A stretch of DNA of 64,000 nt from Candidatus Omnitrophota bacterium (lineage in GTDB: Bacteria > Omnitrophota > Gorgyraeia > JABMRG01). Positions 1 through 64,000 of this stretch are shown one piece after another. Both the position numbers and the translations under genes were made by a program. How positions within the stretch are numbered: position 1 is the stretch's first letter; every line of letters begins with the position of its first letter. The notes under the pieces are model-generated. The model made no database searches and had not been told where the DNA came from. It worked only from the letters and a program-made list of their open reading frames with translations. The DNA lies in assembly GCA_028716165.1 (NCBI GenBank), contig JAQUQI010000002.1:10431-74430 (forward strand). The letters are read 5' to 3'.

Positions 1-242
1 CGGTTTCCGTAAATCCCACAGCATGTCGCGGGATATGGGCCTGTATCATCAAAAATATTGCGGCTGTATTTACAGTGAAAGGGAACGGTTTATGAAAACA
101 TGTTCCCGATAGCCGCTAAGCCGTTTCCGGCAATTTGTTTGCCGATAGGCGCTTTATCGGTATCAATGTCCGGACTTTCCGGTAATAAATCCCAAAAAAA
201 AGAAATCATAAGCCTTTAAGCCCGGCGCATTAAAACCAATAA

Positions 243-1386
243 ATGAATATAAAAACTAAACAAATATGTTTCTTGTTAATATTATGCCTTATGGCGCCGT
301 TAAACGCCTTAAGCGCCGGATTATATCGTATGCCTGATAGGATATCGGTCTGTGTGCTTAACGATGTTGACAGAATAGAGTTATCTGTAAGGGGCGGTTA
401 TAAGATCATGGAAATCTCCAGCGGAAAGATAATTGACAAGGCAGGCACATTTTTCAATAAAATTATAACGCCCGTTGCCGGCGGTATAAAATTCGGCGAT
501 AGAATTTTCAGCGCCAAGGCAATATGCCTTGTGCCTCAAAAACAACCCGCTATTTATCTGAACAGGCGTCTTTATAAAGGGAATCTTAAGATAATAAGGG
601 CAGATGCCCGCCGGCTTATGGCGATAAACGAGGTTGGCCTGGAGGATTATATTAAAGGTGTTTTATATCATGAAGTATCGCATCGCTGGCCCATGGAGGC
701 TATTAAGGCCCAGGCGGTTGTTTCAAGAACATACGCGTTGTATCAGATAGAGGAGAACCGACACAGGCACTATCACCTGCATTCTGATATAAGTTCGCAG
801 GTGTATAACGGTGTTTATGCCCAGCGCTATAGGACAAATAAGGCTGTTGATGAAACAAAAGGCATGGTTTTGATGTGGAAGAATAGGCCTTTGGCCGCAT
901 TTTTTCATGCCACATGCGGCGGGCATACCGAAAAGGCATCCAGGCTGTGGCAAATGGACGAAGCTCCACTGGCAGGGGTTGAGTGCGGGTATTGTAAAAA
1001 CTCTCCGTATTATTCATGGCTTTATGAAACGGATATTCAGGCGTTTGAAGAGATTTTGAAAGCCAAAGGATACAAGGTAAACGGCATAAGGCGCGTGTCA
1101 ACCGCGGGAAAAGACAATAACGGCAGGGTGGGCAGTATTGTAATTGAGGCAAACGATATTACTACAACTGTTACGGCAAAAGACTTGCGAAGCTTAATAG
1201 GCCCGGCGCTTATTAAGAGCACGAATTTTAATATTTTTATTGACGGGGACAAACTGCGCGTAAAAGGAAAAGGCTGGGGGCATGGAGTCGGTATGTGCCA
1301 GTGGGGCGCTTTTTCCATGGCAAAAAAGAAGAAGCCTTTTCGCGATATATTGTCTTATTATTATCCCGGCGCTAAAATAGAGGCCC

Positions 1387-1394
<8 letters not shown>
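243..1394 (+). CDS. SpoIID/LytB-family amidase-enhancer domain protein with an N-terminal signal peptide
   Basis: Hydrophobic N-terminus MNIKTKQICFLLILCLMAPLNALSAG. SpoIID-type motifs FHATCGGHTE and GHGVGMCQWGA are present. Confidence 0.8.
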
Positions 1395-3605
<2,211 letters not shown>

Positions 3606-3718
3606 TTTTTTATGTCTATTTAACCCGGAAAGCCAAGGCCGGACACGCGTAATAGGCAAAACCCTTGTCATGGCGCGTAACAATATGCCCGCAGAAAAGG
3701 GCAGAAGGAGAAAAAATA

Positions 3719-4051
3719 ATGTTTATTCAGACAGCATATGCTATGGGCCAGTCGCAGCAGACTGCCGGGGCAGACGCCCCAAATCCGTTAATAAGCCTTA
3801 TGCCGCTTATCCTTATGTTTGTGGTATTTTATTTTTTGCTTATTAGGCCGCAGCAGAAGAAACAAAAAGAACATCTGCAGATGCTTGATTCCATTAAAAA
3901 AAATGACGAGGTAATTACCACCGGAGGCATACACGGGACCGTGATTAATATTAAGGAAAAAACATATTCAATCAGGGTTGACGATAATGTGAAACTTGAG
4001 GTATCAAAGTCCGCGGTCTCAACTGTCAAGAAAAAAGTCAGCGTGGAATAA
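3719..4051 (+). CDS. yajC: Preprotein translocase subunit YajC
   Basis: Start refined to the ATG at 3719, preceded by AAGGAGA. The protein has one TM helix followed by a conserved YajC C-terminus (ITTGGIHGTVINI...). Sits upstream of secDF. Confidence 0.8.
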   Translation: MFIQTAYAMGQSQQTAGADAPNPLISLMPLILMFVVFYFLLIRPQQKKQKEHLQMLDSIKKNDEVITTGGIHGTVINIKEKTYSIRVDDNVKLEVSKSAVSTVKKKVSVE

Positions 4052-4111
4052 TTTACCGCCGCCCGGATCCGGCCTATTGCGCCCGGATTCTTAAGGCAAA
4101 AATAACGGGAG

Positions 4112-6334
4112 TTGTTTGACATGCAGAAAAACTTGAAATGGAGATTATTACTGGTTGTAGCCGTAATGGGTTTGGCGTTATGGAGCCTGTGGCCGCCGTT
4201 AAGTATCAAGGGCGCCGATGGCCGTATTGCGCGTGAGGGCAGGATAAATCTGGGTCTTGACTTGCAGGGAGGCATGCATCTTGTCCTGAAAGTGGATATA
4301 TCAAAACTTTCCGCCAAAGATGCTGAAGGCGCGCCCGAAAGAGCGTTGGAGATAATAAGGAACAGAATAGACCAGTTTGGGGTTAAAGAGGTATCAATAC
4401 AGCGGCAGGGCAAGGATGAGATAGTTATTCAATTGCCCGGCATTACCGACAGACAGCGCGCTCTGGAACTTATCGGTAAGACCGCCCTTTTGGAATTCAG
4501 GCTTGTTTCTTCTGATACCGAAAAGATTAAGTCAGCGCTCGCAGGCAATGTTCCTGACGGGTATGAACTTTTGGCCACGGAAGACGGCGAGAATGTGCTT
4601 GTAGAAAAACATGCCTCTGTCATCGGTTCAGACCTCGCCAACGCGATCGTGAATTTTGACCAGTCCGCTTTCAACCAACCCGTTGTTTCCATAAATTTTA
4701 CAAAAGACGGCGCTTCCAAGTTTGCCAATGTAACAGGCGAGAATGTCGGCAAAAGGCTTGCCATTGTCCTTGACGGCAATATTAAATCAGCACCTGTTAT
4801 AAGGGAGAGGATACCGAGCGGAGATGGTGTTATACAGGGCAGGTTTACGCCGGAAGAGGCCAATGACCTTGCGATAATTCTTCGCGCCGGAGCTCTACCC
4901 GCCCCTGTTTCCATAGAAGAAGAAAGGACCGTAGGCCCGTTATTGGGAAAAGATTCAGTCCGGTCAGGTATAAAGGCCGTAGGTATTGGAGCCCTTTTAG
5001 TTTGTATTTTTATGATATTATATTATATGCTGGCAGGCACGATTGCTGTGACCGCTCTTATCTGTAATTTATTTATTATACTGGGGGTTATGGGATACTT
5101 TCATTTTACTCTTACTTTACCCGGTATAGCAGGTCTTATATTGACTTTGGGCATGGCTGTTGACGCCAATGTATTGATCTATGAGAGAATGCGCGAGGAA
5201 TTAAAGACAGGGAAGACCATACGGGCCGCTATATCAACGGGATATAGCAAGGCCTTCAGCGCTATTATTGATTCAAACCTTACGACATTGATAGCCGCGG
5301 CGCTTTTATTCCAATTCGGCACAGGGCCCATCAGGGGATTTGCTATGACCCTTACCATAGGTATATTTGCCAGCTTATTTACCGCGCTTGTTGTTACGCG
5401 CGTTATCTTTGACCTGCTTCTGCTTTCTCCCGGTTTTAAGAAGCTCCATATGATGAATTTGATACACGATACCAAAATAGATTTTACCGGCAAGAGAAGG
5501 ATTTGCTACGGGGCGTCAATTTTACTTATTGTAATAAGCTTCGGTATTTTTACCTTCAGAGGCGAGAAAAATTACGGCGTGGATTTTTCCGGAGGCACAT
5601 TACAGCAGTTGAAGTTTGAGAAACCTGTTGATATAGCCCGGATAAGAGAATCGGTCAACAAGGCAGGCATAGGGGGCGTGAATATACAGGGCCTTGCCGG
5701 CGACCGGGAGATATTGATACGCACGGCGCAGGATTCCAGCGATGCTGTTGAATCTGCTTTGAAAGAGCCGATGAAAGATAATCAATTTGAATTTATGAGG
5801 ATAGAAAAAGTAGGCCCTTCCATAGGCAGGCTTTTACGAAAAAATGCCATTAAAGCGCTTTTGTTCGGCATGCTGGGTATTATGATATACGTAGGCCTGC
5901 GGTTTAAGCATTGGGAATACGGCCTCGCCGGCATAGTAGCGCTTTTCCATGATGTTTTTATTGTTATAGGGGCCATGGCGCTTACCGGCAGGGAATTTGA
6001 TATTACCGTGGTCGCCGCTATTTTAACTGTAGCGGGTTATTCTATCAACGATACCGTAGTTATATTTGACCGTATTCGGGAAAATATGAGGCTTATGCGC
6101 AGGATCAAATTTAGTGAGCTTATAAATTTAAGCATAAACCAGACATTGAGCAGGACCGTATTTACAACCCTTACAACCCTGTTTACGGTTATTGCCGTAT
6201 TTTTATGGGGCGGAATAGTGCTTAATAATTTCGCTTTTTGCCTGATAGTCGGTTTTATATCCGGCATATATTCAACAATTTTTATAGCAAGTCCGATGAT
6301 ACTGCTATGGCGCAGGAACAGGCAGTCTTTTTAG
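4112..6334 (+). CDS. secDF: Protein-export membrane protein SecDF (fused SecD-SecF)
   Basis: 740 aa. N-terminal TM helix, a large periplasmic domain, and two blocks of six TM helices carrying SecD/SecF signature regions (GLDLQGG, GTIAV...LTLPGIAGLILTLGMAVDANVLI). Confidence 0.9.
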   Translation: MFDMQKNLKWRLLLVVAVMGLALWSLWPPLSIKGADGRIAREGRINLGLDLQGGMHLVLKVDISKLSAKDAEGAPERALEIIRNRIDQFGVKEVSIQRQGKDEIVIQLPGITDRQRALELIGKTALLEFRLVSSDTEKIKSALAGNVPDGYELLATEDGENVLVEKHASVIGSDLANAIVNFDQSAFNQPVVSINFTKDGASKFANVTGENVGKRLAIVLDGNIKSAPVIRERIPSGDGVIQGRFTPEEANDLAIILRAGALPAPVSIEEERTVGPLLGKDSVRSGIKAVGIGALLVCIFMILYYMLAGTIAVTALICNLFIILGVMGYFHFTLTLPGIAGLILTLGMAVDANVLIYERMREELKTGKTIRAAISTGYSKAFSAIIDSNLTTLIAAALLFQFGTGPIRGFAMTLTIGIFASLFTALVVTRVIFDLLLLSPGFKKLHMMNLIHDTKIDFTGKRRICYGASILLIVISFGIFTFRGEKNYGVDFSGGTLQQLKFEKPVDIARIRESVNKAGIGGVNIQGLAGDREILIRTAQDSSDAVESALKEPMKDNQFEFMRIEKVGPSIGRLLRKNAIKALLFGMLGIMIYVGLRFKHWEYGLAGIVALFHDVFIVIGAMALTGREFDITVVAAILTVAGYSINDTVVIFDRIRENMRLMRRIKFSELINLSINQTLSRTVFTTLTTLFTVIAVFLWGGIVLNNFAFCLIVGFISGIYSTIFIASPMILLWRRNRQSF

Positions 6335-6384
6335 GCCTTGCCCGTTATTTTTAAGAAGCGTTAGATCTATTTACGGGCTTTTAT

Positions 6385-7245
6385 ATGGATATCCGTTTTA
6401 GAAAAATACGCAGCATACTTTTGGCCATATTACTGCTCAATTGGATTGTGGCGTTTATAAAAATTATCTACGGCCACGCGGTGCAGTCAATAGCCATATG
6501 CGCCGATGGGTTACACTCATTTTCAGACGGCGCTTCCAACCTGGTAGGCCTTACCGGAATATGGGTGGCTTCACGTCCCAAAGACAAAGACCATCCCTAC
6601 GGGCATAAGAAATACGAAACATTCGCCGCTATTATTATTGCCATTATTCTGTTCCTTATTTCTTATAATATTATAAGAAACGGAATAGACAGATTTCTCC
6701 ATCCCGCAGTCTCTAATATTGACATAGCAAGTTTTATTGTTATGCTTGTCACTGTTGCCGTAAACGCGGCCGTATATCTATATGAAAAGTCCCGGGCGGC
6801 GGCCCTCTCAAGCGATATATTATTGGCCGATGCCGAGCACACTAAAAGCGACATACTTGTTTCCATATCGGTCATATGCGCTCTCATTGCCGTTAAAATC
6901 GGTTTTCCGGTAATAGAACCCGTTGTTTCGGTATGCATAGCTTTAATGATAGCGTATAGCGCGGTTATCATACTGAAAGAGTCGTCCGGCGTTCTTTGCG
7001 ATAAGTCGGTTATGGATGAGGATCCGATAAGAAGCCTTGTCCTGGGATTTGATGATGTTAAGGGCTGCCATAAGATAAGGACAAGGGGCCGCAGGGATGA
7101 TGTTCACATTGACCTGCATATTGCCGTTGACGCGGATATGCCGATAGGAAAAGCGCATGACCTTAATCACAGGATAGAAGAAAAGATTAAGGCCGATATT
7201 AAAAATGTTACCGATATTGTCATACACATTGAGCCGTTTATATGA
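6385..7245 (+). CDS. Cation diffusion facilitator (CDF) family divalent-metal efflux transporter
   Basis: Six predicted TM helices with conserved H/D metal-site residues, plus a C-terminal cytoplasmic CDF domain. Confidence 0.8.
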   Translation: MDIRFRKIRSILLAILLLNWIVAFIKIIYGHAVQSIAICADGLHSFSDGASNLVGLTGIWVASRPKDKDHPYGHKKYETFAAIIIAIILFLISYNIIRNGIDRFLHPAVSNIDIASFIVMLVTVAVNAAVYLYEKSRAAALSSDILLADAEHTKSDILVSISVICALIAVKIGFPVIEPVVSVCIALMIAYSAVIILKESSGVLCDKSVMDEDPIRSLVLGFDDVKGCHKIRTRGRRDDVHIDLHIAVDADMPIGKAHDLNHRIEEKIKADIKNVTDIVIHIEPFI

Positions 7246-7296
7246 CGTGCCTTACGAAATAGGCACGCGGATATGCGCAAGGAGCCATCTGTTGCT

Positions 7297-9042
7297 ATGA
7301 AAAAAAACTGGAACATCACTTATCAGGATACCGCTCTCCAGCAATCCCTTACAAGAGATATGCCTATATCTTCTCTTATGGCACGGATACTTATAAACCG
7401 CGGCATAAGTTCGCCGCGCCAGGCCGAACTGTTTCTCAATCCGAGCCTGCTTAACCTGCATGATCCTATGCTGATGAAAGGCATGGATAGATGTGTTTTT
7501 AGGATAAGAGAAGCCCTCCGCCGCAAGGAAAAGATACTTGTTTACGGCGATTATGACGTTGACGGCATATCCGCCGCGGCCCTCATGGTCCTTGTTCTTA
7601 AGCATATCGGAGCTGATGTAGATTCCTATCTTCCAAGCAGGATTAATATAGGATACGGTTTAAATGAAAAGTCGGTACGCGTTATTCGTGACAAGAAACC
7701 TAAGCTTTTAATAACTGTTGATTGCGGTATCGGCGCCCTGGAGCAGATAGAGGAATTGAAGGGTTTGGGCATAGACGTAATAGTTACGGACCACCATACG
7801 CCCGATGAAAGGCTTCCTGCCGCCGATGCTATAATAAACCCGCTCCAAAATGGGTGCGCCTATCCTGAAAAAAACTTGTCGGGCGTCGGCATTGTTTTTA
7901 AATTGGCGTCGGCATTATTAGGCGCCGGAGATGATTGGTTGCATCAACAGCTTGATCTTGTCTGCCTGGGTACTATTGCCGATGTGGTGCCTCTTACAGG
8001 AGAGAACAGGATACTGGTAAAAAACGGCCTGGACCAGTTGGCCAACACAAAAAAATGCGGATTAAAAGCGCTTATTGAACAGTCCGGGCTAAAGGCAAGG
8101 GCCATAACATCTTATCATGTAGGTTTTATTTTGGGGCCAAGGATAAACGCCTCGGGCAGGGTCTCGGACCCCGGCGCGTCATTGGACCTTTTTCTCGCCG
8201 AAGACGCTAACCGGGCAGAAGCGCTTGCAAAAGCCCTCTGTGCCGAAAACAGGAACAGGCAGAGGATGGAAGAGTCTGTTTTAAGACAGGCGGTAACCAG
8301 GGTTGAGAACAGCATGGATTTTAAACGCCAGCGGGTTATTGTATTGGATGATGCTTCCTGGCATAGAGGGGTCATAGGTATAGTTGCCTCACGGCTGGTT
8401 GACAGGTTTTACCGGCCTGCTGTTATTATTTCTATTGACGGCGATGAAGGCCGGGGCTCGTGCCGTTCCATAAGAGGCTTTAATCTTTTTGATGCTTTGA
8501 GCGGTTGCGCCGGGCATCTGAAAAACTTTGGCGGGCACGGTTATGCCGCCGGTTTTACGATAGCAAAAGACAAGCTTGGCGAATTCAGGCGGAGCATAAA
8601 TGATATGGCAGATAAGATGCTTATGCCCCAGGATCTCGTGCCCAGCATAAAGGTGGATGCCGAGATACCTATATCGGACTTAAACCGTAAGACGCTTGAA
8701 GAACTTGACAGGCTTAATCCTTTTGGTGTCGGCAATCCTAAGCCTGTATTTGTTTCCAGACAGCTTATGATACGTAATATGCCGCAGGCCTTACGCAAGT
8801 CAACGATAAAGATGTGGGTCACCGACGGTAAGGTTACAGCCGAAGCCATTGGCTTTAATATGGCCCAGCGGGTTCCGGATCTTTTGCGCCAAAGCAAGAT
8901 AGATATTGTGTATACCTGCGAATTAGACACTTATAAAGGCATAACATCCATCAAGCTCCAGCTCAAAGATATACGCGCTCTCCCCTTGCCCCTGATTGAA
9001 GAAGCCCGGAATCTTGTCACAGATACGGTACTTTCCGCTTAA
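7297..9042 (+). CDS. recJ: Single-stranded-DNA-specific exonuclease RecJ
   Basis: DHH motifs (VYGDYDVDGISAAA, VIVTDHHTPDE), a DHHA1 region (GGHGYAAGFTI) and a C-terminal OB region. The start could be the ATG at 7273 or at 7297; I chose 7297 because of the upstream AAGGAG. Confidence 0.85.
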   Translation: MKKNWNITYQDTALQQSLTRDMPISSLMARILINRGISSPRQAELFLNPSLLNLHDPMLMKGMDRCVFRIREALRRKEKILVYGDYDVDGISAAALMVLVLKHIGADVDSYLPSRINIGYGLNEKSVRVIRDKKPKLLITVDCGIGALEQIEELKGLGIDVIVTDHHTPDERLPAADAIINPLQNGCAYPEKNLSGVGIVFKLASALLGAGDDWLHQQLDLVCLGTIADVVPLTGENRILVKNGLDQLANTKKCGLKALIEQSGLKARAITSYHVGFILGPRINASGRVSDPGASLDLFLAEDANRAEALAKALCAENRNRQRMEESVLRQAVTRVENSMDFKRQRVIVLDDASWHRGVIGIVASRLVDRFYRPAVIISIDGDEGRGSCRSIRGFNLFDALSGCAGHLKNFGGHGYAAGFTIAKDKLGEFRRSINDMADKMLMPQDLVPSIKVDAEIPISDLNRKTLEELDRLNPFGVGNPKPVFVSRQLMIRNMPQALRKSTIKMWVTDGKVTAEAIGFNMAQRVPDLLRQSKIDIVYTCELDTYKGITSIKLQLKDIRALPLPLIEEARNLVTDTVLSA

Positions 9043-9159
9043 AATTATGGCTTAAAGCCGGATTTGAAGTTTTTTAAAGGCGCGTCTTAACGATTCACAT
9101 AAGGCCTGCCGTTTTTACGGCTTTAAGGCATTTATTTTTTATTATAATTTTTATAGCTT

Positions 9160-9188
9160 TTGACAAAAGCCGCCTGTTAAGCTATTAT
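9160..9188 (+). promoter_or_regulatory. Sigma70-type promoter TTGACA-17-TATTAT upstream of otsA
   Basis: TTGACA at 9160-9165, 17-nt spacer, TATTAT at 9183-9188. The ATG is at 9211 with an AAAGGGA SD in between. Confidence 0.5.
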
Positions 9189-9210
9189 ATGAATAAAAGG
9201 GATATGTTCT

Positions 9211-10716
9211 ATGTATACAAAGAATGATCTGCAAAATGCCGTAAAACAGATATTTGCGGATAATATGCTTATTGTAGTTTCAAACCGCGAGCCTTATGTG
9301 CACAAGGTGCGCGACGGGAAGATAATCTGCGGCCAGCCTACCGGAGGAGCCGTCGCCGCCCTTGAACCTGTTATGAGCGCTTGCGGCGGCACATGGGTGG
9401 CATATGGTTCCGGTTCAGGCGATAAAAAAACGGTTGACAAAAAAGACCATGTGGCAGTTCCGCCGGGCAAGCCTTCGTATATACTAAGAAGGGTATGGTT
9501 AAGCAGAGAGGAAGAGGCGGGTTATTATTACGGTTTTTCTAACAAGGGATTGTGGCCTTTATGCCACATAGCCTATACAAGGCCTGAATTCAACGAAGAC
9601 GAATGGCGGGTATATGTTGACGTCAACAAAAAATTTTGCGATGCCGTACTGGAAGAGATCGGTGATAAAAAGGCGTTTGTATGGATACAAGATTATCACT
9701 TGACACTTTTACCTCTTATGCTCAAGCAGGCCCGGCCGGAACTGCTCGTGTCGCATTTTTGGCATATACCATGGCCCAATTCCGAGGTATTTCGTATCTG
9801 CCCAAAACAGAGGCAGATACTGGAAGGCCTTTTGGCCAATGACCTGCTGGGTTTTCATATACGTTACCACTGCGAAAATTTCTTTGATACTGTAGACAAA
9901 ATGCTTGAGGCAAGAATAGACCGTGAACGCTATTCCGTGGTATACAGGGGCCACGAGACCCTTGTCAGGGCGTTTCCTATAAGCGTTGATTTCAACGCCA
10001 TATCCGATAGATGCGGGACTTCCGATATCAAGAGACACGCCAGGCCGCTTGTGGAAGAATATAATTTAAGCGGCATAGAATTCATAATGTTCGGGCTTGA
10101 CCGTATAGATTACACGAAAGGAATCATTGAACGGATAGAGGCGGTGGATAATTTTCTTGATAAAAATCCTTCTTTCAAGGGCAGGCTGGCCTTTGTTCAG
10201 GTAGGAGATTTGAGCAGAATACATCTTCAGGCGTATAAAGATTTAAACGACAAGATAAATGCCGTTGTTGAACGCGTGAACTGGAAACATGCCAGCGAAG
10301 ATTGGGCGCCGATAGTATTGGTGAGGCGCCATCTCTCATCAGACGAGATCATGGCCTTTTACCGGCTTGCCAATATATGCGTTGTCAGTTCTCTGCATGA
10401 CGGTATGAACATTGTTGCAAAAGAATATATAGCGTCAAGGCCGGATGGAGACGGTATATTGCTCTTGAGCCAGTTTACCGGAGCCGCCAGAGAGCTTACG
10501 GATGCGGTCACCTTTAACCCCTTTGACGCCGAGTCTTTTGTTGATAATATAAAATATGCTCTGGAGATGCCTGAAAATGAAAGAAGGCGCAGGATGTCGT
10601 CTTTGCGCGAGATAGTTTCTGAAAAAAATATTTACAAATGGGCCGGAGACATGGTATCGGAATTCGTCAAAATACAGAATACCGCCGCTTTTCCGGCCGG
10701 ACATAAGATAATATAA
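9211..10716 (+). CDS. otsA: Alpha,alpha-trehalose-phosphate synthase (glycosyltransferase family 20)
   Basis: N-terminal LIVVSNREP, a WHIPWP motif, and a GT20-like C-terminal half. Followed directly by a trehalose-phosphatase gene. Confidence 0.8.
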   Translation: MYTKNDLQNAVKQIFADNMLIVVSNREPYVHKVRDGKIICGQPTGGAVAALEPVMSACGGTWVAYGSGSGDKKTVDKKDHVAVPPGKPSYILRRVWLSREEEAGYYYGFSNKGLWPLCHIAYTRPEFNEDEWRVYVDVNKKFCDAVLEEIGDKKAFVWIQDYHLTLLPLMLKQARPELLVSHFWHIPWPNSEVFRICPKQRQILEGLLANDLLGFHIRYHCENFFDTVDKMLEARIDRERYSVVYRGHETLVRAFPISVDFNAISDRCGTSDIKRHARPLVEEYNLSGIEFIMFGLDRIDYTKGIIERIEAVDNFLDKNPSFKGRLAFVQVGDLSRIHLQAYKDLNDKINAVVERVNWKHASEDWAPIVLVRRHLSSDEIMAFYRLANICVVSSLHDGMNIVAKEYIASRPDGDGILLLSQFTGAARELTDAVTFNPFDAESFVDNIKYALEMPENERRRRMSSLREIVSEKNIYKWAGDMVSEFVKIQNTAAFPAGHKII

Positions 10717-10717
10717 A

Positions 10718-11515
10718 TTGAAATACCTATTAAAGAATCAGACAGAGCTGATTTACCGCATATCAGACCCGTCTTATCTGCATATTTTTCTGGATTTTGA
10801 CGGAACGCTGGCCCCGATAACCCAAAGGCCGGAACAGGCTGTCATGCCTGATGCCGCGCGCGATATTTTGAAAACATTAGTAAAGGCTAAAGGTGTAAGG
10901 ATATCCATTGTAAGCGGCCGCGCCTTAAATCGTGTTATCAGCTTAGTTGGCATAAAGGGCATAAGCTATGCCGGCTGTCACGGCCTTGAAACGCGGCCTA
11001 TCGGCAAGCAGGTTTTTCCCACCGCCAACCGGTCCGGGGTAAGGGCCTGTATTGGTTCTATAAGACAATCGTTGACAAAGGCATTGACAGGCATTATCAA
11101 CATGGCCTCCATTGATATTGAAGACAAGGGCCTGGTACTAAGCCTTCATTACAGGAGGCTAAAACCCGCCTGCCTTAAAAAACTAAGAGAAGTATTTTTA
11201 GCTGTTTCAAAGCCTTATGTCCTTTCCGGGCAGATGCGTGTCCTGAATAATAAAAAAGTATTTGAATTAAGGCCTCTGGTAGGACGGGATAAAGGTTCGT
11301 ATTGCCTGGACGCGCTAAAGGGATACAGAAAAAAAGCACTGCCTATTTATATAGGCGATGACAAGACGGACGAGTCGGCATTTAAGGCCTTAAAGCGCGC
11401 TGGCATTACGGTATTTGTCAAGGGAGAAAGAAAAACCTCGTCCGCTGAATTTTATCTTCATTCAACGAACGAGGTGATAGATTTTTTGCGTCTTATAGCC
11501 CGCGCAAGATCTTAG
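10718..11515 (+). CDS. otsB: Trehalose-6-phosphate phosphatase (HAD superfamily)
   Basis: HAD motif I (FLDFDGTLAP) near the N-terminus and motif IV (IGDDKTDE). Appears to use a TTG start, and no clear SD is visible. Confidence 0.75.
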   Translation: MKYLLKNQTELIYRISDPSYLHIFLDFDGTLAPITQRPEQAVMPDAARDILKTLVKAKGVRISIVSGRALNRVISLVGIKGISYAGCHGLETRPIGKQVFPTANRSGVRACIGSIRQSLTKALTGIINMASIDIEDKGLVLSLHYRRLKPACLKKLREVFLAVSKPYVLSGQMRVLNNKKVFELRPLVGRDKGSYCLDALKGYRKKALPIYIGDDKTDESAFKALKRAGITVFVKGERKTSSAEFYLHSTNEVIDFLRLIARARS

Positions 11516-11742
11516 ACGGCTTTTTTTACTTTACCGGATTTAAGGCATTCTACGCAGACGAGAATAGTTTTTCTGCTTTTCCCCACAATCGCCTTAACTC
11601 TCTGAAGATTGGGGAGAAAACGGCGTTTATTTGTCCTTACGATCTTTCTGCCGACCCCGCCTTTTCTCTTTGCCATACCGCGCCGGGTTATAGTCCTGCC
11701 CGAACTCGGCCCTTTTCCGCATATTGAACATACCTTTGACAT
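11512..11742 (-). CDS. rpmB: 50S ribosomal protein L28
   Basis: 76 aa basic protein (MSKVCSICGKGP...KRRFLPNLQ), typical of L28. A GGAGG SD sits 10 nt upstream. Divergent from recG, a common arrangement. Confidence 0.8.
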   Translation of the reverse strand: MSKVCSICGKGPSSGRTITRRGMAKRKGGVGRKIVRTNKRRFLPNLQRVKAIVGKSRKTILVCVECLKSGKVKKAV

Positions 11743-11915
11743 TTTTTAGATACCTCCTTGAGAATTCCTTTAATAGTGTGATATAATATCATACTATTAA
11801 TGTTAAGGCAAGGCTTATTTTTAACGCCTGCCATAGCGCCACTACAAAAACTGATTGCTAAAAATATAAGCGTATACCGGCGCAAACGGTTTTAAAAAAC
11901 TTATAACTTTTTGCC

Positions 11916-13997
11916 ATGCATAGCGATTTGAAAGACATATCCGCGCGTTATATAAAAGGCGTAGGCCCTGACAGGGCCAGGCTTTTGAAACGTTTGGGCA
12001 TAAATACCGTTCAGGATGCCTTTGAGTATTTTCCCAGAAGGTATGAGGACAGGAGCAATATAAAATCCATAAAGGACATTGTCCCCGATACATACCAGAC
12101 TGTAAAGGCTAAGATTGTTTCTTCCTCGGTATTTAGAACTAAAAAAGGTATAAGCATTTTCCAGCTTGTGGTATCAGACGGGACCGCTAACATGTATTGC
12201 CTGTGGTTTCGCCAGCCTTATATGAAAAAGTGTTTTCAGCCTGACGATATTTTGATTCTTTACGGGCGCGTGCAAAAAACGACAAGGTTTCAGCTTATAC
12301 ACCCTGAATATGAAATCATAAGAGAGCCTCAAGCCCAGGAAGAGCCCATACATACCGGACGCATTGTGCCGGTTTACCCGCTAGCTTCAGGTGTGCACCA
12401 GAGAAGTTTAAGGAGGATAATAAAAAATTGTATTGATCAATACCTGGATCAGGTTGATGATATTTTGCCGCAATATATTGTTACGCGGCATAAGCTGTTT
12501 GACATAAGGCCGGCTGTAAACAATATACACTTTCCCTCTGATGATGAAAAAAGGCTTTTGGCAAGGAGGCGTATAATATTTGAGGAATTTCTTATTCTTC
12601 AGCTCGCGCTTGCCTTAAGAAGGCATCAGATAAAGAGCGCGGCTGTACCCGGCCGGCGTTCTATAGACCCGTTAAGAGAAAAAGAGTTTTTTGCCTCACT
12701 TGATTTTAAACCGACTGCTTCGCAAGAGCGCGTGATGGAAGAGATAAAAACCGATGTCTTAAGCCCAAGGCCTATGCACCGGTTAATCCAGGGCGAGGTT
12801 GGTTCAGGCAAGACTCTGGTAGCCGCCTATGCCATGTTTTTGGCCTGTGCCGGCGGTCATCAGGCGGCCATTATGGCGCCTACGGAAATATTGGCCCGTC
12901 AGCATTATATAACATTAAACAGGATATTTTCCAGGCTTGGTATAAATACGGCCTTGCTTATGAACGATATGGGCAGGCAGAAAAAAGAGGACGTGCTGAC
13001 AGCTGTAAAAAAGGGGAGCATAGATATAATAATCGGCACTCACGCTTTGATACAAAGAGGCGTTGAGTTTAATAATCTTGGGATGGTGGTTGTTGATGAG
13101 CAGCACAAGTTTGGCGTGGAACAGAGAGCGGCATTGAAGATAAAAAATGATAACCCCGATGTCCTTATTATGACGGCAACGCCCATACCCAGGACCATGG
13201 CAATGACTCTCTACGGGGACATGGACATATCTGTTATAGATACCATGCCGCACGGAAAGAGGAATGTAAAAACGATGTGGGTTGAGAGTTCGCGCCGGGC
13301 AGAGGTCTATGATTTTGTAAAAAACCAGATTGCCAGCGGTTGCCAGGCGTATATAGTATACCCTGTTATAGAAGCATCTGATTGCATCAAATCAGAAGGG
13401 GCCCTGGTCATGTTTGAAAAATTAAGCCAAACGGTATTTAAGTCTTTACGTTTGGGGCTTATGCATGGCAGGCAGAACGAAGCGCAGAAGTCGGCCGTGA
13501 TGTCTGATTTCAAACAAAAAAAAATAGACGTGCTTATAGCGACGACTATCGTGGAGGTCGGAATAGACGTTCCAAACGCCTCGGTCATGGTCATTGAAAG
13601 CGCCCATCGTTTTGGGCTTAGCCAACTCCATCAATTAAGGGGCAGGGTGGGCAGAGGCAGGAATGCTTCTTTCTGCCTGCTCGTGTCGGATACGGATACG
13701 GATGAGGCCCGCCAAAGGCTTGAGGCCATATCCAGGATTGAAGACGGTTTTGAAATAGCCCGCGAGGATTTAAATATAAGGGGCCCCGGCGCCCTGTTTG
13801 GTAAACAACAGCACGGAACGCCGGCCCTGACATTGGGCAATATCGTATCCGATGTGGATATATTGGAACAGGCAAGGCACGAGGCCTTTGGTATCATAGA
13901 CTCTGACCCGGCCCTGAAAGACGCGCGCCATAAAAAGATGAAGGACAAACTTATGGAGCGGTTTAAAGATAAATTTTATTTAGGCATGACAGGTTAA
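11916..13997 (+). CDS. recG: ATP-dependent DNA helicase RecG
   Basis: Wedge domain followed by SF2 helicase motifs (GEVGSGKT, DEQHKFG, QLHQLRGRVGRG). Length 693 aa. Confidence 0.9.
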   Translation: MHSDLKDISARYIKGVGPDRARLLKRLGINTVQDAFEYFPRRYEDRSNIKSIKDIVPDTYQTVKAKIVSSSVFRTKKGISIFQLVVSDGTANMYCLWFRQPYMKKCFQPDDILILYGRVQKTTRFQLIHPEYEIIREPQAQEEPIHTGRIVPVYPLASGVHQRSLRRIIKNCIDQYLDQVDDILPQYIVTRHKLFDIRPAVNNIHFPSDDEKRLLARRRIIFEEFLILQLALALRRHQIKSAAVPGRRSIDPLREKEFFASLDFKPTASQERVMEEIKTDVLSPRPMHRLIQGEVGSGKTLVAAYAMFLACAGGHQAAIMAPTEILARQHYITLNRIFSRLGINTALLMNDMGRQKKEDVLTAVKKGSIDIIIGTHALIQRGVEFNNLGMVVVDEQHKFGVEQRAALKIKNDNPDVLIMTATPIPRTMAMTLYGDMDISVIDTMPHGKRNVKTMWVESSRRAEVYDFVKNQIASGCQAYIVYPVIEASDCIKSEGALVMFEKLSQTVFKSLRLGLMHGRQNEAQKSAVMSDFKQKKIDVLIATTIVEVGIDVPNASVMVIESAHRFGLSQLHQLRGRVGRGRNASFCLLVSDTDTDEARQRLEAISRIEDGFEIAREDLNIRGPGALFGKQQHGTPALTLGNIVSDVDILEQARHEAFGIIDSDPALKDARHKKMKDKLMERFKDKFYLGMTG

Positions 13998-13998
13998 T

Positions 13999-14589
13999 AT
14001 GAGAGTTATTTCCGGTATATATAAAGGGCGTTTGATATCAATGCCTATGGGCATCAGGCCTACAAGGGACAATGTAAAAGAGGCATTGTTCAATGTCTTG
14101 GCTTCTTCCGTGCGCGATAAGCGCGTGCTTGATCTATTTGCCGGAAGCGGCGCGCTGGGCATAGAGGCCCTTAGCAGGTCGGCAAAAGAGACGGTTTTTA
14201 TTGATAACTCAAAAGCGTGCACGGATATAATATATGATAATATAACTAAATTATCCGCCGCCGGTTTTTCCGCCAGTATACGTATATTTACCAAAGACGC
14301 GTTCGCGGGCATCAGGCTTTTAGGCGGCGAGGGTAAAAAGTTTGATATAATATTCGCGGATCCGCCTTACTATAAGGACAGGGCAAGCGGGTCTTATCAT
14401 AAAAACCGTATAAGAAAATGCTTGAAGTATATTAGTATGTATGATATACTTGGCAATTCAGGTTTGGTGTTTGTTGAGCATTTTAAAAAAGACATTGTCC
14501 CCGGAAATTCCGGATGCCTGAATCTGTCCCGTCAGCTAAATTACGGGGATACCACAGTAAGCCTTTATACAAAAGTGGAAACTAAATGA
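13999..14589 (+). CDS. rsmD: 16S rRNA (guanine966-N2)-methyltransferase RsmD
   Basis: SAM-binding motif (VLDLFAGSGALGIEALSR) and a DPPY motif. Upstream of coaD, as in many bacteria. Confidence 0.8.
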   Translation: MRVISGIYKGRLISMPMGIRPTRDNVKEALFNVLASSVRDKRVLDLFAGSGALGIEALSRSAKETVFIDNSKACTDIIYDNITKLSAAGFSASIRIFTKDAFAGIRLLGGEGKKFDIIFADPPYYKDRASGSYHKNRIRKCLKYISMYDILGNSGLVFVEHFKKDIVPGNSGCLNLSRQLNYGDTTVSLYTKVETK

Positions 14590-15083
14590 CTAAGACAGCC
14601 GTATACCCCGGAAGTTTTGACCCCGTAACGCACGGCCATATAGACCTTATCAGGCGCGCGTCCAAAATATTTAAAAAAGTTATAATAGCGGTGACCGATA
14701 ACAGCGCGAAACAGCATCTATTTACAATAACCGAAAGGATGGATATGGTCAGGCAGGCTACGCGCCGTATTAAGGGCGTGTACGTGGACAGCTTCAACGG
14801 CCTGTCAGTGGATTATGTGAAGAAAAAAAATTCATACGTTATCATAAGAGGCATAAGAATGGTGTCGGATTTTGAGTATGAATTTCAGATGGCGCTTACC
14901 AATAGGCGTTTAAGCAGTGACGTTGAGACCATATTTTTGATGCCGAGCGAATCTTATTCCTATCTATCGTCAAAACTTATCAAAGAAACGGCCCTGCTCG
15001 GAGCGGATATCAGTTGTTTTGTGCCTCAATTTGTTGCCAGGGCGCTCTCTAAAAAAATAAAACAGGGGAGAAAAAATGCTTAG
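14586..15083 (+). CDS. coaD: Phosphopantetheine adenylyltransferase
   Basis: AVYPGSFDPVTHGHIDLIRRA, the nucleotidyltransferase H/T-x-GH motif. Length 165 aa. Confidence 0.9.
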   Translation: MTKTAVYPGSFDPVTHGHIDLIRRASKIFKKVIIAVTDNSAKQHLFTITERMDMVRQATRRIKGVYVDSFNGLSVDYVKKKNSYVIIRGIRMVSDFEYEFQMALTNRRLSSDVETIFLMPSESYSYLSSKLIKETALLGADISCFVPQFVARALSKKIKQGRKNA

Positions 15084-16080
15084 GGTGATATCGGAATTAA
15101 GAGAAAGGGCCAAACATTCCAGGCGCAGGATATGCCTGCCCGAAGGCGAGGACGAGCGCACGCTTCAGGCGCTTCATTATATTGTCCGCGAAAAACTCGC
15201 GGATATTACACTCCTGGGAGATAAAGGTAAGATAGCTTCTATCTGCAAGGCCAAGGGTTTCGCCCTTGGCAATACAGAGATAATAGATCCTGCCGCGTCG
15301 GACAAACTTGACGTTTATACGGACGGCCTTTACGGGAAGAGAAAGAACAAGGACATGACCAGGGATGACGTAAGGGCCATGCTTGTTCAAAAGCCCGTAT
15401 ACTTCGCGGCCATGCTTGTAGGAGAAAAAAAAGCCGATGGTTTTGTTGCCGGCGCGGTCCACACTACGAGAGATGTGGCCAGGTCGGCCTTGTGGTGTAT
15501 AGGAGTTAACCCTGAAGTTAAAACAATGTCAAGCTCGTTTATAATGGTGTTACAGGACGAATCTTTTGGCGAAGGGGGAGTTCTGGTATTTGCCGATTGC
15601 GGCATTGTCCCCGAGCCCTCTCCGAGACAGCTTGCCAATATTGCCATGTCCGCCGCGCGCCTTATGCAGAATATATTTAACGTTCAGCCGCGTATAGCGG
15701 TATTGAGTTTTTCTACAAAAGGAAGCGGCAAAACAGAGGCAACCGAAAACCTGGTGAGGGCCGTTGAAATAACAAGAGAAAAATACCCGAATCTTTTAAT
15801 TGACGGCGAGCTCCAGGCTGATGCCGCTTTAGTGCCTGATATAGCAAAAAGAAAAGCGCCGGACAGCCCTGTAGGAGGCAAGGCGAATGTCCTGATATTT
15901 CCTAACCTTGAGTCAGGCAATATCGCCTATAAGCTGACGGAAAGGCTTGCCAAGGCCAGGGCCCTTGGCCCGTTATTGCACGGGGTTATGGCCCCATGCA
16001 GTGATCTTTCCAGGGGGTGCTCTGCCGACGACATCATAGATATAGTTTGTGTCACATCCCTAAGATGCGCGCACACTTAA
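15076..16080 (+). CDS. pta: Phosphate acetyltransferase (phosphotransacetylase)
   Basis: 334 aa phosphate acetyl/butyryl transferase fold. Lies immediately upstream of ackA. Confidence 0.8.
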   Translation: MLRVISELRERAKHSRRRICLPEGEDERTLQALHYIVREKLADITLLGDKGKIASICKAKGFALGNTEIIDPAASDKLDVYTDGLYGKRKNKDMTRDDVRAMLVQKPVYFAAMLVGEKKADGFVAGAVHTTRDVARSALWCIGVNPEVKTMSSSFIMVLQDESFGEGGVLVFADCGIVPEPSPRQLANIAMSAARLMQNIFNVQPRIAVLSFSTKGSGKTEATENLVRAVEITREKYPNLLIDGELQADAALVPDIAKRKAPDSPVGGKANVLIFPNLESGNIAYKLTERLAKARALGPLLHGVMAPCSDLSRGCSADDIIDIVCVTSLRCAHT

Positions 16081-16094
16081 AAAACGGTCCTGCC

Positions 16095-17243
16095 ATGAAA
16101 ATACTTATAATTAACAGCGGTTCATCCAGCATAAAATACCGGTTGTTTGACCTTAAAAAAGACAGGCTTTTGTGCAAAGGCATAGTAGAGCGTATAGGTT
16201 CTGATAAGGCGCTTATAAGCCATGATGCCGGGCGCGGAAGGTGTTTTACCGGTAAGGTTGAAGCCTGTGACCATTATAAGGCCATTAGACATATATTTGA
16301 TATTTTGGTCTCTCCCAAATCGGGCGTTATGAATTCATGGGCCGACATCTCTGCCATAGGCCACCGCGTTGTCCACGGAGCCGAGATGTTTAAAGGGCCT
16401 GTGCTTATAAATAAGGCCGTTATAAAAGCAATAGAGGGCTTTAATGAATTGGCCCCGCTGCATAATCCACCGGCAGTTCTTGGCATAAAGGCATGCATTG
16501 AGTTTGCCAAGGGCATACCGCAGGCGGCTGTTTTTGACACGGCTTTTCATCAGACTATACCTCCTTATGCCTATACCTACGGCATACCTTATGGTTTTTA
16601 TAAAAAATACGGGATACGCAGATACGGTTTTCACGGAACAAGCCACAAGTATGTGTCACAGCAGGCGGCAAAGATATTGAAAAAACCGCTTTCCAGACTG
16701 AACCTGGTCACCTGCCATTTGGGTAACGGTTGCAGTATAACTGCCGTAAAATCAGGCCGGTCTATTGATACGAGCATGGGTTTTACCCCGCTTGAAGGCT
16801 TGCTTATGGGTACAAGGTCAGGCGATATAGATCCTGCCGCGGTATTATTTATTATGGAAAAGGAAGGCCTCTCCATTAAGGATGCCGATCATATGCTCAA
16901 TAAAAAAAGCGGCATACTCGGCCTCTCCGGCGTAAGTAACGATATGAGGGACATATTAAAACGACTACGCGAAGGCGATAAAATGGCCGCTCTTATCCTG
17001 GACATATTCGCCTACCGTATCATAAAATATATCGGCGCTTATACCGCCGTTATGAACAGGATTGACGCCGTAGTCCTTACGGGCGGCATAGGAGAAAACA
17101 GCGCTGTTATCAAGTCAATGATTGGCCGTAGGGTAAAAGGGTTTTTATCCAAATTCCGAGCCAGGCTTATTGTGATACCCACAGATGAAGAGTGGATGAT
17201 AGCCAAAGAGACGTCGGAAATGGTCGGAGCAAAGAATCGGTGA
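16095..17243 (+). CDS. ackA: Acetate kinase
   Basis: Start refined to MKILIINSGSSSIKYRLFD, the ASKHA N-terminus. Conserved acetate-kinase motifs throughout. Confidence 0.9.
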   Translation: MKILIINSGSSSIKYRLFDLKKDRLLCKGIVERIGSDKALISHDAGRGRCFTGKVEACDHYKAIRHIFDILVSPKSGVMNSWADISAIGHRVVHGAEMFKGPVLINKAVIKAIEGFNELAPLHNPPAVLGIKACIEFAKGIPQAAVFDTAFHQTIPPYAYTYGIPYGFYKKYGIRRYGFHGTSHKYVSQQAAKILKKPLSRLNLVTCHLGNGCSITAVKSGRSIDTSMGFTPLEGLLMGTRSGDIDPAAVLFIMEKEGLSIKDADHMLNKKSGILGLSGVSNDMRDILKRLREGDKMAALILDIFAYRIIKYIGAYTAVMNRIDAVVLTGGIGENSAVIKSMIGRRVKGFLSKFRARLIVIPTDEEWMIAKETSEMVGAKNR

Positions 17244-17650
17244 AAGTCTGCGTTAACGAGATATTGAAAGACGGGCTGGACATAGAAAGGCATATAGAGG
17301 CGAGCTCACTCGGCATAGAGACCTCACAGATAACGTATCCTTGTCCGGTCACTGTCCGCGCGCATTTGGAAAGAGATGCCGATACGGTCCGCGCGTCTGT
17401 ATCAATATCGGCAAAAGCCCGCATGATATGCAGCAGATGCCTTGAGCAGTTTGATTTCAACATATCGCAAAAAGGGGATTTTATCTATGATACGGGCAAC
17501 GGGCATTTCATTGATTTGAGCGACGACATAAAAGATTCTATAATGCTGGGGTATCCTATGAGGCAGTTATGCCGCCCCGATTGCAAGGGCCTGTGCCATA
17601 AGTGCGGCGCTAACCTTAACCAGGATTCCTGCGGATGCGTTACGCGATAA
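17240..17650 (+). CDS. YceD/DUF177 family protein (large-ribosomal-subunit-associated, Cys-rich C-terminus)
   Basis: C-terminal CRPDCKGLCHKCGANLNQDSCGC. Probable GTG start overlapping the ackA stop, with GGAGC 9 nt upstream. The usual downstream rpmF-plsX-fabH genes are absent. Confidence 0.65.
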   Translation: MKVCVNEILKDGLDIERHIEASSLGIETSQITYPCPVTVRAHLERDADTVRASVSISAKARMICSRCLEQFDFNISQKGDFIYDTGNGHFIDLSDDIKDSIMLGYPMRQLCRPDCKGLCHKCGANLNQDSCGCVTR

Positions 17651-17660
17651 TGGAGAATAT

Positions 17661-18515
17661 ATGTCAAAACTTGGTATCATAGGCGGCAGTGGTTTATACG
17701 ACATGCCCAACCTGCGTGCCGTGGAATGGATAGGCATACGAACGCCGTTTGGTAAGCCGTCGGATAAATTCCTCCGCGCCGAACTGTCCGGCAGGGATGT
17801 CATATTCTTACCAAGGCACGGCAGGGGGCACCATCTTTTACCCGGAGAAATTAACAATGCGGCGAATATTTACGCTATGAAAAAACTCGGCGTTGATACA
17901 ATAATATCCGTTTCTACCGTAGGCAGCCTTAGGCAGGAGATTAAGCCTATGGATATAGTCATACCGGACCAGTATGTTGACAGGACGAACCAGGCCAGGT
18001 CAGGCACATTGTTCGGTAACGGCCTCGCGGCACACATAACGTTTTCCGACCCTGTCTGCCCGGTATTGTCAAAACTGCTCTTTGACGCGGCCTCGGCGCT
18101 GGGCCTGCCTGCTCACGCAAAAGGCGTATATCTTAACATGGAAGGGCCTTCATTTTCTACCAGGGCGGAATCAAATCTCTATAGGAGCTGGGGCATGGAT
18201 ATTATCGGCATGACGAATCTTCATGAAGCCAGATGCGCCAGGGAAGCGGAGATATGTTATGCCACATTGGCCATGGTCACGGACTATGACTGTTGGCATG
18301 AGTCGGACAATGCCAGCGTTGATATTATAATACAGAACCTCTCGCGCAATATAGATAACGCTAAAAAAATATTAGAAACCGTATCAAGCCGATTGCCCCA
18401 AAAAAGAGACTGTCTTTGCGCCGGCGCCTTAAAAGGCGCTATTATTACAAAGCCCGCAGCTATTTTGGCAGATGTAAGAAAAAGGCTTGATATCATAATC
18501 GGAAAATATTTATGA
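17661..18515 (+). CDS. mtnP: S-methyl-5'-thioadenosine phosphorylase
   Basis: MSKLGIIGGSGLYDM N-terminus and the PNP/MTAP fold. Confidence 0.8.
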   Translation: MSKLGIIGGSGLYDMPNLRAVEWIGIRTPFGKPSDKFLRAELSGRDVIFLPRHGRGHHLLPGEINNAANIYAMKKLGVDTIISVSTVGSLRQEIKPMDIVIPDQYVDRTNQARSGTLFGNGLAAHITFSDPVCPVLSKLLFDAASALGLPAHAKGVYLNMEGPSFSTRAESNLYRSWGMDIIGMTNLHEARCAREAEICYATLAMVTDYDCWHESDNASVDIIIQNLSRNIDNAKKILETVSSRLPQKRDCLCAGALKGAIITKPAAILADVRKRLDIIIGKYL

Positions 18516-18573
18516 CACCGCCGCCAATGGCGTTTTTTAAAAATCAAGGCTTTTAAAAAGGCAGATAGAAAAA

Positions 18574-21414
18574 ATGGATTATAAAGACACATTAAATCTT
18601 CCGCGCACGGATTTCAAAATGAAGGCCAGCCTGCCTCAAAAGGAGCCGGATATACTGAACTTCTGGCGCGATGCGGACATATGCTCCAAGATAAAATCAG
18701 CGCATCAGCACATGCCCAAATACGTCTTGCATGACGGGCCTCCTTACGCGAACGGCCATATACATATAGGCCATGCCATGAATAAGATATTAAAGGATAT
18801 AGTTATCAGGCACAAGACGATGAAGGGTTATTATTGTGAATATATACCCGGATGGGATTGCCATGGACTGCCTGTTGAGCATGAACTTTTCAAAAAAATG
18901 AACAAAAAGAAAGCCGATATCAGCCAGATAGAATTCAGAAAAAAAGCCCACGATTACGCCATGGGTTTTGTTGATGTGCAGAGGCAGGAATTCAAAAGGC
19001 TGGGTATATTCGGGCAATGGGATGAACCCTATCTTACCACGGACAAATCCTATGAGGCATCTATAATAAGATCATTGGCTTGCCTTGTCCGAAAAGGTTA
19101 TATATATCAAGGGCGAAAGCCTGTTAACTGGTGCTGTAAGTGCGAGACCGCTTTAGCCGAGGCCGAAGTGGAATATGAAAATCGCGTATCCGCGTCTATC
19201 TATGTCAAATTTAAAATATCCGATTTAGACAAACAAACCAAGCTTCCATCCTGTGTTATCGGCAAAAACGATTATATACTTATATGGACAACAACGCCCT
19301 GGACACTGGTAGCCAATGTTGCCGTGGCCGTTCATCCTGACAGCGAATACGTTATCGTTGAGACAGGCGGGGAAAGAATTATCATGGCCTCTGCCTTGCT
19401 TGAGCAGGTTTACGCAAAGACAGGGCTTAAAAAAGGCCCGATAGCCGCCTCTGTGAAGGGAAAGGATTTGGAAGGGTTGTCTTATGAGCATCCATTCGGA
19501 TACCGCCGCGGAAGTGTGGTGCTTGCCGATTATGTGTCCATGGAAGATGGGACAGGTTGCGTGCATACCGCTCCGGGTCACGGCCAGGACGATTATGCCA
19601 CGGGCCGGTCTTACGGCCTTGAGGTCATAATGCCTGTTGATGAAAGAGGCGTATTCACCGAACAGGCAGGGGAATTTAAAGGCGCCAATGTCCATCAGGC
19701 CAATGACGCTATTATTGACAAGCTCAAGCGCTTAGGCCTTCTGGTTTTCAGCGGCCAGATAAATCATTCCTATCCTCACTGCTGGAGATGCAAAAGCCCC
19801 ATTATATTCAGGGCGACAGAACAATGGTTTATGTCCATTGACCATAACGGGCTAAGGCCTGCCATCCAATCCGCGATAAAAGAGGTCAACTGGGTGCCTG
19901 CCCAGGGTTATGAGCGTATAAAATCCATGATAGATACGCGGCCGGACTGGTGTTTGTCCAGGCAGAGATATTGGGGGGTTCCCATACCTGTTTTTCGTTG
20001 TCTACGGTGTAAAAAATGGATAGCGGACGGCGCGGCCATTGACCATTTTGCCGCTATTGTTGAAAAGCATGGCAGTGGAATATGGTTTGAGGCGGACATG
20101 AAGGATCTTTTGCCTAAAGGTTATAAGTGCGCCTGCGGGGGGTTTGATTTTGAGAAGGGCAAGGATATAATTGACGTGTGGTTTGAATCAGGCGTAAGCC
20201 ATCAGGCTGTTTTAAAAAACAGGAAAGGGCTGGAATATCCCTGCAGTTTATATCTTGAGGGAAGCGACCAGCACAGGGGATGGTTCCAGTCATCCATAAT
20301 AACATCTATGGCCATAGACAATAAATCCGCTTTCAAATCCGTTCTTACCCATGGTTTTGTTGTGGACGGCACAGGCAGAAAAATGTCAAAGTCGCTTGGC
20401 AATGTTGTTTCGCCCCAGGATATTATAAAAGATTACGGCGCGGACATATTAAGGTTGTGGGCGGCATTTTCAGATTATAACGACGATATCAGGATATCCG
20501 ACGAGATAATGGCCAGGCTCGTTGAGGCATACCGCAAGATCCGCAATACGGCGAGGTTTATGCTTAGCAACTTGTATGATTTCAATCCGCGCAAAGACCT
20601 TGTGCCGGATGATAGTATGCGCCAGATAGACAAGTGGGCTGTATCAAGGGCGCGCCGGCTTTTACACGATACAAGCGCCTATTATGAGAGCTTTCAGTTC
20701 CATAAAGTTTATCACAACCTTTACTCGTTTTGTATTGTTGATATGTCTAATTTTTATCTTGATATTGTAAAAGATGTGCTTTATACTTTTAAAAATGATT
20801 CCGTAGAGAGGCGTTCATGCCAGAGCGGTTTATATATCATTCTTGATGTTCTCGCAAGGGTCATAGCGCCTGTTCTCGTATTTACATCGGAAGAGATCTG
20901 GCGGTGCATGCCCGGCAGAGAAGGTATGCCGGAAAGCGTGCATTTAAGCCTTATTGACGATAAAGACAGTTTCAGCGTAGACGACAACCTTGAGGATAAA
21001 TACGCGCGGCTTAAACGGGTAAGGGACGCTGTGCTTAAGGCGCTTGAATCCAGCCGCGGCGCCGGCATGATAGGCAGTTCGCTGGAGGCTTGCGTAATGT
21101 TGCATGCCAAAACGGATGAAATATGGGATTTTTTGAAGTCCAACGAGAAAGACCTTGCCGCGCTTTTTATAGTTTCTCAAGCCGGCGTTGAAAAAGGGCC
21201 CGGCTCCGAGGGGGCCTTTGAAGACGATGAACTGCCGTCGGTGCGGATATCTGTTACAAAGGCCAAAGGCAAAAAATGCGACAGGTGCTGGAATTTCAGC
21301 CTGACTACGGGCAAGGGCTCAAAATACGCCAATGTGTGCGGCAGGTGTCATGACGTATTGGCCGGTATAAAAGGAGAAATTGGTAATGGAGAAATTAGAA
21401 AAATCAAAACTTAA
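18574..21414 (+). CDS. ileS: Isoleucine--tRNA ligase
   Basis: HIGH motif (PYANGHIHIGHAMNK), KMSKS motif, and a C-terminal zinc-finger region (CDRCW...CGRCH). Length 946 aa. Confidence 0.95.
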   Translation: MDYKDTLNLPRTDFKMKASLPQKEPDILNFWRDADICSKIKSAHQHMPKYVLHDGPPYANGHIHIGHAMNKILKDIVIRHKTMKGYYCEYIPGWDCHGLPVEHELFKKMNKKKADISQIEFRKKAHDYAMGFVDVQRQEFKRLGIFGQWDEPYLTTDKSYEASIIRSLACLVRKGYIYQGRKPVNWCCKCETALAEAEVEYENRVSASIYVKFKISDLDKQTKLPSCVIGKNDYILIWTTTPWTLVANVAVAVHPDSEYVIVETGGERIIMASALLEQVYAKTGLKKGPIAASVKGKDLEGLSYEHPFGYRRGSVVLADYVSMEDGTGCVHTAPGHGQDDYATGRSYGLEVIMPVDERGVFTEQAGEFKGANVHQANDAIIDKLKRLGLLVFSGQINHSYPHCWRCKSPIIFRATEQWFMSIDHNGLRPAIQSAIKEVNWVPAQGYERIKSMIDTRPDWCLSRQRYWGVPIPVFRCLRCKKWIADGAAIDHFAAIVEKHGSGIWFEADMKDLLPKGYKCACGGFDFEKGKDIIDVWFESGVSHQAVLKNRKGLEYPCSLYLEGSDQHRGWFQSSIITSMAIDNKSAFKSVLTHGFVVDGTGRKMSKSLGNVVSPQDIIKDYGADILRLWAAFSDYNDDIRISDEIMARLVEAYRKIRNTARFMLSNLYDFNPRKDLVPDDSMRQIDKWAVSRARRLLHDTSAYYESFQFHKVYHNLYSFCIVDMSNFYLDIVKDVLYTFKNDSVERRSCQSGLYIILDVLARVIAPVLVFTSEEIWRCMPGREGMPESVHLSLIDDKDSFSVDDNLEDKYARLKRVRDAVLKALESSRGAGMIGSSLEACVMLHAKTDEIWDFLKSNEKDLAALFIVSQAGVEKGPGSEGAFEDDELPSVRISVTKAKGKKCDRCWNFSLTTGKGSKYANVCGRCHDVLAGIKGEIGNGEIRKIKT

Positions 21415-21769
21415 AAAGATCCTTCTGCAGATGAGAGAAGGCATCATTGCCAAGGTTAGGAATATAGAAAAAGAGAACCTGAACCGCCTGCAAAAAGACG
21501 CTGCCGGAGACCTGTCGGGTTATGGCATACATATGGCGGATGTGGCAAGTGATAATTTTGAGCGTGAGCTTTCGCTCGGCCTGGCTGCCAATGAGCGTGA
21601 ACTGCTTTACAATATTGACGACGCGTTAAAGAGGTTAAATGAAAGGGATTTCGGGCAATGCCAGGCCTGCGGCAAGCCGATAGGCATTAAACGATTAAGC
21701 GCCGTTCCCTATGCCGTAATGTGCGTGGCATGCCAGGAACACGCTGAAAAGAACAAGGGTCAGGCCTGA
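21386..21769 (+). CDS. DksA/TraR-family C4-type zinc-finger protein
   Basis: C-terminal CQACGKPIG...CVACQ. The ATG at 21386 follows an AAGGAG SD. The ileS - zinc finger - lspA order is common. Confidence 0.7.
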   Translation: MEKLEKSKLKKILLQMREGIIAKVRNIEKENLNRLQKDAAGDLSGYGIHMADVASDNFERELSLGLAANERELLYNIDDALKRLNERDFGQCQACGKPIGIKRLSAVPYAVMCVACQEHAEKNKGQA

Positions 21770-21773
21770 TATT

Positions 21774-22223
21774 GTGTGGTTTTTTTTTGTGGTATTTATC
21801 GTGGTGTTTTCAGACAGGATTACCAAGGCTTTGGTTTTTTCAAGCCTGACTGCCGGGACATCGTATCCTGTCATTGACAATATATTGCATATCAGCCCTA
21901 TCTATAATAAAGGAATGGCGTTCGGGCTTTTTCCGAATTGGGGTAGTTCCTTTTTTGCTGTTATATCATGCCTTATTCTTTTATTTATCGCATATTTTCT
22001 AATTTTTAAAAAGCCCAAGTCGTTTTTGCTGATCTCCGGAATGTGTTTTGTGTTTTCCGGCGCTCTTAGTAATCTTATTGACCGTCTGGCTTACGGCCGC
22101 GTATTAGACTTCATAGATTTCAGATTATGGCCTGTTTTTAATATAGCGGATTCGGCAATTACACTGGGTGTATCATTGATATCGCTGTATCTTTTTAAGC
22201 AAAGCCGCCTTAAACGCGTGTGA
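21774..22223 (+). CDS. lspA: Lipoprotein signal peptidase (signal peptidase II)
   Basis: Four TM helices and conserved LspA blocks (NKGMAFGL; VLDFIDF...WPVFNIADSAI). Confidence 0.85.
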   Translation: MWFFFVVFIVVFSDRITKALVFSSLTAGTSYPVIDNILHISPIYNKGMAFGLFPNWGSSFFAVISCLILLFIAYFLIFKKPKSFLLISGMCFVFSGALSNLIDRLAYGRVLDFIDFRLWPVFNIADSAITLGVSLISLYLFKQSRLKRV

Positions 22224-22232
22224 GGGGACCGC

Positions 22233-22979
22233 ATGTACCCAATACTATTGAGAATAGGGCCTGTAAGAATATACTCTTATGGCGTTATGCTCGCTTTGGC
22301 TTTCTCTGTTTGCCTTTTTTTGGCTTTGAAGCGCTGTGGTTTGTTCGGTATCAGGCAGGATATCTTCAGCAATCTTGTGCTCGTATTGCTCTTTTCCGGA
22401 ATTATCGGCGCAAGGCTCCTTTATGTCTTTTCAGAAATTGATTTTTTTTCCCAAAACCCTGTGGAGATATTTATGATAAACAGGGGAGGGCTTGTTTTTT
22501 ACGGAGCGTTCATATTCGCTCCTTTATTCGGTATTCTCTATGCCAAAAAGTCGCGCATATCTGTGGCGGATGCCGCTGACCTCCTGGCCCCTTTTATAGC
22601 CTTGGGCCACTCCATAGGAAGGATAGGTTGTTTTTTAAACGGCTGTTGTTATGGCAGGCCGACGGATTTGATGATAGGCGTTTGTTTCCCATCAAGCCAT
22701 GTCAAGGTATATCCTGTTCAGATATTTTCATCAATCGGGCTCTTCTTTATTTTTATTGCCCTTTCGCGTATACAGCAAAATCGCGCCTTCAAGGGCCAGG
22801 TCATAGCGTGGTATCTTATACTCTATGGGTTATTCAGATTTGCCATAGAGTTTTTTCGCGGCGATCTGCCGCAACTGTTTTTCGGATTAAGTCTTACCCG
22901 GATAATCAGTATAGCATTTGTCTTGACCGGTCTTTTGATAATTTATTTTTCCCGCGGCCATGAACAATCAATCACTTAA
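22233..22979 (+). CDS. lgt: Prolipoprotein diacylglyceryl transferase
   Basis: Polytopic membrane protein with Lgt signatures (YGVMLALAF..., GARLLYV, GGLVFYGA). Confidence 0.85.
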   Translation: MYPILLRIGPVRIYSYGVMLALAFSVCLFLALKRCGLFGIRQDIFSNLVLVLLFSGIIGARLLYVFSEIDFFSQNPVEIFMINRGGLVFYGAFIFAPLFGILYAKKSRISVADAADLLAPFIALGHSIGRIGCFLNGCCYGRPTDLMIGVCFPSSHVKVYPVQIFSSIGLFFIFIALSRIQQNRAFKGQVIAWYLILYGLFRFAIEFFRGDLPQLFFGLSLTRIISIAFVLTGLLIIYFSRGHEQSIT

Positions 22980-23853
22980 GACAGAGCCCAGTGACAGCGG
23001 CAAGAGGCTTGACGTTTGTCTTTTTGAAAAATTAAACAAGTCATGCTCCAGGAGCGGCCTTAAAAGGCTCATACTGCGGGGGGCTGTTACTATTTCGGGC
23101 CTTGCCAAAAAGCCTAATTACCGGATCAGGCCCGGAGACATTATAGATATTGTTTTCCCTGTTGACGAATCCACGCGCGTTCGCGCGGAAAACATACCGC
23201 TTGAAATCATTTATGAAGACTGTGATATTCTCGTGCTGAATAAACCTGCCGGCATGGTTGTCCATCCCGCGGCAGGCAATAATGACGGCACTCTCGTTAA
23301 CGCGTTAGCTTTTCATACCAAGGGCCTGCTTGCCCATATCGGGACCAGCCCCAGGCCGGGTATCGTGCACAGGCTGGACAAGGACGTGTCGGGCCTGCTC
23401 GTCGCGGCAAAGACCGATACCGCGCACCGCCTATTGACAGGCGCTTTTAAAAACAGAACGGTAGATAAGACATACATCGCTTTTGTTGAAGGAAATGTCG
23501 CCCCGGATACGGGCCGCGTAGAATTGCCTATCGGCAGGTCTTTGAGAGACAGGAAAAAGATGGCGGTTAAATTTACCCATTCCAAAAACGCCTTGACAAA
23601 TTTTCAGGTCTTAAAAAGATATATAGGCTATACTAAACTGCGCATACAAATATCCACAGGCAGGACGCATCAGATAAGGGTCCATATGTCGCATATAGGC
23701 CATCCGATTATCGGCGATAAAAAATACGGCGGAAGGCAATTTGGCAGGATAGCGCTTTATGCCGCCGGCCTTAAATTCAGGCATCCGGTTTCCGATAAAG
23801 AGCTTTCCTTTTGTTTAAAAATGCCGCCTGAAATGTCCGTGTTTGATAAATAG
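22960..23853 (+). CDS. rluD: RluA-family 23S rRNA pseudouridine synthase (RluD-like) with N-terminal S4 domain
   Basis: Catalytic HRLDKDVSGLLV motif, and RVHM near the C-terminus. Confidence 0.85.
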   Translation: MNNQSLKTEPSDSGKRLDVCLFEKLNKSCSRSGLKRLILRGAVTISGLAKKPNYRIRPGDIIDIVFPVDESTRVRAENIPLEIIYEDCDILVLNKPAGMVVHPAAGNNDGTLVNALAFHTKGLLAHIGTSPRPGIVHRLDKDVSGLLVAAKTDTAHRLLTGAFKNRTVDKTYIAFVEGNVAPDTGRVELPIGRSLRDRKKMAVKFTHSKNALTNFQVLKRYIGYTKLRIQISTGRTHQIRVHMSHIGHPIIGDKKYGGRQFGRIALYAAGLKFRHPVSDKELSFCLKMPPEMSVFDK

Positions 23854-23963
23854 GTATTTTAGTATAATGCTTTACGGGATATTGTAATGTTGTTTCCCGG
23901 ACGCGGACTTTGCCGCGGTCAGGTTTTCTGGCGCGTTCAAAATGCTTCAACGCTTTTTTTAAT

Positions 23964-23992
23964 TTGACTTTAAGCTTCTTTGCAAATATACT
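23964..23992 (+). promoter_or_regulatory. Sigma70-type promoter TTGACT-17-TATACT upstream of the coiled-coil gene pair
   Basis: TTGACT at 23964-23969 and TATACT at 23987-23992, in the rluD/24036 intergenic region. Confidence 0.4.
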
Positions 23993-24035
23993 ATATTTGT
24001 TATATCAAGTATAGGAGCGGCCAATTAATAATTTA

Positions 24036-24836
24036 TTGAATATCATTTTAATTATTGTTCTCGTGTTTGCTCTTGTTTTTGCGTTCTGGTGTTTTCTTGA
24101 CAAAGGTAATAATACGCGCCAGCGTCTTTTGCATGAAGAAATGCTTTCAAAGGAAGAGGCGCTGAAGGAAAAAGACCAGGAACAATTGACAAGATTGCAG
24201 GATGACGTGGACGGACTGCAGAAGAGTATTGATAATCTGATGAACAGGTCCGCTTCGCTTGAGTCCGAACTTCTTTCCGCCAAACGCCAGCTGGAATCAG
24301 CCGAAAGAGATATCAGGCAGTGCAGGGGCCGGATGCTTACGGCCAGGCAGGAGACGGATAGAATAAATACCAATATTGCCGACCTGAAAAACAGAATAGC
24401 CGTTCTTGTTAAACAAACCCTGGATGCCGATCAAAAGCTTATGATCCTTATGAAAACAAAAGAGGCTTTGGCAGACCAGTTGGAGTCCTATAAGTCTGCC
24501 GCCCGCCAGCAGCCCGTAAGCCAGCAGTATGAAGAGCAGAATATCCGCGAGCGGGACCTTGATACCGTGACAGAGACTGTCATAGACAATCCGGCGCTTC
24601 CTTCAGGAGAAGTCCTGACCGTTAACAGGGAATTCGCGTTTTTGGTGACAAACCTTGGCAAATCATCAGGGATAGAAGAAGGCTTGGTCTTGGATATCAG
24701 GCGCGATAATAAAAGCCTTGGCCGTTGCCGCGTTGAGACGGTAAGGGAGAACATATCGGCCGCCGCCCTTGTTGATAAAGACAACCTTTCGCAGATAAGG
24801 GCCGGGGACAAGGTCTTTGTAGAGCAGGAGATATAG
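24036..24836 (+). CDS. Hypothetical membrane-anchored coiled-coil protein with a C-terminal small beta-rich domain
   Basis: N-terminal TM helix (IILIIVLVFALVFAFWCFL), about 130 aa of heptad-rich sequence, and a C-terminal ~70 aa block that is conserved in the next ORF. Probable TTG start. Confidence 0.5.
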   Translation: MNIILIIVLVFALVFAFWCFLDKGNNTRQRLLHEEMLSKEEALKEKDQEQLTRLQDDVDGLQKSIDNLMNRSASLESELLSAKRQLESAERDIRQCRGRMLTARQETDRINTNIADLKNRIAVLVKQTLDADQKLMILMKTKEALADQLESYKSAARQQPVSQQYEEQNIRERDLDTVTETVIDNPALPSGEVLTVNREFAFLVTNLGKSSGIEEGLVLDIRRDNKSLGRCRVETVRENISAAALVDKDNLSQIRAGDKVFVEQEI

Positions 24837-24838
24837 CA

Positions 24839-25603
24839 ATGGATAAAAATAAAGGATTAGCGGCAGGCCTTTTGCTTCTGGCCGCGCTGATTACGGCGCT
24901 GGGTTTATTCTTGTTTTCAGGTTCAAAAAAAGAATTAGCCTGCGCCAATTCTATTAAATTGCGTATTGATGCCGTAGTTGAAGAGCGCGCGCGCATAACG
25001 GGAAATATAGATATTCTCAATGGCCAGCGGGAAAGGCTCGTGCAGGATGTCCAGGATTACGGAGAAAAAATCAAAGCCCTTGAGAATGAGATACCTTCTG
25101 TTACGCAGGAAAGGGACAAGGCTCTGGCCATGCTTAGCGATGTGGAAAATGAGTTAGCGGAATTGAATCGTGCCCTTGAAGAAACAATTTCACAAGAAGC
25201 GGCCTTAAGGGATGAGCTGGAGAATGCCGGATTGACGCATAGAGACTTGCAGGACGCTCTTGAGTTTGCCGGCAGTGAGAAATTGGAACTTGAAGAAAGC
25301 CTGAAGGTCTGTATTCAACAGTCCCAAGGCGTTCAACTGCCCAAGATAATTGTCAAAGTCGCCAGGCCGTTAAACGGTGAAGTTGTGGAAGTAAGCGAAA
25401 AATACAATTTTTGTGTGATAGATTTAGGCAGTGGACAGGGGGTCAACAGCGGCGATACCCTGGAAATATACCGCGATAACCGTTTCATCGCCAAGGCGCT
25501 TGTTGAAAACGTTTATGATGACATGTCAAGCATAATCGTATTAGACCAATGGCGCGGTGTGAGCATATATACAGGTGATGCGGTAAAACTTCATAAAGTC
25601 TGA
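24839..25603 (+). CDS. Hypothetical membrane-anchored coiled-coil protein, paralog of the upstream ORF
   Basis: TM helix (GLAAGLLLLAALITALGLFLF), a coiled coil, and a C-terminal domain alignable with the preceding ORF (NFCVIDLGSGQGVNSGDTLEIYRDN...GDAVKL versus FAFLVTNLGKSSGIEEGLVLDIRRDN...GDKVFV). AGGAGA SD. Confidence 0.5.
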   Translation: MDKNKGLAAGLLLLAALITALGLFLFSGSKKELACANSIKLRIDAVVEERARITGNIDILNGQRERLVQDVQDYGEKIKALENEIPSVTQERDKALAMLSDVENELAELNRALEETISQEAALRDELENAGLTHRDLQDALEFAGSEKLELEESLKVCIQQSQGVQLPKIIVKVARPLNGEVVEVSEKYNFCVIDLGSGQGVNSGDTLEIYRDNRFIAKALVENVYDDMSSIIVLDQWRGVSIYTGDAVKLHKV

Positions 25604-25626
25604 TTTTAACCCCGTATTTTTAACAT

Positions 25627-26913
25627 ATGATTAAGATTGAAAGAGTTGTTTCCGCCAAGGGCGCTATTGTTGTTCCGGGGGACAAATCCATATCCCATAG
25701 GGCTGTTATGATGGCATCTATTGCCCGGGGCGCCAGCAGGCTCAATAATGTATTATTGGGCCAGGACTGCATGTCAACGATTGATGCCTTCAGGCAGATG
25801 GGTGTTCCCATTACCATAGAAGGCAACACCGTATATATTGAAGGCAGGGGGTTGAGGGGGTTGTCTTGTCCTGCCGGTGAATTGTATCTGGGTAATTCCG
25901 GCACTACCATGAGGTTGTTGCCGGGTATTTTAGCGGGCCAGAGGTTTGAAACTATTTTGACAGGAGATCCCTCTTTGTCGCGAAGGCCGATGAAGAGGGT
26001 AATCAAACCTTTAACGCTGATGGGCGTTGATATCAAAGGCGCCGCCGGCGGGGATTATGCCCCCCTAACGATAAAAGGCCGCGATGCTCTAAAATCTATT
26101 AATTACTGCACCGAAGTAGCCAGCGCCCAGGTCAAGTCCGCCATAATGTTCGCCGCCCTATATGCTGAAGGCAGGACGACTATCACAGAGCCTTTCGCGT
26201 CAAGAGACCATACGGAGAGAATGTTTGAGTTTTTCGGTATTGATGTGGAAAAAGAAGGCCTTTCCGTTTCCGTAAGAGGCGCGCGGGATAAAGAACTTAG
26301 CCCGCGTGATATTGATATTCCGGGCGATATATCCTCGGCGGCATTTTTCATTGCGTTAGGGGCCTTGTCCGAAGGAGCTTGTATAAGGATAGATAATTGC
26401 GGGCTCAATCCTACCCGTATTGGCATGATAAATGTTTTGAAGGCCATGGGAGCTGATTTGGAGATTATCCATGGCCCGAACGGCTTTGAGCCTCGCGGCA
26501 GTGTTATTATACATTATTCACAGCTTAATCGCGTTCATATAAATAAACACGACTTACCCTTAATGATAGATGAGATACCGCTTATTGCCTTGTGCGCGAC
26601 ACAGGCAAAAGGCGAAAGCGTTATAGAGGATGTATCCGAATTGCGGGTAAAGGAGACGGACAGGGTGCAAGCTGTTATTACAATTCTGAAAAGTTTTGGG
26701 GCTGACCTGAAAATGGCCGGCGATAATCTGGTAATAAAAGGCCCCACAGTTCTTAAAGGCGCTTCTGTCCAAAGTTATAATGATCATCGTATGGCCATGA
26801 TGGCTGTTATTGCCGGCGCAATATCGCGAGGCGAAAGCTATGTTTCGCATGCAGACTGTATTAGCGTTTCTTTTCCCGGCTTTATGCAGGCCCTGTCAGG
26901 CCTGGCCAAGTAG
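25627..26913 (+). CDS. aroA: 3-phosphoshikimate 1-carboxyvinyltransferase (EPSP synthase)
   Basis: 428 aa with EPSPS motifs (LGNSGTTMRLL, the K..S site region). Confidence 0.9.
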   Translation: MIKIERVVSAKGAIVVPGDKSISHRAVMMASIARGASRLNNVLLGQDCMSTIDAFRQMGVPITIEGNTVYIEGRGLRGLSCPAGELYLGNSGTTMRLLPGILAGQRFETILTGDPSLSRRPMKRVIKPLTLMGVDIKGAAGGDYAPLTIKGRDALKSINYCTEVASAQVKSAIMFAALYAEGRTTITEPFASRDHTERMFEFFGIDVEKEGLSVSVRGARDKELSPRDIDIPGDISSAAFFIALGALSEGACIRIDNCGLNPTRIGMINVLKAMGADLEIIHGPNGFEPRGSVIIHYSQLNRVHINKHDLPLMIDEIPLIALCATQAKGESVIEDVSELRVKETDRVQAVITILKSFGADLKMAGDNLVIKGPTVLKGASVQSYNDHRMAMMAVIAGAISRGESYVSHADCISVSFPGFMQALSGLAK

Positions 26914-26930
26914 TTATATTATATTTATAT

Positions 26931-28149
<1,219 letters not shown>

Positions 28150-28165
28150 CAGACAAAAACATTGA

Positions 28166-28939
28166 GTGAAAATAAAAACACCCCTAATCTTTTTGATTAT
28201 CGGTTTATACTTGACGGTAATCTATTTATCCCCGCCCTTATACACGGACAGGCCTAAATTTCTATTTCTGAAAATTTCAAGCCTGCCCCTTAATCTTACC
28301 AGAAGCCTCATTAAAGAGGCCAGGTTTATCGTTAAATCCCGCGATATTATCAGAGAGAATGCTTCGCTTTATGATGCCGTCTCCAAGCTGACATCCCGGT
28401 TGAGTTTTTACAGGGATACAGAGGCTGAAAACGCGCGGCTTAGGTCCATGCTGGAGTTTAAGCAGAAAACCGGATTTAAACTTGTCCCCGCCGCAGTAAC
28501 CGCCGCCGATTCTTCCAACCTTTCCAGGACGATAGTTATAGACAAGGGCGCGTCCAGCGGTGTTAAGAGGGACACGGTGGTGATATCACAGGCCGGTTTG
28601 GCCGGCCGGGTCATAGACAGTTCTTCTAATATGAGCAGGGTAAGCCTTATAGTTGACCCTGTTTTTCGCGCCGGTTGTATTATATCAAGGTCCCGGCAGA
28701 TAGGTATTATTTACGGCGGGCATTCGGGCATGTGCATAATGCGGTATATACCGCTTGACGCTGATATAAAAGAAGGGGATGAAGTCCTGACATCAGGCTT
28801 CAGTGATGTCTATCCCAAGGGCCTTATGATAGGCACGGTATTGAAGGTGGTTAGAGAGCCCAGGGGTTTAAGCCTTTCGGCTGTTGTAAAACCGGCAACG
28901 GATTTTAACAGGCTTGAAGAGGTCCTATGCATAGAATAG
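28166..28939 (+). CDS. mreC: Rod shape-determining protein MreC
   Basis: TM anchor, a coiled-coil segment, and the beta-rich MreC core. Sits between mreB and mreD. Confidence 0.8.
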   Translation: MKIKTPLIFLIIGLYLTVIYLSPPLYTDRPKFLFLKISSLPLNLTRSLIKEARFIVKSRDIIRENASLYDAVSKLTSRLSFYRDTEAENARLRSMLEFKQKTGFKLVPAAVTAADSSNLSRTIVIDKGASSGVKRDTVVISQAGLAGRVIDSSSNMSRVSLIVDPVFRAGCIISRSRQIGIIYGGHSGMCIMRYIPLDADIKEGDEVLTSGFSDVYPKGLMIGTVLKVVREPRGLSLSAVVKPATDFNRLEEVLCIE

Positions 28940-29430
28940 GATATAAGCCGCTGATTTTTATGATTATAGCGGCAGGGCTGGCACAGGCGTCGTCTTTTGA
29001 TTATATAATATTTTCCGGGGCGAAGCCTGATATCCTGCTTATTTTAATCATATTTGCCTCATTATTGCTTGAAGGCCGTGATGTTATAAAATGCGCCGTA
29101 ATAGCGGGCATATTTAAGGATATGAGCTCATCATTAATTGCCGGCAGTCATGTGGCCGCGTTTATTCTTCTCGCGCTGGTTTTAAACACCCAGAAAAAAA
29201 AGTTTTACAGTCAAAAACCCCTGGTGCAGATAGGCTTAAGTTTTGTATCGTATATTTTCATGGATACCTGTGTTTTTATCCTAAACGCCATAGCGTATAG
29301 GCGTTCAGGCGTTCTTTGTTTTCCGGTTATGCCTATTTTGAAGGCGGCGGCGTATACCTGTATTGTATCGCCTGTAGTATTTGTTGTTGCCTCAAAGGTC
29401 CTGCGAATTGACCTCTCCAGGGCCTATTGA
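28927..29430 (+). CDS. mreD: Rod shape-determining protein MreD (polytopic membrane protein)
   Basis: 167 aa hydrophobic protein in the conserved position between mreC and mrdA. The call rests mainly on synteny. Confidence 0.55.
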   Translation: MHRIGYKPLIFMIIAAGLAQASSFDYIIFSGAKPDILLILIIFASLLLEGRDVIKCAVIAGIFKDMSSSLIAGSHVAAFILLALVLNTQKKKFYSQKPLVQIGLSFVSYIFMDTCVFILNAIAYRRSGVLCFPVMPILKAAAYTCIVSPVVFVVASKVLRIDLSRAY

Positions 29431-29463
29431 CGGCCCTGTCGGAGATATCGGCGGAGTAATCCG

Positions 29464-31197
29464 ATGTTAAATAACAGAATCAGACTGATAAAAATCTTTG
29501 TTTTCTTATCGTTCGCGTCTTTATTAGCGGCGCTTTTTTATTTCCAGATAATAAGGTATAGCCACTTTAAGTCGTTGAGCCTGAAAAATTCCGTGCGCAC
29601 AATACCCCTTAAGGCGTCAAGGGGTTCTATCTGTGACAGAAAAGGCTTGATACTGGCAAAGGACGATATATCGTTTAACCTGGTGCTTATCCCGCAGGAA
29701 ATACCCAACCTGGATAACGTAATAGGCAGGCTCGCTGTTATCACCGGAAAACCCGCCCCGGAATTAAAGGCAAGGTATAAGAAGAATTATAAACTGCCGT
29801 TCGTGCCTTCTGATATTATAACCGATATTCCGCCGGAGAGGGCATTTGCGATAGAGGAAAGGCTTATTGATGTGCCCGGCGCTTTTATATGGGCTGTGCC
29901 CAAAAGATGGTATCCTAACGGCAAGATAGGTTCTCATGTGATCGGGTATATCGGCAAGATAGGGGATACGGAGTTTAAAAGGCTTAAAGATTACGGTTAT
30001 ACCACCCGCGATCTTGTAGGTAAAAGCGGAGTGGAGCAGTATTATGACGCGTATCTGAAAGGCGATGACGGCGGCATGCAGATAGAAGTGGATTCGCGTT
30101 CCAGAGAGGTGTCAAGAATAGGTTTTAAGGAACCCATAAAGGGCAAGGATATTGTTTTAAGCCTGGATTTAGGTTTGCAGAGATTTATGAATTCGGTTTT
30201 TGAAGAAAAAAAAGGGGCCTGTATTGTTATGGAGGCAAAGACAGGCGCTATATTAGGCCTTGTCAGCAGTCCGGAATTTGACCCTAATATTTTTGTTTCA
30301 GGGAAAAGCCATGACAGGGTCAGGGTCTTAAACGACAAAGGGCACCCCTTATTAAACCGCGCGATAACAGGCAGTTATCCCCCGGGGTCTACTTTTAAGA
30401 TAATTGTAGCCGCCGCGGGTATTGTTACGGGCGCTGTAAAAGAAAAGACAAGTTTTTTTTGCGACGGCATTTTTGAACTCGGCAATACCAGTTTCCGTTG
30501 CTGGAAAGAGGCAGGGCATGGATACCAGAATGTGGTGGAGGCCTTGTCACATTCCTGCAATGTATTTTTTTATAATCTTGGCAAAGCGCTTGGCGTGGAA
30601 CAGATATATAAATACGGTTTATATTTTGGGCTCGGCAGTCTGACCGGTATAGACCTGCCGCAGGAAGCAAAAGGCACTTTGCCGAATGCTTTATGGAAAC
30701 GCCTGCATGTCAAGGCGCCATGGTATGAAGGAGACACGATTAATTATTCTATAGGCCAGGGCTATCTTGAAGTGACACCCATACAGATGTTGAAGGCCAT
30801 AACAATAGTCGCCAATAACGGTTTTTACCACCAGCCTTTTATTGTGGACAGCATAGGCGGGATCAAGGTTACGCGCAGAAAAGAGCATAATACTATATTT
30901 AAGCCGGAGTCCTTGCAGATGATCAGGCGCGGGCTTTATAAATGCATAAACGACCGGACAGGAACAGGCCAGAATGCCGCGGTAGAGGCAATGGCTGTCT
31001 CGGGTAAAACCGGGACAGCCCAGTCCGGGCCTTTGAGGCCCTGCCACGCGTGGTTTGTCGGTTATTGCCCGTCGGAAGAGCCCATAGTAAGCATGGTTGT
31101 TTGTGTTGAGCATGGAGGCAAAGGCGGAGAAGACGCCGCCTCTATAGCCAGGCTTATAACCACATATATAAAAGAAAACGGGATAATCGGCCCCTGA
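29464..31197 (+). CDS. mrdA: Peptidoglycan D,D-transpeptidase MrdA (PBP2)
   Basis: N-terminal TM helix, PBP dimerisation domain, and a transpeptidase domain with STFK, SHS-like and KTGT motifs. Confidence 0.85.
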   Translation: MLNNRIRLIKIFVFLSFASLLAALFYFQIIRYSHFKSLSLKNSVRTIPLKASRGSICDRKGLILAKDDISFNLVLIPQEIPNLDNVIGRLAVITGKPAPELKARYKKNYKLPFVPSDIITDIPPERAFAIEERLIDVPGAFIWAVPKRWYPNGKIGSHVIGYIGKIGDTEFKRLKDYGYTTRDLVGKSGVEQYYDAYLKGDDGGMQIEVDSRSREVSRIGFKEPIKGKDIVLSLDLGLQRFMNSVFEEKKGACIVMEAKTGAILGLVSSPEFDPNIFVSGKSHDRVRVLNDKGHPLLNRAITGSYPPGSTFKIIVAAAGIVTGAVKEKTSFFCDGIFELGNTSFRCWKEAGHGYQNVVEALSHSCNVFFYNLGKALGVEQIYKYGLYFGLGSLTGIDLPQEAKGTLPNALWKRLHVKAPWYEGDTINYSIGQGYLEVTPIQMLKAITIVANNGFYHQPFIVDSIGGIKVTRRKEHNTIFKPESLQMIRRGLYKCINDRTGTGQNAAVEAMAVSGKTGTAQSGPLRPCHAWFVGYCPSEEPIVSMVVCVEHGGKGGEDAASIARLITTYIKENGIIGP

Positions 31198-31210
31198 AAG
31201 GGTTTGAAAA

Positions 31211-32299
31211 ATGGATAATATTTTTAAAAAAGCGGACAGTTTCTTGTTAATAATAGGCGTGATACTTTTTATCGCTTTCCTGGCATTGTATAGCGCCTCA
31301 TATGGACCCGAAGGCGCCGCGGTCAGGGATTATTCAACACAGCAGTTGATGTGGATGGGGATTGCCGTTATTGCCTTGTTATTATGCGTGAAGTTTGGTT
31401 ACGAGCGCTGTATTGACTTTGGTTATATTATTTTTGCCGCCAACCTTTTAATGCTTGTGTCTGTTTTTGTTCTTGGAGACGTTCGTTACGGAGCCAGGAG
31501 ATGGATAGGGCTGGGCGTATTCAGCCTTCAGCCTTCCGAATTTTGCAAGATAAGTTTTTTGCTTGCCCTGACCAAATACGTTTCGGACAATAATGAAAAC
31601 ATTACAGACCCTAAGACAATATTGGGCGCTGTGATTCTTTGCCTGCTTCCTATGGGGTTGATAATGAAACAGCCTGACCTGGGAACCGCGCTTATCTTTT
31701 TGCCCGTATTTTTTACCATCCTGCTGGTAGCCGGAGTGAGAATAAAACACCTTATGATGATTGTATTCCTGGCAGCCGCAGGTTCGCCCGTCTTGTGGAG
31801 TATGCTTAAGCTTTATCAAAAAAAGCGTCTGCTTGTATTCATGAACCCGAACATTGATCCTCTCGGGGCCGGTTATACTATTATACAATCACGCATAGCC
31901 GTTGGTTCAGGAGGCTTGTTCGGTAAGGGGTGGCTGTCAGGCACCCAGAACCAGTTGAATTTTCTTCCTGAAAGGCACACGGATTTTATATTTTCAGTTA
32001 TAGGCGAAGAATGGGGTTTTTTAGGGGCCGCGATCTTATTAAGCCTTTTTTTGTTTTTAATAAGCAGGTTTCTTTCTATTGCCGATGCCGCTAACGATAT
32101 CAGGGCTAAAACGCTTTTATCGGGCATCGCTGTCCTGATATGGATGCAGGTATTTATTAATATAGCAATGACCATAGGGCTTATGCCCGTTGTGGGCCTG
32201 CCTCTGCCTTTTATCAGCTACGGCGGCTCAAATCTGCTTACGACCATGATTATGGTTGGCCTGGCAGTAAGTATTAATATGAAGCATAAGATGTTTTAA
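31211..32299 (+). CDS. rodA: Peptidoglycan glycosyltransferase RodA (SEDS family)
   Basis: Polytopic FtsW/RodA/SpoVE-family protein, directly downstream of mrdA. Confidence 0.85.
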   Translation: MDNIFKKADSFLLIIGVILFIAFLALYSASYGPEGAAVRDYSTQQLMWMGIAVIALLLCVKFGYERCIDFGYIIFAANLLMLVSVFVLGDVRYGARRWIGLGVFSLQPSEFCKISFLLALTKYVSDNNENITDPKTILGAVILCLLPMGLIMKQPDLGTALIFLPVFFTILLVAGVRIKHLMMIVFLAAAGSPVLWSMLKLYQKKRLLVFMNPNIDPLGAGYTIIQSRIAVGSGGLFGKGWLSGTQNQLNFLPERHTDFIFSVIGEEWGFLGAAILLSLFLFLISRFLSIADAANDIRAKTLLSGIAVLIWMQVFINIAMTIGLMPVVGLPLPFISYGGSNLLTTMIMVGLAVSINMKHKMF

Positions 32300-32345
32300 C
32301 GCGGAGATGTTTATTAGAGGGAAAGGGTATTAACATAATTTTGAC

Positions 32346-34007
32346 ATGGCAAACATAAATGAGGTCCGGATTCCGGAAGAATTATTGCTAAGCGTCAGAA
32401 AGCCTGCCCGTTATATAGGTTGTGAAATTAATTCCATAACAAAGGATTGGGATAAGGCAAGGGTGAGGTTCTGCCTGTGTTTTCCTGACTTGTATGAAAT
32501 AGGGATGAGTAATCTCGGTATAAAGATCCTTTATCATATTCTAAACAGGCAAGAGAGTATATTGTGCGAACGTTGTTTTACTCCCTGGATTGACATGGAA
32601 AAAGTCTTGAGGGATAACAGTATCCCGTTATTCTCGCTGGAGAATAAAATGCCTCTGAAGTATTTTGACATCCTGGGTTTTTCTTTTTCATATGAATTAT
32701 CTTACACTAATATGCTTACCATGCTTGATCTGTCCGGCATACCTTTTTTATCCGCTCAAAGAAAAAACGGCGCTTACCCGCTTATAATTGCGGGGGGCTC
32801 TTGTGTCGTAAATCCCGAACCTCTGTCTGAATTCGTGGATATTTTTGTTATCGGAGACGGTGAAGACGCCGCGGTTGAAATAGCGAATGCTTATGATAAA
32901 TATAATTCCGATAAGAGCCTTATACTGCGCCATTTGTCACAAATAGAAGGCGTATATGTTCCGGCTGTCCGTTCACCCGCAGCCAAGGTGGTAAAGAGAG
33001 TCACGCGAACATTGGAAAAAGCGGATTTTCCTACAAAACCAATAGTCGCTTACATAGAACCTGTTCACGACAGGATAACGGTTGAGATTATGAGAGGATG
33101 CCCCAATAATTGTTATTTCTGCCAGGCGAGGTCGGTTTATGGGCCCGTGAGGCTCCGTGACAAGGGCCAGATACGCGACCTTGCCAAAGAGTCGTACAGG
33201 AATACAGGTCTTGACGAAGTCTCGCTTTTATCACTTTCAAGCGCGAGCTATCCGGGTATTGAAGGCCTTATAACCGAACTTACAAGCATGTTTTTGCCGT
33301 TGGGCGTGGGCATCTCTTTGCCATCCCTTAGGATAGAGGAATCCACGTTAAATATACCGTCTCTTGTTAGCGCCGTAAAAAAAAGCGGGCTTACTTTCGC
33401 GCCGGAAGCGGCTACCGACAGGATGCTTAAAAAGATAAATAAGAATATAGAAAAAGAAAAGCTCTTTGCCGTTTTGAAGCAGGCATTTTCCAGAGGCTGG
33501 CGCAGAGTCAAGCTCTATTTCATGATCGGCCTTCCTGATGAGACGGATGAAGACGTGCGGGGCATCATTGATTTTGCAAGGGCAATTGATTCTCTAAGAA
33601 GGGAAGTCTCGCCAAGGCCTGTTGATATCGTGGTAAGCGTTTCATCGTTTATACCGAAACCCCATACCTTTTTCCAGAGGCAGGCGATGGCCGATCCGTC
33701 TGAATTATTGAGAAAGCAGGCCATGCTTCTGTCCGCTTCCAAAAAGACAAAGTGCCTTAAGCTTAAATTTTCCGATGTTAATACCAGCGTTTTAGAAGCG
33801 GTATTTTCAAGGGGTGATAAGGGCCTTGGGCGGATTATCCGGTCTGCCTGGGAACAGGGGGCACGGTTTGACGCGTGGTCTGAAACCTTTAATCCCGCTA
33901 TATGGGATAAGGCATTTGAGATATGCGGCATTGATAAGAAACGCTATCTTGGGCGAAAAGATAATGATGAAGCACTGCCGTGGTCTCACATTGTAACCGG
34001 GCACTGA
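32346..34007 (+). CDS. B12-binding-domain radical SAM protein (TIGR03960-like)
   Basis: CPNNCYFCQ radical-SAM cysteine triad in the middle, with an N-terminal B12-like domain. Position upstream of a DUF2344-like ORF and rng matches the known TIGR03960/TIGR03936/rng synteny. Confidence 0.7.
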   Translation: MANINEVRIPEELLLSVRKPARYIGCEINSITKDWDKARVRFCLCFPDLYEIGMSNLGIKILYHILNRQESILCERCFTPWIDMEKVLRDNSIPLFSLENKMPLKYFDILGFSFSYELSYTNMLTMLDLSGIPFLSAQRKNGAYPLIIAGGSCVVNPEPLSEFVDIFVIGDGEDAAVEIANAYDKYNSDKSLILRHLSQIEGVYVPAVRSPAAKVVKRVTRTLEKADFPTKPIVAYIEPVHDRITVEIMRGCPNNCYFCQARSVYGPVRLRDKGQIRDLAKESYRNTGLDEVSLLSLSSASYPGIEGLITELTSMFLPLGVGISLPSLRIEESTLNIPSLVSAVKKSGLTFAPEAATDRMLKKINKNIEKEKLFAVLKQAFSRGWRRVKLYFMIGLPDETDEDVRGIIDFARAIDSLRREVSPRPVDIVVSVSSFIPKPHTFFQRQAMADPSELLRKQAMLLSASKKTKCLKLKFSDVNTSVLEAVFSRGDKGLGRIIRSAWEQGARFDAWSETFNPAIWDKAFEICGIDKKRYLGRKDNDEALPWSHIVTGH

Positions 34008-34139
34008 ACGTTCAGGCGAAATATCGCTTTTGGCCTGCCGCGGACAGTGCCCATTGAACACTGCAGGAGGGCCTGCTATTTTCCAAAGCCTTGAATTCCT
34101 GCTGACACGGGCTGAAATTTCTATACCTTGTTGTTTATA

Positions 34140-34168
34140 TTGACACAAGAATTTCTCTATGTTATGCT
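34140..34168 (+). promoter_or_regulatory. Sigma70-type promoter TTGACA-17-TATGCT upstream of the pilin-like ORF
   Basis: TTGACA at 34140-34145 and TATGCT at 34163-34168. A GGAGG SD lies at 34211-34215. Confidence 0.4.
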
Positions 34169-34221
34169 TTAAATAAAAATCCGCGTAGATAATACCTTAG
34201 CCCGTATTAGGGAGGTAAGCC

Positions 34222-34677
34222 ATGGCAGTATCCGGTAAAAAAGGTTTTAGGTTTGTTAAAATTATGGTAATTGCCGGTATTGCGGCCCTGTTGTCAGCCG
34301 CAGTTCTTTTGGGTATTATGAAGTCAAAGCAGAGTATTAATGAAAAAAATGCCATAGCGTCATTAGCGCTGATACGTTCAGCCATGGAGAGTTTTCGCGC
34401 CGGGCAGACACCCCGGCTATATACAAATGCCGTTAATCTAAACGTTTTGTCAACAGCCAATCCACCCTATATTGGTACCGCGCTTGGTAGCGGGACAAAA
34501 CAGGGATATAATTTTCGTTTAGCCGATGTTACGGCTTATGCTTATACTATCCAGGCAAGGCCTGTCATGCCAAGGGTTACGGGCGGCAGGTCTTTTGTCC
34601 TTGATGAGACAGGCCTGCTAAGGGCCAGGCAGCAGTCCGATTGGCTTAAAAAAGGCCAAGGTGAGATTATTAAATAG
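34222..34677 (+). CDS. Hypothetical prepilin/pseudopilin-like protein
   Basis: N-terminus KKGFRFVKIMVIAGIAALLSAAVLLG resembles a class-III (type IV pilin) leader plus hydrophobic helix, but has Lys rather than Glu at +5. Strong SD (GGAGG) and its own TTGACA-17-TATGCT promoter. Confidence 0.3.
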   Translation: MAVSGKKGFRFVKIMVIAGIAALLSAAVLLGIMKSKQSINEKNAIASLALIRSAMESFRAGQTPRLYTNAVNLNVLSTANPPYIGTALGSGTKQGYNFRLADVTAYAYTIQARPVMPRVTGGRSFVLDETGLLRARQQSDWLKKGQGEIIK

Positions 34678-34945
34678 TAGGCGAACTGCCCATATACAAC
34701 ATTAGAGACTTTTTTGAGTTTTAAGCGCCGCGCTTTACCCGATCCAAGCGTGGCAGCATACCCTGATGGCGTAATAAGAATTTTAGAGATAAAAACAGCG
34801 CCTTGAATAGAGAGCATTGGAATATCGCACCAGTTTTGAAGCTTAAGTATCATTTTATCTCTCAAACGATATACTGCGCTTCTTGAGAAAAGACAGTATC
34901 GCGGACAGAAATCAAAATGTCTGTAAATAAGGTGGAACAATTACC

Positions 34946-35245
34946 GTGATGGATGAAGTAAAAAATACCGTAGTTGTGCTATTTAGTAAAACAGCTTTTA
35001 TGCGTTATATCTCCCATCTAGACCTGATGAGGTTATTCCACAGGGCTTTAAGGAGGGCGGGGTTTAAGCTGTATCTTACCAAAGGTTTTAATCCAAGGCC
35101 CATTATCAGGCTAAAGAACGCCCTGAAGCTTGGAATTGAAGCCCACGATCAAGAGGCGGAGTTTGTCTTAGCGGAATGTGTTAACAGGGACGTATTTATT
35201 GCCAGGATGAACAGCCTGCTTCCTGACGGCATACGGTTAAGTTGA
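34946..35245 (+). CDS. DUF2344 (TIGR03936-like) radical-SAM-associated protein, N-terminal half only
   Basis: RYISHLDLMRLFHRALRRAGFKLYLTKGFNPRP matches the DUF2344 N-terminal block. The ORF stops after 99 aa, whereas family members are roughly twice that length. May be a truncated remnant. Confidence 0.45.
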   Translation: MMDEVKNTVVVLFSKTAFMRYISHLDLMRLFHRALRRAGFKLYLTKGFNPRPIIRLKNALKLGIEAHDQEAEFVLAECVNRDVFIARMNSLLPDGIRLS

Positions 35246-35376
35246 TTTCCGGAATCAAGTGTCCGGGCTGGCGATGAGATTTGCCGCCTCCCGCGCTCTT
35301 TCCAGAATGTTTTTAATTTTTTATATAGGCGGTATTTATTTTTTAAACTATTTTTTAGAAAGGGAAAGATAAGAAT

Positions 35377-36867
35377 ATGCAACAGGATATATTGATAAAC
35401 ATTGAGGCAGGGGAAAGGCGTGTAGCCATATTAAGGGATAAAAAGCTTGAATGGTATTTCGTTGAACGCGTTTCTGAAAAACGGATAGTGGGTAATATTT
35501 ATAAGGGTATAGTTACATCCGTATTAAACGGTATGGGCGCGGCGTTTGTGGATTTTGGCCTGGGGAAAAATGGGTTTTTATATGTTGATGATATCATACC
35601 GCAGGATATTGATGAGGACGATGCCGAGCCTATGCCAAAGAAAAAGAACAATCGGCATAAGCACAGCACGCGTATCAGCGATATAGTTCAAAAGGGCCAG
35701 GAGGTCATTGTCCAGGCGGAAAAAGAATCATTGGGCACGAAAGGGGCAAGGCTTACGACGCATCTTTCTCTGCCGGGCAGATATCTTGTATTAATGCCCG
35801 CGTTAGGCCGTAACGGCGTCTCTCGCAGAATCAAAGACGACAAGGAACGGTTGAGGATAAAATCCATACTTAATGAGATAAAACTTCCCGAAGGCATAGG
35901 ACTTGTGGCAAGGACAGCGGCGGAAGGCTGTGACAAAAGAGATATCCTGCGTGACATTAATTATCTGCTTGATACGTATCATAAGATAAACAAGGCCTTT
36001 AAAGAACAGAAGGCCCCGGCGCTCTTGTTTGAAGAGTATGATATCGGCCTTAAGATGATAAGGGATTTTCTGAATAAGGATACAGCATCAGTGATAGTTG
36101 ATGAGAAGCAGGAGTTTAAGCGCTTAAAGGCTTTTACCCAGCGCATAGCCCCTAAATACCGGAACAGGGTTGGTTTTCATAACGCCAATTTGCCGCTCTT
36201 TGAAAAATTCAATATTGAGTCCGAAATTGACAGGCTCTTTGAAAGGAAGATATTTTTAAAATGCGGCGGCTATATCACGATTGAACAGACCGAAGGCATG
36301 ATAGCCATAGATGTAAACAGCGGCCGCTTTACAGGTAAAAAAAATTTGGGTGATACCATATTTAAAGTTAACCGCGAGGCTGCCGACGAAGTTGCGCGCC
36401 AATTGCGCTTAAGGGACATAGGAGGTATTGTTATAATAGATTTTATTGATATGGAGTCAGCCGCCCAACGCAAAGAGATCCTTTCTATACTGCAGGACGC
36501 GCTAAAAAAAGACAAAGCAAGGACTAATATTATATCCTTTTCGGAATTAAACGTTGTTGAAATGACGCGTCAAAGAGTCAGGAAAAGCTTAGAAAGCGTC
36601 TCTTATGAAAATTGCCCTTATTGCCGGGGAAAGGGCATGGTAAAATCCGATGAGGCGATGGCCACGCTGGTGCTTAGAAAATTGAAGAGTTTTATCAAAA
36701 CCAACAGCAGAAAAAAAGACATAGAGATATGCGTTCATCCGAATATTGCCCGCAGGCTTGTAAACCAGGACGCGCCGGCCATAGACAACTTAAAACGCCT
36801 TTTCAGAAGGCGCGTATCGGTAGTCTCTGATGAAGCTTTGCATATTGAAGAAATAAATATCAGGTAA
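35377..36867 (+). CDS. rng: Ribonuclease G / RNase E-family endoribonuclease
   Basis: S1 domain (IYKGIVTSVLNGMGAAFVDFGL), a DNase-I-like catalytic core, and a zinc link (CPYCRGKG). Confidence 0.85.
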   Translation: MQQDILINIEAGERRVAILRDKKLEWYFVERVSEKRIVGNIYKGIVTSVLNGMGAAFVDFGLGKNGFLYVDDIIPQDIDEDDAEPMPKKKNNRHKHSTRISDIVQKGQEVIVQAEKESLGTKGARLTTHLSLPGRYLVLMPALGRNGVSRRIKDDKERLRIKSILNEIKLPEGIGLVARTAAEGCDKRDILRDINYLLDTYHKINKAFKEQKAPALLFEEYDIGLKMIRDFLNKDTASVIVDEKQEFKRLKAFTQRIAPKYRNRVGFHNANLPLFEKFNIESEIDRLFERKIFLKCGGYITIEQTEGMIAIDVNSGRFTGKKNLGDTIFKVNREAADEVARQLRLRDIGGIVIIDFIDMESAAQRKEILSILQDALKKDKARTNIISFSELNVVEMTRQRVRKSLESVSYENCPYCRGKGMVKSDEAMATLVLRKLKSFIKTNSRKKDIEICVHPNIARRLVNQDAPAIDNLKRLFRRRVSVVSDEALHIEEINIR

Positions 36868-36976
36868 CGATACATTGTTTTCACGTGCGGTGTAAACCGG
36901 GCCATGGGCATCCTGACACCATTCCAGTATCAGGCCAGGGAGAGCGCGGGGGGCATAGCCGAAGGGTTAATTTTGC

Positions 36977-37005
36977 TTGCCATTTATAATATTATATGTT
37001 ATACT
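36977..37005 (+). promoter_or_regulatory. Sigma70-type promoter TTGCCA-17-TATACT upstream of rplU-rpmA-obg
   Basis: TTGCCA at 36977-36982 and TATACT at 37000-37005. Leaves a ~40 nt leader before the rplU SD. Confidence 0.4.
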
Positions 37006-37047
37006 CACTAATCTGATTTACAAAAAATAAAGCGGAGGAGTATTGTA

Positions 37048-37356
37048 ATGTTAGCGATAGTAGAGATAGGCCCTGGCCAGGAGAAGGTCAGCGCGGGCGA
37101 TATTCTGGATATCCCGCGTACACAGAATAAAAAAGAAGTTATCCTTGACAAGGTACTTATGGTAATATCAGGCAATGATATTGAAGTGGGTTCTCCTTAT
37201 ATCAAAGGCGCCAAGGTCGTATGTGATATTATCGGAGATATAAAGGGAGAAAAGAAGATAGCATACAAATACAAAAGAAGGAAAAGCTACCACAGAAAGG
37301 TAGGCCACAGAGACCTTTTAACTCGCGTTAAGGTCAAGGAGATCAAAACGGCATAG
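37048..37356 (+). CDS. rplU: 50S ribosomal protein L21
   Basis: [23 protein letters not shown]..., typical L21. AGGAG SD. Confidence 0.9.
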
Positions 37357-37378
37357 CCGGTGTATAAGAGGTGAAACA

Positions 37379-37618
37379 ATGGCACATACAAAATCGCAAG
37401 GTAGTTCAAGGAACGGCAGAGACAGCGCGTCTCAACGCCTTGGCATAAAGAGATACGGCGGACAGCTTGTCAGCGCAGGCTCTATAATTGTACGCCAGCG
37501 CGGCACAAGGTTCCTGCCTGGGCTCAATACAGGTATTGGCAAGGACGACACGCTTTTTGCCAAGATTGACGGCAAGGTGAGTTTTAGAGGCAGGAAAGTA
37601 GACATTACTGCCGCTTAA
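37379..37618 (+). CDS. rpmA: 50S ribosomal protein L27
   Basis: [16 protein letters not shown]...KRYGGQ, typical L27. Confidence 0.9.
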
Positions 37619-37629
37619 GGCGGTTTGCT

Positions 37630-38652
37630 ATGTTTATAGACACTGCTAATATAACGGTCAAAGCCGGTTCAGGCGGACGCGGTGTAGACACTTTCTATCG
37701 GGATAAGTTTAATATGAAGGGCTTTCCTGACGGCGGTGATGGCGGAGACGGCGGGGATATTGTATTAAGGGTGAGCACTAATGTGCACACCCTTATTGAT
37801 TTTAGGTACCGTCAGCTTTTTCAGGCCAAAGACGGCCTCCGGGGCGGCCCCCAGCAACAACACGGTAAAAACGGCCCAAGGCTGGTAATAGATGTACCTG
37901 AAGGCACATTGGTCTATGACGCGGGAAAGAACTGCCTTATAAGGGATATGCTGAAAAAAGGCGATGAGATAATTGTTGCCAAAGGCGGCCGCGGCGGGAA
38001 GGGCAATAGGAGCCATAAAAATGCGATACCCGGAGAAAAGGGCGAGGAAAAAAAACTTTTCCTGGAGCTTAAGCTTATAGCGGATATCGGCATAGTGGGC
38101 CTTCCAAACGCAGGCAAATCAACCCTTATGTCAAAGATGTCAAACGCGCATCCTAAGATAGCGGCCTTTGCTTTTACGACAAAGAACCCTGTTCTTGGTG
38201 TTGTCCGATACGATGACGGCAAGGCCTTCAAGATCGCGGAGATACCGGGACTTATAGAAGATTCTCATAAAGGCCGCGGGCTCGGGGACAAATTTCTGCG
38301 TCATGCCGAAAGGACTAAACTTTTTGTGCACCTGGTTGACTTTTCAAAGCCGGCCCCTGAAGAGGTTGTGGCTGATTATAACAATATCAATAAAGAACTC
38401 AGGCTTTACAGCCAAAATCTTGCTTCAAAAACCCAGATTATAGTTGGGAATAAAATGGATACCTGCCAGGCGAAGCATAATTTTAATTCTGTCAAAAAGT
38501 CCATTGGCAAAAATATTATTCCTATATCCGCAAAGGAATCAACCGGCATTGATAGGCTGATAAAGGTTATAATCAGACAATTACGGATTGCTGATAGCCT
38601 TGAAACGGATATTGGCATGGCGAAACAGGCATATACCGAAGGCGCGATATGA
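37630..38652 (+). CDS. obg: GTPase Obg
   Basis: Obg fold N-terminus (FIDTANITVKAGSGGRG) and G domain (GLPNAGKST, DIPGLIE, NKMD). Confidence 0.9.
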   Translation: MFIDTANITVKAGSGGRGVDTFYRDKFNMKGFPDGGDGGDGGDIVLRVSTNVHTLIDFRYRQLFQAKDGLRGGPQQQHGKNGPRLVIDVPEGTLVYDAGKNCLIRDMLKKGDEIIVAKGGRGGKGNRSHKNAIPGEKGEEKKLFLELKLIADIGIVGLPNAGKSTLMSKMSNAHPKIAAFAFTTKNPVLGVVRYDDGKAFKIAEIPGLIEDSHKGRGLGDKFLRHAERTKLFVHLVDFSKPAPEEVVADYNNINKELRLYSQNLASKTQIIVGNKMDTCQAKHNFNSVKKSIGKNIIPISAKESTGIDRLIKVIIRQLRIADSLETDIGMAKQAYTEGAI

Positions 38653-39437
38653 AGAGAAATATTATTGTCGTAAAGGTTGGAACCGCTGTCCTGGGAAGAC
38701 AGTTACTAAACAGGCGCGCGAGGCCGGGCAAGCTTGACTCCGCTTTTATTAGGGAGCTTGCCCGTCAGACATGCGTTCTCAAAGATATGGGTTTTCGGGT
38801 AATAATAGTTTCGTCAGGGGCTATAGGTGCCGGCATGGAGGCCCTTGGCCTTGACAAGCGGCCCCAGGATTTAAACAAGCTTCAGGCCTGCGCGGCCATT
38901 GGCCAGGGCAAGCTTATGAAGCTTTATGAGGAGAATTTTCGTTTTCATAAAAAGCACGCCGCGCAGATACTCCTTACGCGTGAAGATTTTTCAAGTGTTA
39001 AGCGGATTTCAAACGCGAAGAAGACCATAATGAGCCTGTTGGATGATTATAACGCGGTACCTGTCATAAATGAAAATGATACGATAGCGGTTGAGGAGAT
39101 TAAATTTGGCGATAATGACAGGCTTTCGGCTTTTGTGGCAAAAGCAATATCAGCTTACGCGCTTATAATGCTTACCAATGTGGATGGTTTATATGAATCC
39201 GGCAGTCATAAGCTGATACGTATTGTTAAAAGGATAGATAAAAGAATTGAAAGAATGGCCCAGCCTTCTGTCAGCTGTCTGGGCAGGGGCGGTATGGCAA
39301 GTAAGATCCAGGCCGCGAATATAGCGGTATCTTCAGGCATAACAACCGTAATCGCTAATGGCAGGGCCAGGGATGTGCTTATCGGCATTGCCAATAATAG
39401 GATTAGCGGCACGGTTTTTGTCCCATTGAAAACTTAA
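38649..39437 (+). CDS. proB: Glutamate 5-kinase (no PUA domain)
   Basis: Amino-acid kinase fold (VVKVGTAVL..., SSGAIGAG). Conserved obg-proB-proA order. Confidence 0.85.
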   Translation: MKRNIIVVKVGTAVLGRQLLNRRARPGKLDSAFIRELARQTCVLKDMGFRVIIVSSGAIGAGMEALGLDKRPQDLNKLQACAAIGQGKLMKLYEENFRFHKKHAAQILLTREDFSSVKRISNAKKTIMSLLDDYNAVPVINENDTIAVEEIKFGDNDRLSAFVAKAISAYALIMLTNVDGLYESGSHKLIRIVKRIDKRIERMAQPSVSCLGRGGMASKIQAANIAVSSGITTVIANGRARDVLIGIANNRISGTVFVPLKT

Positions 39438-39448
39438 GAGAGTATGAT

Positions 39449-40705
39449 ATGGATACAGCCCGCGATATTATAGAAAAAACCCAAAACGCGAGAATAGCAT
39501 CAAAAGAGCTTGCCAATGCCTCGTCAGCCGATAAAAATAAAGCCCTTATGCGCATGGCGGACGGCCTTGGCAAGGAGCGTGATTTTATCCTGTCGGAAAA
39601 CAGGAAAGATGTTTCGGCCGCGAGAAGAGAAGGCCTCTCAAAGGCAATGATAGACAGGCTTATGTTAGACGCCCGCCGGCTTAATGATATGGCGGTATCT
39701 ATAAGGGCGGTTGCCAGGCTGTCCGACCCCTGCGGGTCTATTGACAGGATGTGGAAAACTCCCAGCAGGCTTATCATCGGGAAGATGAGAATCCCAATAG
39801 GTGTGATAGCTATTGTATATGAGTCAAGGCCTAATGTAACTTCGGACTGCGCCAGCCTGTGCCTTAAAAGCGGTAATTCCGTAATATTAAAAGGCGGCAA
39901 GGAATCTATCCGTTCAAACATGGCTATATGCGAGGTGCTTAAGAAAGCTGTTATAAAAGCAGGTTTGCCCGCGGGCTGTATCAGTCTGATAGAATCTACG
40001 GACAGAAAGGCCGTGCCATTACTGCTTAAACAAGATAAATATATTGACCTTGTAATTCCGCGGGGAGGAGAGGGCCTTATAAAAGCAATAGCCGAAATAT
40101 CGCGTATCCCCGTTATCAAGCATTATAAAGGTGTCTGCCATGTGTATGTTGATAAAGATGCTGATATAAAAAAAGCGCTTAAAATATGCTTAAACGCTAA
40201 AACCCAACGTCCTGGTGTTTGTAATGCCATGGAGACAATGCTTGTTCATAAGGACATAGCGGGCAAGTTTATGCCCAGGGCTGTTGAAGCCTTGCTCAAA
40301 CAAGGCGTTGAGATCAGAGGATGCCTTAGGGCCATGGGATATTCCCCGCGCATAAAAAAGGCATCAGAAGCTGATTGGTATAAAGAATATCTTGGGCTTG
40401 TCCTTGCCGTAAGAATAGTTGACAGCGCCCGGCAGGCCATGGCCCATATTGCCAAATACGGTTCCGGCCATTCTGACGCGATTGTCACCAGTAATTACGC
40501 GGTATCGCTTGAATTCCTGAAACATGTTGATTCCGCCTGCGTTTATTCAAACGCGTCCACGCGTTTTACGGACGGCTTCCAGTTCGGGTTTGGCTCCGAG
40601 ATCGGTATCAGCACTGATAGGATACACGCCCGCGGCCCGATGGCATTGCAGGAACTGACCATATATAAATACATTATAATAGGCGACGGCCAGATAAGGA
40701 AATAG
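39449..40705 (+). CDS. proA: Gamma-glutamyl phosphate reductase
   Basis: Aldehyde-dehydrogenase-like, 418 aa, with a catalytic Cys region (VCNAMETMLVH). Confidence 0.9.
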   Translation: MDTARDIIEKTQNARIASKELANASSADKNKALMRMADGLGKERDFILSENRKDVSAARREGLSKAMIDRLMLDARRLNDMAVSIRAVARLSDPCGSIDRMWKTPSRLIIGKMRIPIGVIAIVYESRPNVTSDCASLCLKSGNSVILKGGKESIRSNMAICEVLKKAVIKAGLPAGCISLIESTDRKAVPLLLKQDKYIDLVIPRGGEGLIKAIAEISRIPVIKHYKGVCHVYVDKDADIKKALKICLNAKTQRPGVCNAMETMLVHKDIAGKFMPRAVEALLKQGVEIRGCLRAMGYSPRIKKASEADWYKEYLGLVLAVRIVDSARQAMAHIAKYGSGHSDAIVTSNYAVSLEFLKHVDSACVYSNASTRFTDGFQFGFGSEIGISTDRIHARGPMALQELTIYKYIIIGDGQIRK

Positions 40706-40711
40706 CCGATA

Positions 40712-41296
40712 ATGCGCGTAGGAATATTCGGAGGCACATTCAACCCTGTGCATAAAGGCCATATTCTTTTGGCCCAACAGGCAAAAAAGATACTGAAACT
40801 GGATAAGGTGATCTTCGTTCCCGCGCGTGTCCCGCCCCACAAGGCCTCTGCAGGTATAATAGATTCCGCAAAGAGATTCCATATGATAAAACTTGCCATC
40901 GTCGGCAAAAGCGGATTCAAGATTTCTCGTTACGAGCTTGGCAAGAAAGGCAAAGCGTATTCAGTTGATACAGTCAGGCATTTCAGGAAAATATTGCCTA
41001 AAAAAACCAGGCTATATTTTTTAGCCGGAGCTGACATTATCAATAATGTTACATCCTGGAAGGAATCTAAAAAACTATTCGCGCTTTGTGATTTTATTAT
41101 TCTTAGCAGGAGCGGATTCGGGCTTGAAGCAAAAGGGGCGGGGTTTAAGATGTTGGATGCTAAAACATTGGATGTGTCATCAACTATGGTTCGCGGCCTG
41201 CTTCAAGAAAACAAGCCTGTCACAGGCCTTGTTCCAAGGCTTGTGGAGGATTATATTATTCGTAAAGGTTTATATAGGAAGGCCTCCGCCCTGTAA
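40712..41296 (+). CDS. nadD: Nicotinate-nucleotide adenylyltransferase
   Basis: MRVGIFGGTFNPVHKGHI, the (H/T)xGH nucleotidyltransferase motif. Confidence 0.85.
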   Translation: MRVGIFGGTFNPVHKGHILLAQQAKKILKLDKVIFVPARVPPHKASAGIIDSAKRFHMIKLAIVGKSGFKISRYELGKKGKAYSVDTVRHFRKILPKKTRLYFLAGADIINNVTSWKESKKLFALCDFIILSRSGFGLEAKGAGFKMLDAKTLDVSSTMVRGLLQENKPVTGLVPRLVEDYIIRKGLYRKASAL

Positions 41297-41462
41297 ACGT
41301 ATTATAATAACTCCCATTTTATCGTTGCCTGCCCAATATTATCAACTTTTTTAAGTTTTAAGATTTCGCGCGGTTTATTAACTTTTTTTAAAAAAACAAC
41401 AATTACTCTTTATCATATTTATTAATAATGATAAAATATAACATTATAACGCTGGAGACCGC

Positions 41463-42686
41463 ATGACATTGCGTAATTTAAAATTAAGTATATTTCTCGC
41501 GGCCAAAGACATGCTCAATAATCTTGGCTCGCTTGTATTTGTATCAGCGGCGCTGGGTTTCTTATTTGCCAATGTATTATTTTCAAGGTTTATGCTCTAT
41601 GGCTTTGAAAAGAGCATAGGAAGCCTTATACCGAAGGTTAGCGGTAATATGTATGCCACGCCCTTGAGAGGGCAATCCTATATATTTGACACGCAGAGGG
41701 TCCTGTCTTCAATAGGCTTAAATACTACGATAGGCGAGATGAGCCCTGTGCTTGAGATGCCTTGTGTTTTGGAATATAAGGGTTCCAGGATAGTTACCAT
41801 GGCCTGGGGGCTTGAATTCGGCGAGCAGGTCATGGATTTACAAAAACATATCGTTGAAGGCAGTTATTTTTCAGGCCCTGATTCAGAAGAGATAATATTG
41901 GGTAAGATACTGAAAAGGCGTTTCAAATTAAAAATACCCGTTACTGAAGAAATAACGCTTGGAGATTCCGCCAAAGGTATATTTATCAAGGAATATAATA
42001 TAGATAAATTCAATAAAGAGGTCTATAAAGATAAGTACGTGAAGATAACAGGAGTTGCCGATTTCAGAGATTATATAGCCAATAACAGCATTTTCATACC
42101 CTTGCAGACTTTAAGAAACGTTACTACGCTTCAAAACCGTTCATCAAGCGTGTTCATACGGCTCAAAGATGATATGAAAATTGACGAAGCAGGGGTCAAA
42201 CAGTATAAGCCTTATAATCTTGACGTGGAGTTAAAACACTGGAAAGACCGTGATGACTACGGAACTGACGACCTTGTCTACGGCTTTAACCTTATAAGCA
42301 TTATAACCTTTGGCGTGAGTATCATTTGCGCGGCTATATTAGTCGCGTTTATAGTTTTCTATAATACGCAAAAAAAACGAAGGACAACAGGCATACTCCG
42401 GGCCATAGGCATAAAGGGAAGGATATTTTTAACGTTCTTTATTATAGAAGGCGTTCTTTTCGCTGTGATAGGAGTTGTCACGGGGACGGCCCTTTATTAT
42501 TTACTGCAAACGTATCTTAAGGCGCATCCCATAATAATGCCTTTTGGAGATCTGTATCCTATGTTTGAGATAAACAGCTATATTTATGCTACCGCGCTTT
42601 TTTTAGTTGTGTCTTTTATGGCCAGCGTTTATTACGCGGTAAAAAGCGGTAAAGAAAATATAATAAAAGTAATAAGAGGCGATTAA
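41463..42686 (+). CDS. ABC transporter permease, FtsX/MacB/LolCE family
   Basis: TM1, a ~230 aa extracytoplasmic domain, and three C-terminal TM helices. The stop overlaps the start of the ATPase gene. GC noticeably lower than core genes. Confidence 0.75.
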   Translation: MTLRNLKLSIFLAAKDMLNNLGSLVFVSAALGFLFANVLFSRFMLYGFEKSIGSLIPKVSGNMYATPLRGQSYIFDTQRVLSSIGLNTTIGEMSPVLEMPCVLEYKGSRIVTMAWGLEFGEQVMDLQKHIVEGSYFSGPDSEEIILGKILKRRFKLKIPVTEEITLGDSAKGIFIKEYNIDKFNKEVYKDKYVKITGVADFRDYIANNSIFIPLQTLRNVTTLQNRSSSVFIRLKDDMKIDEAGVKQYKPYNLDVELKHWKDRDDYGTDDLVYGFNLISIITFGVSIICAAILVAFIVFYNTQKKRRTTGILRAIGIKGRIFLTFFIIEGVLFAVIGVVTGTALYYLLQTYLKAHPIIMPFGDLYPMFEINSYIYATALFLVVSFMASVYYAVKSGKENIIKVIRGD

Positions 42687-43393
42687 TGGTTAAAAAAGGG
42701 CCCAATTCCAAAAACAAGGTTATAATAAGCATAAAGAATCTGAAGAAAGACTATCATCTCGGTAATACCGTTGTCCAGGCGTTAAAAGACGTTAATCTTG
42801 AGATAAAAAGCGGCGAGTTTTCAATATTATTCGGCCCCTCGGGCAGCGGCAAAACCACGCTTTTAAACTTGTTAGGCCTTATAGATGTGCCTACCTGCGG
42901 CACGATTGTGCTGGACGGCCACGACACCGTTTCGCTTAATCGTATCCGGCGGGCGGAATTCAGGCTGAATAATATAGGCTTTATTTTTCAGAAATATTAT
43001 CTCCTTGATGAACTCACGGCGCTTGAAAATGTATTTTTGCCCGCTATTGCCAAGGAAGGGTATTCATCCCAGCTTTTGGCAAAGGCAAAGAGCATGCTTG
43101 AACTTGTCGGATTGAAGGAAAGGATGAGGCACAGGCCCGCCTATCTTTCAGAAGGCGAAAAACAGAGGGTAGCGGTTGCCAGAAGCCTCATTAACAGCCC
43201 CGCCATACTTCTCTGCGATGAGCCTACCGCCAGCCTTGACGCTGATAACGGGAGGGTGATACTTGACCTTTTGGCAAAGATAAACAAAGAAAGTTCTGCT
43301 ACCGTATTTCTTGTTACTCACGATGACCGCCAGCTCAAATACGGTGATAAGGTGATACACATCGCCGACGGGATGGTGCAAAAAGGGGAATAG
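42686..43393 (+). CDS. ABC transporter ATP-binding protein (MacB/LolD-like)
   Basis: Walker A (GPSGSGKTT), signature motif (LSEGEKQRV) and Walker B (ILLCDEPT). Confidence 0.85.
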   Translation: MVKKGPNSKNKVIISIKNLKKDYHLGNTVVQALKDVNLEIKSGEFSILFGPSGSGKTTLLNLLGLIDVPTCGTIVLDGHDTVSLNRIRRAEFRLNNIGFIFQKYYLLDELTALENVFLPAIAKEGYSSQLLAKAKSMLELVGLKERMRHRPAYLSEGEKQRVAVARSLINSPAILLCDEPTASLDADNGRVILDLLAKINKESSATVFLVTHDDRQLKYGDKVIHIADGMVQKGE

Positions 43394-43396
43394 GCT

Positions 43397-44629
43397 TTGG
43401 ATGATAAGAGGGTTGTAATTACCGGAATCGGATTAGTTACCCCAATTGGCATAGGCAAGGATATTTTTTGGGAAAATTGCTTGTCCGGAAAATCCAATGT
43501 TAAAAAAATAACCGCTTTTGATGTCAGCGAATATAACTGCAAGATAGCCTCCACGATAGATAGTTTTGACCCTGCCCGATATATGGATAAAATAATCGCA
43601 AGGCGCTCCGATAAATTCGCGCAGTTCGCCATTGCCGCCGCTTCTATGGCCATGGAAGACAGCCGTTTAAGCAATCCGGACCCAAAATACACAGGTGTTT
43701 GCATAGGCACAGGGCTGGGGGGCATGGTGTTCGCGGAAACGCAGATTGTTAATATCATAAAAGACGGAAATGGCGCGGTCAATCCTGTTTCTATCCCTAA
43801 GATTATGCCTAACTCTGTGGCAAACCAGATTGCCATTGTTCATAATGCCCAGGGCCCGAATCTTACTGTTTGCACAGCATGTTCGTCAGGCACGCATAGC
43901 ATAGGCCAGGCGTTTGATATTATCCGTCAGGGCAGAGCCAAGATTATGATTTCAGGAGGAGCGGATTCGCCTGTGATGAGATATAATTTTTTAGGTTTTG
44001 ATAAATTAAGCGTTATGAGCAGAAGAAATGACAGCCCGGAATCCGCCTCAAGGCCTTTTGATAAAGACAGAGACGGTTTTGTCATGGGAGAAGGGGCCGC
44101 TGTCCTGATACTTGAATCTTTAGACCATGCGCTCGCACGAAAGGCCGATATATATGCCGAGATCAAAGGTTATTCCATGACGTCAGGCGCCTATCATATT
44201 GTTATGCCGCGTCCTGATGCCAGCGATATAGCAAGGGCCATGAGAATATGCTTAAATGAGTCGCTTGTTATGCCAAAAGACGTTGATTATATAAACGCCC
44301 ACGGCACGGCTACTATTGCCAATGACAAGGCGGAAGCCAAAGCGATAGCCAAGATCTTTGGAGAACATGCCCAGCGCATACCGGTAAGTTCTACCAAATC
44401 CATGATAGGCCATACCTTAGGGGCGGCAGGGGCTATTGAAGCGGCCGTGTGCGCGTTGACGATATCGTCTGGTAAAATACACCCTACGGTGAATCTTGAA
44501 ACACCCGACGAGGATTGCAAGCTTAATCATGTTACGAAGAAACATTTTAAGCACGATGTAAGCATTGCTCTTTCAAATTCATTTGGGTTTGGCAACAATA
44601 ACGCGTGCCTGCTTTTTTCAAAAGTATAA
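43397..44629 (+). CDS. Beta-ketoacyl-[ACP] synthase, FabF/KAS-II-like elongating ketosynthase
   Basis: Active-site Cys (CTACSSG), His (NAHGTAT) and His (IGHTLGAAG), the C-H-H triad of elongating KSs. A 3-nt gap after the ABC ATPase stop suggests an operon. There are no fabD/fabG/fabH neighbours. Confidence 0.85.
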   Translation: MDDKRVVITGIGLVTPIGIGKDIFWENCLSGKSNVKKITAFDVSEYNCKIASTIDSFDPARYMDKIIARRSDKFAQFAIAAASMAMEDSRLSNPDPKYTGVCIGTGLGGMVFAETQIVNIIKDGNGAVNPVSIPKIMPNSVANQIAIVHNAQGPNLTVCTACSSGTHSIGQAFDIIRQGRAKIMISGGADSPVMRYNFLGFDKLSVMSRRNDSPESASRPFDKDRDGFVMGEGAAVLILESLDHALARKADIYAEIKGYSMTSGAYHIVMPRPDASDIARAMRICLNESLVMPKDVDYINAHGTATIANDKAEAKAIAKIFGEHAQRIPVSSTKSMIGHTLGAAGAIEAAVCALTISSGKIHPTVNLETPDEDCKLNHVTKKHFKHDVSIALSNSFGFGNNNACLLFSKV

Positions 44630-44649
44630 GAGAAAGGACACTATTTTTA

Positions 44650-44913
44650 ATGGATAATAGTAAGAAATTTTCAAAATGCGAAATAGCCGAAGAATTAAAA
44701 AAAATTATTGCAGATATAGTAAATGTAGAAAAAGAAGCGATTGATTTTACAACAAAATTGTTGGAAGATCTTGGAATGGATTCTTTTGCTGTAGCCGAGA
44801 CTATGTTTTTAATCCAAGAAAAATTCGGAGTCACCATAGCTCAAGAAGATATACTTAAAGTAGATACTTTTAATAGTCTTGTAGAAACGTTGGATAAGAT
44901 TTTAAATGGTTGA
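44650..44913 (+). CDS. Acyl carrier protein
   Basis: 87 aa acidic protein with the phosphopantetheine-attachment motif LGMDSFAVAE (an Asp-Ser-Phe variant of DSL). Start at the ATG at 44650 after AAAGGA. Very AT-rich. Confidence 0.7.
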   Translation: MDNSKKFSKCEIAEELKKIIADIVNVEKEAIDFTTKLLEDLGMDSFAVAETMFLIQEKFGVTIAQEDILKVDTFNSLVETLDKILNG

Positions 44914-44957
44914 GGGGTATAGAATATTATTAGTCAATGTGAGGCAACCATAAGATG

Positions 44958-44986
44958 CCAGGGTGAGGCCCTGGTATTTTGTTTTT
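44958..44986 (+). terminator. Putative intrinsic terminator or attenuator between the ACP gene and the HMGR-like gene
   Basis: Stem CCAGGG (44958-44963), loop TGAGG, stem CCCTGG (44969-44974), followed by TATTTTGTTTTT. Confidence 0.35.
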
Positions 44987-45006
44987 AATTTATATTGGAG
45001 GTACCA

Positions 45007-46200
45007 ATGAACGCTGCAATAGATAATAATAAAAAAAGTTGTAATGATAATATGTTGAGTAATTTTTCTGAATTGAAAAAAATTCAAGTAAGACGTGACC
45101 AGCTACAGAAAAATACAAATATGGTTTTATCAGAGATTACAAAAACACATTTTGATTTATCACATGTTAGCAATTATATTGAAAACATGATAGGTGTATG
45201 CAATGTTCCTTTAGGAGTAGCGGGTCCGATACAAATAAATGGAGATTTTGCTAATGGTAAATTCTATGTTCCATTTGCAACTACACAATCAACTCTAATA
45301 CGTTCTTATGATAGAGGTATGAAGGTTCTTACTGCATCAGGTGGAGTCAATACAAAGATCATTAAAGATGAAATTCACATTTCACCAGTTTTCTGCTTTT
45401 CGAATCTGAAAGAAGCAAAAAATTTCTATAATTGGTCAATTGAGAATTTTGAACTGCTTAAAAAAGAAGCGGAAAGTGTTACTACCCATGGCAAGTTATT
45501 ACGTATAAAACCTGTAATATTAGGAAGAAAGGTTATATTAACGTTATATTTTTCAACGCAGGATGCTATGGGGTTGAATATGATTGTTATAGCAGCGGAT
45601 AAGTTGTGCCGCTATATTTCTAAAAATATACAAGTCAGAAAGTATTATTTACGTTCAAATTATTCAGCCGACAAGAAACCGTCATATTTGAATTTTATTG
45701 AAGGTTATGGAAAAACAGTTGTTGTCGAAGCTACTATAGCAAAACAAATTATAGAAGGTTATCTACAGACATCCGCAAAAGAACTTTATGATTTTTGGAT
45801 TACAAGTGTTATCTGCGGTATTCAATCTGGATTGATGGGTTTGAACGCTCATTTTGCTAATGGTCTATCTGCTATTTTTTTAGCTTGCGGACAAGACATT
45901 GCCAGTGTTGTTAATGCTTGCTTAGGCATTGGAACTATTGAAATTGAAGATAATGGAGATTTGTATATTTCTGGGCGCATATCGTCATTACCTATAGGTA
46001 CTGTAGGTGGTGCTACCGATTTAGGCACACAAAAAGAATGTTTGCAAATTATGGATTGTTTTGGTAACGGAAAAACTAATCGTTTGGCTGAGATTATATC
46101 AGCTACTTTAGTTGCAGGAGAGATTTCTATTGTTTCAGCAATTGCGACTGGAAATTTTGCTTCGGCACATATCAATGCTAGGTTAAAAAAGGGAAAATAA
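45007..46200 (+). CDS. Soluble class-I HMG-CoA-reductase-fold protein with non-canonical active-site residues
   Basis: Class-I HMGR blocks: ENMIGVCNVPLGVAGP, TQDAMGLNMI, ACGQD, PIGTVGGAT, and a C-terminal AGEISIVSAIATG. Strong GGAGG SD. However TTQS replaces the catalytic TTEG, and GN replaces the catalytic GH. Confidence 0.75.
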   Translation: MNAAIDNNKKSCNDNMLSNFSELKKIQVRRDQLQKNTNMVLSEITKTHFDLSHVSNYIENMIGVCNVPLGVAGPIQINGDFANGKFYVPFATTQSTLIRSYDRGMKVLTASGGVNTKIIKDEIHISPVFCFSNLKEAKNFYNWSIENFELLKKEAESVTTHGKLLRIKPVILGRKVILTLYFSTQDAMGLNMIVIAADKLCRYISKNIQVRKYYLRSNYSADKKPSYLNFIEGYGKTVVVEATIAKQIIEGYLQTSAKELYDFWITSVICGIQSGLMGLNAHFANGLSAIFLACGQDIASVVNACLGIGTIEIEDNGDLYISGRISSLPIGTVGGATDLGTQKECLQIMDCFGNGKTNRLAEIISATLVAGEISIVSAIATGNFASAHINARLKKGK

Positions 46201-46203
46201 GAC

Positions 46204-47481
46204 GTGATTAAATCTAGTGCTGAAGTTATAATTGTTGGTTCTGGAGCAGCCGGCTCAACTATTGCTAAGGAACTGGCCGGTCGCGGTAGAAAAATTATTA
46301 TAATTGAAAAAGGTAAATTTGCAGGTTATCTTGGCAACGAGATTAGGGCCAGCGCGTACTACGAAGGTTCTCCTTTGCTCGTTAGGTCTAAGAGCGGTGT
46401 GATGTTCCATTATACAAAAAATCTTGGTGGTAGCACAGTTTTTAGTTGTGGAAATGCTGTTAGAGGTTCACTAGATATATTTTTACGGTTTGGTATAGAT
46501 TTACGTCGCGAGCTTGCGGAGACTGAAGAGGAATTATCGGTAATGCCTGTAGATAAAAAATTAATTGGCCAGAAAGGTACCAAAGATTTTTATGATGCAG
46601 CTATTAATTTGGGTTATAAGATTGATTATATGCCGAAATTTATGAAAAAAGGGATGTGTTCTCTGTGTGGCAAATGCGTGCTAGGGTGTCCAAATAATGC
46701 TAGATGGACTGCTGTTGATTATGTTGATTTTGCTATTGGGAAAGGTGCTCTTGTTGAGCACGCCGTTGTAGAAAAGGTTATTATAAAAAATAATAAAGCC
46801 ATTGGTGTTTTAGCTAAACAGGGAAAAAAACAGGTAACTATTTATGCTGATAAAATCGTGCTTGCGGCAGGAGGGCTTAATTCACCCGTGATACTACAAA
46901 AGTCTGGCTTATCTGCTGGTAAGAAATTGTTTTGTGATTTGTTCAATGTAACATATGCTGTGTCATTGAAAGATGGAATGTTTCGTGATTTAAGTATGTC
47001 TTTAGTTGATATGGAATTTTTTAAAAATGATGGTTTTATAATATCTCCATTTATGGATCCTATTATTTTATTTCTTATCATTTTTAATAAGTTTTTGCCA
47101 TTTTATTTATTGAAGTATAAAAATGTTGTTGGCATAGAAGTTAAGATTAAGGATGATATGATTGGATCGGTTTCATCGGATGGGCGAATCCAAAAAATAG
47201 TTACTGCCGATGATTCAAAAAAAATTAGTAAGGGTGTAGAAATTGCTAAGGATATTTTAAACCATATGCCTATTGATAAAAGGACGATTAATACAACTAT
47301 ATTGCGAGGCGCGCATCCTGGCGGTACTTCTGCTATTGGGGAAGTTGTTGATTGTAATTTGCAAACAGGGGTGAAAGGGTTATATGTATGTGATGCTAGT
47401 GTATTACCAGAAGCGTTAGGCCTGCCACCAATAATAACGCTAATTGCTTTATCTAAATGGTTTGTTAAAACTCAATTTTAA
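46204..47481 (+). CDS. GMC-family-like FAD-dependent oxidoreductase with an inserted CX2CX2CX3CP ferredoxin-type motif
   Basis: N-terminal FAD Rossmann (IIVGSGAAGSTIA...IIIEKG). C-terminal GMC-type block (RGAHPGGTSAIGEVVDCNLQTGVKGLYVCDASVLP). Cys cluster CSLCGKCVLGCP at aa 152-163. GTG start 3 nt after the HMGR-like stop. Confidence 0.6.
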   Translation: MIKSSAEVIIVGSGAAGSTIAKELAGRGRKIIIIEKGKFAGYLGNEIRASAYYEGSPLLVRSKSGVMFHYTKNLGGSTVFSCGNAVRGSLDIFLRFGIDLRRELAETEEELSVMPVDKKLIGQKGTKDFYDAAINLGYKIDYMPKFMKKGMCSLCGKCVLGCPNNARWTAVDYVDFAIGKGALVEHAVVEKVIIKNNKAIGVLAKQGKKQVTIYADKIVLAAGGLNSPVILQKSGLSAGKKLFCDLFNVTYAVSLKDGMFRDLSMSLVDMEFFKNDGFIISPFMDPIILFLIIFNKFLPFYLLKYKNVVGIEVKIKDDMIGSVSSDGRIQKIVTADDSKKISKGVEIAKDILNHMPIDKRTINTTILRGAHPGGTSAIGEVVDCNLQTGVKGLYVCDASVLPEALGLPPIITLIALSKWFVKTQF

Positions 47482-47485
47482 AATT

Positions 47486-49537
47486 ATGCCATATTTTGCA
47501 ATATCAGCTATTACAGCGTCATTGATTAATATCATTATCGGCACATTTGTTCTATTAAAAGACAGAAGATGCCTGCAGAATAGGACATATTCAGGTGTTT
47601 CATTTGCTGTCGCAATATGGTGTCTTGGATTAGCTAATATGGTTAATTCGACTAACAGCTGCGAAGCTTTTTTTTGGGTAAGATTTTTACATATAGGAGT
47701 TTTTTTAATCCCCCCACTTTATTTTAATTTTATTTGTTCTTTGTTGCATATTGTTGACTATAAAAAAAGTTTACTTATTTCCATGTATATTATTTCAACT
47801 TGTTTTATTTTGTTTAATTATGGGACACGTTTATTAATTTCTGATGTTGTTCCAAAATATAGTTTTAATTATTATGCTACTGCTGGATCTGTGTATTTTT
47901 TATATATATTGTATTTAACTGGTTTTATTATATATTCAATTATTCTTATTATGAAACATTATAAGAGTTTTTCTGCTTTACGAAAAATGCAGTTCAAGTA
48001 TGTAATAGTTGCTTCTATCGTAGCGTTTATAGGGGGGTCAGATACTTTTTTACCAATGTTTGATTTGCCAGTCATGATTAATGGTATTTTTTTATTGCCA
48101 CTTTTTACGCTTATGGCTGCTTATGTTATTGTTAAGCATAGATTTTTGGACATTGAAATCATAATCCGCGAGACGGCAATATTCGCGGGTATATTCGGTT
48201 TTTCAATAGGCCTGTTTATGCTGGCGATTATAGCGGGCGAACAATTCCTCAAGCCTTATATAGGCGATAACCGTTGGATCGTCCCGGCATTATCACTCTT
48301 ACTTGTCACGTTTGTTATCCGCCCAATTGAAAAAATTATATACAATGTTGCCGGTAGGATATTATTTCGCAGAAAGTATGAATATCAAAAGACCCTTCAG
48401 GACGCCGCTGAAGGCATGTCTAAGATCCGTGACCCAAAGAAATTGTTGAGCCTGATAGTGCATATAATATCAGCTAAGCTCAAGCTTGTTAATACTGCTG
48501 TTTTTCTCTTTGAAAGCGGATCCGCTTCGTACGTTCTGAAGGCTTCAAGAGGGGATATGGGGAGCTCTCCGGCAAGCTTAAAGCCCGAAAACGCTCTGAT
48601 AACATGGCTTTGCGAGAAGAAAAAACCGCTTGGCCTTGATGATGTTCAGAAATGGATAAACAATTTTAACCAGAAATACATGCCCGGCGTGCTTAAGTCC
48701 GATCTGGCCCAGATAAGGGACACTATGCTTAATCAACGCGCGGCCTTGAGCGTGCCTTGTTTTTTTAGAAACGAGCTTTTAGGCGTGCTTATACTTGGAG
48801 AGAAAAAAAACGGAGATTTTTTTTCCCAGGATGATATAGATTTATTCAGCGCTCTATCCAATGAAGCGGCCATTGCTCTCAAAAATTCACAACTCTATTT
48901 TGAGATAGACAGAAGGGCTTTTGAGCTTGAGAACCTTTACAAGAGAGAGCACAGGCTGTTTATGCATTCATCCGTGGCGTTTGCCGCGGCAATAGATGCC
49001 AGAGATCCTTATACCCACGGCCATTCGCAAAGGGTCACAAATATAAGCCTGGTGATACTTGATTTTATGGGAGCTATGGATGAGATAGATAAAGATGCTT
49101 TCTTCAGGCATAGGCTGCAAATAACAGGGGTCTTGCATGATATAGGAAAGATAGGCGTACCCGATGATATATTGCATAAACCGGCGCAGCTTACGCCCGA
49201 AGAGAGAAAAGAGATAGAGAAACACCCCGTATTGGGGGCGGAAATTGTATCTCATATTGCCGGGCTAAGAAACCTTATCGGAGGCATCAAATATCATCAT
49301 GAAAGATATGACGGCAAAGGCTACCCCGAAGGGCTTAAGTCGGATGAGATACCTCTGATGGCAAGGATTATTTCCGTTGCCGACACTTATGATGCCATGA
49401 CAAGCGACAGGCCTTATAGGAAAGGCCTCCCGTTTTTGACGGCAAGAGACGAAATACAAAGAAACGCGTCGGCGCAGTTTGACCCTTATGTGGTAGCGGC
49501 TTTTTTAAAAGCATTTGAACAGGGTAAGATAGAATAA
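47486..49537 (+). CDS. Membrane sensor HD-GYP phosphodiesterase (7TM receptor-like domain, GAF, HD-GYP)
   Basis: Polytopic N-terminus, a GAF-like middle region, and an HD-GYP domain (HGHSQR, LHDIGKIG, HHERYDGKGYPEGL). Roughly the first 225 codons are strikingly AT-rich and the remainder is at host GC. Confidence 0.8.
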   Translation: MPYFAISAITASLINIIIGTFVLLKDRRCLQNRTYSGVSFAVAIWCLGLANMVNSTNSCEAFFWVRFLHIGVFLIPPLYFNFICSLLHIVDYKKSLLISMYIISTCFILFNYGTRLLISDVVPKYSFNYYATAGSVYFLYILYLTGFIIYSIILIMKHYKSFSALRKMQFKYVIVASIVAFIGGSDTFLPMFDLPVMINGIFLLPLFTLMAAYVIVKHRFLDIEIIIRETAIFAGIFGFSIGLFMLAIIAGEQFLKPYIGDNRWIVPALSLLLVTFVIRPIEKIIYNVAGRILFRRKYEYQKTLQDAAEGMSKIRDPKKLLSLIVHIISAKLKLVNTAVFLFESGSASYVLKASRGDMGSSPASLKPENALITWLCEKKKPLGLDDVQKWINNFNQKYMPGVLKSDLAQIRDTMLNQRAALSVPCFFRNELLGVLILGEKKNGDFFSQDDIDLFSALSNEAAIALKNSQLYFEIDRRAFELENLYKREHRLFMHSSVAFAAAIDARDPYTHGHSQRVTNISLVILDFMGAMDEIDKDAFFRHRLQITGVLHDIGKIGVPDDILHKPAQLTPEERKEIEKHPVLGAEIVSHIAGLRNLIGGIKYHHERYDGKGYPEGLKSDEIPLMARIISVADTYDAMTSDRPYRKGLPFLTARDEIQRNASAQFDPYVVAAFLKAFEQGKIE

Positions 49538-49548
49538 CAGTCCGTCAG

Positions 49549-49586
49549 CCGCGGAGTTTGAAACAAACCGCGGCCGTGGTGTTTTT
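49549..49586 (+). terminator. Putative terminator between the two HD-GYP genes
   Basis: CCGCGG (49549-49554), a 13-nt loop, CCGCGG (49568-49573), then ccgtggtgTTTTT. The loop is long, so this may be weak. Confidence 0.3.
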
Positions 49587-49603
49587 AAAACCTTAGGTTA
49601 AAT

Positions 49604-51724
49604 ATGTGTTATTACAAGCTGCATTATATAGCAGGTTCCGTGTTTACGCTTCTTATTACCCTTCTGCTGGGAAGCCTGATCTATTTTAGAGGCAGAAGGG
49701 GCGAGGTTGTGAGAAGTTACTACCTGTTAATGCTTTCCATCGCGGAATTTTCATTGTGCACTTTATTGTTCTGCTTGTTTAATGATAAAGACTATACCCT
49801 GTTTTTCGCCAGGGCCTCTTATATAGGGGTTTCCTTTGTGCCCATATTTTATTTTCATTTTATTATAAAACTTATGGGGTTGACAGAAAAGATCAAAAGG
49901 GTCCTGTCTGCCGGTTATATTCTGGCGGTTATTTTTTCCGGGTTGAGTTTTTCACCGTTAATCGTTAAAAGTATATCGTTCAAGCTGGGCCTGAATTTTA
50001 ATGATCCCGGCGTGCTTCATCCCGTATTTATGTTGTTTTTTGCCGGGTTCCCCGCTTACGCGCATTATCTCATGGGCAGGTCTATCGGCAGGTTAAGCGA
50101 TATAGGCAAACGCCAAATGAAGTATGTCACGATAGCCGGCATATGCGGCCTAAGCGGCGGCAGTTTAATGTTTTTTACGGTTTACGGTGTATCTATTCCC
50201 ATAATAGGGCCTATGGCCTTATACTTTGTCGCTCTTGCCAATCTCTTTGTTGCTATAGCAACGTATGTGGTACGCCTTATGGGTGTTGAGGTCATAAGGA
50301 GAAGGACGCTGATATTTTCAATTCTCTATGGAGCGAGTGTCGGCAGTTTTGTAGCGTTTGTTTTTATCCTGCAAAGACATTTATCAGCTTCTTTTAATGT
50401 GAACAGATGGATACTGCCTGTGGCCGCGGTTTTTATTTTGACAGTTTTTATAAGGCCGTTAGAAAAATTTCTTGCCGGATTTACCGACGCGTTTTTATAC
50501 CAGCGCGGATACGACTATATGCTGGTTTTAAGAAACGTCGCCAAAGGTATGACGCTTATAACCGATACAAGAAAACTCCTGAACCTTATGGTAAGGTTTA
50601 TATCAAAAGAAGTAAGGATAACCGGCAGTTCGGCTTATATTTTCAATAAAACGCTGAATTCATATATCAGGGAAGTCCGCAGAGGTTTTAAAGGCCAGCA
50701 GACCCTGGAAAGAGTGGATGCCGACAACCCTCTTGTTAAATGGCTTATGGAAAAAAGAGAGCCTATAAGTTATGAAAGTGTTTTAAGCTGGATCCAGGGC
50801 GACAGGATTTTTCCGCAGAGGATTATTCTTAAAAAGACTCTTGACCATATCCGGGTGACCATGGAAAAGACCGGTGCCGTATTATGCGTTCCGAGTTTTT
50901 TAAGAGGCCAGATGATCGGTTTTATAGTGCTTGGCCCTAAGCTATCGGGCAATATCTATACGAGCGATGATTTTTCACTTTTATCCACCCTGGCCAATAA
51001 TGCGGCTATTGCCTTTGAGAACGCGCGCATGTATGAAGAGCTTACGGAAAGAATATATAAATTAGACGCTTTATATAAAGAAGAGCACGCGTTGTTTTTG
51101 GACGCGGCCTCGGCATTTAGCTTTGCTATTGATTCCAAGGACGGGTATACCTATGCCCATACCCGCAGATTAAGCAATTACGCGATGGCTACGGCCAAGG
51201 AACTTGAAAAACTTTTGCCGTATATTAACTTTAATGATTCTTTTTACGAGACGCTTCATATCGCGTCACTTTTACATGATGTGGGCAAGATAGGTATACC
51301 GGACAGGATACTAAAAAAACGTTCGGCCCTGACAGACGAAGAAAAGGAAAAATTCAAAGAGCATGTTACTATAGGCCAAAATATCTTAAAGCCCATTAAA
51401 GAAATAGGAGACAGCTTTGATGTTATACGGCACCATCATGAAAACTTTGACGGCACAGGCTATCCCGACGGATTAAAAGGCAATGCTATACCCATGGCGT
51501 CCCGCATTATAGCGGTTTGCAATGGCTTTGACATTATGACTTCAACCTATCTGGAAGGCGAGCCTGTTACCAGACAGCAGGCCATAGAAAAGCTTAAGGA
51601 AAAAAGCGGGAGCTTTTTTGACCCCGTGATAGTTGACGCTTTTATTGCCGCTTATGCAAACAAGGAATATGCCGGATTTTTTCTTGATATACCCACTGAT
51701 AGCGTTAAAAACCGGACATTTTAA
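49604..51724 (+). CDS. Membrane sensor HD-GYP phosphodiesterase, paralog
   Basis: Same architecture as the upstream gene (AHTRRL, LHDVGKIG, HHHENFDGTGYPDGL). GC is uniform and host-like. Confidence 0.8.
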   Translation: MCYYKLHYIAGSVFTLLITLLLGSLIYFRGRRGEVVRSYYLLMLSIAEFSLCTLLFCLFNDKDYTLFFARASYIGVSFVPIFYFHFIIKLMGLTEKIKRVLSAGYILAVIFSGLSFSPLIVKSISFKLGLNFNDPGVLHPVFMLFFAGFPAYAHYLMGRSIGRLSDIGKRQMKYVTIAGICGLSGGSLMFFTVYGVSIPIIGPMALYFVALANLFVAIATYVVRLMGVEVIRRRTLIFSILYGASVGSFVAFVFILQRHLSASFNVNRWILPVAAVFILTVFIRPLEKFLAGFTDAFLYQRGYDYMLVLRNVAKGMTLITDTRKLLNLMVRFISKEVRITGSSAYIFNKTLNSYIREVRRGFKGQQTLERVDADNPLVKWLMEKREPISYESVLSWIQGDRIFPQRIILKKTLDHIRVTMEKTGAVLCVPSFLRGQMIGFIVLGPKLSGNIYTSDDFSLLSTLANNAAIAFENARMYEELTERIYKLDALYKEEHALFLDAASAFSFAIDSKDGYTYAHTRRLSNYAMATAKELEKLLPYINFNDSFYETLHIASLLHDVGKIGIPDRILKKRSALTDEEKEKFKEHVTIGQNILKPIKEIGDSFDVIRHHHENFDGTGYPDGLKGNAIPMASRIIAVCNGFDIMTSTYLEGEPVTRQQAIEKLKEKSGSFFDPVIVDAFIAAYANKEYAGFFLDIPTDSVKNRTF

Positions 51725-51753
51725 TTTTGGCTTGATATGGAAAGCTAATGCCC

Positions 51754-51782
51754 TTGACTTTTAACACTTTATGTGATATATT
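51754..51782 (+). promoter_or_regulatory. Sigma70-type promoter TTGACT-17-TATATT upstream of cvpA
   Basis: TTGACT at 51754-51759 and TATATT at 51777-51782, in the AT-rich intergenic region after the second HD-GYP gene. Confidence 0.4.
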
Positions 51783-51807
51783 TTACTGATATTTTATATA
51801 AAACTAT

Positions 51808-52356
51808 ATGGATATATTAAAAAGTATTAATTGGCTTGACATAATAGTGCTGATTGTGACCTTGAGGGCTGTGTATATGGGGGTCAAACTTGGCCTTACC
51901 GCGGAATTGTTCAATTTTTTTGGCATCTTAGCAAGCCTTATCTGCGGGGTAATGTGGTATAGCCGGACGGCGGACGTCCTTGTTATGAATTTTAAATTGC
52001 CTGTCTGGCTTTCGCAATTTTTATGTTTTATTGTGATTGTTCAGCTCATCAGGCTGATATTCAAATACGGTTTCGCGTTATTGTTAAAAATAATGAATGT
52101 GCAGTTTATACCGCAGCTTGAAAGGTTAGGCGGCGGAGTGATAGGTTTTGGCAGGGGAGTAATATTGTCGGGCATGATTGTAGCGGCCTTAGGACTTATT
52201 CCAAGCGATTATTTGAAAGATGCGATAGAAGAAAAATCCTTCACAGGCAGGTTCCTGGTCAAAACTGTTGAAAGCGCGTATGTATCCCTTACATTTTGGC
52301 TGCCTGAAGAGACCTCGGGTACCGCGATATTTGATCTCGCCGAAAGAAACGACTAA
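51808..52356 (+). CDS. cvpA: CvpA-family membrane protein
   Basis: MDILKSINWLDIIVLIVTLRAVYMG N-terminus and four TM helices, typical of CvpA. Confidence 0.7.
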   Translation: MDILKSINWLDIIVLIVTLRAVYMGVKLGLTAELFNFFGILASLICGVMWYSRTADVLVMNFKLPVWLSQFLCFIVIVQLIRLIFKYGFALLLKIMNVQFIPQLERLGGGVIGFGRGVILSGMIVAALGLIPSDYLKDAIEEKSFTGRFLVKTVESAYVSLTFWLPEETSGTAIFDLAERND

Positions 52357-52401
52357 ATACACAAATAGACCTGTTGGTAAAATATAATAAGGAGAGGAAA
52401 A

Positions 52402-53355
52402 TTGAAGTTAAAGGATTTTTATGACAGTGCCGTTATTGAAGGTATAAGGCGTGACCCGCGGGGCGAAAAAGGCGTCAGGGATTTTTTATTGTCCGTTAAA
52501 AAAGAATACGACGCGCTGGGGCCTTCCGGTAAGGATAACTTTGACATGGAAAGGCTTGCCAACCCTTACGCGGATACCAGGATATTATTTGGCAAACCCG
52601 GCCAGGAGATAAAAAATATCCTTGCGGGAATTGATATGGAATCCCAGGAGATACTGTTTGCCGAAATGCTTAAAAGCAAAGGCAAGGCTATAGATATGGT
52701 ACTTTCTCATCATCCCGAAGGTTTTGCTTTGTCGGCATTGCATAAGGTTATGGATGTTCAGCTTGACCTGTTAGAGAATGTGGGTGTATCCAGAAAAAAG
52801 GCTAAGAAGTTACTTGATGAAAGGATAGAAGAAGTCAGCAGGCGGACTCATTCCGCTAATATTATGCGCCCTGTGGATACAGCGGCGATTTTAGGCATTC
52901 CTTTTATGTGCGCTCATACCGTTGCCGATAACTGCGTATCGGAGTATCTCCAGAACCTGATCTCTAAAAACAAGCCAAAGACCGTCCAGGCTATTGTTGA
53001 TCTCATATCGGAAGAGCCTGAATACAAATACGCTATAAAAACCGGCACCGGGCCGCGTCTTATACTAGGCAAGCTGTCAAACCCCTGCGGAAAGGTAATT
53101 GTGGAGATGACAGGCGGCACAGGCGGCTCAAAAAAAATATTTCCGGAGCTTGTTAAAGCCGGCGTTAAGACCATAATCTCTATGCACATGAGCGAGGACA
53201 ATTTTAAGAAGGCTAAAAAGCACAAACTGAATATCCTTATCGCGGGCCATATTTCAAGCGACAGCCTTGGTCTTAATATACTCCTTGATTCCATAACCCG
53301 CGGCCAGGAGATAAATATTATCCCATGTTCAGGTTTTATAAGGGTAAAAAGATAG
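52402..53355 (+). CDS. Nif3-family (YqfO/YbgI-like) dinuclear-metal-centre protein
   Basis: N-terminal ...AIDMVLSHHPEGF and C-terminal ...ILIAGHISSDSLG match the Nif3 metal-ligand blocks. Position upstream of dnaG-rpoD mirrors Bacillus yqfO-dnaG-sigA. Confidence 0.5.
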   Translation: MKLKDFYDSAVIEGIRRDPRGEKGVRDFLLSVKKEYDALGPSGKDNFDMERLANPYADTRILFGKPGQEIKNILAGIDMESQEILFAEMLKSKGKAIDMVLSHHPEGFALSALHKVMDVQLDLLENVGVSRKKAKKLLDERIEEVSRRTHSANIMRPVDTAAILGIPFMCAHTVADNCVSEYLQNLISKNKPKTVQAIVDLISEEPEYKYAIKTGTGPRLILGKLSNPCGKVIVEMTGGTGGSKKIFPELVKAGVKTIISMHMSEDNFKKAKKHKLNILIAGHISSDSLGLNILLDSITRGQEINIIPCSGFIRVKR

Positions 53356-53380
53356 GCCGCGGTAAATACCGGGTTAAAGG

Positions 53381-55144
53381 ATGGCCAAGGATTTAGAAAC
53401 TGTTGTTGAACAGATACATTCAAAGCTTAATATAGCTGACATAATCGGGTCTTATATACCGCTAAAACGGGCGGGAAGCAATTTTAAGGCGTGCTGTCCG
53501 TTCCACCACGAGAAGACCCCGTCATTTGTAGTAAGCCCCGTTAAAGGCATATACCATTGTTTTGGCTGCGGTGCCGGCGGCGACATGATATCTTTCGTTA
53601 TGAAACACGAAAGCCTTGAATTCATGGAGGCTTTGAGGCTGTTAGCCGATAAGGCGGGCATTGATATCTCCGGCGTAAAAGGCAATTATAAACACGGCCT
53701 GCCGGAGGGAAAATCTTTATCTGGGTTGTATAATGCGAATCAGCTTGCCGCGGATTATTATAATGCGGTTTTATTAGGCTCGCCAAAGGCCGCTTCCGGC
53801 AGGAAATACCTGGCCCAGCGCGGGCTTAACGCCGTATCGGTCGGATCTTTTAAGATTGGTTATGCCCCCGCTGAATGGGATGGCTTATTGAAATATGCCG
53901 CATCCAAGGGCGTTTCAGAATCGGTCCTTGAAAAGGCCGGGCTGATTATGCCAGGCAAGAATAATGGTTTTTATGACAGGTTCAGAGCCAGGGTCATTTT
54001 CCCGATATTTGATGCGCGTTCAAGGATTGTGGCTTTTGGCGGCAGGATACTTGATGATTCACTGCCTAAGTATATGAACTCTCCCGAAAGCCAGCTTTAC
54101 GTTAAAGGCAGGCATCTATACGGTTTGAACCTTGCCATAGACGAGATCAGGAAGAAGGATTATATAATTATTGTAGAAGGGTATTTAGACCTCATACTTC
54201 CATTCCAGAACGGTATAAAAAACATCGCGGCCACACTGGGAACAGCCCTTACCGTTGAACAAATAAGGCTTATAAAAAAGTTTACGAATAACGCGGTCAT
54301 AGTATATGATGCCGATGCCGCCGGTGAAGCAGCGTCGTTGAGGGGGCTGGACATGCTTGTTTCCGAAGGGCTTTTTGTAAAAGTTGCCACTCTGGATAAA
54401 GGCTCTGACCCCGATAGTTATGTCCGGCAGTATGGCGCTGAAAAGCTTGTAAACGTCATAGAAGGCGCCCCCGATCTTTTTGACTACAAGCTGGGATTAT
54501 TGCTTAATAGGTACGATCCGGCAAAATCCGAGGACAAGGCCCGCATAGCTTCGCAGATGCTTCCGACAATAAAGAAAGTAGAAAACAGCGTGCTAAGGTC
54601 CGACTATATAAAAAGACTGTCAAGGGCGCTTTTTGTGCAGGAAAATGTTTTGCTTGATGAATTATCAAAAATAAAATCCGATTATTCTTTTACCGAACAA
54701 ATAAAAAGTGAACAGCCCGCGAACAGCATACCCCCGGCTGAAAAGATAATTATCAGCCTTATGATGGAAGATGAAGCAATAGCCCGCAACGTCAGGACAG
54801 TGCTTGACAGGGAAGAGTTTGCCAACGAGGACATACGCGGAATAGTGGATGTTATATACTGCCTGCTTGACGAGAAAAAGATACCTAACGGGCGTAAGGT
54901 GATTGAACGGGTAGGAAATGAAAGGCTCGGCAGTATAATTTGCGAAGCCTTTGAGGAATCTGAAAAACTTATTGACAGGCGTAAGACGCTTCACGACTGC
55001 GTTGTCCGCGTGAAACGGGATTGCTTAGCGCGCAAGAGGCAGACCCTGACTCTGATGATAGGACAGGCTGAAGCCAAAGGAGACGATGCCGGGCGCATGA
55101 GGCTTATAAAACAGTTTGACGCGTTAAAGAACGAGAGGATTTAA
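53381..55144 (+). CDS. dnaG: DNA primase
   Basis: Zinc ribbon ([30 protein letters not shown]) and a TOPRIM domain (EGYLDLI, YDADAAG). Confidence 0.9.
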
Positions 55145-56841
55145 TGTCCAGAAAAAAAACGGTGAAAAAGAAAAAACGTTTTATAGGCGGTAAAAAAAAG
55201 AAAAAGATAAAGCCGGAAACTGACGCCGGGCCCCATCCGCGCGGCAGGGGGGAAACGGTATCTGTGCCTTCTCGCGGGAAATCGGAGGCCGGACCGGACT
55301 TGGCGCAGAGAGCTATTTCAGCGGCAAAAATTAAAGAGCTCATAAGCCTTGGCAAGTCCAAAGGCTATCTTACCTTTGACGAGATAAATCAGATATTACC
55401 AGAAGACGTAACATCATCCGAGGACATAGACGAGATACTCTCAACCCTTGACAGGGAACACATTGAGCTCCTTGATTCGGAATCGGCCCGTGAAAAAAAC
55501 AAGGCCGCCGCGCCCGCGCTTTCCCCCAGGTCGGACGGCCCCATGGATGATCCTGTCAGGATGTATCTTCGTCAGATGGGCCAGATACCTCTTCTTTCAA
55601 GAGAAGACGAGATAAGCCTGGCCAAAAAAATAGAAGAAGCTGAAAACGGTTTCCGGGACGTTATATTTGATTGCAAATTGAGCGTTGAGTATGTTAAGGA
55701 GTTGGCGCAAAAAATCGTCAGCGAACAATTGAATCCGGAAGACTATGTAAAAGAAGATCTGGCCCCTGCCAAGATAAAACCCGTTACGCGTATCGCGAAA
55801 CTTCTGGAAAAATTAAAAAGGACAAAAAGTCAAAAGACCGTAAAAGAGCTCCTGTGCAAATTCGGACTTGTTACCACGTTTATAGAGGAAATGAGTTCCC
55901 GGATCAAGATCCACGCGGAACAGATTGAGAGGATACAGAAAGAAGCGGCCAGGCTTAAGAGGCTGCGAAGATTTGCGCAGGTTTCGGCCTATAATAAAAA
56001 TATAAAAAAAATAGAAAAAGAATTCGGTTTCAGCCAGGACAAGATCAGACAGCTTATATTCAACATAAAAAAAAGAGAGGCGAATTTCCAGAAGACAAAA
56101 AAAGTCCTTGTGGAGGCGAATTTAAGGCTTGTGGTTTCAATCGCCAAAAAATATACCAACAGGGGCCTTTCATTTTTGGACCTTATACAGGAAGGCAACA
56201 TAGGCCTTATGAAAGCTGTTGATAAATTTGAGTATAAGAGAGGTTATAAATTTTCAACATACGCGACATGGTGGATACGCCAGGCTATTACGCGTTCAAT
56301 TGCCGATCAGGCCCGGACCATAAGGATACCTGTGCATATGACGGAAACCATAAACAGGCTTGTCAGAGTGTCCAGATCGCTTGTGCAGGAGACGGGCAGG
56401 GAACCTACGCCGGAAGAGATAGCCCGCCATATGGACCTTTCCGTTGAGAAAGTAAGAGGCATTTTAAAAATAGCCCAGGAACCGATATCACTGCAGACTC
56501 CGGTCGGGGATGAAGGCGATACGCATTTCGGCGATTTTATAGAAGACAAGAGAGCCATGTCGCCTGCCAGCGCCACCGCTTATTCAATGTTAAAAGAACA
56601 GATGGACGGTGTCCTTGACACGTTGACGGACAGGGAAAAACAGGTATTGAAATTAAGGTTTGGTATAGGCGATGGTTATCCCAGGACGCTGGAAGAGGTA
56701 GGCACTATATTTCACGTTACCAGGGAAAGGGTAAGGCAGATAGAGGCCAAGGCCCTGCGCAAACTCCGTCACCCTATACGCAGTAAAAAGCTACGCAATT
56801 TTCTTGATTTGTCTTATAGTGAGGAAAGGGAGATATTTTGA
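55144..56841 (+). CDS. rpoD: RNA polymerase sigma factor RpoD (sigma-70/SigA) with a Lys-rich N-terminal extension
   Basis: Regions 1.2-4.2 are present ([11 protein letters not shown], ...[27 protein letters not shown]..., ...[17 protein letters not shown]). Start overlaps the dnaG stop (TAATG). Confidence 0.9.
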
Positions 56842-56946
56842 TCTCTTATCTGCGCCGGGTTTGACGTAGGCCGGGCCAAAAGGACCCGTTCGGGGTATGC
56901 AAAGGTATTTTTGGATTATAACGTATAAAAATCAAGGAGAATACAT

Positions 56947-58266
56947 ATGACCAAGCAGGAGATATTGGAGGTAACCAAAAAGAAAAGAATAGCTTTTTTG
57001 CGTTTGTGGTTTACGGATGTCCTGGGGTTCTTAAAAAGCTTTGATATCCCCGTGCAGGAATTACCCCACGCCCTGGACGAGGGCATGGGTTTTGACGGTT
57101 CATCAATAGAAGGTTTTTCCCGCATAGAAGAATCCGACATGGTTGTAAAACCCGATATCTCTACTTTTCAGGTCATGCCCTGGCCCACGCAGGAAGGGCC
57201 TGTGGCGCGGATGTTTTGCGATGTGGTTGAACCCGGGGGCAAACCCTTTGAAGGAGACCCGCGTTATGTTTTGAAAAGGAATATCGCCGAAGCCAAAAAA
57301 ATGGGTTACACGTTTAATGTAGGCCCCGAGCTTGAGTATTTTTATTTCAGGAACGCCAAAGGCACGGAAATACTTGATAAAGGCGGATATTTTGATTTGA
57401 CGCCTATGGACATAGGCCAGGACCTGCGCCGCAGGACTGTCCTTGCCCTTGAAAAAATGGGTATTGAGGTAGAATACTGGCATCATGAAGTGGCTTCGTC
57501 TCAACACGAGATAGACCTTCGTTATAACGAAGCCCTGCTCATGGCTGATAACGTTATGACATACCGCATGATCGTAAAAGAAGTGGCAATGCAGCAGAAT
57601 ATGTACGCGACTTTTATGCCGAAACCTGTTTACGGTATTAATGGCAGCGGCATGCATACGCATATGTCGCTGTTTAAGGGAAAGAAAAACGCTTTTTTTG
57701 ACAAAAACGACAAATATCATCTTTCGGACACGGCCAAGTATTTTATTGCCGGGCTTTTATTGCATGCCAGAGAGATATGTTCCGTTTCATGCCAATGGGT
57801 CAATTCTTATAAAAGGCTTGTGCCCGGGTATGAAGCGCCTGTTTATGTATCATGGGCGCACAGGAACAGGTCCGCGTTGATACGTGTGCCTATGTATAAA
57901 CCCGGCAAAGAAACGGCGACAAGGATTGAGATGAGAAACCCCGACCCGGCGTGCAATCCTTATCTGGCGTTTTCCGTTATGCTCGCGGCCGGCCTTGAGG
58001 GCATCAGGAAAAAATATAAACTTCCGAAACAGGTCACTAATAACATATATAATATGACTGAAAGCGAAAGAAAGGCCCAGGGCATAGAATCCCTGCCCGA
58101 TGACCTTTACGATGCCGTGAAGATAACTGAAAACAGCTCTCTTGTCAGGGCTGCCCTCGGAGACAAGGTATTTGAGTATTTTGTAAGAAATAAAAAAGAT
58201 GAATGGGACGAATATAAGAAACAGGTCACAAAACATGAACTTGACCGCTATTTGGCCATTCTTTAA
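56947..58266 (+). CDS. glnA: Glutamine synthetase (type I-like, 439 aa)
   Basis: GS beta-grasp and catalytic domains (FDGSSIEGF, ...NGSGMHTHMSLF..., the RVP region). AGGAGA SD. Confidence 0.9.
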   Translation: MTKQEILEVTKKKRIAFLRLWFTDVLGFLKSFDIPVQELPHALDEGMGFDGSSIEGFSRIEESDMVVKPDISTFQVMPWPTQEGPVARMFCDVVEPGGKPFEGDPRYVLKRNIAEAKKMGYTFNVGPELEYFYFRNAKGTEILDKGGYFDLTPMDIGQDLRRRTVLALEKMGIEVEYWHHEVASSQHEIDLRYNEALLMADNVMTYRMIVKEVAMQQNMYATFMPKPVYGINGSGMHTHMSLFKGKKNAFFDKNDKYHLSDTAKYFIAGLLLHAREICSVSCQWVNSYKRLVPGYEAPVYVSWAHRNRSALIRVPMYKPGKETATRIEMRNPDPACNPYLAFSVMLAAGLEGIRKKYKLPKQVTNNIYNMTESERKAQGIESLPDDLYDAVKITENSSLVRAALGDKVFEYFVRNKKDEWDEYKKQVTKHELDRYLAIL

Positions 58267-58280
58267 AAGGAAACCTTATT

Positions 58281-59477
58281 ATGCGTAATGATGCTGTTGA
58301 AAAAGCTAAAGAAAAATTTGCCGCTATCGTTAGAGAGCAGATGGAACGCGTAGAAAGGATGAAGAATCCCGGGCAAAGGCTTGATTATTCAACGTTGTCG
58401 CCGATTATCATCGGCATATGCCCCGGTGACGGCATAGGCCTTGAGATATCAAAACACGCGCGGGCGATTCTGGCGCATGTATTACGCGATGAGGCCCGCG
58501 ATAAAAAAATCTCTTTTAGAGAAATACATGATCTTACTATAGAGAACAGGGCAAAGCATAATAAGGCTATACCTGATAATGTTCTTGACGAACTCAAGAA
58601 TTGCCACGTAATACTGAAAGGCCCTACCACAACGCCTCAAGCCGGAGGCAAATGGCCTAATATAGAAAGCGCTAATGTCGCTATCAGAAGACAGCTTGAT
58701 CTGTTTGCCAATGTGCGTCCGGTCAGGATACCTAAGGAAAAAATAGACTGGATTTTTTTCCGCGAAAATACGGAAGGCGCTTATGTGCTCGGTTCCAGGG
58801 GTTTTGATATTACTGATGATATAAGTATGGATTTTAGCGTGGCGACACGCCAGGGTTCGGAAAGGATTATCAGGATGGCTTTTGAATATGCCCATAAGAA
58901 TAATATAGGCCGTGTTACAGTGGTAACAAAGTCAAACGTGATCAAGACAACGGACGGCCGCTTTTCCAGGACAGCGGGCGAGATAGCAAAAGAATATCCC
59001 AAGATCAAATTGGATGAGTGGTATGTGGATATTATGTCCGCCAAGCTTATAGACCCGGAAAGAAGAAGTGATTTCAGGGTAATAGTCCTGCCTAACCTTT
59101 ACGGGGACATACTAACTGATGAAGCGGCCCAGCTGCAAGGCGGGGTCGGAACAGCCGGCAGCGCCAATATCGGGACGCGCTGGTCAATGTTTGAAGCAAT
59201 ACACGGCAGCGCGCCGAGGATGGTTGAAGAAGGCAGGCAGAAATATGCCGACCCCAGCTCCATGATCCGCGCTTGTGCCATGCTTTTAAGGCATATCGGT
59301 TATCCAGCGCCTGCTGAAAGAATAGACATGGCCCTTGACGTCTGCGGTAATGATAAAAAAATGCTTGTAACGGGAAGGAGCACCGGTATTACCGGTGAGC
59401 GGTTTACGGAAAACGTTCTTAACTTTGTTGATAATCCGGGCCTTAAGGATATTTGGCAAAAAATAGTATTGACATAA
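58281..59477 (+). CDS. icd: Isocitrate/isopropylmalate dehydrogenase family enzyme, most similar to prokaryotic NADP-isocitrate dehydrogenase
   Basis: LKGPTTTPQAGG...ANVAIRRQLDLFANVRPVRI resembles E. coli Icd LKGPLTTPVGGG...RQELDLYICLRPVRY. Also an NLYGDILTDEAAQLQGGVG block. Confidence 0.65.
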   Translation: MRNDAVEKAKEKFAAIVREQMERVERMKNPGQRLDYSTLSPIIIGICPGDGIGLEISKHARAILAHVLRDEARDKKISFREIHDLTIENRAKHNKAIPDNVLDELKNCHVILKGPTTTPQAGGKWPNIESANVAIRRQLDLFANVRPVRIPKEKIDWIFFRENTEGAYVLGSRGFDITDDISMDFSVATRQGSERIIRMAFEYAHKNNIGRVTVVTKSNVIKTTDGRFSRTAGEIAKEYPKIKLDEWYVDIMSAKLIDPERRSDFRVIVLPNLYGDILTDEAAQLQGGVGTAGSANIGTRWSMFEAIHGSAPRMVEEGRQKYADPSSMIRACAMLLRHIGYPAPAERIDMALDVCGNDKKMLVTGRSTGITGERFTENVLNFVDNPGLKDIWQKIVLT

Positions 59478-59515
59478 TTTCGTTTTATGCTATATTACCT
59501 TGTATGTACGACAAA

Positions 59516-59568
59516 GGTGTCTTTTTTTACGGCAATGATTGCCGGACAAAAAAGACACTTATTTTTTA
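59516..59568. terminator. Nested palindrome flanked by T-run and A-run: candidate bidirectional intrinsic terminator after icd
   Basis: GGTGTCTTTTTTT / aCGGCAATgATTGCCGg / ACAAAAAAGACAC, then TTATTTTTTA. The outer 11-bp arms pair, and the inner CGGCAAT/ATTGCCG hairpin sits between them. Confidence 0.45.
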
Positions 59569-59607
59569 TATCCTAAGTTTAAGCGTAAATTTTATAAAAT
59601 AATTTCT

Positions 59608-60444
59608 ATGAAAATACTTAAAAAAGATACTATAGCCAAATGCCTTGGGACGAAGATAACTATGCTTGTTGTCCACGCGCCTTTAATCGCGGCAAAGATT
59701 ATGCCTGGTCAATTTGTCGTGGTCATGGCAAAAGAGCAGGGTGAAAGGATACCTTTGACTGTTGTGGATAAGGACCCTCTATCAGGCGCTATTACTCTGA
59801 TCATCCAGGAGATAGGTTTTAGCACAAGGCTATTATCGGCAATGAGCGAAGGTGAACACGTGTATGCTGTAGCCGGCCCTATGGGCCATGCCACACCGGT
59901 AAAAAAATACGGTAATATAGTTTTGGTAGGAGGCGGCCTTGGTATAGCCGAATTATATCCTATAGCCGCGGCCATGAAAAAGGCCGGTAATCACATCACT
60001 GTTATTCTGGGCGCGAAAACAAAAGAGCTTTTAATATTGGAGGAAAAGATCGGCCCGGTATCCGATATCCTGCATATTGCCACTGATGACGGTTCATACG
60101 GAATGAAAGGTTTTGTGACGGGAATTTTGACGGAGGTATTAAATTCGGCCCATACAGCCGCAAAGCCATGCCTGGTTTATGCCGTAGGCCCTGTCCCGAT
60201 GATGAAATCGGTTTCAGATATCACCAAAAAATTTGGCGTAAAGACCATTGTTTCTCTAAACGCGTTAATGGTTGATGCTACAGGCATGTGCGGAGGATGC
60301 AGGGTCAAGATTGGCGGCCAGGTCAAATTCAGTTGCGTTGACGGCCCGGAGTTTGACGCTCATCTTGTGGATTGGGATGAATTGATTAACAGGTCGCGCG
60401 CGTATGCGGACAAAGAAGAGCACATATGCCGTCTGGGCAGATAG
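59608..60444 (+). CDS. NfnA/SudB-like FAD/NAD-binding [2Fe-2S] subunit (PyrK-like) of NADPH-dependent ferredoxin oxidoreductase
   Basis: 278 aa from the ATG at 59608. Ferredoxin-reductase-like FAD and NAD domains, and a C-terminal Cys cluster (CGGCRVKIGGQVKFSCVDGPEF). Paired with a GltD-like gene. Confidence 0.7.
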   Translation: MKILKKDTIAKCLGTKITMLVVHAPLIAAKIMPGQFVVVMAKEQGERIPLTVVDKDPLSGAITLIIQEIGFSTRLLSAMSEGEHVYAVAGPMGHATPVKKYGNIVLVGGGLGIAELYPIAAAMKKAGNHITVILGAKTKELLILEEKIGPVSDILHIATDDGSYGMKGFVTGILTEVLNSAHTAAKPCLVYAVGPVPMMKSVSDITKKFGVKTIVSLNALMVDATGMCGGCRVKIGGQVKFSCVDGPEFDAHLVDWDELINRSRAYADKEEHICRLGR

Positions 60445-60484
60445 CGTTTATACGGTATAATATATCAGATATTAAAAAACACCT

Positions 60485-61924
60485 GTGGTAAAAATGAAGA
60501 AAGAGCCAGTAAAGCCAATTGAGACAGACGCTCAAACCAGGTCCAAGGGTTTTGATGAGGTCGTGTCCGTTTATTCTGAAGAGCAGGCCCTTAATGAGGC
60601 CTCAAGGTGCCTGCAGTGCAAGAACCCTTCATGCAGTCAGGGCTGCCCTGTGGGAATAGACATAAAGAAATTTATTACTGAAATTGTTAACAAAGATTAT
60701 AAGTCCGCGTATCTTACCATCAGAGAAAAGAACAATTTCCCTTCCATATGCGGCAGGGTATGCCCGGCCGAATATCAATGCAGGAAGTCTTGCGTATTCA
60801 CAAAAAAAGGTGAACCTTTTGCCTCGGACAAGGCCATAAATATACATTTTCTGGAACGTTTCGCCGCGGATTTCGGGCTTAAGAATAATATTGACTTGCG
60901 CGCGCGTAAAGATGAAGGCCTGTCCCATTTCAAAGCCGCTGTAATAGGCTCCGGCCCGGCAGGCCTATCCTGCGCGGGAGAGCTTGCAAGGATGGGTGTC
61001 AAGGTAACCATTTTTGAGGCCCTGCATAAACCCGGCGGAGTTTTAAGGTACGGCATACCGCCATTCAGGCTTCCTCAAGATGTCCTTGATTTTGAGATCA
61101 ACTATCTTAAAAAATTAGGGGTTGAATTGCGGTGTAATATTATCATCGGTAAAACACTGACGATAGATGAACTTTTTGAACAGGGTTTTGATGCCGTGTT
61201 TCTTGGCCTTGGCGCCGGCGTGCCGTCGTTTCTTAATATACCCGGCGAGAACTTATGCAATGTTTATTCTGCCAATGAGTTTTTGACAAGGGTCAATCTG
61301 ATGGGCGCCTATAAATTCCCGGACTACCATACCCCTGTTAATATCGGCCCGCATATTATTATCATCGGCGGAGGGAATACTGCTATGGACGCGGCCAGGG
61401 TGGCCTTGAGATTGCAAAAGTTAAACGGTATGCCAGCCGATGTCAGCGTATTATACAGGAGGACGGAAAATGAGATGCCTGCACGCAGGCTTGAGATACA
61501 TCACGCCAGGGAAGAAGGTATACGTTTTGATTTTCTCGTCCAGCCCGTTGAATTTATAGGAGACGGAGCAAGGGGGAATGTGAAGTTTATTAAATGCCGC
61601 AGGTGCCGTCTCGGAGAGCCCGATAAAAGCGGCCGGCCCAGGCCTGTGCCGGTTGAAGGCAGTGAGTTTACTCTTGCCTGTGACCAGGCTGTAATAGCGG
61701 TAGGCCTTATGGCCAATCAAGTTCTTATACAGGCTACGCCGGAATTAAAGATAGATAAATATTCCGATATAATAGTTGATCCCGCGACAATGATGACATC
61801 AATTGATGCGGTTTATGCCGGCGGCGATGTCGTCGGCGGAGAAGGGACTGTAATTGAAGCCATGGGTATGGCAAAAAAGGCGGCCGCCGCCATAATAAAA
61901 AGATTTCGTGAAAAATCGGGATAA
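60485..61924 (+). CDS. NfnB/SudA-like (glutamate-synthase small-subunit-like) FAD/NAD(P) oxidoreductase with two [4Fe-4S] sites
   Basis: CLQCKNPSCSQGCP and CGRVCPAEYQCRKSC in the N-terminal part, then two Rossmann folds (AVIGSGPAGLSCA; IIIGGGNTAMDAA). Start is the GTG at 60485 or the ATG at 60494. Confidence 0.75.
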   Translation: MVKMKKEPVKPIETDAQTRSKGFDEVVSVYSEEQALNEASRCLQCKNPSCSQGCPVGIDIKKFITEIVNKDYKSAYLTIREKNNFPSICGRVCPAEYQCRKSCVFTKKGEPFASDKAINIHFLERFAADFGLKNNIDLRARKDEGLSHFKAAVIGSGPAGLSCAGELARMGVKVTIFEALHKPGGVLRYGIPPFRLPQDVLDFEINYLKKLGVELRCNIIIGKTLTIDELFEQGFDAVFLGLGAGVPSFLNIPGENLCNVYSANEFLTRVNLMGAYKFPDYHTPVNIGPHIIIIGGGNTAMDAARVALRLQKLNGMPADVSVLYRRTENEMPARRLEIHHAREEGIRFDFLVQPVEFIGDGARGNVKFIKCRRCRLGEPDKSGRPRPVPVEGSEFTLACDQAVIAVGLMANQVLIQATPELKIDKYSDIIVDPATMMTSIDAVYAGGDVVGGEGTVIEAMGMAKKAAAAIIKRFREKSG

Positions 61925-61942
61925 AAAACGGAGGTTTAAAAA

Positions 61943-63283
61943 ATGTCTGCGTATGTGGCAAAGGTTATTGATCAGGTAAAAAAACGCAATCCAAATGAGC
62001 CGGAATTCCACCAGGCGGTTGAAGAGGTTTTGTCAAGTCTGGAGCCTGTTCTTGAGCGTAATCCCGTATACGAGAAAGCAAAGATACTTGAACGCATAAC
62101 GGAGCCTGAAAGGGTCATAATATTCCGTGTCCCCTGGCTTGATGATAAAGGCGATATACAGGTAAACAGGGGTTTCCGCGTGCAATTTAACAGCGCTATA
62201 GGCCCCTATAAAGGAGGCCTTAGGCTTCATCCCACAGTGTATTTAGGATTGCTTAAATTCCTTGCCTTTGAACAGGTTTTTAAAAATTCTCTTACCACCC
62301 TTCCGATGGGCGGCGCCAAAGGGGGTTCTGATTTTGATCCCAAAGGAAAAACAGATAATGAGGTTATGCGTTTTTGCCAGTCATTTATGACGGAGCTTTT
62401 TAGGCATATAGGCCCTGATACGGACGTGCCCGCGGGCGATATAGGTGTAGGCGCCCGCGAAATAGGTTTTTTCTTCGGCCAATACAAAAGACTCAAAAAT
62501 GAATTTACAGGTGTTCTTACCGGTAAATCCCTGAATTGGGGCGGGTCATTGATAAGGCCCGAGGCTACAGGATACGGCGCTGTTTATTTCGCCCAGGAAA
62601 TGCTTGATACGAGAAAGGATTCTTTAAAAGGCAAGGTGTGCGTCGTGTCGGGTTCCGGGAACGTTGCCCAATATACGGTTGAAAAACTTAATCAATTTGG
62701 AGCAAAGCCCGTCACTCTTTCGGATTCTTCGGGTTTTATATACGATCCCAAAGGTATAACCGAAGAAAAACTGCGCTATGTTATGGAGCTTAAAAATGTC
62801 AGGCGCGGGCGTATTAAAGAATATGCCGCCAAATACGGAGTTGATTATTATGAAGGCAAAAAGCCATGGGGCATAAAATGCCAGGCGGTCTTTCCCGCGG
62901 CGACACAGAACGAGATAGACAAAGATGACGCGCAGGCCTTGCTGAAGAACGGATGTTTTCTTGTGGTTGAAGGCGCCAATATGCCAACAATGCCTGAAGC
63001 TGTCCGTAAATTTATCAAGGCAGGCATATTATACGGCCCCGGTAAAGCCGCCAACGCGGGTGGTGTCGCGACGTCAGGCCTTGAAATGAGCCAGAATTCA
63101 CAAAGGCTGGCCTGGACAAGAGACGAAGTTGATGCCAGATTAAAGCTTATAATGAAATCAATACATAGTTCGGTCAGGAAAGCGGCCGCCCAATACGGCC
63201 AGCCCGATAATTATGTCTTTGGCGCGAACATAGCCGGTTTTGTCAAGGTTGCCAACTCCGTGCTTGAACAAGGTGTTGTTTAA
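61943..63283 (+). CDS. gdhA: NADP-specific glutamate dehydrogenase
   Basis: Glu/Leu/Phe/Val dehydrogenase signature (LPMGGAKGGSDFDPKGK) and a Rossmann motif (GSGNVAQY). GGAGG SD. Confidence 0.9.
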   Translation: MSAYVAKVIDQVKKRNPNEPEFHQAVEEVLSSLEPVLERNPVYEKAKILERITEPERVIIFRVPWLDDKGDIQVNRGFRVQFNSAIGPYKGGLRLHPTVYLGLLKFLAFEQVFKNSLTTLPMGGAKGGSDFDPKGKTDNEVMRFCQSFMTELFRHIGPDTDVPAGDIGVGAREIGFFFGQYKRLKNEFTGVLTGKSLNWGGSLIRPEATGYGAVYFAQEMLDTRKDSLKGKVCVVSGSGNVAQYTVEKLNQFGAKPVTLSDSSGFIYDPKGITEEKLRYVMELKNVRRGRIKEYAAKYGVDYYEGKKPWGIKCQAVFPAATQNEIDKDDAQALLKNGCFLVVEGANMPTMPEAVRKFIKAGILYGPGKAANAGGVATSGLEMSQNSQRLAWTRDEVDARLKLIMKSIHSSVRKAAAQYGQPDNYVFGANIAGFVKVANSVLEQGVV

Positions 63284-63304
63284 AGGTATTTGCCATAGAC
63301 GGCA

Positions 63305-63330
63305 CGAATAGCGCGAATAGAAGCGAATAG
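63305..63330 (+). repeat. Three direct copies of CGAATAG at 9-10 nt spacing just upstream of the carB promoter
   Basis: cgaatagcg cgaatagaag cgaatag at 63305-63330. One helical-turn periodicity suggests a possible regulator binding array. Confidence 0.3.
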
Positions 63331-63341
63331 GTAGAAAAAGT

Positions 63342-63370
63342 TTGCCAGATATTTTTACCTATGTTATAAT
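63342..63370 (+). promoter_or_regulatory. Sigma70-type promoter TTGCCA-17-TATAAT upstream of carB
   Basis: TTGCCA at 63342-63347 and TATAAT at 63365-63370. The carB ATG is at 63402. Confidence 0.45.
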
Positions 63371-63401
63371 TACCGCTTAGTGCATATATACAAGGATTCC
63401 C

Positions 63402-64000
63402 ATGCCGAAAAGAAAAGACCTGCATAAGATACTTATAATCGGTTCAGGCCCTATAATAATAGGCCAGGCCTGCGAATTTGACTATTCAGGGACACAGGCC
63501 TGTAAGGCCCTGAAAGAACAGGGCTATGAAGTTGTTCTGGTAAACTCTAACCCCGCCACAATAATGACAGACCCCGCGACAGCGGACAAGACCTATATTG
63601 AACCTCTTACGGTTGAGACAATCAAAAAGATAATTGAAAAAGAAAGGCCCGACGCCCTACTGCCAAATCTCGGCGGCCAGACGGGTTTAAATCTTGCATC
63701 AAGTCTTTACAAAGCGGGGGTCCTTGATAAATATAATGTTGAGGTAATAGGGGTCAGGATTGACGCCATAGAGCGCGGCGAGGACAGAATAGCTTTTAAA
63801 CAAGCCATGAACGATATAGGTATACCCATGGCCGCGTCCGAACCGTGTTATTCCGTGGAGGAAGCGGAGAGGATAGCGGAAAGGCTTAAATATCCTGTTG
63901 TCTTAAGGCCTGCTTATACGTTAGGCGGCACAGGCGGAGGCATAGCCTATAATGTTGAAGAACTAAGGGAGATTACTGCCAGAGGCCTCGCGGCGAGCCT
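63402..64000 (+). CDS. carB: Carbamoyl-phosphate synthase large subunit, 5' fragment (runs off the window end)
   Basis: [49 protein letters not shown] is the canonical CarB N-terminus. Confidence 0.85.

Follow-up and report, generated by a model that had tools for sequence, protein, structure and literature searches.

The locus at positions 41463-44913 of a Candidatus Omnitrophota contig, within the 64-kb stretch of DNA analysed here (the window), contains densely packed genes for a permease, an ATPase, a FabF-type ketosynthase (KS), and an acyl carrier protein (ACP) (Table 1). On the 3' side they are followed by genes for a protein with an HMG-CoA reductase (HMGR) fold, a GMC flavoprotein, and two 7TM-GAF-HD-GYP proteins. 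All coordinates and spacings given in a previous, sequence-only reading were borne out on recheck: the permease and ATPase genes share 1 nt (TAATG), the ATPase stop codon (TAG) and the KS start codon are separated by 3 nt, and the ATG of the ACP gene follows the KS stop after 20 nt. Tight packing continues beyond position 44913, with 3 nt between the HMGR and GMC genes and 4 nt between the GMC gene and the ATG of the first sensor gene; the real HMGR start is probably ATG 45007.

Table 1 Features of the locus and of its downstream neighbours
Feature	Position	Strand	Basis
AT-rich intergenic stretch 3' of nadD; RBS and promoter-like hexamers	41297..41462	+	Consensus matches only
FtsX-family ABC permease, 407 aa	41463..42686	+	Pfam FtsX, 41.6 bits
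ABC ATPase, 235 aa; Walker A GPSGSGKT, signature LSEG, Walker B DEPT	42686..43393	+	Pfam ABC_tran
FabF-type elongating KS, 410 aa, TTG start	43397..44629	+	TIGR03150, 527.5 bits (cut-off 493.75)
Swapped low-GC segment: ACP, HMGR, GMC, 7TM domain of sensor 1	44636..48081	+	blastn breakpoints
Dedicated ACP, 87 aa; phosphopantetheine Ser45 in DSF motif	44650..44913	+	PP-binding, 47.3 bits
Terminator-like hairpin with U tract, between ACP and HMGR	44950..44982	+	Folding of spacer
HMGR-fold protein, 397 aa, class I type	45007..46200	+	Pfam HMG-CoA_red, 359 bits
Compact GMC-family FAD oxidoreductase, 425 aa	46204..47481	+	GMC_oxred_N and GMC_oxred_C domains
Sensor 1: HisKA_7TM input, GAF, HD-GYP c-di-GMP phosphodiesterase domain	47486..49537	+	Domain search, motifs
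Sensor 2: second 7TM-GAF-HD-GYP protein, 87% identical to its counterpart in the sister genome	49604..51724	+	Domains, motifs

The region following nadD is likely the start of the transcription unit, with a putative promoter recognised by consensus matches alone. The spacer between the ACP and HMGR genes (44914-45010) folds with a ΔG of -32.2 kcal/mol (z -3.9), and none of 200 shuffled sequences was equally stable; because of this strong hairpin, the genes from HMGR onward may form a transcript partly separate from that of the ACP side. The adjacency of the genes is not by chance, since their order is kept in other genomes. In agreement with the previous reading, which had seen no fab neighbours, a Pfam search of the large + strand ORFs of the 64-kb window, covering most of those with 120 aa or more, yielded housekeeping families only and no fab, MEP, or mevalonate families. 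The yceD gene (17192-17650) was likewise without its usual neighbours and is flanked by ackA and a gene of the PNP_UDP_1 phosphorylase superfamily. The window also contains lgt and lspA.

The KS aligned to FabF of B. subtilis (4LS5, E=1.5e-121) and, as had been noted, retains an intact Cys-His-His triad formed by Cys163 (TACSSG), His303 (NAHGT), and His340 (GHTLGAAG). It grouped with KS fused to REC or PilZ and with the KS of further stand-alone KS-ACP pairs, and 17 of its 120 top relatives carry a REC or PilZ domain. The ACP scored below every NCBIfam ACP cut-off and showed a median identity of 29% (maximum 36.5%) to the AcpP proteins of a control set of 80 FabF loci. An ACP gene was located 5' of the KS gene in 47 of these control loci and 3' of it in none, whereas it was 3' of the KS gene in 7/7 cassettes of the type described below. 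This order and the low identity to AcpP (about 29%) uphold the view that the pair is specialised and not a housekeeping fabF/acpP. NodE/NodF and AcpXL/FabF-XL of rhizobia are also stand-alone FabF-type KS with their own ACP, in which the other steps of fatty acid synthesis are borrowed and the product is a special acyl chain. Unlike the window cassette, they serve Nod factor or lipid A acyltransferases, are not known to have an adjoining release enzyme or sensor, and are arranged as ACP-KS instead of KS-ACP.

The HMGR-fold protein matched the structure 6HR7 (E=1e-87), shared about 45% identity with an archaeal HMGR, and retained the catalytic residues E559, K691, D767, and H866 as well as the DAMG and GTVGG motifs. 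However, its score against TIGR00533 (341.8 bits) did not reach the cut-off (441.8), and it carries the substitutions S684R and K735Q. These two positions, which contact the HMG carboxylate in human HMGR structures, are invariant in the archaeal enzymes, whereas the clade of the window protein mostly has R or K at 684 and varies at 735. PilZ or REC domains were present in 24 of the 120 top HMGR relatives, and the REC domain of REC-HMGR proteins is 45-49% identical to that of REC-KS proteins. A 7TM sensor gene was located 3' of HMGR in 10/18 loci of the window's clade D1 and, with the window counted, in 11/12 loci of subclade D1a, compared to 0/31 in the Acidobacteriota clade D2, 0/11 in the archaeal set, and 1/21 and 2/80 in two further sets, the matches in both of these being weak. 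The GMC protein has a CxxCxxCxxxCP motif at aa 152-163; its gene is also found 3' of a 75%-identical HMGR in L087 and is missing from the remaining HMGR cassettes. We infer that it provides an accessory redox step.

Comparison with the sister genome L091 revealed an exchange of part of the locus, which is otherwise present there at about 90% protein identity (flanking proteins 82-91%). The blastn homology stopped at 44635 and restarted at 48082, and the replaced segment has a GC content of 0.29-0.36 compared to about 0.45 in its flanks. Its counterpart in L091 encodes another ACP, a hotdog thioesterase of the 4HBT_2 family, and another 7TM domain. The ACP, encoded by the first gene of the segment, is 34% identical between the two genomes, in contrast to about 90% for the flanking proteins, and residues 1-233 of sensor 1 are 7-45% identical compared to 67-100% (mostly 85% or more) in the remainder. 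L003 and L093 form another syntenic pair that differs by HMGR versus thioesterase. ACP, release enzyme, and 7TM input together make up one swappable unit, which the sequence-only reading had missed.

The order KS, ACP, release enzyme, and HisKA_7TM sensor was found in the window, L091, L003, L089, L092, L093, and L176. Between ACP and sensor is a slot that is filled by HMGR in the window and L003, a YbgC/FadM-like hotdog thioesterase in L091, L093, and L176, an acyl-ACP-reductase/PigE-like protein in L092 and in a second module of L176, and a thioester-reductase SDR plus HMGR in L089. All of these enzymes cleave thioesters. This recurring context corroborates the idea that KS, ACP, and the HMGR-fold protein act in one pathway, and we propose that the latter is an NAD(P)H-dependent reductase releasing the acyl thioester. 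The same reaction, in which NAD(P)H reduces a thioester on a carrier to an aldehyde or alcohol, is known from cyanobacterial acyl-ACP reductase (AAR), the terminal R domains of PKS/NRPS, and the N-terminal domain of PigE; relatives of such chain-releasing reductases fill the slot in sibling cassettes, but they have Rossmann SDR or AAR folds, wholly different from the HMGR fold. HMGR with a 7TM sensor and without KS and ACP was found in L088, L007, L090, L071, and L008. The HMGR-fold enzyme can thus work without this ACP, perhaps acting on acyl-CoA.

The 7TM input of sensor 1 comprises about aa 1-233 (nt 47486-48184), and its HD-GYP domain has the motifs HDIGK and HHERYDGKGYP. When compared among cassettes, the 7TM domains clustered by partner enzyme and not by lineage: those of the thioesterase type are 44-53% identical among themselves and 18-29% identical to the HMGR type. 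The identity of the window domain to its positional orthologue is only 25%, compared to 33% with HMGR-linked sensors from both a further Omnitrophota genome and Planctomycetia, and 31% with those from Spirochaetales. Of all neighbours, the sensor is the best conserved across phyla, with an input domain that changes along with the enzyme. This wiring to signalling, through 7TM-GAF-HD-GYP or histidine-kinase sensors and through PilZ/REC fusions, had also escaped the previous reading.

Hydropathy of the permease indicated one N-terminal TM helix, an extracytoplasmic domain of about 235 aa, and three C-terminal TM helices, which is a MacB/LolC-like type VII topology. Its orthologues are 91% (L091) and 79% (L176) identical. 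It scored 56.8 bits against the lolCE model (cut-off 362), and its top PDB match was LolF, with an E value of only 1e-3. The ATPase scored 216.7 bits against the LolD model (cut-off 307.75) and was below the equivalog cut-offs of LolD, DevA, and FtsE, with DevA as the second-best model. MacB, LolCDE, and DevBCA likewise combine an FtsX-domain permease bearing an extracytoplasmic domain with a separate ATPase; unlike them, the window pair is strongly divergent in sequence, falls under every curated cut-off, and has no membrane-fusion protein or LolA-type partner gene nearby. DevBCA exports fatty-alcohol-based glycolipids, and MacB-type ABC pumps are exporters of lipids and antibiotics. Three related Omnitrophota genomes (the window, L091, and L176) have the pair together with the system, in two arrangements, while other lineages have the same cassette without it and with FadL (L071, L008) or MMPL (L090) genes beside the module instead. 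The suggestion of a small specialised lipid pathway with a dedicated export step stands in part: KS and ACP are specialised, HMGR is included, and the ABC pair probably exports the cassette product, but because the pair is missing from the cassettes of other lineages, export is plausible without being a core feature. An earlier analogy with aryl-polyene clusters fails, as the cassette lacks a KS/CLF pair, a KR, and a DH.

We consider it somewhat more probable than the opposite (about 0.55) that the genes at 41463-44913 make up the upstream half of a modular cassette for a lipid signal, whose product is built, released, and read by a sensor that tunes c-di-GMP. For its chemistry, for the pairing of ligand and receptor, and for export, we infer the following. 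The KS would condense an acyl primer with malonate on the dedicated ACP, with housekeeping FabD and possibly FabG/Z/I lent in trans, giving an acyl- or 3-oxo/3-hydroxyacyl-S-ACP. The thioester would be freed by whatever enzyme occupies the ACP-sensor slot; in the window, the HMGR-fold enzyme with NAD(P)H would turn it into an aldehyde or alcohol, whose oxidation state would be adjusted by the GMC/Fe-S flavoprotein. The matched HisKA_7TM input of the adjoining GAF-HD-GYP protein would read the hydrophobic product, altering c-di-GMP hydrolysis, and the FtsX/ABC pair would probably pull the product out of the inner membrane.

We found no description of this cassette in the searchable literature. 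It resembles the DSF/Rpf system (RpfF, RpfC, RpfG) of Xanthomonas and Burkholderia, in which a fatty-acyl-ACP intermediate is also freed as a lipid signal, a polytopic membrane input reads it, and an HD-GYP c-di-GMP phosphodiesterase is the output, as proposed here. For DSF, FadL is perhaps involved in uptake, and the efflux route is not established (PMC4504480). Unlike DSF/Rpf, the window cassette has no RpfF-type crotonase, a dedicated KS and ACP supply the thioesterase or reductase in these cassettes, the HisKA_7TM-GAF sensor often bears HD-GYP itself instead of passing phosphate, as a kinase, to a REC-HD-GYP protein, and cassette enzymes can bear PilZ or REC domains. In CqsA/CqsS and LqsA/LqsS, the gene for the synthase of a hydrophobic signal also adjoins that of a polytopic membrane sensor, and in the agr and comQXP pherotype loci the signal-specifying genes and the receptor input co-diversify among close relatives while the flanks are conserved, as here; the enzymes and signals of these four systems are different (a PLP-dependent synthase, or peptides).

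Several points weigh against this reading. The KS scores as a FabF equivalog and could just elongate normal fatty acids, and the 7TM domain and the enzyme may be inherited together because they dock physically or are simply linked, and not because a ligand is recognised. Moreover, the HMGR-sensor cassettes mentioned above have no KS or ACP, the ABC pair is specific to its lineage, and the hairpin 3' of the ACP may separate the transcripts. A tentative alternative is membrane-lipid remodelling, in which the cassette would make an envelope-lipid building block (for instance an unusual fatty acid, a fatty alcohol, or a diol), the 7TM-GAF sensors would watch the membrane state and adjust the pathway via c-di-GMP or a phosphorelay, and the ABC pair would carry the lipid to the outer membrane. 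The FabF-like KS and the REC and PilZ fusions, which make KS and HMGR regulated outputs, agree with such a role, as do the lpxD-lpxC/fabZ-lpxA-lpxI genes directly 5' of the L089 cassette, the MGDG synthase and lipid A acyltransferase-like genes following that of L093, and the PlsC-type acyltransferase added in related Acidobacteriota clusters. However, an exchange of acid for alcohol head group together with the sensor input between sister genomes would be unexpected for a structural lipid, the cassette is small, with a single KS, ACP, and release enzyme, and most cassettes, including that of the window, have no acyltransferase or glycosyltransferase.

It is improbable that the genes make a specialised metabolite (for instance an antibiotic or surfactant) with its own exporter beside unrelated HD-GYP sensors: despite the dense packing of exporter, KS, and ACP, the substrates of MacB-type pumps, and the DevA match, most cassettes have no exporter, and the sensor is the best-conserved neighbour and co-varies with the enzyme in its input domain. 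Even less probable is a true mevalonate-pathway HMGR placed by chance beside a second fabF/ACP. The protein has the fold and length of class I HMGR (6HR7 of Methanothermococcus thermolithotrophicus, human 1DQ8), an intact catalytic tetrad, and an HMGR annotation in public records, but it differs in its substituted carboxylate contacts and sub-cut-off score, the 64 kb contain no further mevalonate gene, a thioesterase takes its site in the sister genome, and its clade is specifically tied to 7TM sensors, KS/ACP, and PilZ/REC. Ordinary LolCDE-type lipoprotein release beside a housekeeping fabF/acpP, which had been offered as LolFD next to a second fabF, was rejected: although LolCE and LolD are the best, if weak, models for the pair, lgt and lspA lie in the window, and the KS exceeds the fabF cut-off, the permease reaches about 57 of 362 bits, the ATPase also falls short, the LolF match is marginal, and the ACP is distant from AcpP, varies between sister genomes, and lies 3' of the KS.

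The PilZ and REC fusions make the enzymes signalling outputs, and with respect to these fusions a homeostatic membrane-lipid circuit fits as well as an autoinducer.

The genes from nadD to the second of two 7TM-GAF-HD-GYP sensors were closely packed and all lay on the forward strand. Rechecking coordinates, gaps, and motifs upheld in every detail the layout that the sequence-only reading had described at 41463-44913, namely an FtsX/ABC exporter pair followed by a stand-alone ketosynthase (KS) and an acyl carrier protein (ACP). The Cys-His-His triad of the KS, the serine of the ACP, the Walker motifs of the ATPase, and the HD and GYP motifs of both HD-GYP domains were intact. By Pfam annotation, the other large forward-strand ORFs belonged to housekeeping families only, and the ORFs annotated in the 64-kb window included no member of a fab, MEP, or mevalonate family. 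No tRNA was found in the window, and Rfam searches of the window and its leader regions matched neither a riboswitch nor any known RNA. All family-matched ORFs of at least 120 aa across 1-64000 were on the forward strand, and minus-strand ORFs, listed down to 60 aa only within 36-52 kb, looked spurious; the GC skew was positive over the whole window, and the co-oriented stretch was unusually long. Four ORFs matched no Pfam family at the thresholds applied.

Features of the locus and window ORFs without a Pfam match
Feature	Position	Strand	Remarks
nadD	40712-41296	+	NCBIfam equivalog
AT-rich spacer, 166 bp	41297-41462		promoter-like hexamers
FtsX-family permease	41463-42686	+	Pfam FtsX
ABC ATPase	42686-43393	+	1-nt overlap with permease gene (TAATG)
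FabF-type KS	43397-44629	+	TTG start, 3 nt past ATPase stop
ACP	44650-44913	+	begins 20 nt past KS stop
ACP-HMGR spacer, 93 nt	44914-45006		hairpin and U tract, 44950-44982
HMG-CoA-reductase-fold protein	45007-46200	+	start from public gene call P0001
GMC-family flavoprotein	46204-47481	+	3-nt gap after HMGR; CxxCxxCxxxCP motif
Sensor 1, 7TM-GAF-HD-GYP	47486-49537	+	4-nt gap after GMC gene
Sensor 2, 7TM-GAF-HD-GYP	49604-51724	+	
cvpA, NIF3, dnaG, rpoD	from 51808	+	
ORF without Pfam match	24036-24836		266 aa
ORF without Pfam match	24839-25603		254 aa
ORF without Pfam match	28927-29430		167 aa; after mreC, possibly mreD
ORF without Pfam match	34222-34677		151 aa

The closest relative of the window KS (89% identity) was found in L091, a locus of another Omnitrophota genome (GCA_041650035.1) that is syntenic with the window. 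The permease (91%), the ATPase (90%), sensor 2 (87%), CvpA (82%), and NIF3 (88%) were conserved between the two genomes, whereas the ACPs shared 34% identity, and the place of the HMG-CoA-reductase-fold (HMGR) protein and the GMC flavoprotein was taken in L091 by a 136-aa hotdog thioesterase (4HBT_2). Sensor 1 was itself divided, with 7-45% identity over residues 1-233, which form the 7TM domain, versus 67-100%, mostly 85% or more, over residues 234-683. Nucleotide homology ended at 44635, just past the KS stop, and returned at 48082, within sensor 1; the replaced segment (44636-48081) is the low-GC stretch of the window. These breakpoints, together with the identity pattern, show that one unit, made up of ACP, release enzyme, and sensor input domain, was exchanged, while the KS and the signaling body of the sensor stayed in place. 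The strong 15-bp hairpin with its U tract is inside the swapped segment (spacer 44914-45010, ΔG -32 kcal/mol, z -3.9), and L091 has a gap of only 3 nt between the ACP and the next gene. The hairpin might act as a terminator or attenuator, or be a scar of recombination, and it may split the transcript after the ACP gene.

Related arrangements were found elsewhere. In a more distant syntenic pair of loci, L003 and L093, an HMGR and a thioesterase occupied the same site. In a third genome, L176, whose KS was 76% identical to that of the window, the order was REC, KS, ACP, thioesterase, 7TM-GAF-histidine kinase, and REC, followed by orthologues of the window permease and ATPase (79%), QueC-like and acyl-ACP-reductase-like proteins, and an orthologue of sensor 1 with a 58% identical C-terminal part. 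The order KS, ACP, enzyme X, HisKA_7TM sensor recurred across loci, the sensor output domain being either HD-GYP or a histidine kinase. The X slot held a YbgC/FadM-like thioesterase in L091, L093, and L176, an acyl-ACP-reductase/PigE-like protein in L092, a thioester-reductase-type SDR plus an HMGR in L089, and an HMGR alone in the window and L003. All occupants belong to families that cleave thioesters, by hydrolysis or reduction, and this is what chiefly leads us to propose reductive release of the acyl chain by the HMGR-fold protein.

A small excisionase/MerR-like HTH_17 gene headed five cassettes (L088, L003, L089, L092, and L093; 34-75% identity between loci), and none was present in the window. 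A REC protein of about 300 aa preceded the HMGR or the KS (58% identity between L088 and L176). The L089 cassette, which lies directly after lpxD-lpxC/fabZ-lpxA-lpxI and a GAF-ANTAR gene, carried a 228-aa KS fragment (9254-9940) between the thioester-reductase SDR and the HMGR. Another stand-alone KS-ACP pair, on a 2.15-Mb Omnitrophota contig (L094/L095), was part of a different cluster of MarR, MFS-acyltransferase, hydrolase, hexapeptide transferase, AMP-binding enzyme, KS, ACP, an unknown protein, and a B12-radical SAM enzyme.

Both window sensors contained an HD_5 domain with HD and HHExxDGxGYP motifs (HDIGK and HHERYDGKGYP in sensor 1, HDVGK and HHENFDGTGYP in sensor 2). The 7TM domain alone gave no match in a word-indexed homologue search, and an exhaustive HMMER search was used to collect its relatives. 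Clustered at 50% identity, the publicly available HisKA_7TM (PF16927) sequences form about 4,150 clusters. Among the top 69 relatives of the sensor 1 domain, 46 were histidine kinases, three were HD-GYP proteins, and none was an enzyme-7TM fusion. One W, one G, and three Y residues were near-invariant in these 69 members, and obvious catalytic polar residues were absent; many of the best relatives (P0241-P0390) had two tandem HisKA_7TM stretches per protein. In a comparison of about 15 sensors, the 7TM domains clustered by partner enzyme and not by lineage or output domain: thioesterase-linked domains shared 44-53% identity with each other and 18-29% with HMGR-linked ones. The window domain was 33% identical to those of the HMGR-linked sensors of L089 (Omnitrophota) and of a Planctomycetia genome, 31% to that of a Spirochaetales HMGR-linked sensor, and just 25% to its positional orthologue in L091.

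Signaling domains were also fused to the enzymes themselves. An N-terminal signaling domain was present in 24 of the best 120 HMGR relatives (PilZ in 20, REC in 4), and 17 of the best 120 KS relatives carried one (REC in 16, PilZ in 1); the REC domains of REC-HMGR and REC-KS proteins were 45-49% identical. In two Anaeromyxobacter loci (L001/L002), a PilZ-HMGR fusion occurred without a 7TM sensor, and an HDOD-HD protein was encoded on the other strand, two genes further downstream.

The gene layout with its intact motifs, the recurring cassette, the modular swap, and the signaling-domain fusions are shown by the sequences, whereas the mechanism is a proposal. We propose that the KS and ACP, with FabD and perhaps FabG/Z/I acting in trans, would produce an acyl- or 3-oxo/3-hydroxyacyl-ACP, and that the HMGR-fold enzyme would reduce its thioester to an aldehyde or alcohol. 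The usual substrate of HMGR is likewise a 3-hydroxyacyl thioester. The GMC/Fe-S flavoprotein may then change the oxidation state of the product, which would enter the membrane and be read by the matched 7TM domain, altering HD-GYP activity and c-di-GMP. The PilZ and REC domains on related enzymes would close a feedback loop, and the FtsX/ABC pair would probably extract the product from the membrane. There is a substantial chance that the cassette represents a new class of lipid signaling system. At a probability of about 0.3, it would belong to a widespread and previously undescribed class of bacterial lipid-autoinducer systems in which the KS and ACP make the chain, an interchangeable thioesterase, HMGR-fold, or AAR-like enzyme sets the head group, and the ACP, enzyme, and 7TM domain form a "dialect" module exchanged between close relatives, with c-di-GMP or phosphorelay output feeding back on REC- or PilZ-fused KS and HMGR. 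A homeostatic membrane-lipid circuit would fit the PilZ and REC fusions equally well, and some loci have lpx, MGDG-synthase, or acyltransferase neighbors that favor it; however, it explains less well why head-group chemistry and receptor are swapped together between sister genomes.

A genuine role in the mevalonate pathway is unlikely for the window HMGR, because the protein is swapped for a thioesterase in the sister genome. The fold is clear (Pfam HMG-CoA_red, 359 bits; match to 6HR7, E=1e-87), and the four catalytic residues (Glu, Lys, Asp, and His) were kept here and in all aligned relatives. The protein scored 341.8 bits against the TIGR00533 equivalog, under the cut-off of 441.8. At the positions of human S684 and K735, which we take to hold the HMG carboxylate, the window protein has R and Q; its clade has mostly R or K at 684 and is variable at 735, and both residues were invariant in the archaeal enzymes (11/11). 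A tree built from 80 genome loci placed the window protein in a bacterial clade, D1, apart from the genuine archaeal HMGRs. A HisKA_7TM sensor gene directly followed the HMGR gene in 10 of 18 D1 loci and, with the window added, in 11 of 12 loci of subclade D1a. The corresponding counts were 0/31 for the Acidobacteriota clade D2, 0/11 for archaeal loci, and 1/21 (weak) for other bacterial loci; among control FabF loci, such a sensor was found in 2/80 (weak). HMGR-sensor pairs lacking both KS and ACP also exist, with a FadL-type outer-membrane channel upstream in L071 and L008 and an MMPL gene nearby in L090.

The adjacent flavoprotein is a predicted GMC family member with the N-terminal FAD-binding motif (GMC_oxred_N, 72.2 bits; GMC_oxred_C, 39.1 bits; both over cut-offs). 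It is compact (425 aa) and carries a ferredoxin-type CxxCxxCxxxCP insert at residues 152-163 (46657-46692); the HMGR-GMC pair was also present in L087.

Two further HMGR-fold clades had conserved neighborhoods of their own. The second (F684, E690, R692) occurred in a separate cluster of Acidobacteriota, Thermoanaerobaculia, and Poribacteria (L019, L021, L025, L026, L032, L033, L037, L040, L043, L051, L055, and L079) that combined a KS, a second, CLF-like KS, and the HMGR, with no 7TM sensor. Only part of these loci had an ACP (detected in L025, L033, L037, L051, and L055), an amine-oxidase-type flavoprotein, a PlsC acyltransferase, or an ABC1 kinase. This cluster connects the HMGR fold with KS/ACP genes independently and possibly represents a fatty-alcohol or ether-lipid route. 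The third clade, with E at position 684, came from Bacteroidota, Verrucomicrobiota, and others (L036, L041, L060, L061, L062, L069, L072, L073, and L076), and its conserved neighbors were a PPDK_N/PEP-utilising protein, DUF3419, and a UbiA-family prenyltransferase.

A housekeeping FabF/AcpP pair was rejected. The KS did exceed the fabF equivalog cut-off (TIGR03150, 527.5 bits; cut-off 493.75), and its triad was located at C163, H303, and H340 by alignment to 4LS5. However, the usual FabF context, a fab operon with acpP directly upstream, was not found among the annotated ORFs: the window ACP gene lay downstream of the KS. Cassette loci had the ACP in this position in 7/7 cases, versus immediately upstream in 47/80 and downstream in 0/80 control FabF loci. 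These controls came from a metagenome scan with the KS and are generic FabF (42-49% identity), which swamped the scan because the pattern FDKDRDGF is universal. In a neighbor-joining tree, the window KS shared a clade with KS proteins that stand alone beside an ACP and with REC- or PilZ-fused ones, and Firmicutes-type FabF fell outside it. The ACP scored 40.6 bits against TIGR00517 (cut-off 70.45) and missed all curated ACP cut-offs, the best NCBIfam model giving 50.3 bits versus 72. Its median identity to control AcpPs was 29%, compared with 61% among the controls themselves. The ACPs did not group by release-enzyme type, and that of the window was an outlier, 31-37% identical to all others.

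LolCDE lipoprotein release was likewise rejected, the permease (56.8 bits; lolCE cut-off 362.45) and the ATPase (216.7 bits; LolD cut-off 307.75) falling below both cut-offs and LolF, the nearest solved structure to the permease, matching at only E=1e-3. With these scores and the divergent ACP, the alternative of a LolFD pair next to a second fabF, raised in the sequence-only reading, was abandoned. The pair has the features of type VII (MacB-like) ABC systems: an FtsX domain, one TM segment, an extracytoplasmic domain, and three TM segments in the hydropathy profile, and an ATPase with intact motifs encoded by a separate, overlapping gene. No membrane-fusion protein or periplasmic partner was found at 40-53 kb of the window. 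The analogy to aryl-polyene clusters was dropped because only one KS, and no CLF, KR, or DH, is encoded in the window.

All parts of the cassette come from known families, and its logic has precedents. The closest is DSF signaling, where a multi-TM input domain senses a fatty acid derived from acyl-ACP and output runs through the HD-GYP protein RpfG (PMC4504480). The crotonase-type synthase RpfF of that system is, however, absent from the cassette and from the annotated ORFs of the window. Synthase genes and the receptor input domain co-diversify in the agr and comQXP pherotype loci, as they do in the cassette. In the literature searched, we found no description of a cassette combining a KS and ACP with a release enzyme and a HisKA_7TM sensor, of an HMGR-fold chain-release enzyme, or of PilZ- or REC-fused HMGR or KS, the PilZ query being swamped by the author name Pilz.

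On the autoinducer reading, this would also be the first case in which an HMG-CoA reductase fold reduces thioesters on a carrier protein and is controlled directly by c-di-GMP. If the proposal is correct, the fold would have a role beyond isoprenoid metabolism, as a reductase that releases acyl thioesters and is fused directly to PilZ or REC. The allele swap between sister genomes would constitute a natural experiment; with conserved flanks and differing chemistry and receptor domain, heterologous specificity tests would be straightforward to design. The uncharacterised HisKA_7TM family would gain a candidate ligand source and a testable ligand-receptor pairing, and lipid synthesis would be coupled to c-di-GMP in little-studied phyla such as Omnitrophota, Planctomycetota, Elusimicrobiota, Nitrospirota, and Spirochaetota.

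Follow-up and report, generated by a model that had tools for sequence, protein, structure and literature searches.

An AT-rich block in the Candidatus Omnitrophota window (the whole 64-kb stretch of DNA analysed here) is probably an allele of a hypervariable cassette locus in a clade of Omnitrophota, in which a set of enzymes and a membrane sensor form a putative product-receptor pair, its alleles being putative specificity types. As judged by comparison with related loci, the insert represents one allele of a hypervariable locus rather than an island gained at a previously unoccupied site. The junctions are fixed, different alleles occur in near-identical strains, one cassette is common to diverged backbones, GC is low in all alleles and the cargo follows an enzymatic theme. 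The features of the locus are as follows.

41463..42686, + strand, FtsX/LolCE-like ABC permease (PF02687; weak LolCE similarity; GC3 0.42), conserved left backbone
42686..43393, + strand, ABC ATPase, LolD/DevA/MacB-like (PF00005; GC3 0.53), conserved backbone
43397..44629, + strand, FabF-type beta-ketoacyl-ACP synthase, KS (TIGR03150), left recombination anchor of native composition
44630..44649, no strand, left junction by alignment; homology to relatives L012 and L013 is gone a few bases past the KS stop codon (TAA, 44627-44629)
44650..44913, + strand, acyl carrier protein, ACP, 87 aa, with DSF phosphopantetheine site (PF00550; GC3 0.20), allele-specific
44950..44982, + strand, hairpin and U-run in the ACP-HMGR spacer, terminator- or attenuator-like
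45007..46200, + strand, HMGR-fold (class I-like) predicted NAD(P)H thioester reductase (PF00368; GC3 0.22)
46204..47481, + strand, GMC-family FAD oxidoreductase with CxxCxxCxxxCP motif (PF00732, PF05199; GC3 0.26)
47486..48130, + strand, 7TM sensor module of HD-GYP1 (HisKA_7TM, GPCR-like fold), variable, swapped with the cassette
48125..48150, no strand, right junction by alignment, at the codons for ..AYVI / VKHRFLDIEIIIRETA
48131..49537, + strand, conserved remainder of HD-GYP1: two more TM helices, GAF and HD-GYP (PF01590/PF13492, PF13487), right recombination anchor
49604..51724, + strand, HD-GYP2, a non-variable paralogue with HD-GYP1 architecture, internal control

Base composition and extent of the segment

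GC of the whole window is 44.6%, and 1-kb bins have a mean of 0.446 (sd 0.035) with the lowest value, 0.295, at 47001-48000, the sole dip of such depth across the 64 kb. A two-change-point fit on composition alone placed an island at 44523-48165, and the segment defined by homology (44636-48130) has 33.1% GC, the remainder of the window 45.3% (z = -11.8 relative to same-length windows); inside the segment GC climbs to about 0.40 at 46.0-46.6 kb. GC-normalised tetranucleotide usage of 45001-48000 correlated at r = 0.50, as compared with 0.898 +/- 0.071. Sliding GC, GC3 and tetranucleotide usage thus bear out the AT-rich island at about 44.64-48.16 kb that a preliminary description had proposed. 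The AT-shifted codon choice it noted also stands, with GC3 of 0.20-0.26 in the cassette genes against 0.483 +/- 0.030 (minimum 0.420) in the 47 reference genes starting outside 41-49 kb, but "almost no G/C-ending codons" is too strong a wording. The ABC ATPase and KS genes (GC3 0.53 and 0.46) are native in composition and not intermediate as had been thought; left of the cassette a slight lowering is seen only in the FtsX gene (GC 0.39) and in the spacer between nadD and FtsX.

An assembly chimera was ruled out by two independent assemblies, a Logan contig (L001) identical at 100% over 42059-49322, crossing both edges, and a JGI contig (L002) identical at 100% across the left edge.

Same slot in relatives

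Syntenic loci of relatives keep the backbone at approximately 81% DNA identity; their inserts, AT-rich and differing from one another, occupy the interval from the KS stop codon to a single fixed position in HD-GYP1. DNA homology to relatives ends on the left at 44635 (blastn). The permease and ABC ATPase are respectively 91% and 90% identical in amino acid sequence to those of relatives, and the KS is 89% identical (L012/L013 for permease and KS). On the right, the border was found inside the first HD-GYP gene, as described previously, at the end of the HD-GYP1 7TM domain, where GC3 within the gene changes from 0.18-0.28 until about 48.19 kb to 0.40-0.51 thereafter. This junction falls on the identical residue position in ten loci, and the predicted HD-GYP1 structure has its pLDDT minimum there, at residues 222-224.

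Loci L012 and L013 have flanks which are 99.5-99.8% identical, yet one contains ACP and a thioesterase and the other HMGR and ACP; their 7TM domains are 26% identical while the other 468 residues of the same protein are 100% identical. Among the window, L012 and L013, the 7TM modules are 26-30% identical, as against 90-100% for other HD-GYP1 residues (90% between the window and the other two). Alignment of HD-GYP1 showed zero invariant columns in residues 1-215 and dense invariant columns from R219 on, and across 30 orthologues 7TM identity was uncorrelated with C-terminal identity (Spearman 0.045). Conversely, L094 and L096 have one cassette in common at 92-98% DNA identity on backbones of only 66-88%. 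L094 and L095, another closely related pair with discrete alleles, are 97.7% identical in DNA and 99% in protein past the junction. HD-GYP1 is an intact gene of unchanged architecture in all alleles; the 7TM regions of L098 and L099 are frameshifted.

No empty site was found, each relative examined holding another insert at the same junctions. Gene sets at this position differ between relatives and low GC recurs in the slot, in every host examined, so that of the contrary case named in the preliminary description (the same gene set with the same composition in all relatives) only the composition was found. Among genes neighbouring the locus in relatives are a PMT gene in L012/L013, itself AT-rich (GC 0.345, GC3 0.30), MGDG synthase, lipid A acyltransferase and GT2 genes in L004, and a WbuX-like amidotransferase gene in L098.

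A classical genomic island, inserted in a single horizontal event from a low-GC donor and bearing cargo that has no relation to the sensor gene interrupted or rebuilt by it, would be expected to show the strong compositional and tetranucleotide deviation seen here, and the nearest HMGR homologues do sit on low-GC contigs (L003, L010). This explanation is already contradicted and we regard it as very improbable. As had been noted, signs of mobility are absent: there was no integrase or transposase among Pfam matches, a tRNA search found no tRNA, and no direct or other repeats were found at the segment boundaries. Relatives each carry another AT-rich insert between this same pair of junctions, and HD-GYP1 is not disrupted in any allele. 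A single old, partly ameliorated acquisition, as offered earlier, is likewise untenable, since the slot holds different, equally AT-rich inserts even where the flanks are 99.5-99.8% identical. The data support a segment history separate from that of the flanks and arrival without site-specific mobility machinery.

Replacement of cassettes by homologous recombination fits because mobility machinery is missing and the right edge lies inside HD-GYP1. Of the earlier suggestion of recombination through HD-GYP paralogues, this part stands but the paralogue route does not: HD-GYP1 and HD-GYP2 (33% identity) have DNA matches of only 32-38 nt, at catalytic motifs, and none close to the junction, so a crossover by this paralogy was rejected. 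The crossovers are located in orthologous flanks, at the 3' end of KS on one side and in the part of HD-GYP1 beyond the 7TM module on the other. Conserved "anchor" DNA was also considered and dropped, as junction-side sequence is no more conserved than the backbone (76-79% identity on the left; one 90% window on the right).

HD-GYP2 provides an internal control, being 86% identical to its counterparts in relatives and 100% identical between L012 and L013. Weak selection on, or low expression of, accessory genes could in principle let AT-biased mutation lower GC in place without transfer, and the AT-rich PMT gene of relatives and the low GC of the cassette in every host agree with this. We consider it highly unlikely, as composition changes partway through a single gene, at the place where similarity to relatives is lost, the equivalent 7TM region of HD-GYP2 is native (GC3 0.495), and cassette and backbone similarities are decoupled, with one cassette more similar than its backbone. 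The low GC of the alleles probably stems from a long independent history as a separately circulating pool.

Cassette cargo and sensor

The cassette ACP is only 30-36% identical to the ACPs in the same slot of L012 and L013, and ACP identity spans 30-40% in the comparison as a whole. The hairpin that follows it (-36.4 kcal/mol, z = -4.5) is the top terminator-like site across 41.2-52 kb; a known riboswitch or other RNA in the spacer was dropped from consideration, as Rfam gave no match at E <= 1 there or elsewhere in 41.0-52.5 kb.

The HMGR-fold protein matches PF00368 (E = 3e-107, 359 bits) and its nearest solved structure is the archaeal HMGR 6HR7 (E = 1e-87). Alignment to 6HR7 and 8ECG showed that it keeps the ENMIG, DKKP, GQD, GTVGG and C-terminal His motifs, and with them every class I catalytic and HMG-contacting motif. 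On these grounds it could be taken for a true mevalonate-pathway HMG-CoA reductase which merely adjoins fatty-acid genes, a proposal we find barely credible. Its score is under the TIGR00533 equivalog cut-off (341.9 vs 441.8 bits), no other mevalonate genes were found among the ORFs examined in the window and related loci, and the gene is regularly accompanied by KS, ACP and 7TM sensor genes in related loci. Moreover, in near-identical or related strains its slot is filled by a thioesterase, an acyl-ACP reductase or an SDR reductase, a substitution incompatible with an essential role in isoprenoid synthesis. Members of this widespread bacterial clade (1,833 homologues) also occur fused to PilZ, REC or AfsA domains; a literature search for PilZ combined with HMG-CoA reductase found nothing relevant.

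The third cargo gene had been called a flavo-FeS oxidoreductase. The flavoprotein part was confirmed as GMC-family (PF00732, 7e-20, and PF05199, 1e-9, the N- and C-terminal GMC domains with FAD-binding fold). As to the Fe-S part, the ferredoxin-type CSLCGKCVLGCP motif is present, yet the protein has no Fer4 match at E <= 0.001, while its L010 homologue matches Fer4 at 1.5e-6.

The description of the cargo as an unusual enzyme combination proved an understatement, since across loci it consists of interchangeable acyl-thioester release, off-loading or tailoring enzymes: HMGR-fold, AAR-like, SDR-TR, ALDH/GMC or 4HBT. Most alleles have an ACP alongside one or two thioester enzymes and the 7TM module; the exception to the theme is L099, with KS and ACP only and without a release enzyme. 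Cargo type was tried as a predictor of 7TM similarity, and the trend was too weak to be used as evidence (30-39% identity for HMGR-type pairs, 21-36% for other pairs).

HD-GYP1 matches PF13487 (E = 7e-36) and has the HD and GYP motifs, and its 7TM-GAF-HD-GYP architecture joins a membrane sensor to a c-di-GMP phosphodiesterase in a single polypeptide. Elsewhere the output differs, with HK in place of HD-GYP in L004, L007 and L098, and 7TM-GAF-HK, REC and GAF-HD-GYP are encoded separately in related loci. The HisKA_7TM family has 2,815 representatives at E <= 0.001; the literature found on it comprises domain censuses only, and no known ligand was found.

On the left, the KS exceeds the TIGR03150 cut-off (527.5 vs 493.75 bits) and shows the ACSSG Cys as well as the two His motifs. 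Since it scores as an ordinary FabF, its role could be a housekeeping one. A metagenome scan with the KS protein returned generic FabF loci only (L014-L093, 42-49% identity), since its back-translated peptides were too conserved to single out this locus. The FtsX/LolCE-like permease is a possible exporter of the cassette product.

Proposed explanation and comparison with known systems

We propose that a conserved frame of FtsX/ABC exporter, KS in some lineages, GAF-HD-GYP part of HD-GYP1 and HD-GYP2 would receive whole cassettes, between the KS position and the GAF-HD-GYP part, by homologous recombination. The left crossover would lie just past the KS gene, or past the ABC gene in lineages without KS, and the right crossover at a hinge of fixed position, where the 7TM module meets the remainder of HD-GYP1. 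The cargo enzymes would determine which head group, alcohol, aldehyde or acid, is given to the acyl product built on the ACP. The adjoining ABC system may export this product, and the GPCR-like 7TM module inherited along with the enzymes would be its putative receptor. Binding would then be relayed by GAF to HD-GYP and regulate the hydrolysis of c-di-GMP, and the alleles would be specificity types, pherotype-like. Enzymes and sensor would move together because they are a matched product-receptor pair; their co-inheritance could also reflect mere adjacency.

O-antigen and capsule loci exchange low-GC, highly divergent gene sets between conserved flanks without mobility genes, and the same replacement pattern is seen at this locus. 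It might be a variable envelope-lipid locus of similar kind, in which a cell-bound lipid derived from a fatty alcohol, aldehyde or acid is exported to the envelope by the FtsX/ABC system (DevCA/LolCDE-like), with phages, predators or hosts selecting for diversity and the 7TM module varying as a surface-exposed part or lipid monitor and not as an intercellular receptor. The ABC ATPase scores on both the DevA (heterocyst glycolipid exporter) and LolD models, each under cut-off, and glycosyltransferase or lipid genes are near the locus in L012/L013, L004 and L098. We judge this unlikely, if clearly the more serious of the alternatives raised here. The window cassette contains no glycosyltransferases and its cargo is not sugar genes. 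By itself the envelope-lipid explanation accounts neither for an exchange border that coincides with the sensor/transducer hinge of a c-di-GMP enzyme, a domain boundary inside a signalling protein, nor for the fusion of HMGR-family proteins to PilZ, REC or AfsA.

The matched-pair reading has precedents. In Staphylococcus agr, the hypervariable agrB-agrD-agrC segment covers the signal-making genes and the sensor part of the receptor, with a conserved cytoplasmic transmitter (PMC10482373), and in Bacillus comQXP the N-terminal TM domain of ComP is variable, its cytoplasmic domain conserved, and pherotype groups result (PMC4008528). Here too the variable block spans biosynthetic genes and membrane sensor while the cytoplasmic receptor part is conserved; the block is bordered within the receptor gene, near-identical strains differ by discrete alleles, and diverged backbones have alleles in common. 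In contrast to these systems, no peptide precursor or AgrB-, AgrD-, ComQ- or ComX-like gene is present among the cassette ORFs (ACP, HMGR-fold, GMC), the cargo is of acyl-thioester type, an HD-GYP phosphodiesterase, joined to the sensor in one protein, replaces the histidine kinase as output (the three HK loci apart), the sensor is a HisKA_7TM GPCR-like bundle with putative signal-receptor specificity, and the phylum is Omnitrophota.

In DSF systems the RpfF thioesterase frees a fatty-acid signal from acyl-ACP, the multi-TM input of RpfC senses it and the HD-GYP protein RpfG lowers c-di-GMP (PMC4504480); between rpf-1 and rpf-2 of S. maltophilia, rpfF and the TM input domain of rpfC differ jointly, with recombination breakpoints within rpf genes (PMC4517397). 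The proposed logic, an acyl-ACP-derived product (as KS/ACP and cargo suggest), a TM sensor and HD-GYP, resembles that of Xanthomonas, Burkholderia and Stenotrophomonas. The Omnitrophota locus differs in that no crotonase/ECH (RpfF-type) domain was found there, its place being taken by the release enzymes listed above; in this window sensor and HD-GYP are one polypeptide, the alleles are many and not two, and KS/ACP are dedicated and adjacent to an ABC exporter. Relative to class I HMG-CoA reductase, the cassette protein has the same fold and catalytic motifs, and differs in its equivalog score, genomic context, fused relatives and interchangeability with unrelated thioester enzymes.

Significance

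An AT-rich island that ends within a gene can signal an allelic specificity cassette and not a foreign insertion. Strain-specific signal/receptor polymorphism is known mainly from the peptide pheromones of cultivated Firmicutes. A pherotype-like evolutionary signature, a swapped block edged at the sensor/transducer boundary of a receptor gene, is now seen in an uncultured phylum, where it is combined with chemistry of acyl-thioester type and with a c-di-GMP output. If the functional reading is true, the locus would provide the first candidate ligand class for the large, uncharacterised HisKA_7TM family, a non-mevalonate role for a widespread HMGR-fold clade, and naturally matched enzyme-receptor pairs suited to heterologous expression. 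More tentatively, and as something we hold to be possible rather than probable, Omnitrophota may communicate in small-molecule "dialects", a kind of signalling system hitherto unrecognised, in which a 7TM receptor and head-group enzymes are exchanged as one cassette, and the spread of the HMGR-fold/7TM pairing would possibly extend this to Nitrospirota, Elusimicrobiota and Myxococcota. In that case strains within a species would differ in the molecules that they produce and perceive, and c-di-GMP would be the intracellular output (HD-GYP, with PilZ-fused enzymes as feedback).

Composition and gene content of the AT-rich block

The window as a whole has 44.6% GC (1-kb windows: mean 0.446, sd 0.035) and contains a single strong dip, at 44.5-48.5 kb, where the 1-kb minimum was 0.295. 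A fit to composition only placed the low-GC segment at 44523-48165; the segment defined by homology, 44636-48130, has 33.1% GC vs 45.3% outside it (z = -11.8 relative to windows of the same length). GC-normalised tetranucleotide usage of the block also deviated (r = 0.50 vs 0.898 ± 0.071), and third-position GC (GC3) was 0.20, 0.22 and 0.26 for its ACP, HMGR-fold and GMC oxidoreductase genes, compared with 0.483 ± 0.030 for 47 genes starting outside 41-49 kb. The AT-rich island that the preliminary description had drawn by eye at 44640-48160 is thus borne out by GC, GC3 and tetranucleotide usage. The flanking ABC and KS genes, which it had called intermediate, are native in composition, and the FtsX gene alone is slightly low (GC 0.39, GC3 0.42, despite 91% protein identity to relatives; GC3 0.50 in the relative L012). 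The nadD-FtsX spacer, in the 41000-42700 region, is likewise mildly AT-shifted (GC 0.34-0.38).

Gene order around the AT-rich block
nadD, + strand
FtsX-like permease, + strand
ABC ATPase, + strand
KS, + strand: FabF-type beta-ketoacyl-ACP synthase, above the TIGR03150 cut-off
Cassette ACP, most likely start 44650, + strand: in the AT-rich block
45007-46200, + strand: HMGR-fold protein, PF00368, below the TIGR00533 cut-off
GMC-family FAD oxidoreductase, + strand: in the AT-rich block, carries the CSLCGKCVLGCP motif
HD-GYP1, first ~215 codons, + strand: in the AT-rich block, HisKA_7TM domain
HD-GYP1, remainder, + strand: native composition, two TM helices, GAF and HD-GYP
HD-GYP2, + strand: adjacent paralogue of the same architecture
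cvpA, + strand

The HMGR-fold protein keeps intact catalytic motifs and most resembles 6HR7, an archaeal class I enzyme. The next enzyme had been read as a flavo-FeS oxidoreductase; it is a flavoprotein of the GMC family that carries the CSLCGKCVLGCP motif. Other genes in the window belong to the core chromosome (SecDF, RecJ, RecG, IleRS, AroA, PBP2, RNase G, obg-proBA, dnaG-rpoD-glnA). The window derives from a Candidatus Omnitrophica MAG, in which P0001 and P0121 match at 100% on a 257-kb NCBI contig. The spacer that separates the ACP stop codon from the start of HMGR (44914-45006; folding energy -36.4 kcal/mol, z = -4.5) contains a 15-pair hairpin at 44950-44982 followed by a U-run. No other site in 11 kb looks as much like a terminator; an Rfam search gave no match, and the hairpin could determine how much ACP is made relative to enzyme, or act as an attenuator.

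As the preliminary description had proposed, the right boundary lies within a gene: GC3 inside HD-GYP1 steps from 0.18-0.28 to 0.40-0.51 at ~48.1-48.2 kb. This shift is not due to the coding of a 7TM domain as such, since the 7TM region of HD-GYP2 has native GC3 (0.495 vs 0.219 in HD-GYP1). Assembly chimerism was ruled out because two independent assemblies match the window at 100% identity across the block edges.

Cassette replacement in close relatives

We compared the window with two syntenic contigs, L012 (the Omnitrophota MAG contig L097) and L013. The backbone is ~81% identical at the DNA level, but alignments end at window position 44635, six bases past the KS stop codon, and restart at 48082-48147, with no alignment between these points except weak HMGR similarity. 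At this position L012 has an ACP, a YbgC/4HBT thioesterase and a different 7TM, and L013 has a thioesterase remnant, a different HMGR (43% identical), an ACP and a third 7TM in an intact 684-aa HD-GYP1 ORF, for which the gene caller's version was too short. Each of the three inserts is rich in AT (0.25-0.39 GC). On either side, the flanks of L012 and L013 share 99.45-99.78% identity.

Identity (%) of modules between the window (W), L012 and L013, in the order W-L012 / W-L013 / L012-L013
FtsX: 91 / 91 / 100
ABC: 90 / 90 / 100
KS: 89 / 89 / 99
ACP: 30 / 36 / 40
7TM: 28 / 30 / 26
Rest of HD-GYP1: 90 / 90 / 100
HD-GYP2: 86 / 86 / 100

Since inserts with 26-40% protein identity occur in strains with 99.5% identical flanks, the alleles long predate the strains in which they reside. 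Their uniformly low GC could stem from a shared low-GC gene pool, or from AT-biased mutation together with a prolonged absence of recombination within the divergent alleles.

Directly 3' of KS, L013 retains a 341-bp remnant (7335-7675) of the L012-type 4HBT thioesterase (L012 3982-4322; 90.6% DNA and 89% protein identity) which is without the N-terminal third and precedes the different HMGR-ACP-7TM set, where the order of ACP and enzyme is opposite to that of the window. This remnant is a footprint of cassette-by-cassette replacement. One sample, JGI 3300037067, holds both the window's own population (L002) and the ~81%-identical L013 with their different cassettes; another, 3300077567, holds L003, with a 76%-identical HMGR allele, together with the related locus L095.

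Exchange of cassettes between backbones

In a set of 30 full-length HD-GYP1 orthologues (435 pairs), 7TM identity did not correlate with identity across the remainder of HD-GYP1 (Spearman 0.045, p = 0.35). Pairs at least 85% identical C-terminally had 7TM domains mostly 21-38% identical, and in some pairs the 7TM was more similar than the backbone. A prediction was then checked on three loci, L094, L095 and L096. L094 and L096 have the same cassette (ACP 82%, HMGR 97%), with the 7TM at 93% and the rest of HD-GYP1 at 78%; DNA identity was 80-88% in KS, 92-98% from the ACP onward, 90% in the junction-spanning window and 66-81% thereafter. L095 and L094 are 99% identical past the junction, with DNA homology beginning within a few bases of it, and their 7TM domains are 26% identical; the L095 cargo is an acyl-ACP-reductase/PigE-N-like enzyme. 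In GTDB species-level relatives the same slot holds an SDR thioester reductase (L101), an ALDH and a GMC enzyme (L100) or an amidotransferase and an AAR-like enzyme (L098). In all ten loci the junction falls at identical residues, between ..AYAI and (I/V)(R/K)HRLMDIE(I/V)IIRETA, and GC3 is 0.17-0.29 in the 7TM vs 0.38-0.51 in the rest of the gene.

These data show a hypervariable locus at which cassettes replace one another between fixed junctions. The cassettes are transferred between backbones as a unit, and their cargo is always an enzyme acting on acyl thioesters or their aldehyde or alcohol products. A search for integrase, transposase, tRNA and flanking repeats at the block found none, in agreement with the preliminary description. 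Of the origins suggested there, horizontal acquisition stands as exchange by recombination and not as a one-off island, given the other AT-rich inserts in relatives; recombination through the HD-GYP paralogues fails, as the DNA of HD-GYP1 and that of HD-GYP2 are not similar around the junction. The simplest mechanism is homologous recombination within orthologous flanks, and the term allelic enzyme-plus-sensor cassette describes the finding better.

In five more distant HMGR-family loci (L004, L005, L007, L008, L010) a 7TM-GAF sensor with HK or HD-GYP output lies directly downstream, and the cassette genes have GC3 below the host flanks. KS itself has lowered GC3 (0.30-0.32) in L094, L096 and L008 and is missing from the slot in some lineages, which suggests nested levels of variability.

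Several further features were observed at these loci. L098 has a second, separate KS-ACP-4HBT-7TM-GAF-HATPase module (22-3754) just upstream of FtsX/ABC, so enzyme-plus-7TM modules also exist with a histidine kinase as output and can be present more than once in a genome. The 7TM-coding region of HD-GYP1 is split across reading frames in L098 (9300-9700) and L099 (1000-1200), owing either to frameshifts that made them pseudogenes or to misassembly of the AT-rich sequence. A second indel, an AT-rich PMT/PMT_2-family glycosyltransferase gene (GC 0.345, GC3 0.30), lies between HD-GYP2 and cvpA in relatives (L012 8633-10144; L013 13669-15180; L098 13520-15376). The window site (51688-51740) is a ~50-nt spacer only and the gene is also absent from L095 and L096; in L098, L100 and L101 the protein is fused to TPR repeats. 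Taxonomic database labels of the TPA assemblies seem at odds with the synteny that these contigs share (L098, L099, L100 and L102 'uncultured Planctomycetia'; L097, L101 and the window MAG Omnitrophota).

Proposed function and comparison with known systems

KS and ACP would assemble an acyl chain, and the cargo enzyme would determine its mode of release: four-electron reductive for the HMGR fold, possibly with re-oxidation by the GMC enzyme, two-electron reductive for the AAR, TR or ALDH types, and hydrolytic for 4HBT. The neighbouring ABC system may export the product, and the co-inherited 7TM module may bind it and, via GAF, control c-di-GMP hydrolysis by HD-GYP. We infer this signalling chain from acyl product through 7TM to HD-GYP from sequence; the main rival reading makes the product an envelope lipid subject to diversifying selection, and not an intercellular signal. 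Among the 120 best matches to the HMGR-fold protein (including P0012-P0114, P0073 and P0098), 22 are fused to PilZ and 5 to REC, with one fusion to AfsA (A-factor synthase hotdog domain) and one to a 4HBT thioesterase. L004, which has two tandem cassettes, encodes a REC-KS fusion (4273-5877). These fusions agree with enzymes that form part of a signalling loop. Some proteins (P0191-P0196 and others) carry two to three tandem HisKA_7TM copies, or an internal one at residues ~260-500, indicating that the module is shuffled within proteins too.

Within the literature library that could be searched, we found no description of the cassette, of PilZ-HMGR fusions or of a HisKA_7TM ligand. The evolutionary signature is the same as that of agr and comQXP, whose variable block comprises the signal genes and the membrane domain of the sensor (PMC10482373, PMC4008528); unlike these, the cassette has no peptide precursor, AgrB or ComQ. 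The proposed signalling logic is that of DSF/Rpf, which combines a lipid derived from acyl-ACP with a TM sensor and an HD-GYP enzyme (PMC4504480), and this likeness extends to the rpf-1/rpf-2 variants of S. maltophilia, with recombination breakpoints inside rpf genes (PMC4517397). However, the RpfF crotonase is absent and other release enzymes are found instead, and in contrast to both systems the sensor has a different fold and forms one protein with the output. The cassette is not a member of either family and is classed as a variant of pherotype-like and DSF-like signalling loci.

Follow-up and report, generated by a model that had tools for sequence, protein, structure and literature searches.

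The 64,000-nucleotide stretch of an Omnitrophota genome analysed here (the window) encodes a soluble protein with the fold of class-I HMG-CoA reductase (HMGR), termed HMGRL in the following. The question raised by this locus is what such a protein does next to a ketosynthase, an acyl carrier protein and signalling proteins. Few enzymes in biology have been studied as much as HMG-CoA reductase, and we know of no characterised homologue that has a different substrate. The clade members described below are publicly annotated as HMG-CoA reductase ('hydroxymethylglutaryl-CoA reductase'). The initial annotation, made on account of substituted catalytic residues, had offered the choice between a pseudo-enzyme or binding protein and an HMGR-fold reductase re-tooled for an ACP-bound thioester. 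The locus contains the following features:

41463-43393, forward strand: FtsX-type permease and ABC ATPase (LolCDE/DevCA-like), directly upstream of and contiguous with the ketosynthase gene
43397-44629, forward strand: FabF-type beta-ketoacyl-ACP synthase II (KS), Cys-His-His triad intact (TACSSG, HGTAT, GHTLGAAG)
44650-44913, forward strand: dedicated ACP of 87 aa (true start at 44650), serine for phosphopantetheine attachment in the motif LGMDSF, GC 0.29
44950-44982, forward strand: strong terminator-like or attenuator hairpin in the 93-nt spacer between ACP and HMGRL, with a 15-pair stem and a T-run after it
45007-46200, forward strand: HMGRL, soluble HMGR-like protein of 397 aa, class-I fold, 'I-R-Y' clade, Gln sub-clade
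46204-47481, forward strand: FAD oxidoreductase of the GMC family, short at 425 aa, into which a ferredoxin-like CxxCxxCxxxC is inserted at residue 152
47486-49537, forward strand: cognate HisKA_7TM-GAF-HD-GYP sensor (ORF open from 47444), HDIGK and HHERYDGKGYP intact
49604-51724, forward strand: second 7TM-GAF-HD-GYP paralogue, HDVGK and HHENFDGTGYP intact

Profile search and structural superposition, both proposed in the initial annotation, were utilized in order to evaluate family membership. The ORF starts with ATG, with GGAGGT 5' of it, and residues 26-390 of the product matched Pfam HMG-CoA_red (PF00368) at 3e-107 and 359 bits. The top sequence match in the PDB was 6hr7, an archaeal class-I HMGR from Methanothermococcus (1e-87, identity roughly 40%), and an AF2 model with a pLDDT of 83 gave Foldseek TM scores of 0.79-0.80 against 6hr7 and human 1dqa. 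All the class-I blocks previously named in this soluble ORF were located in the sequence (IENMIG..PLGVAGP, DAMGLNM, CGQD, GTVGG and AGEIS). HMGRL shares with class-I HMG-CoA reductase (EC 1.1.1.34) the fold, the ENxxG, DAMGxN and GTVGG motifs and the residues Lys691, Asn755 and Asp767, and it consists, as archaeal class-I HMGRs do, of a soluble core of roughly 400 aa. In contrast to these enzymes, it fell below the cut-off of the NCBIfam equivalog model TIGR00533 (HMG_CoA_R_NADP), with 341.9 bits against 441.8.

Catalytic residues were placed by HMMER alignments of HMGRL to 6hr7 and human HMGR that were without gaps at the sites concerned. In human numbering, Q94 (codon CAA, 45286-45288) corresponds to E559, K223 to K691, N285 to N755, D297 to D767, N383 (codon AAT, 46153-46155) to H866 and H388 to H871, and H282 retains His752. 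The Glu559/Lys691/Asn755/Asp767 network, for which residue roles in HMGR are given in PMC9500038, is incomplete in HMGRL in that Glu559 is Gln94 while the other three are kept. The alignments upheld the earlier reading of Gln94 as a replacement of the catalytic Glu, as well as the retention of the Asp of CGQD and the Asn of NAH. They did not uphold a loss of the catalytic lysine: the Ile reported at the SKG lysine position aligns with human K662, which is also Ile in the genuine archaeal 6hr7, and Lys691 is present as K223, together with K224, in the DKKP cis-loop, where K223 is invariant in 120 of 120 homologues. The reported change of the catalytic His to Asn is correct as to position, but says little on its own because roughly 18 of the 71 archaeal and eukaryote-type HMGRs that are canonical in other respects have E, D, V, T or Q in the His866 column. 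A second His, located five positions further on (H388 in HMGRL), is near-universal, and is also lost in one sub-lineage. Among the three changes first reported, only the one from Glu to Gln is distinctive, and what it characterises is a sub-clade with 25 sequences rather than the whole family, Glu being kept at this column in 106 of the 120 nearest homologues. It may cripple or alter the chemistry in that sub-clade; final protonation in HMGR has been argued to come possibly from Lys rather than Glu (PMC9500038). A pseudo-enzyme is disfavoured because the catalytic core and the cofactor motifs are invariant across distant relatives, with K223, K224, N285, D297, DAMG and GTVGG unchanged across 35-120 sequences at an identity of only 40-50%.

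The acyl pocket differs more deeply. In HMGR the HMG moiety receives polar contacts from Arg590 and Ser684, and its terminal carboxylate is salt-bridged by Lys735 (PMC9500038). In HMGRL the corresponding residues are I125 (R590), R216 (S684) and T266/S267 (K735), with Y234 in place of R702. Comparison of the clade with 35 canonical archaeal and eukaryotic sequences resulted in the changes R590 to I/V, T589 to H, S684 to R, G685 to S, C688 to S, R702 to Y, K722 to N/H/Q and K735 to T/L/S, at a conservation of 100% for R, S and K in the R590, S684 and K735 columns of the canonical sequences. This replacement of the HMG pocket was overlooked in the initial annotation and is a more telling change than the substitutions listed there. 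At the S684 position the new Arg216, which hardly varies, could still bind a carboxylate, and an HMG-like or dicarboxylic acyl substrate could accordingly be accommodated.

The pocket signature marks a clade of roughly 200 sampled sequences (201 in the tree) from at least five bacterial phyla. A phylogeny of HMGR homologues, which had also been proposed, was calculated by neighbour joining, a crude method relied on here for the split between canonical and I-R-Y sequences and for the Gln sub-clade alone. The I-R-Y clade was monophyletic with respect to 71 canonical sequences, and a clade with Gln does exist, comprising 25 sequences of 42-76% identity nested within the wider I-R-Y clade. Hosts of the wider clade are Omnitrophota, Nitrospirota, Planctomycetia, Elusimicrobiota, Myxococcota-like and Actinomycetes MAGs. 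Bacteroidales 'D-type' homologues were considered as members and rejected; they keep R590 and R702 and resemble ordinary HMGRs.

The gene neighbourhood was then compared across the related loci. Profile matches confirmed the ACP and FabF-like KS that had been recognised upstream and the flavo-FeS oxidoreductase downstream, the latter being of the GMC family. KS and ACP genes lie 5' of HMGRL in approximately 14 loci, namely the window and some 13 others (among them L002, L017, L083, L084, L087, L122, L130, L136 and L166-L169). The window ACP scored under the cut-offs of the housekeeping AcpP models. The KS scored above the housekeeping FabF equivalog cut-off, is 80% conserved relative to the syntenic locus L168, and could simply be the ordinary FabF of the cell; KS orthologues in related cassettes bear N-terminal REC or PilZ domains. 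Orthologues of the GMC protein also occur in related cassettes, at 44% identity in L166 and at 66% adjoining the nearest HMGRL relative, and others have a HisKA_7TM sensor next downstream or are fused to PilZ. The FtsX permease and ABC ATPase are syntenic in L168 (82% and 78% identity), and their being part of the HMGRL system is uncertain. As stated earlier for the window, no other mevalonate-pathway gene accompanies HMGRL: mevalonate and MEP genes were absent from the roughly 55 ORFs of the 64 kb, and mevalonate-pathway genes from roughly 40 related loci. KS and ACP neighbours are lacking in many members of the clade, among them those fused to PilZ and all 'R-type' members from Solirubrobacterales, the latter being also without a 7TM partner (gene context in the high-GC Actinomycete loci refers to Pfam-checked genes only). 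Hence it may be only in some lineages that the enzyme depends on ACP, and its ancestor could have acted on an acyl-CoA.

We tentatively favour HMGRL as a neofunctionalised class-I HMGR paralogue that works as an acyl-ACP thioester reductase and is coupled to a cognate 7TM c-di-GMP phosphodiesterase. With the NAD(P)H site and the Lys/Asn/Asp core kept and the cationic HMG-carboxylate contacts gone from the acyl pocket, HMGRL would reduce a thioester carried by the adjacent dedicated ACP. The substrate we infer is likely a 3-oxo- or 3-hydroxy-acyl chain from the FabF-like KS, that is an HMG analogue with a hydrophobic tail, and catalysis in the reductive direction would yield a lipid in aldehyde or alcohol form (a 3-hydroxy-aldehyde or a 1,3-diol, for instance). 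The GMC/Fe-S flavoprotein may then act on this product. The earlier suggestion of a non-mevalonate HMGR-fold protein re-tooled for an ACP thioester is supported in this respect, mostly on evidence other than that originally given: R590 to I, K735 to T/S and S684 to R, the missed equivalog cut-off, the monophyly of the clade, and KS-ACP-HMGRL synteny with domain fusions. Unlike class-I HMG-CoA reductase, HMGRL has Gln at Glu559, altered HMG-binding residues and Tyr at Arg702 and falls in a clade of its own, the members of which, in the loci examined, pair with 7TM sensors, KS/ACP and PilZ/REC fusions and have no mevalonate genes beside them. The proposed two- or four-electron NAD(P)H reduction of an ACP thioester to aldehyde or alcohol resembles that of SDR-type carrier-protein thioester reductases (LuxC/FAR 'male sterility' proteins and PKS/NRPS R domains), as does the adjoining position of KS and ACP genes, whereas the fold is that of HMGR here and Rossmann-SDR there. 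One locus, L002, has both types, with a NAD_binding_4 (SDR-type) thioester reductase gene near HMGRL, and the two are therefore not simply interchangeable.

The most conserved partner of HMGRL is the HisKA_7TM sensor, which was overlooked in the initial annotation, and hence the signalling side of the locus was missed. A HisKA_7TM sensor gene is next after HMGRL in 34 loci spanning Omnitrophota, Nitrospirota, Planctomycetia, Elusimicrobiota and others, at a spacing of -7 to +63 nt and often with an overlap of 4-8 nt, and its output domain is either HD-GYP or a histidine kinase. The two HD-GYP sensors of the window matched Pfam HD_5 at 7e-36 and 2e-34, and the first (47486-49537) is a predicted c-di-GMP phosphodiesterase because its HDIGK and HHERYDGKGYP motifs are intact. 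Its 7TM domain groups with HMGRL-linked 7TM domains, adjacency of the subfamily to HMGR-like and GMC genes being judged among the collected loci, and is closest to the 7TM domain from the locus that holds the closest HMGRL. The 7TM domain of the second sensor is 27% identical to it and of normal GC content. HMGRL would act as a unit with the adjoining HisKA_7TM-GAF-HD-GYP protein, the 7TM domain of which would recognise the lipid product or dock HMGRL and would thereby set c-di-GMP hydrolysis.

Domain fusions connect the enzymes to the same signalling pathways. PilZ was found in 22 and REC in 5 of the 120 nearest HMGRL homologues, and further fusions in relatives include REC-KS, PilZ-KS, REC-ACP and PilZ-GMC. 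Such fusions mark the enzymes as regulated outputs, which is compatible with the product being sensed or not. In these relatives the loop would be closed via PilZ or REC fused to the HMGR-like enzyme, KS, ACP or GMC protein, and the sensor output may be a histidine kinase instead. The N-terminal PilZ domains of HMGRL relatives carry the RxxxR and (D/N)xSxxG motifs, as in the PilZ-regulated enzymes BcsA and Alg44, and would imply control of enzyme activity by c-di-GMP; unlike BcsA and Alg44, the window HMGRL is itself without a PilZ domain. HMGR-like proteins, KS and GMC oxidoreductases were not found as PilZ partners in the literature searched, nor was anything linking HMG-CoA reductase(-like) proteins to PilZ, HD-GYP, c-di-GMP or Omnitrophica mevalonate, in line with the earlier remark that no system with this arrangement had been described.

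Base composition and synteny set part of the locus apart as a further feature:

44500-48100, no strand assigned: low-GC, hyper-diverged cassette comprising ACP, HMGRL, GMC protein and the 7TM domain of the sensor

The GC content of this cassette is 0.29-0.39, compared with 0.456 +/- 0.020 in other genes. Nucleotide similarity between the window and L168 ends at 44828 and restarts at 48147 with sharp break-points. Inside the block the amino-acid identity is 48% for ACP, 47% for HMGRL and 37% for the 7TM domain; outside it is 80% for KS, 82% for FtsX and 70% for the GAF-HD-GYP part of the sensor. ACP, HMGRL and the 7TM domain were thus replaced together as one block. The mosaic pattern was observed in a single informative genome pair (window/L168), and these three elements are low in GC in four genomes. 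Membrane-protein composition was rejected as the source of the low GC, as the 7TM domain of the second sensor has a normal GC content (0.43) and the low values extend to ACP and HMGRL, which are soluble. Generally fast evolution of HMGRL and 7TM was likewise rejected, as both are more conserved than the output domain in L159/L096 and L116. The mosaic is equally well explained if the enzyme docks physically on the 7TM domain and no ligand is involved. A similar divergence of biosynthetic genes and of the membrane part of the receptor, with conserved output and flanks, occurs in agrBDC of staphylococci and comQXP of Bacillus; those systems differ in having peptide signals and unrelated proteins, and the pattern here is that of one genome pair plus a low-GC signature.

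A wider form of the favoured reading, possible though doubtful, is an undescribed and widespread lipid signalling circuit in which a KS/ACP/HMGR-derived synthase, a HisKA_7TM receptor and c-di-GMP or phosphorelay feedback on PilZ/REC enzymes are combined in pherotype-like cassettes. A hydrophobic alcohol or aldehyde would serve as the signal, synthase and receptor would diversify together as a cassette open to replacement, and in a parallel set of cassettes a GMC/Fe-S oxidoreductase would substitute for the HMGR-like enzyme. The proposed route from an acyl-ACP-derived signal to HD-GYP or a histidine kinase resembles the DSF/Rpf system of Xanthomonas (RpfF, RpfC, RpfG) as well as CqsA/CqsS and PhcB/PhcS. 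In those systems, however, the synthases are a crotonase, an aminotransferase and a methyltransferase, in place of the HMGR fold. Relative to DSF/Rpf, sensor and HD-GYP are here one HisKA_7TM polypeptide, and signal production and sensing are both inferred.

Signal-controlled remodelling of membrane lipids is an unlikely alternative, under which the enzymes would purely be outputs that make or modify a structural lipid (a long-chain diol or alcohol destined for glycolipids, for instance), and the 7TM domain, with the enzyme docked on it, would detect an external or membrane cue rather than the product. The PilZ/REC fusions agree with regulated outputs, and 7TM histidine kinases adjoining REC-enzyme fusions resemble ordinary two-component pairs. 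Lipid genes also occur nearby: in L166 the series of genes continues with an MGDG-synthase-like GT, a lipid-A-type acyltransferase and a GT2, a PlsC-like acyltransferase gene lies within the GMC cassette, and the ABC/FtsX exporter is upstream in both the window and L168. However, the glycolipid and export genes vary between loci, and hypervariable low-GC cassettes are unusual for structural-lipid genes. Moreover, ACP and HMGRL were replaced together with only the 7TM part of the sensor, which needs a specific match of enzyme or product to 7TM.

The invariance of the catalytic core bears on a second alternative, in which HMGRL is a non-catalytic co-sensor that binds a metabolite (acyl-CoA/ACP or NAD(P)H) and reports to the 7TM-GAF-HD-GYP protein or histidine kinase. 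We consider this improbable. It would fit the loss of Glu559 and His866 in the window HMGRL, the loss of the downstream His as well in one sub-lineage, and the close, often translationally coupled pairing with the sensor gene. However, roughly 200 sequences show no change in Lys691, Asn755, Asp767 or either cofactor motif, and most of them keep Glu, and the Gln sub-clade is old and conserved to an extent typical of a working active site. Lys and not Glu is perhaps the final proton donor (PMC9500038), and enzymes are the normal targets of PilZ/REC fusion.

Catalysis in the opposite direction was also weighed and appears quite improbable. Here a hydrophobic alcohol or aldehyde, perhaps imported through FadL, would be oxidised to an ACP or CoA thioester that feeds the KS, and the 7TM domain would report exogenous lipid. 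HMGR chemistry is reversible, as established for the class-II degradative HMGR acting on mevalonate, and the cassette holds a GMC enzyme of alcohol-oxidase type. FadL/TodX-type outer-membrane channel genes adjoin two cassettes (L004 and L173), but few loci have such channels. Membership in the class-I lineage and motifs of the NADPH type are typical of biosynthetic enzymes, and loss of His866, the presumed handler of the thiol(ate), would impede the making of a thioester no less than its cleavage.

An ordinary but divergent HMG-CoA reductase that makes mevalonate among unrelated KS, ACP and sensor genes is highly improbable. The public annotation, the strong Pfam score and the absence of His866 from some genuine archaeal HMGRs speak for it; against it are the replacement of R590, S684, K735 and R702, a missed TIGR00533 cut-off, a separate clade in the neighbour-joining tree, a window without mevalonate genes, and KS-ACP and 7TM synteny kept across phyla.

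If the favoured reading is true, HMGRL would be the first case seen of the HMGR fold being recruited to other thioesters. Genes of this clade would be mis-annotated, so that uncultured phyla would be falsely credited with mevalonate capacity in metabolic reconstructions. A candidate source of ligand would become available for the orphan HisKA_7TM sensor domain, HMGR-like proteins, FabF-like KS and GMC oxidoreductases would join the classes of PilZ- or receiver-controlled outputs, and c-di-GMP and two-component signalling would be tied directly to acyl-chain chemistry. The cassette comprises three to five genes, a size that makes heterologous expression followed by lipid analysis practical even though the hosts are uncultured.

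The spacer between ACP and HMGRL folds at -32.2 kcal/mol (z = -4.0). Its hairpin was ruled out as a known riboswitch, an Rfam scan of the whole window and of the spacer having given no match, and it is missing from the syntenic relative L168. Further acyl-chain genes were observed at single loci: a 4HBT thioesterase is located nearby in L170 and a LuxD-like acyltransferase in L172, while L171 has KR, ACPS and KS together with a REC-ACP fusion in its vicinity.

The HMGR-like protein of the window (HMGRL; 45007-46200, + strand, 397 aa, ATG start with GGAGGT ahead of it) has the HMGR fold proposed in the initial annotation. Pfam HMG-CoA_red covers its full length (3e-107), and an AlphaFold model built on an alignment of 35 relatives (pLDDT 83, pTM 0.85) was superposed on the archaeal class-I enzyme 6hr7 and on complexes of human HMGR with TM 0.77-0.80. 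The closest solved structure was 6hr7 (1e-87), ahead of the enzymes of plants and human, and no membrane segments were predicted, in keeping with a soluble protein. As two independent assemblies and a 'Candidatus Omnitrophica' MAG at NCBI encode an identical protein, the ORF is no assembly artefact. HMGRL is homologous to class-I HMGR yet departs from functional HMGRs, both in its score against the NCBIfam HMGR equivalog (341.9 bits, below the cut-off of 441.8) and at Glu559 and the HMG contacts. Residue states were read from HMMER alignments of HMGRL to 6hr7 and human HMGR, which were unambiguous around the key residues.

Human HMGR residues and their HMGRL equivalents
Glu559: Gln94 (CAA, 45286-45288; codon position checked)
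Lys691 and Lys692: Lys223 and Lys224 (DKKP loop)
His752: His282
Asn755: Asn285
Asp767: Asp297
His866: Asn383 (AAT, 46153-46155; codon position checked)

The catalytic network of HMGR comprises Glu559, Lys691, Asn755 and Asp767 (PMC9500038). Three catalytic substitutions had been proposed from the sequence, of which the exchange of Glu559 for Gln94 holds in these alignments. Asn383 does align with His866, but loss of this histidine is not diagnostic, since the column is E, D, V, T or Q in roughly 18 of the 71 archaeal and eukaryote-type sequences sampled that are canonical in other respects, including Sulfolobales, Desulfurococcales, Thermoproteota, Methanomassiliicoccales and Micrarchaeota. 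A His five residues further on (H388 in HMGRL) is almost universal. The third, Ile for the SKG lysine, is no catalytic change: that lysine is human K662 rather than Lys691, 6hr7, a genuine archaeal HMGR, likewise has Ile there, and the catalytic lysine is kept as Lys223.

The Glu559 column was Glu in 106 and Gln in 14 of the 120 nearest homologues. A clade with the Gln state, the existence of which the initial annotation had left to phylogeny, was recovered by neighbour-joining: with metagenomic loci added, 25 Gln sequences formed one near-exclusive sub-clade at 42-76% pairwise identity. Judged from this distribution, Gln is a stable, selected state rather than decay. In one branch of the sub-clade (P0008, P0009, P0011, P0014, P0035, P0038, P0067, P0080 and P0111; alignment A2) the near-universal downstream His (human H871) is Asp ('FAxAD') and both C-terminal histidines are gone.

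Far more informative than the Glu559 and His866 states was a column-by-column comparison between HD-GYP-linked homologues and 35 canonical archaeal and eukaryotic sequences.

Differing columns in human numbering (canonical; clade; HMGRL where listed)
Thr589; His/Asp; H124
Arg590; Ile/Val; I125
Ser684; Arg; R216
Gly685; Ser
Cys688; Ser
Arg702; Tyr; Y234
Lys722; Asn/His/Gln
Lys735; Thr/Leu/Ser; T266/S267
Leu867; Phe

In HMGR the HMG moiety is held by polar contacts from Arg590 and Ser684, and its terminal carboxylate is salt-bridged to Lys735 (PMC9500038). Because HMG-contact residues are replaced while the catalytic Lys, Asn and Asp remain, the family marked by Ile, Arg and Tyr at R590, S684 and R702 (I-R-Y) is, on sequence grounds, one in which the hydride-transfer machinery is kept and the acyl pocket rebuilt. 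In the neighbour-joining tree its 201 sequences were monophyletic against the 71 canonical ones. Homologues from archaeal MAGs fell within or beside this non-canonical clade, namely two from Methanosarcinales (L050 7225-10074 and L073 1981-3489; signature E-K-Q-R-N-D, one of them 949 aa) and one from Promethearchaeota (L054 5760-7010; signature E-V-R-Y). They may be extra paralogues beside a needed genuine HMGR.

Genes and elements around HMGRL
41463-42686, FtsX-type permease
42686-43393, ABC ATPase
43397-44629, FabF-type ketosynthase (KS), Cys-His-His triad intact
44650-44913, ACP, 87 aa, DSF serine motif, scoring under the AcpP cut-offs
44914-45006, ACP-HMGRL spacer, 93 nt, strong terminator-like hairpin at 44950-44982
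46204-47481, GMC flavoprotein, 425 aa, CxxCxxCxxxC insert
47486-49537, first HisKA_7TM-GAF-HD-GYP sensor, HD and GYP motifs intact
49604-51724, second HisKA_7TM-GAF-HD-GYP sensor, HD and GYP motifs intact

This arrangement bears out the described ACP and FabF-like KS ahead of HMGRL, and the flavo-FeS oxidoreductase downstream is the GMC flavoprotein. Neither mevalonate genes, as had been stated, nor MEP genes were found among the genes of the 64-kb window, the rest of which is housekeeping (queA, tgt, secDF, recJ, otsAB, recG, pta, ackA, a class-I tRNA synthetase, lgt, aroA, mreBCD, pbp2, rodA, rne, obg, proBA, nadD, dnaG, rpoD, glnA, icd and gdh). Amid these, three ORFs had no Pfam match at E <= 1e-5 (24036-24836, 266 aa; 24839-25603, 254 aa; 34222-34677, 151 aa). 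Nearly all window ORFs of at least 150 aa lie on the + strand; the few exceptions overlap + strand genes and look spurious. A scan of the whole 64 kb for Rfam families, tRNAs included, gave none at gathering score.

Related loci (80 genome, 80 metagenome and 12 fetched by exact protein look-up) were then compared. With the Actinomycete R-type left out, the gene directly downstream of an I-R-Y member encoded a HisKA_7TM protein in 34 loci, at a distance of -7 to +63 nt and frequently with a 4- or 8-nt overlap. Omnitrophota, Nitrospirota, Planctomycetia and Elusimicrobiota are among the named hosts. Where the downstream sequence was long enough, no more than a handful of loci had no such partner. 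Most sensors have an HD-GYP output, those of L166, L170 and L171 HisKA-HATPase, and because the output varies, the constant partner of HMGRL is the 7TM(-GAF) sensor, not its output domain. KS and ACP lie upstream of HMGRL in the window and in L002, L017, L083, L084, L087, L122, L130, L136 and L166-L169. Wiring to PilZ and receiver (REC) domains is family-wide: the 120 nearest homologues include 22 PilZ and 5 receiver fusions, L083, L084 and L166 have REC-KS fusions, L087 and L122 have KS fused to a PilZ domain that shows the RxxxR and NxSxxG motifs, and L171 encodes REC-HMGRL, a 7TM-GAF kinase and REC-ACP with KR, ACPS and KS genes nearby. Other neighbours are acyl-chain enzymes, namely an SDR thioester reductase (L002), a 4HBT thioesterase (L170), a LuxD-like acyltransferase-methyltransferase (L172), FadL-type porins (L004) and hotdog-fold fusions (P0073, P0098).

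L168, from a related Omnitrophota MAG, is syntenic with the window over L21/L27, obg, proBA, nadD, FtsX, ABC, KS, ACP, HMGRL and 7TM-GAF-HD-GYP. Amino acid identity was 82% for FtsX, 80% for KS, 78% for the ABC ATPase, 71% for Obg and 70% for the GAF-HD-GYP part of the sensor, against 48% for ACP, 47% for HMGRL and 37% for the sensor 7TM domain. Nucleotide similarity ends at 44828 and restarts at 48147, an interval that is a GC trough (0.29-0.39; 44 other window genes average 0.456 +/- 0.020). Low GC of ACP, HMGRL and 7TM domain recurs in L166, L168 and L169, and was not seen for KS, output domains or the 7TM domain of the second sensor. The window 7TM domain is closest not to that of L168 but to its counterpart in L083, where the HMGRL is also the most similar. 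Simple fast evolution of the ACP-HMGRL-7TM block was ruled out, as HMGRL and 7TM domain are better conserved than the output domain in L096/L159/L116 pairs. The simplest reading of these sequences is allele replacement of ACP, HMGRL (with GMC) and sensor membrane domain in one piece, which would require a specific functional match of the enzyme, or its product, with the 7TM domain. The pattern resembles that of the agr and comQXP pherotype loci, where such co-replaced blocks are known.

The ACP-HMGRL spacer folds at -32.2 kcal/mol (z = -4.0) and ends in a T-run, its outer stem extending to the GGAGG ribosome-binding site; it had no Rfam match and measures only 15 nt in L168. The structure may act as an attenuator, or it may be a scar left when the cassette was replaced. 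The 7TM domain of the second sensor is 27% identical to that of the first, has normal GC and no obvious partner enzyme, and does not group with GMC-linked sensors.

The GMC enzyme belongs to the same theme. Its orthologue in the Omnitrophota cassette L166 (44% identity) has the same Cys motif, and the closest relatives of HMGRL (P0002, 76%) and GMC (P0122, 66%) share one 2.7-kb contig. PilZ-GMC fusions occur within this large family. In three parallel cassettes of the 425-aa GMC/Fe-S enzyme, sometimes PilZ-fused (L166 167-3662, L173 6034-11774, L174 5813-11482), a HisKA_7TM-GAF kinase lies directly 3' of the GMC gene; upstream in the latter two is a (PilZ-)START/Polyketide_cyc-Shikimate_DH protein, with a FadL porin in L173 and a PlsC-type acyltransferase in L174. 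The Omnitrophota MAG loci L169 and L174 have a common upstream flank (aconitase, IDH, LDH, lipoamide DH, LplA, lipoyl protein), followed at one site by alternative cassettes, KS-ACP-HMGRL-7TM (L169 6548-11777) or AT-START/SDH-GMC-7TM (L174 5813-11482). A wider rule emerges in which a HisKA_7TM sensor comes after a redox enzyme of lipid type.

As genes, HMGRL, a dedicated ACP, KS and a predicted 7TM c-di-GMP phosphodiesterase are linked in operonic order. In the mechanism we propose, KS would extend an acyl chain onto the ACP and HMGRL would reduce the resulting 3-oxo- or 3-hydroxy-acyl thioester, formally an HMG analogue with an alkyl tail in place of the carboxymethyl arm, a structure consistent with the missing R590 and K735. 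An aldehyde or alcohol would result, which the GMC/Fe-S enzyme may oxidise further, and the 7TM domain would read either this hydrophobic product or HMGRL itself, setting c-di-GMP hydrolysis. In relatives, feedback on the enzymes would come from c-di-GMP or phosphorylation. For members of the Gln sub-clade, reduction may go no further than the aldehyde, or Lys223 may be the sole acid, a role for Lys in HMGR discussed in PMC9500038. Arg216, new to the clade and near-invariant in it, could still bind a carboxylate, and the window KS could be a housekeeping FabF. Acyl-CoA may be the ancestral substrate, because many clade members are without KS and ACP.

By its proposed chemistry HMGRL would act like carrier-protein thioester reductases, and the system as a whole is similar to HD-GYP-coupled lipid signalling of the DSF/Rpf type and to pherotype cassettes. 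The literature search found nothing linking HMGR homologues with PilZ, HD-GYP or c-di-GMP, in line with the earlier statement that no such system is described, and HisKA_7TM is listed as a sensor domain without known ligand, nothing more. Fold and type of chemistry are known; substrate pocket, partners and regulation are new. That the whole cassette constitutes a new kind of lipid signalling circuit is a realistic prospect, though a less than even one.

Solirubrobacterales R-type members have the same pocket signature, no sensor, and lie near giant ACC, GH65 or wax-ester synthase genes. In L003 (12281-18484, - strand), L018 and L025 a single-chain acetyl-CoA carboxylase of eukaryotic style, about 1,900-2,070 aa long, is encoded near the R-type gene, and in L007 (11129-12535) this gene is directly ahead of a wax-ester synthase/DGAT, a context that hints at fatty-alcohol production. 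Downstream of the KS-ACP-HMGRL-sensor cassette of L166 (11107-13807), a glycosyltransferase resembling MGDG synthase, an acyltransferase of lipid-A type (LpxL family) and a GT2 may form a glycolipid branch that uses the cassette product.

Follow-up and report, generated by a model that had tools for sequence, protein, structure and literature searches.

The window, meaning the whole 64-kb stretch of DNA analysed, carries on its forward strand a run of genes that includes two adjacent membrane-protein genes, H1 (47486-49537, +) and H2 (49604-51724, +). Upstream lie the genes of a LolCDE/MacB-like ABC exporter (41463..43393, +), consisting of an FtsX-type permease (41463-42686) and an ATPase (42686-43393); these match Pfam FtsX and ABC_tran, and their NCBIfam LolD/LolCE-like matches fall under the cutoffs. 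With 77-94% protein identity across loci, the exporter genes are conserved backbone, and they form the left arm of a variable slot in relatives without fabF at this place. In the source genome that arm is fabF (43397..44629, +), a beta-ketoacyl-ACP synthase II that passes the curated TIGR03150 cutoff (527.5 bits against 493.75), has a host-like GC3 of 0.46 and shares 89% amino acid identity with its counterparts in the loci L001 and L002.

The cassette that follows fabF bears as cargo an acyl carrier protein (ACP; 44651..44913, +), an HMG-CoA-reductase-family enzyme (HMGR; 45007..46200, +) and a GMC-family FAD oxidoreductase (46204..47481, +). The ACP (PP-binding, 46.7 bits) scores under the acpP equivalog cutoffs and is 25-48% identical to ACPs from other cassette types; its likely start is the ATG at 44651 behind AAAGGA, the mechanical ORF beginning at a GTG at 44605. 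HMGR likely starts at the ATG at 45007 behind GGAGG; it matches Pfam HMG-CoA_red with 359 bits, fails the HMG-CoA reductase (NADPH) equivalog TIGR00533 (341.8 bits against a curated cutoff of 441.8) and is best called an HMGR-family enzyme, a sequence assignment at family level only. It shares 43-49% identity with the HMGRs found in other cassette types and 75% with that of L172, a locus holding a diverged second copy of the window's cassette type (72% DNA identity, GC3 0.21). The GMC gene (GMC_oxred_N, GMC_oxred_C), which starts 3 nt past HMGR and stops 4 nt ahead of H1, likewise has its nearest relative in L172 (66% identity), in the same order HMGR-GMC-H1. Between ACP and HMGR stands the top terminator-like site of the region, a hairpin (CCAGGG...CCCTGG plus a T-tract; 44950..44992, +) with an MFE of -24.2 kcal/mol (z -4.3); an Rfam search with it gave no match, and a counterpart is kept in the second copy of the cassette type, L172 (MFE -22.2, z -5.3). 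Transcriptional linkage of the upstream enzymes to c-di-GMP turnover, as originally proposed, is plausible for HMGR, GMC and H1, but this strong terminator-like hairpin sets fabF and ACP apart from them; with such a hairpin inside the cassette, co-transcription with H1 is not needed for every cassette gene.

H1 (683 aa from its ATG, the mechanical ORF beginning at a TTG at 47444) and H2 (706 aa) share the HisKA_7TM-GAF-HD-GYP architecture expected of them: both exceed the gathering cutoff of HisKA_7TM (PF16927; 38.2 and 43.2 bits, cutoff 28.6), both match a GAF family (GAF in H1, 31.8 bits, cutoff 22.4; GAF_3 in H2, 33.5 bits, cutoff 27) and both match HD_5 (124 and 119 bits), and a PrsK (TIGR02916) match spanning 7TM and GAF is weak and far under its cutoff. 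They align with 33% identity over 674 columns (E=1e-125), and H2 is an old tandem paralog that belongs to the backbone along its full length. H1 itself is built of two modules. The variable one (codons 1-222; 47486..48151, +), which closes the low-GC cassette on the right, is a complete HisKA_7TM sensor (Pfam residues 9-223), whose AF2 model places seven transmembrane (TM) helices ahead of residue ~222 and adds an extracytoplasmic beta-hairpin; Foldseek found no solved structural analogue of this 7TM module. The conserved one (48152..49537, +) comprises TM8-TM9, a GAF domain (about 48431-48880) and an HD-GYP domain (about 48986-49489), has host-like GC and is 90% identical to L001/L002. This GAF-HD-GYP output resembles PmGH (PDB 4MCW), its top Foldseek match (E=1.3e-14; GAF domains are among the matches too), also in its conserved metal ligands; by sequence, the best PDB match of H1 is the cGAMP-specific HD-GYP 5z7c (E=1e-37), followed by PmGH.

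The metal ligands of PmGH include H189, H221/D222, H250, H276/H277 and D305, and its GYP motif is G284-Y285-P286 (PMC4159591). All PmGH ligands are found in H1 (H513, H551/D552, H580, H604/H605 and D633, with G612-Y613-P614 as GYP motif) save E185, whose replacement by Tyr puts the protein into the Y/F subfamily of HD-GYPs, predicted to be binuclear (PMC4159591); the ligand and GYP residues are invariant in 26 orthologs, except H605, which is at least 90% conserved. H1 is accordingly a predicted HD-GYP c-di-GMP phosphodiesterase. H2 keeps the HD, HH and GYP residues and has Asn (VCN...) at the position equivalent to PmGH D305 in 10/10 H2 orthologs examined, the window copy being also devoid of the R314/RPY motif. 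Because a D305A mutant of PmGH has reduced rather than lost activity (PMC4159591), the H2 phosphodiesterase may be weakened rather than dead. An intact HD-GYP domain, originally assigned to both proteins, is therefore borne out for H1, which has seven of the seven ligands common to HD-GYPs, and not for H2.

Base composition shifts abruptly within H1, from GC 0.29 and GC3 0.22 in codons 1-220 to 0.44 and 0.47 in the remainder. Split at codon 228, the gene has GC3 values of 0.232 and 0.464 (Fisher p=2.8e-9), against a mean of 0.486 +/- 0.030 and a minimum of 0.408 among 166 reference windows of 228 codons from the other long ORFs of the same 64 kb. The maximum-likelihood GC3 change point falls at codon 220 (position 48,146) and the junction at about 48,150-48,170, matching the switch predicted near 48,160. 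As further predicted, the 5' part of H1 is as AT-rich as the upstream genes (GC3 0.20 in ACP, 0.22 in HMGR and 0.26 in GMC), and H2 is host-like throughout (GC3 0.50 and 0.44 in its two halves, p=0.17), so that hydrophobic-codon bias does not explain the shift in H1. A low-GC3 sensor half (0.17-0.30) recurs in 15/15 H1-ortholog loci examined, and such values are seen neither in H2 nor in distant 7TM-GAF-HD-GYP homologs.

Throughout the comparison the locus is known from metagenome assemblies alone, and few database relatives have contigs long enough for it to be compared. Hypervariable, low-GC sequence fills the stretch between the end of fabF (or of the ABC gene) and H1 codon ~210-229 in 12 syntenic Omnitrophota loci. 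L001 and L002 have flanks of 3.6 kb and 11.4 kb that agree at 99.45-99.78%, yet from the fabF end to H1 codon ~210 they are unrelated save for 341 bp matching at 90.6%. Identity between their H1 proteins is 100% C-terminally and falls to 17.5% N-terminally. P0008 and P0016 behave alike (99.6% versus 22.6%), and for L164 and L168 an alignment at 97.7% identity begins at codon ~222, with nothing alignable upstream. The reciprocal case is provided by L164 and L167, whose DNA is 94-97% identical from ACP through HMGR to the H1 N-terminus, against 81-88% in fabF and 68-81% in the H1 C-terminus: this is the same cassette on two backbones that share just 70-85% identity. In the window, homology of ~80% to L001/L002 ends at 44,635 and restarts at 48,082-48,147 (blastn). 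A second low-GC indel lies nearby, with an ArnT/PMT-type glycosyltransferase in L001/L002.

Across 26 H1 orthologs, the sensors fall into 16 discrete types, no pair having an identity between 40% and 60%. The H1 N-terminal module is 17-41% identical to other types whatever the identity of the C-terminal part; distances in the two parts hardly correlate (Mantel r 0.17), and 19/21 pairs with a C-terminal identity of at least 85% have N-terminal identities below 40%. Besides L172, P0019 probably also carries a copy of the window's cassette type. These alignments make H1 a recombinant mosaic; the chimeric nature originally proposed for it is upheld, together with the placing of the upstream enzyme genes in the same exchanged block as the sensor, HMGR, GMC and H1 lying 3-4 nt apart. 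The locus comparison shows the cassettes as discrete, deeply diverged types swapped as whole units between strains and species; it likewise shows the H1 input module to be a whole HisKA_7TM domain at the right end of the cassette, joined to the upstream small enzyme genes, and the output module (TM8-9, GAF, HD-GYP) to be ordinary backbone that descends vertically with rplU...fabF and H2-cvpA-dnaG-rpoD. The partner envisaged for the chimera, the tandem paralog, does not fit: divergence between H1 and H2 is even along their length (26-28% identity N-terminally, 31-38% C-terminally), and, because of this and because both are kept side by side in relatives, aligning the halves of the two paralogs is uninformative.

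The cassette meets the backbone on its right in the conserved cytoplasmic TM7-TM8 loop (RHRLMDIEIIIRETA), in the window at 48114..48172 (+; KHRFLDIEIIIRETA), and L001 and L002 switch at CG(C/T)GAGACGGCG. Seven independent pairs have their homology breakpoints within codons ~210-229, every pairwise break falling inside this loop, and AF2 pLDDT is below 50 at H1 residues 217-235; the junction is thus a sensor/output domain boundary inside a receptor gene. Every ORF between 41.4 and 52.4 kb could be assigned to a family other than integrases, transposases or recombinases, and neither repeats flanking the cassette boundaries nor a tRNA gene were found; a mobile genomic island or integron cassette was rejected on these grounds, lacking integrase, transposase, flanking repeats and tRNA target. 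We infer that exchange would proceed by homologous recombination, with crossovers in conserved arms: the left arm would be fabF or the ABC gene, and the right arm the sequence encoding the TM7-TM8 loop with TM8. Reading frame and membrane topology are kept in every case.

How far this pattern can be had without recurrent exchange was weighed against other explanations. A mis-joining of an AT-rich block into the contig might be considered for a metagenome-assembled genome, but has next to no probability, since an uninterrupted reading frame runs across the junction, the same junction occurs in at least 12 independent assemblies (JGI, ENA, NCBI) and NCBI has the identical protein on a 257-kb contig. 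Hardly more credible is a sensor that diverged in place, under diversifying or relaxed selection and AT-biased mutation: sensor domains do generally evolve faster than output domains, and N-terminal identities are saturated at 17-40%, but the identity distribution is bimodal, the equivalent domain of H2 has neither effect, and the reading is refuted by L001/L002, with near-identical flanks around unrelated sensors and different upstream genes, and by the cassette shared between L164 and L167, which is more conserved than its own flanks. The original prediction corresponds to a one-off chimera: a single AT-rich island of low-GC origin would have entered the genome and recombined, at its end, with an HD-GYP gene already resident there. 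The sharp GC3 step, continuous with the AT-rich upstream genes, would suit it, as would the best match of the N-terminal module among 1.84 billion cluster representatives, at just 44% identity; it is nevertheless very improbable, because the step recurs at every H1 ortholog locus examined, even with quite different cargo, the cassette type has its diverged second copy in L172, and hallmarks of mobile elements were not found. Moreover, because same-type cassettes 24-28% apart in DNA keep a GC3 of about 0.2, low GC is a lasting feature of the cassette pool rather than a recent import from a low-GC donor, and the label "foreign" for the N-terminus is doubtful; its persistence may reflect the inability of divergent types to recombine with each other. 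N-terminal AT-richness in orthologs lacking the island had been named as evidence against chimerism, and it was indeed found at loci without HMGR or GMC; its cause is the repeated exchange of cassettes throughout the lineage rather than in-situ evolution.

A more serious contender, though still an unlikely one, accepts exchange and assigns it another purpose: the cassette would diversify surface or membrane-lipid chemistry and exposed 7TM loops under phage, predator or toxin pressure, the sensor varying as target or hitch-hiker rather than as reader of the enzyme product. Consistent with this are the resemblance of a low-GC hypervariable region between conserved genes to surface-polysaccharide loci, the position of lipid- or acyl-modifying cargo next to a LolCDE/MacB-like exporter, the nearby indel with its glycosyltransferase and the beta-hairpin predicted in the variable module. 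Against it, the entire 7TM domain is replaced, membrane-embedded helices included, and not loops alone; the junction is the exact input/output domain boundary in all pairs; and some cargo is of a cytoplasmic signalling type, such as a PilZ-methyltransferase fusion. We consider it likely instead that a two-module H1, the exchange of cassettes as one unit and a matched pair of sensor and enzymes together account for the locus.

Under this two-module reading, H1 would be a one-component membrane c-di-GMP phosphodiesterase, and its 7TM module would form a matched pair with the co-inherited enzymes, linkage being the one basis for the pairing; the sensor would answer to an acyl-derived product or substrate of the cassette enzymes. 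Sensor type agrees with the adjacent cargo genes in 5/5 same-type pairs examined, an agreement to be read with the fact that adjacent segments inside a cassette that does not recombine between types co-vary regardless of function. Cargo at other loci consists of ACP and thioesterase, methyltransferase and ketosynthase, the PilZ-methyltransferase fusion, a Rossmann reductase (at one locus with an SRPBCC protein upstream) or an uncharacterised 510-aa protein, one cargo type having no recognisable domain. In one cargo type, the fused PilZ domain carries RxxxR and DxSxxG motifs, and PilZ-GMC fusions occur among homologs of the window GMC enzyme. Each cassette type would then feed an input of its own into one shared c-di-GMP-lowering output, much as pherotype loci do, an analogy under which sensor and enzymes would act as a ligand-receptor pair.

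The layout resembles that of the agr and comQXP pherotype loci. In Staphylococcus, the 3' part of agrB, agrD and the 5' part of agrC, encoding a polytopic sensor, form a hypervariable region, so that the signal-making genes lie inside the variable block and co-vary with the sensor (PMC10482373); in Bacillus subtilis, comQ, comX and the 5' end of comP, which encodes the membrane sensor, are the poorly conserved parts of an otherwise conserved locus, a variation that leads to communication groups coexisting at small spatial scale (PMC6334282). The present locus shares with agr discrete allelic types between conserved flanks and a right boundary within the receptor gene, between polytopic sensor and cytoplasmic output, and with comQXP a modifying enzyme that travels with the sensor; its hypervariable block ends at the sensor/output junction of the receptor gene, and its types are incongruent with the backbone, both reciprocal cases having been observed. 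It differs from both in that the output is an HD-GYP c-di-GMP phosphodiesterase rather than, as in the agr receptor, a histidine kinase, and in that the cargo consists of acyl- or small-molecule-modifying enzymes; of a peptide pheromone and histidine kinase, neither a small precursor ORF nor a kinase domain was found at the locus. At least 16 types, furthermore, are spread across species of an uncultivated phylum, unlike in either system, and, unlike comQXP, gene content and not sequence alone varies between them.

The DSF/RpfC-RpfG paradigm links a fatty-acid signal to an HD-GYP enzyme, and here too fatty-acid-type enzymes adjoin such an enzyme; no RpfF or RpfB homologs were seen, and, whereas RpfG-type proteins receive their input through a REC domain from a separate kinase, H1 has its own nine-helix membrane input. 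O-antigen and capsule loci are low-GC hypervariable gene sets replaced whole via recombination in conserved flanking genes, which is also the arrangement found here; in contrast to them, the block here encodes between one and three small enzymes instead of a glycan assembly pathway, and at one end its boundary cuts into a signalling gene at a domain junction.

H1 (47486-49537) and H2 (49604-51724), two tandem genes whose products both score above the Pfam thresholds for HisKA_7TM, GAF and HD_5/HD, are preceded on the forward strand by genes for a LolCDE/MacB-like permease (41463-42686), an ABC ATPase (42686-43393), FabF (43397-44629), a small acyl carrier protein (ACP; 44651-44913), an HMG-CoA-reductase-family protein (HMGR; 45007-46200) and a GMC-family FAD oxidoreductase (GMC; 46204-47481), and are followed on the same strand by cvpA, a NIF3-family gene, dnaG and rpoD, in that order. 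The window belongs to an Omnitrophota (Candidatus Omnitrophica) metagenome-assembled genome, and H1 is 100% identical to a protein that NCBI lists on a contig of 257 kb. The ATG codons at which ACP (44651, with AAAGGA ahead) and HMGR (45007, with GGAGG ahead) begin fit both the ribosome-binding sites and ortholog lengths; the mechanical starts (GTG 44605 and TTG 44995, respectively) are probably wrong.

As originally predicted, the composition of H1 changes abruptly, and it does so at synonymous sites: a split at codon 228 gives GC3 values of 0.232 ahead and 0.464 behind (Fisher p=2.8e-9). In 50-codon windows, GC3 is 0.08-0.30 over codons 1-225 and mostly 0.40-0.58 beyond (one window at 0.34), with a maximum-likelihood change point at codon 220 (48,146 in window coordinates). 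At 0.232, the leading part lies ~8 SD under 166 comparable windows from other ORFs of the window (0.486 +/- 0.030, minimum 0.408), and upstream of H1 the ACP, HMGR and GMC genes have GC3 values of 0.20-0.26. H2 is host-like in both halves (GC3 0.50 and 0.44), again as anticipated, which excludes a membrane-domain codon effect for H1.

Syntenic contigs were obtained by exact-protein look-ups of H1 homologs, and further orthologs (on contigs L003-L005, L013, L084 and L085) came from pattern scans of genome and metagenome contigs that were dominated by distant HD-GYP proteins; an exhaustive HMMER search with the N-terminal 220 aa of H1 alone gave 3,137 matches, the best being 44% identical. The conserved backbone reads rplU-rpmA-obg-proB-proA-nadD-...-permease-ABC, then a variable block, then H1-H2-cvpA-NIF3-dnaG-rpoD-glnA. 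The cargo genes within the block are ACP-HMGR-GMC in the window and L172, ACP-HMGR in L164 and L167, HMGR-ACP in L001 and L169, ACP and a 4HBT thioesterase in L002, Methyltransf_20 and a second, divergent ketosynthase in L163, a PilZ-methyltransferase fusion in L166 and L170, a 507-511-aa protein with no Pfam match in L165 and L171, a Rossmann reductase in L168, an SRPBCC (polyketide-cyclase-like) protein and a Rossmann reductase in L005, and HMGR-ketosynthase in L084. At all of these loci, GC3 is 0.12-0.31 from the cargo through H1 codon ~220, and 0.37-0.53 in the remainder of H1, in H2 and in the flanks; no such step was seen in more distant 7TM-GAF-HD-GYP homologs from other Omnitrophota. 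The L163 ketosynthase (1510-2757), located behind the Methyltransf_20 gene, has a GC3 of 0.22 and is 39-41% identical to the backbone FabF, so that a ketosynthase can be either backbone (as fabF) or cargo; in L084 (2490-3725) the order is HMGR-ketosynthase, versus ketosynthase-...-HMGR at other loci.

The exchange of this block is evident in L001 and L002, which come from different samples and whose flanks are 99.45% identical over 3.6 kb and 99.78% identical over 11.4 kb: from the fabF stop to H1 codon ~210 their sole common sequence is a 341-bp remnant, and their H1 proteins are 17.5% identical before the junction and 100% identical after it. Likewise, L164 and L168 have no alignable sequence upstream of codon ~222 and are 97.7% identical from there on. 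L164 and L167 display the reciprocal pattern, with DNA identities of 94-97% for ACP-HMGR-H1 N-terminus, 81-88% for fabF and 68-81% for the C-terminal part of H1, and steps in identity where ACP begins and at codon ~217 of H1. Among 26 full-length H1 orthologs, N-terminal identities are bimodal (12 pairs at or above 62%, 313 at or below 39% and none between), defining 16 sensor types; N- and C-terminal identities are almost without correlation (Mantel r 0.17), and N-terminal identity is below 40% in 19 of the 21 pairs whose C-terminal identity is at least 85%. The homology of the window to L001/L002 (~80%) ends at 44,635 and restarts at 48,082-48,147. These comparisons show H1 to be a constant output module joined to an exchangeable input module, which is passed on in one block together with one to three small-molecule/acyl-modifying enzymes.

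The cassette type of the window is not unique. L172 carries the end of an ACP gene, a hairpin, HMGR (75% aa identity), GMC (66% aa identity) and the start of a similar H1, at a DNA identity of 72% to the window cassette and a GC3 of 0.21, and in the partial protein P0019 the last helix is window-like (76% identical over 34 residues). The 341-bp piece common to L001 (7335-7675) and L002 (3982-4322) is 90.6% identical and identifies the "76-aa gene" of L001 as what is left of the 4HBT thioesterase, which L002 retains intact; the cassettes are themselves mosaics from successive events.

Every breakpoint falls within H1 codons ~210-229. In a 12-locus alignment, the difference between L001 and L002 gives way to identity exactly at CG(C/T)GAGACGGCG, which encodes R-E-T of an invariant RHRLMDIEIIIRETAIFAGIFGFS stretch; this is the locally most conserved DNA (mean pairwise identity 0.84 over the 12 loci), and its position at window ~48,150-48,172 coincides with the switch that had been placed near 48,160. 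In an AlphaFold model of H1 (mean pLDDT 74.7), seven helices and an extracytoplasmic beta-hairpin lie ahead of residue ~222, the pLDDT is below 50 at residues 217-235, and the chain continues with two conserved helices, the GAF domain and the HD-GYP domain. By the positive-inside rule, the junction would be a short cytoplasmic loop, so that a swap at this point would keep the topology. A Foldseek search against the PDB retrieved matches to the GAF and HD-GYP parts only, with no structural analogue of the 7TM module.

As for how the block moves, no integrase or transposase gene was found around the cassette, no meaningful direct or inverted repeats at its boundaries, and no tRNA genes or Rfam families at the locus; because these signatures of mobile elements were not found, homologous recombination in the conserved arms is the best explanation. 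A half-by-half comparison of H1 and H2, which had been proposed for detecting chimerism, turned out to be uninformative for this purpose, with even divergence (26-28% identity in the 7TM region, 31-38% elsewhere, and 33% over the full length). This evenness, together with the fact that H1 and H2 are neighbours in every relative, indicates an old duplication and rules out H2 as a partner in the H1 mosaic. An outcome that had been named beforehand as counting against chimerism, an AT-rich N-terminus in orthologs without the island, was formally obtained, since these orthologs have a low-GC3 sensor half too; its cause, however, is not vertical evolution. Recent import from a low-GC donor is also argued against, because cassettes of the same type stay low-GC at a DNA divergence of 24-28%; a possible cause of the low GC is that types do not recombine with each other and hence escape GC-biased conversion. 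Two more distant H1 orthologs retain the low-GC3 sensor half (0.30 versus 0.48-0.49): in L005 (3852-8004) the tandem pair follows fabH-fabD...SRPBCC-Rossmann reductase, and in L013 (19-2016) the pair lies downstream of coaC, a transglutaminase-like gene and coaB.

Sensor type and cargo are inherited together. In all five pairs of common sensor type the cargo is identical in kind, namely ACP-HMGR for P0005/P0008 (94% N-terminal identity), HMGR-ACP for L001/P0009 (74%), PilZ-methyltransferase for P0012/P0014 (72%), the 507-511-aa protein for P0010/P0006 (65%) and ACP-HMGR-GMC for the window and L172, which holds only ~25 codons of H1 and gives no N-terminal figure. The HMGR proteins sort into these classes too, sharing 97%, 84% and 75% identity with partners of their own type and 43-49% with those of other types. 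At most loci the nearest upstream cargo gene abuts H1 or overlaps it by 0-14 nt, the gap in the window being 4 nt. Between ACP and HMGR of the window lies a strong terminator-like hairpin (44950-44992; CCAGGG-loop-CCCTGG followed by a T-tract, -24.2 kcal/mol, z -4.3), whose counterpart in L172 (~128-160) keeps the stem and has a different loop; it could be a terminator or attenuator dividing the cassette into two transcription units, and HMGR-GMC-H1 is therefore likely to be a co-transcribed unit. An independent hint that cassette enzymes are tied to c-di-GMP comes from PilZ fusions: the PilZ-methyltransferase of one cassette type (L166 6656-7996; L170 6650-7996; P0242 and P0256) has RxxxR and DxSxxG motifs, which correspond to the canonical c-di-GMP-binding motifs, and PilZ-GMC-oxidoreductase fusions (543-546 aa) occur among the homologs of the window GMC.

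Alignment of both paralogs to PmGH (PDB 4mcw), using the ligand list of PMC4159591, bears out the expectation of an intact HD-GYP domain for H1, where every family-shared ligand is present, and not for H2, where D305 corresponds to Asn. Tyr at the E185 position of H1 assigns it to the Y/F subfamily, whose members, H1 included, are predicted to be binuclear. The D305-equivalent is Asn in 10 of 10 H2 orthologs examined (window 51,494-51,540, "VCNGFDIMTSTYLEGEP"), and H2 is accordingly a conserved variant rather than a fully canonical HD-GYP; its activity may be weakened, or it may serve H1 as a regulatory partner. The RPY motif is absent from H2 of the window/L001/L002 clade and partly kept in more distant H2 orthologs. 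In L170, H2 consists of two ORFs (10221-11498, 7TM part; 11500-12255, HD-GYP part), a split that may reflect a frameshift, a pseudogene or an error in sequencing.

The locus matches the layout of the agr hypervariable region (PMC10482373) and of comQXP, whose variable parts are comQ, comX and the 5' end of comP (PMC6334282): in all three, the variable block ends within the receptor gene where sensor and output meet, occurs as discrete types and includes modifying enzymes. Unlike agr and comQXP, the H1 locus has an HD-GYP output, no peptide precursor and a varying gene content, and is spread over species of an uncultivated phylum; no account of such a cassette locus was found in the literature searched. 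A signal would be perceived in the 7TM bundle of H1 and relayed via TM8-9 and GAF to the HD-GYP site, lowering c-di-GMP, with sensor and cassette enzymes forming a co-adapted pair, so that each cassette type would set a different input. Since the input is co-inherited with specific enzymes, the products of the neighbouring enzymes are candidate ligands, and we see about an even chance that the 7TM sensor reads a product or substrate of these enzymes. It is possible, if rather doubtful, that the locus acts directly on c-di-GMP as a lipid-type secreted-signal "pherotype" or as a system of kin recognition; each cassette would then combine enzymes for the synthesis or tailoring of an acyl-derived molecule specific to the strain with the matching 7TM receptor module of the HD-GYP phosphodiesterase, the neighbouring LolCDE/MacB-like pump might export this molecule, and c-di-GMP would be lowered in mutual response only among cells of the same cassette type. 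The main functional rival, which we regard as unlikely, is that the locus serves envelope variation, with the sensor as either a target or a hitch-hiker.

The membrane sensor inputs of HD-GYP and other c-di-GMP enzymes are largely unknown, and as of a 2021 review preprint (10.1101/2021.11.05.467447) none of the HD-GYP proteins whose sensor is extracytoplasmic or in the membrane had been characterised by experiment. The H1 family amounts to a natural domain-swap experiment run at least 16 times, with a constant output and exchangeable 7TM inputs that each come with a specific small enzyme set, and its natural variants are ready-made chimeras for testing. Strain-level polymorphism like that of agr and comQXP thus also occurs outside the peptide quorum sensing of Firmicutes, the same layout being found in an uncultivated phylum and a second-messenger pathway. 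If the pherotype reading is true, this would be the first among polymorphic signal/receptor cassettes whose output degrades a second messenger, and a HisKA_7TM sensor would for the first time have a ligand assigned to it.

Gene callers are apparently led by the shift in composition to truncate H1 at the junction, so that database entries of the family are apparently often wrong: the JGI call for H1 in L001 (10001-11392; 463 aa) begins at the junction Met, and the intact ORF spans 9338-11392 (684 aa). "Short" database homologs (P0003 and possibly P0031, P0039, P0040 and P0043) may reflect the same truncation artefact or cuts at contig ends. An internal translation start at the junction Met is ruled out as a general feature by the Leu found there in the window and L163. 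Finally, a second low-GC indel (GC3 0.30-0.31), absent from L163-L168 and from the window (empty site at ~51,688-51,740), encodes a PMT/ArnT-type membrane glycosyltransferase in the H2-cvpA interval of L001 (13669-15180) and L002 (8633-10144).
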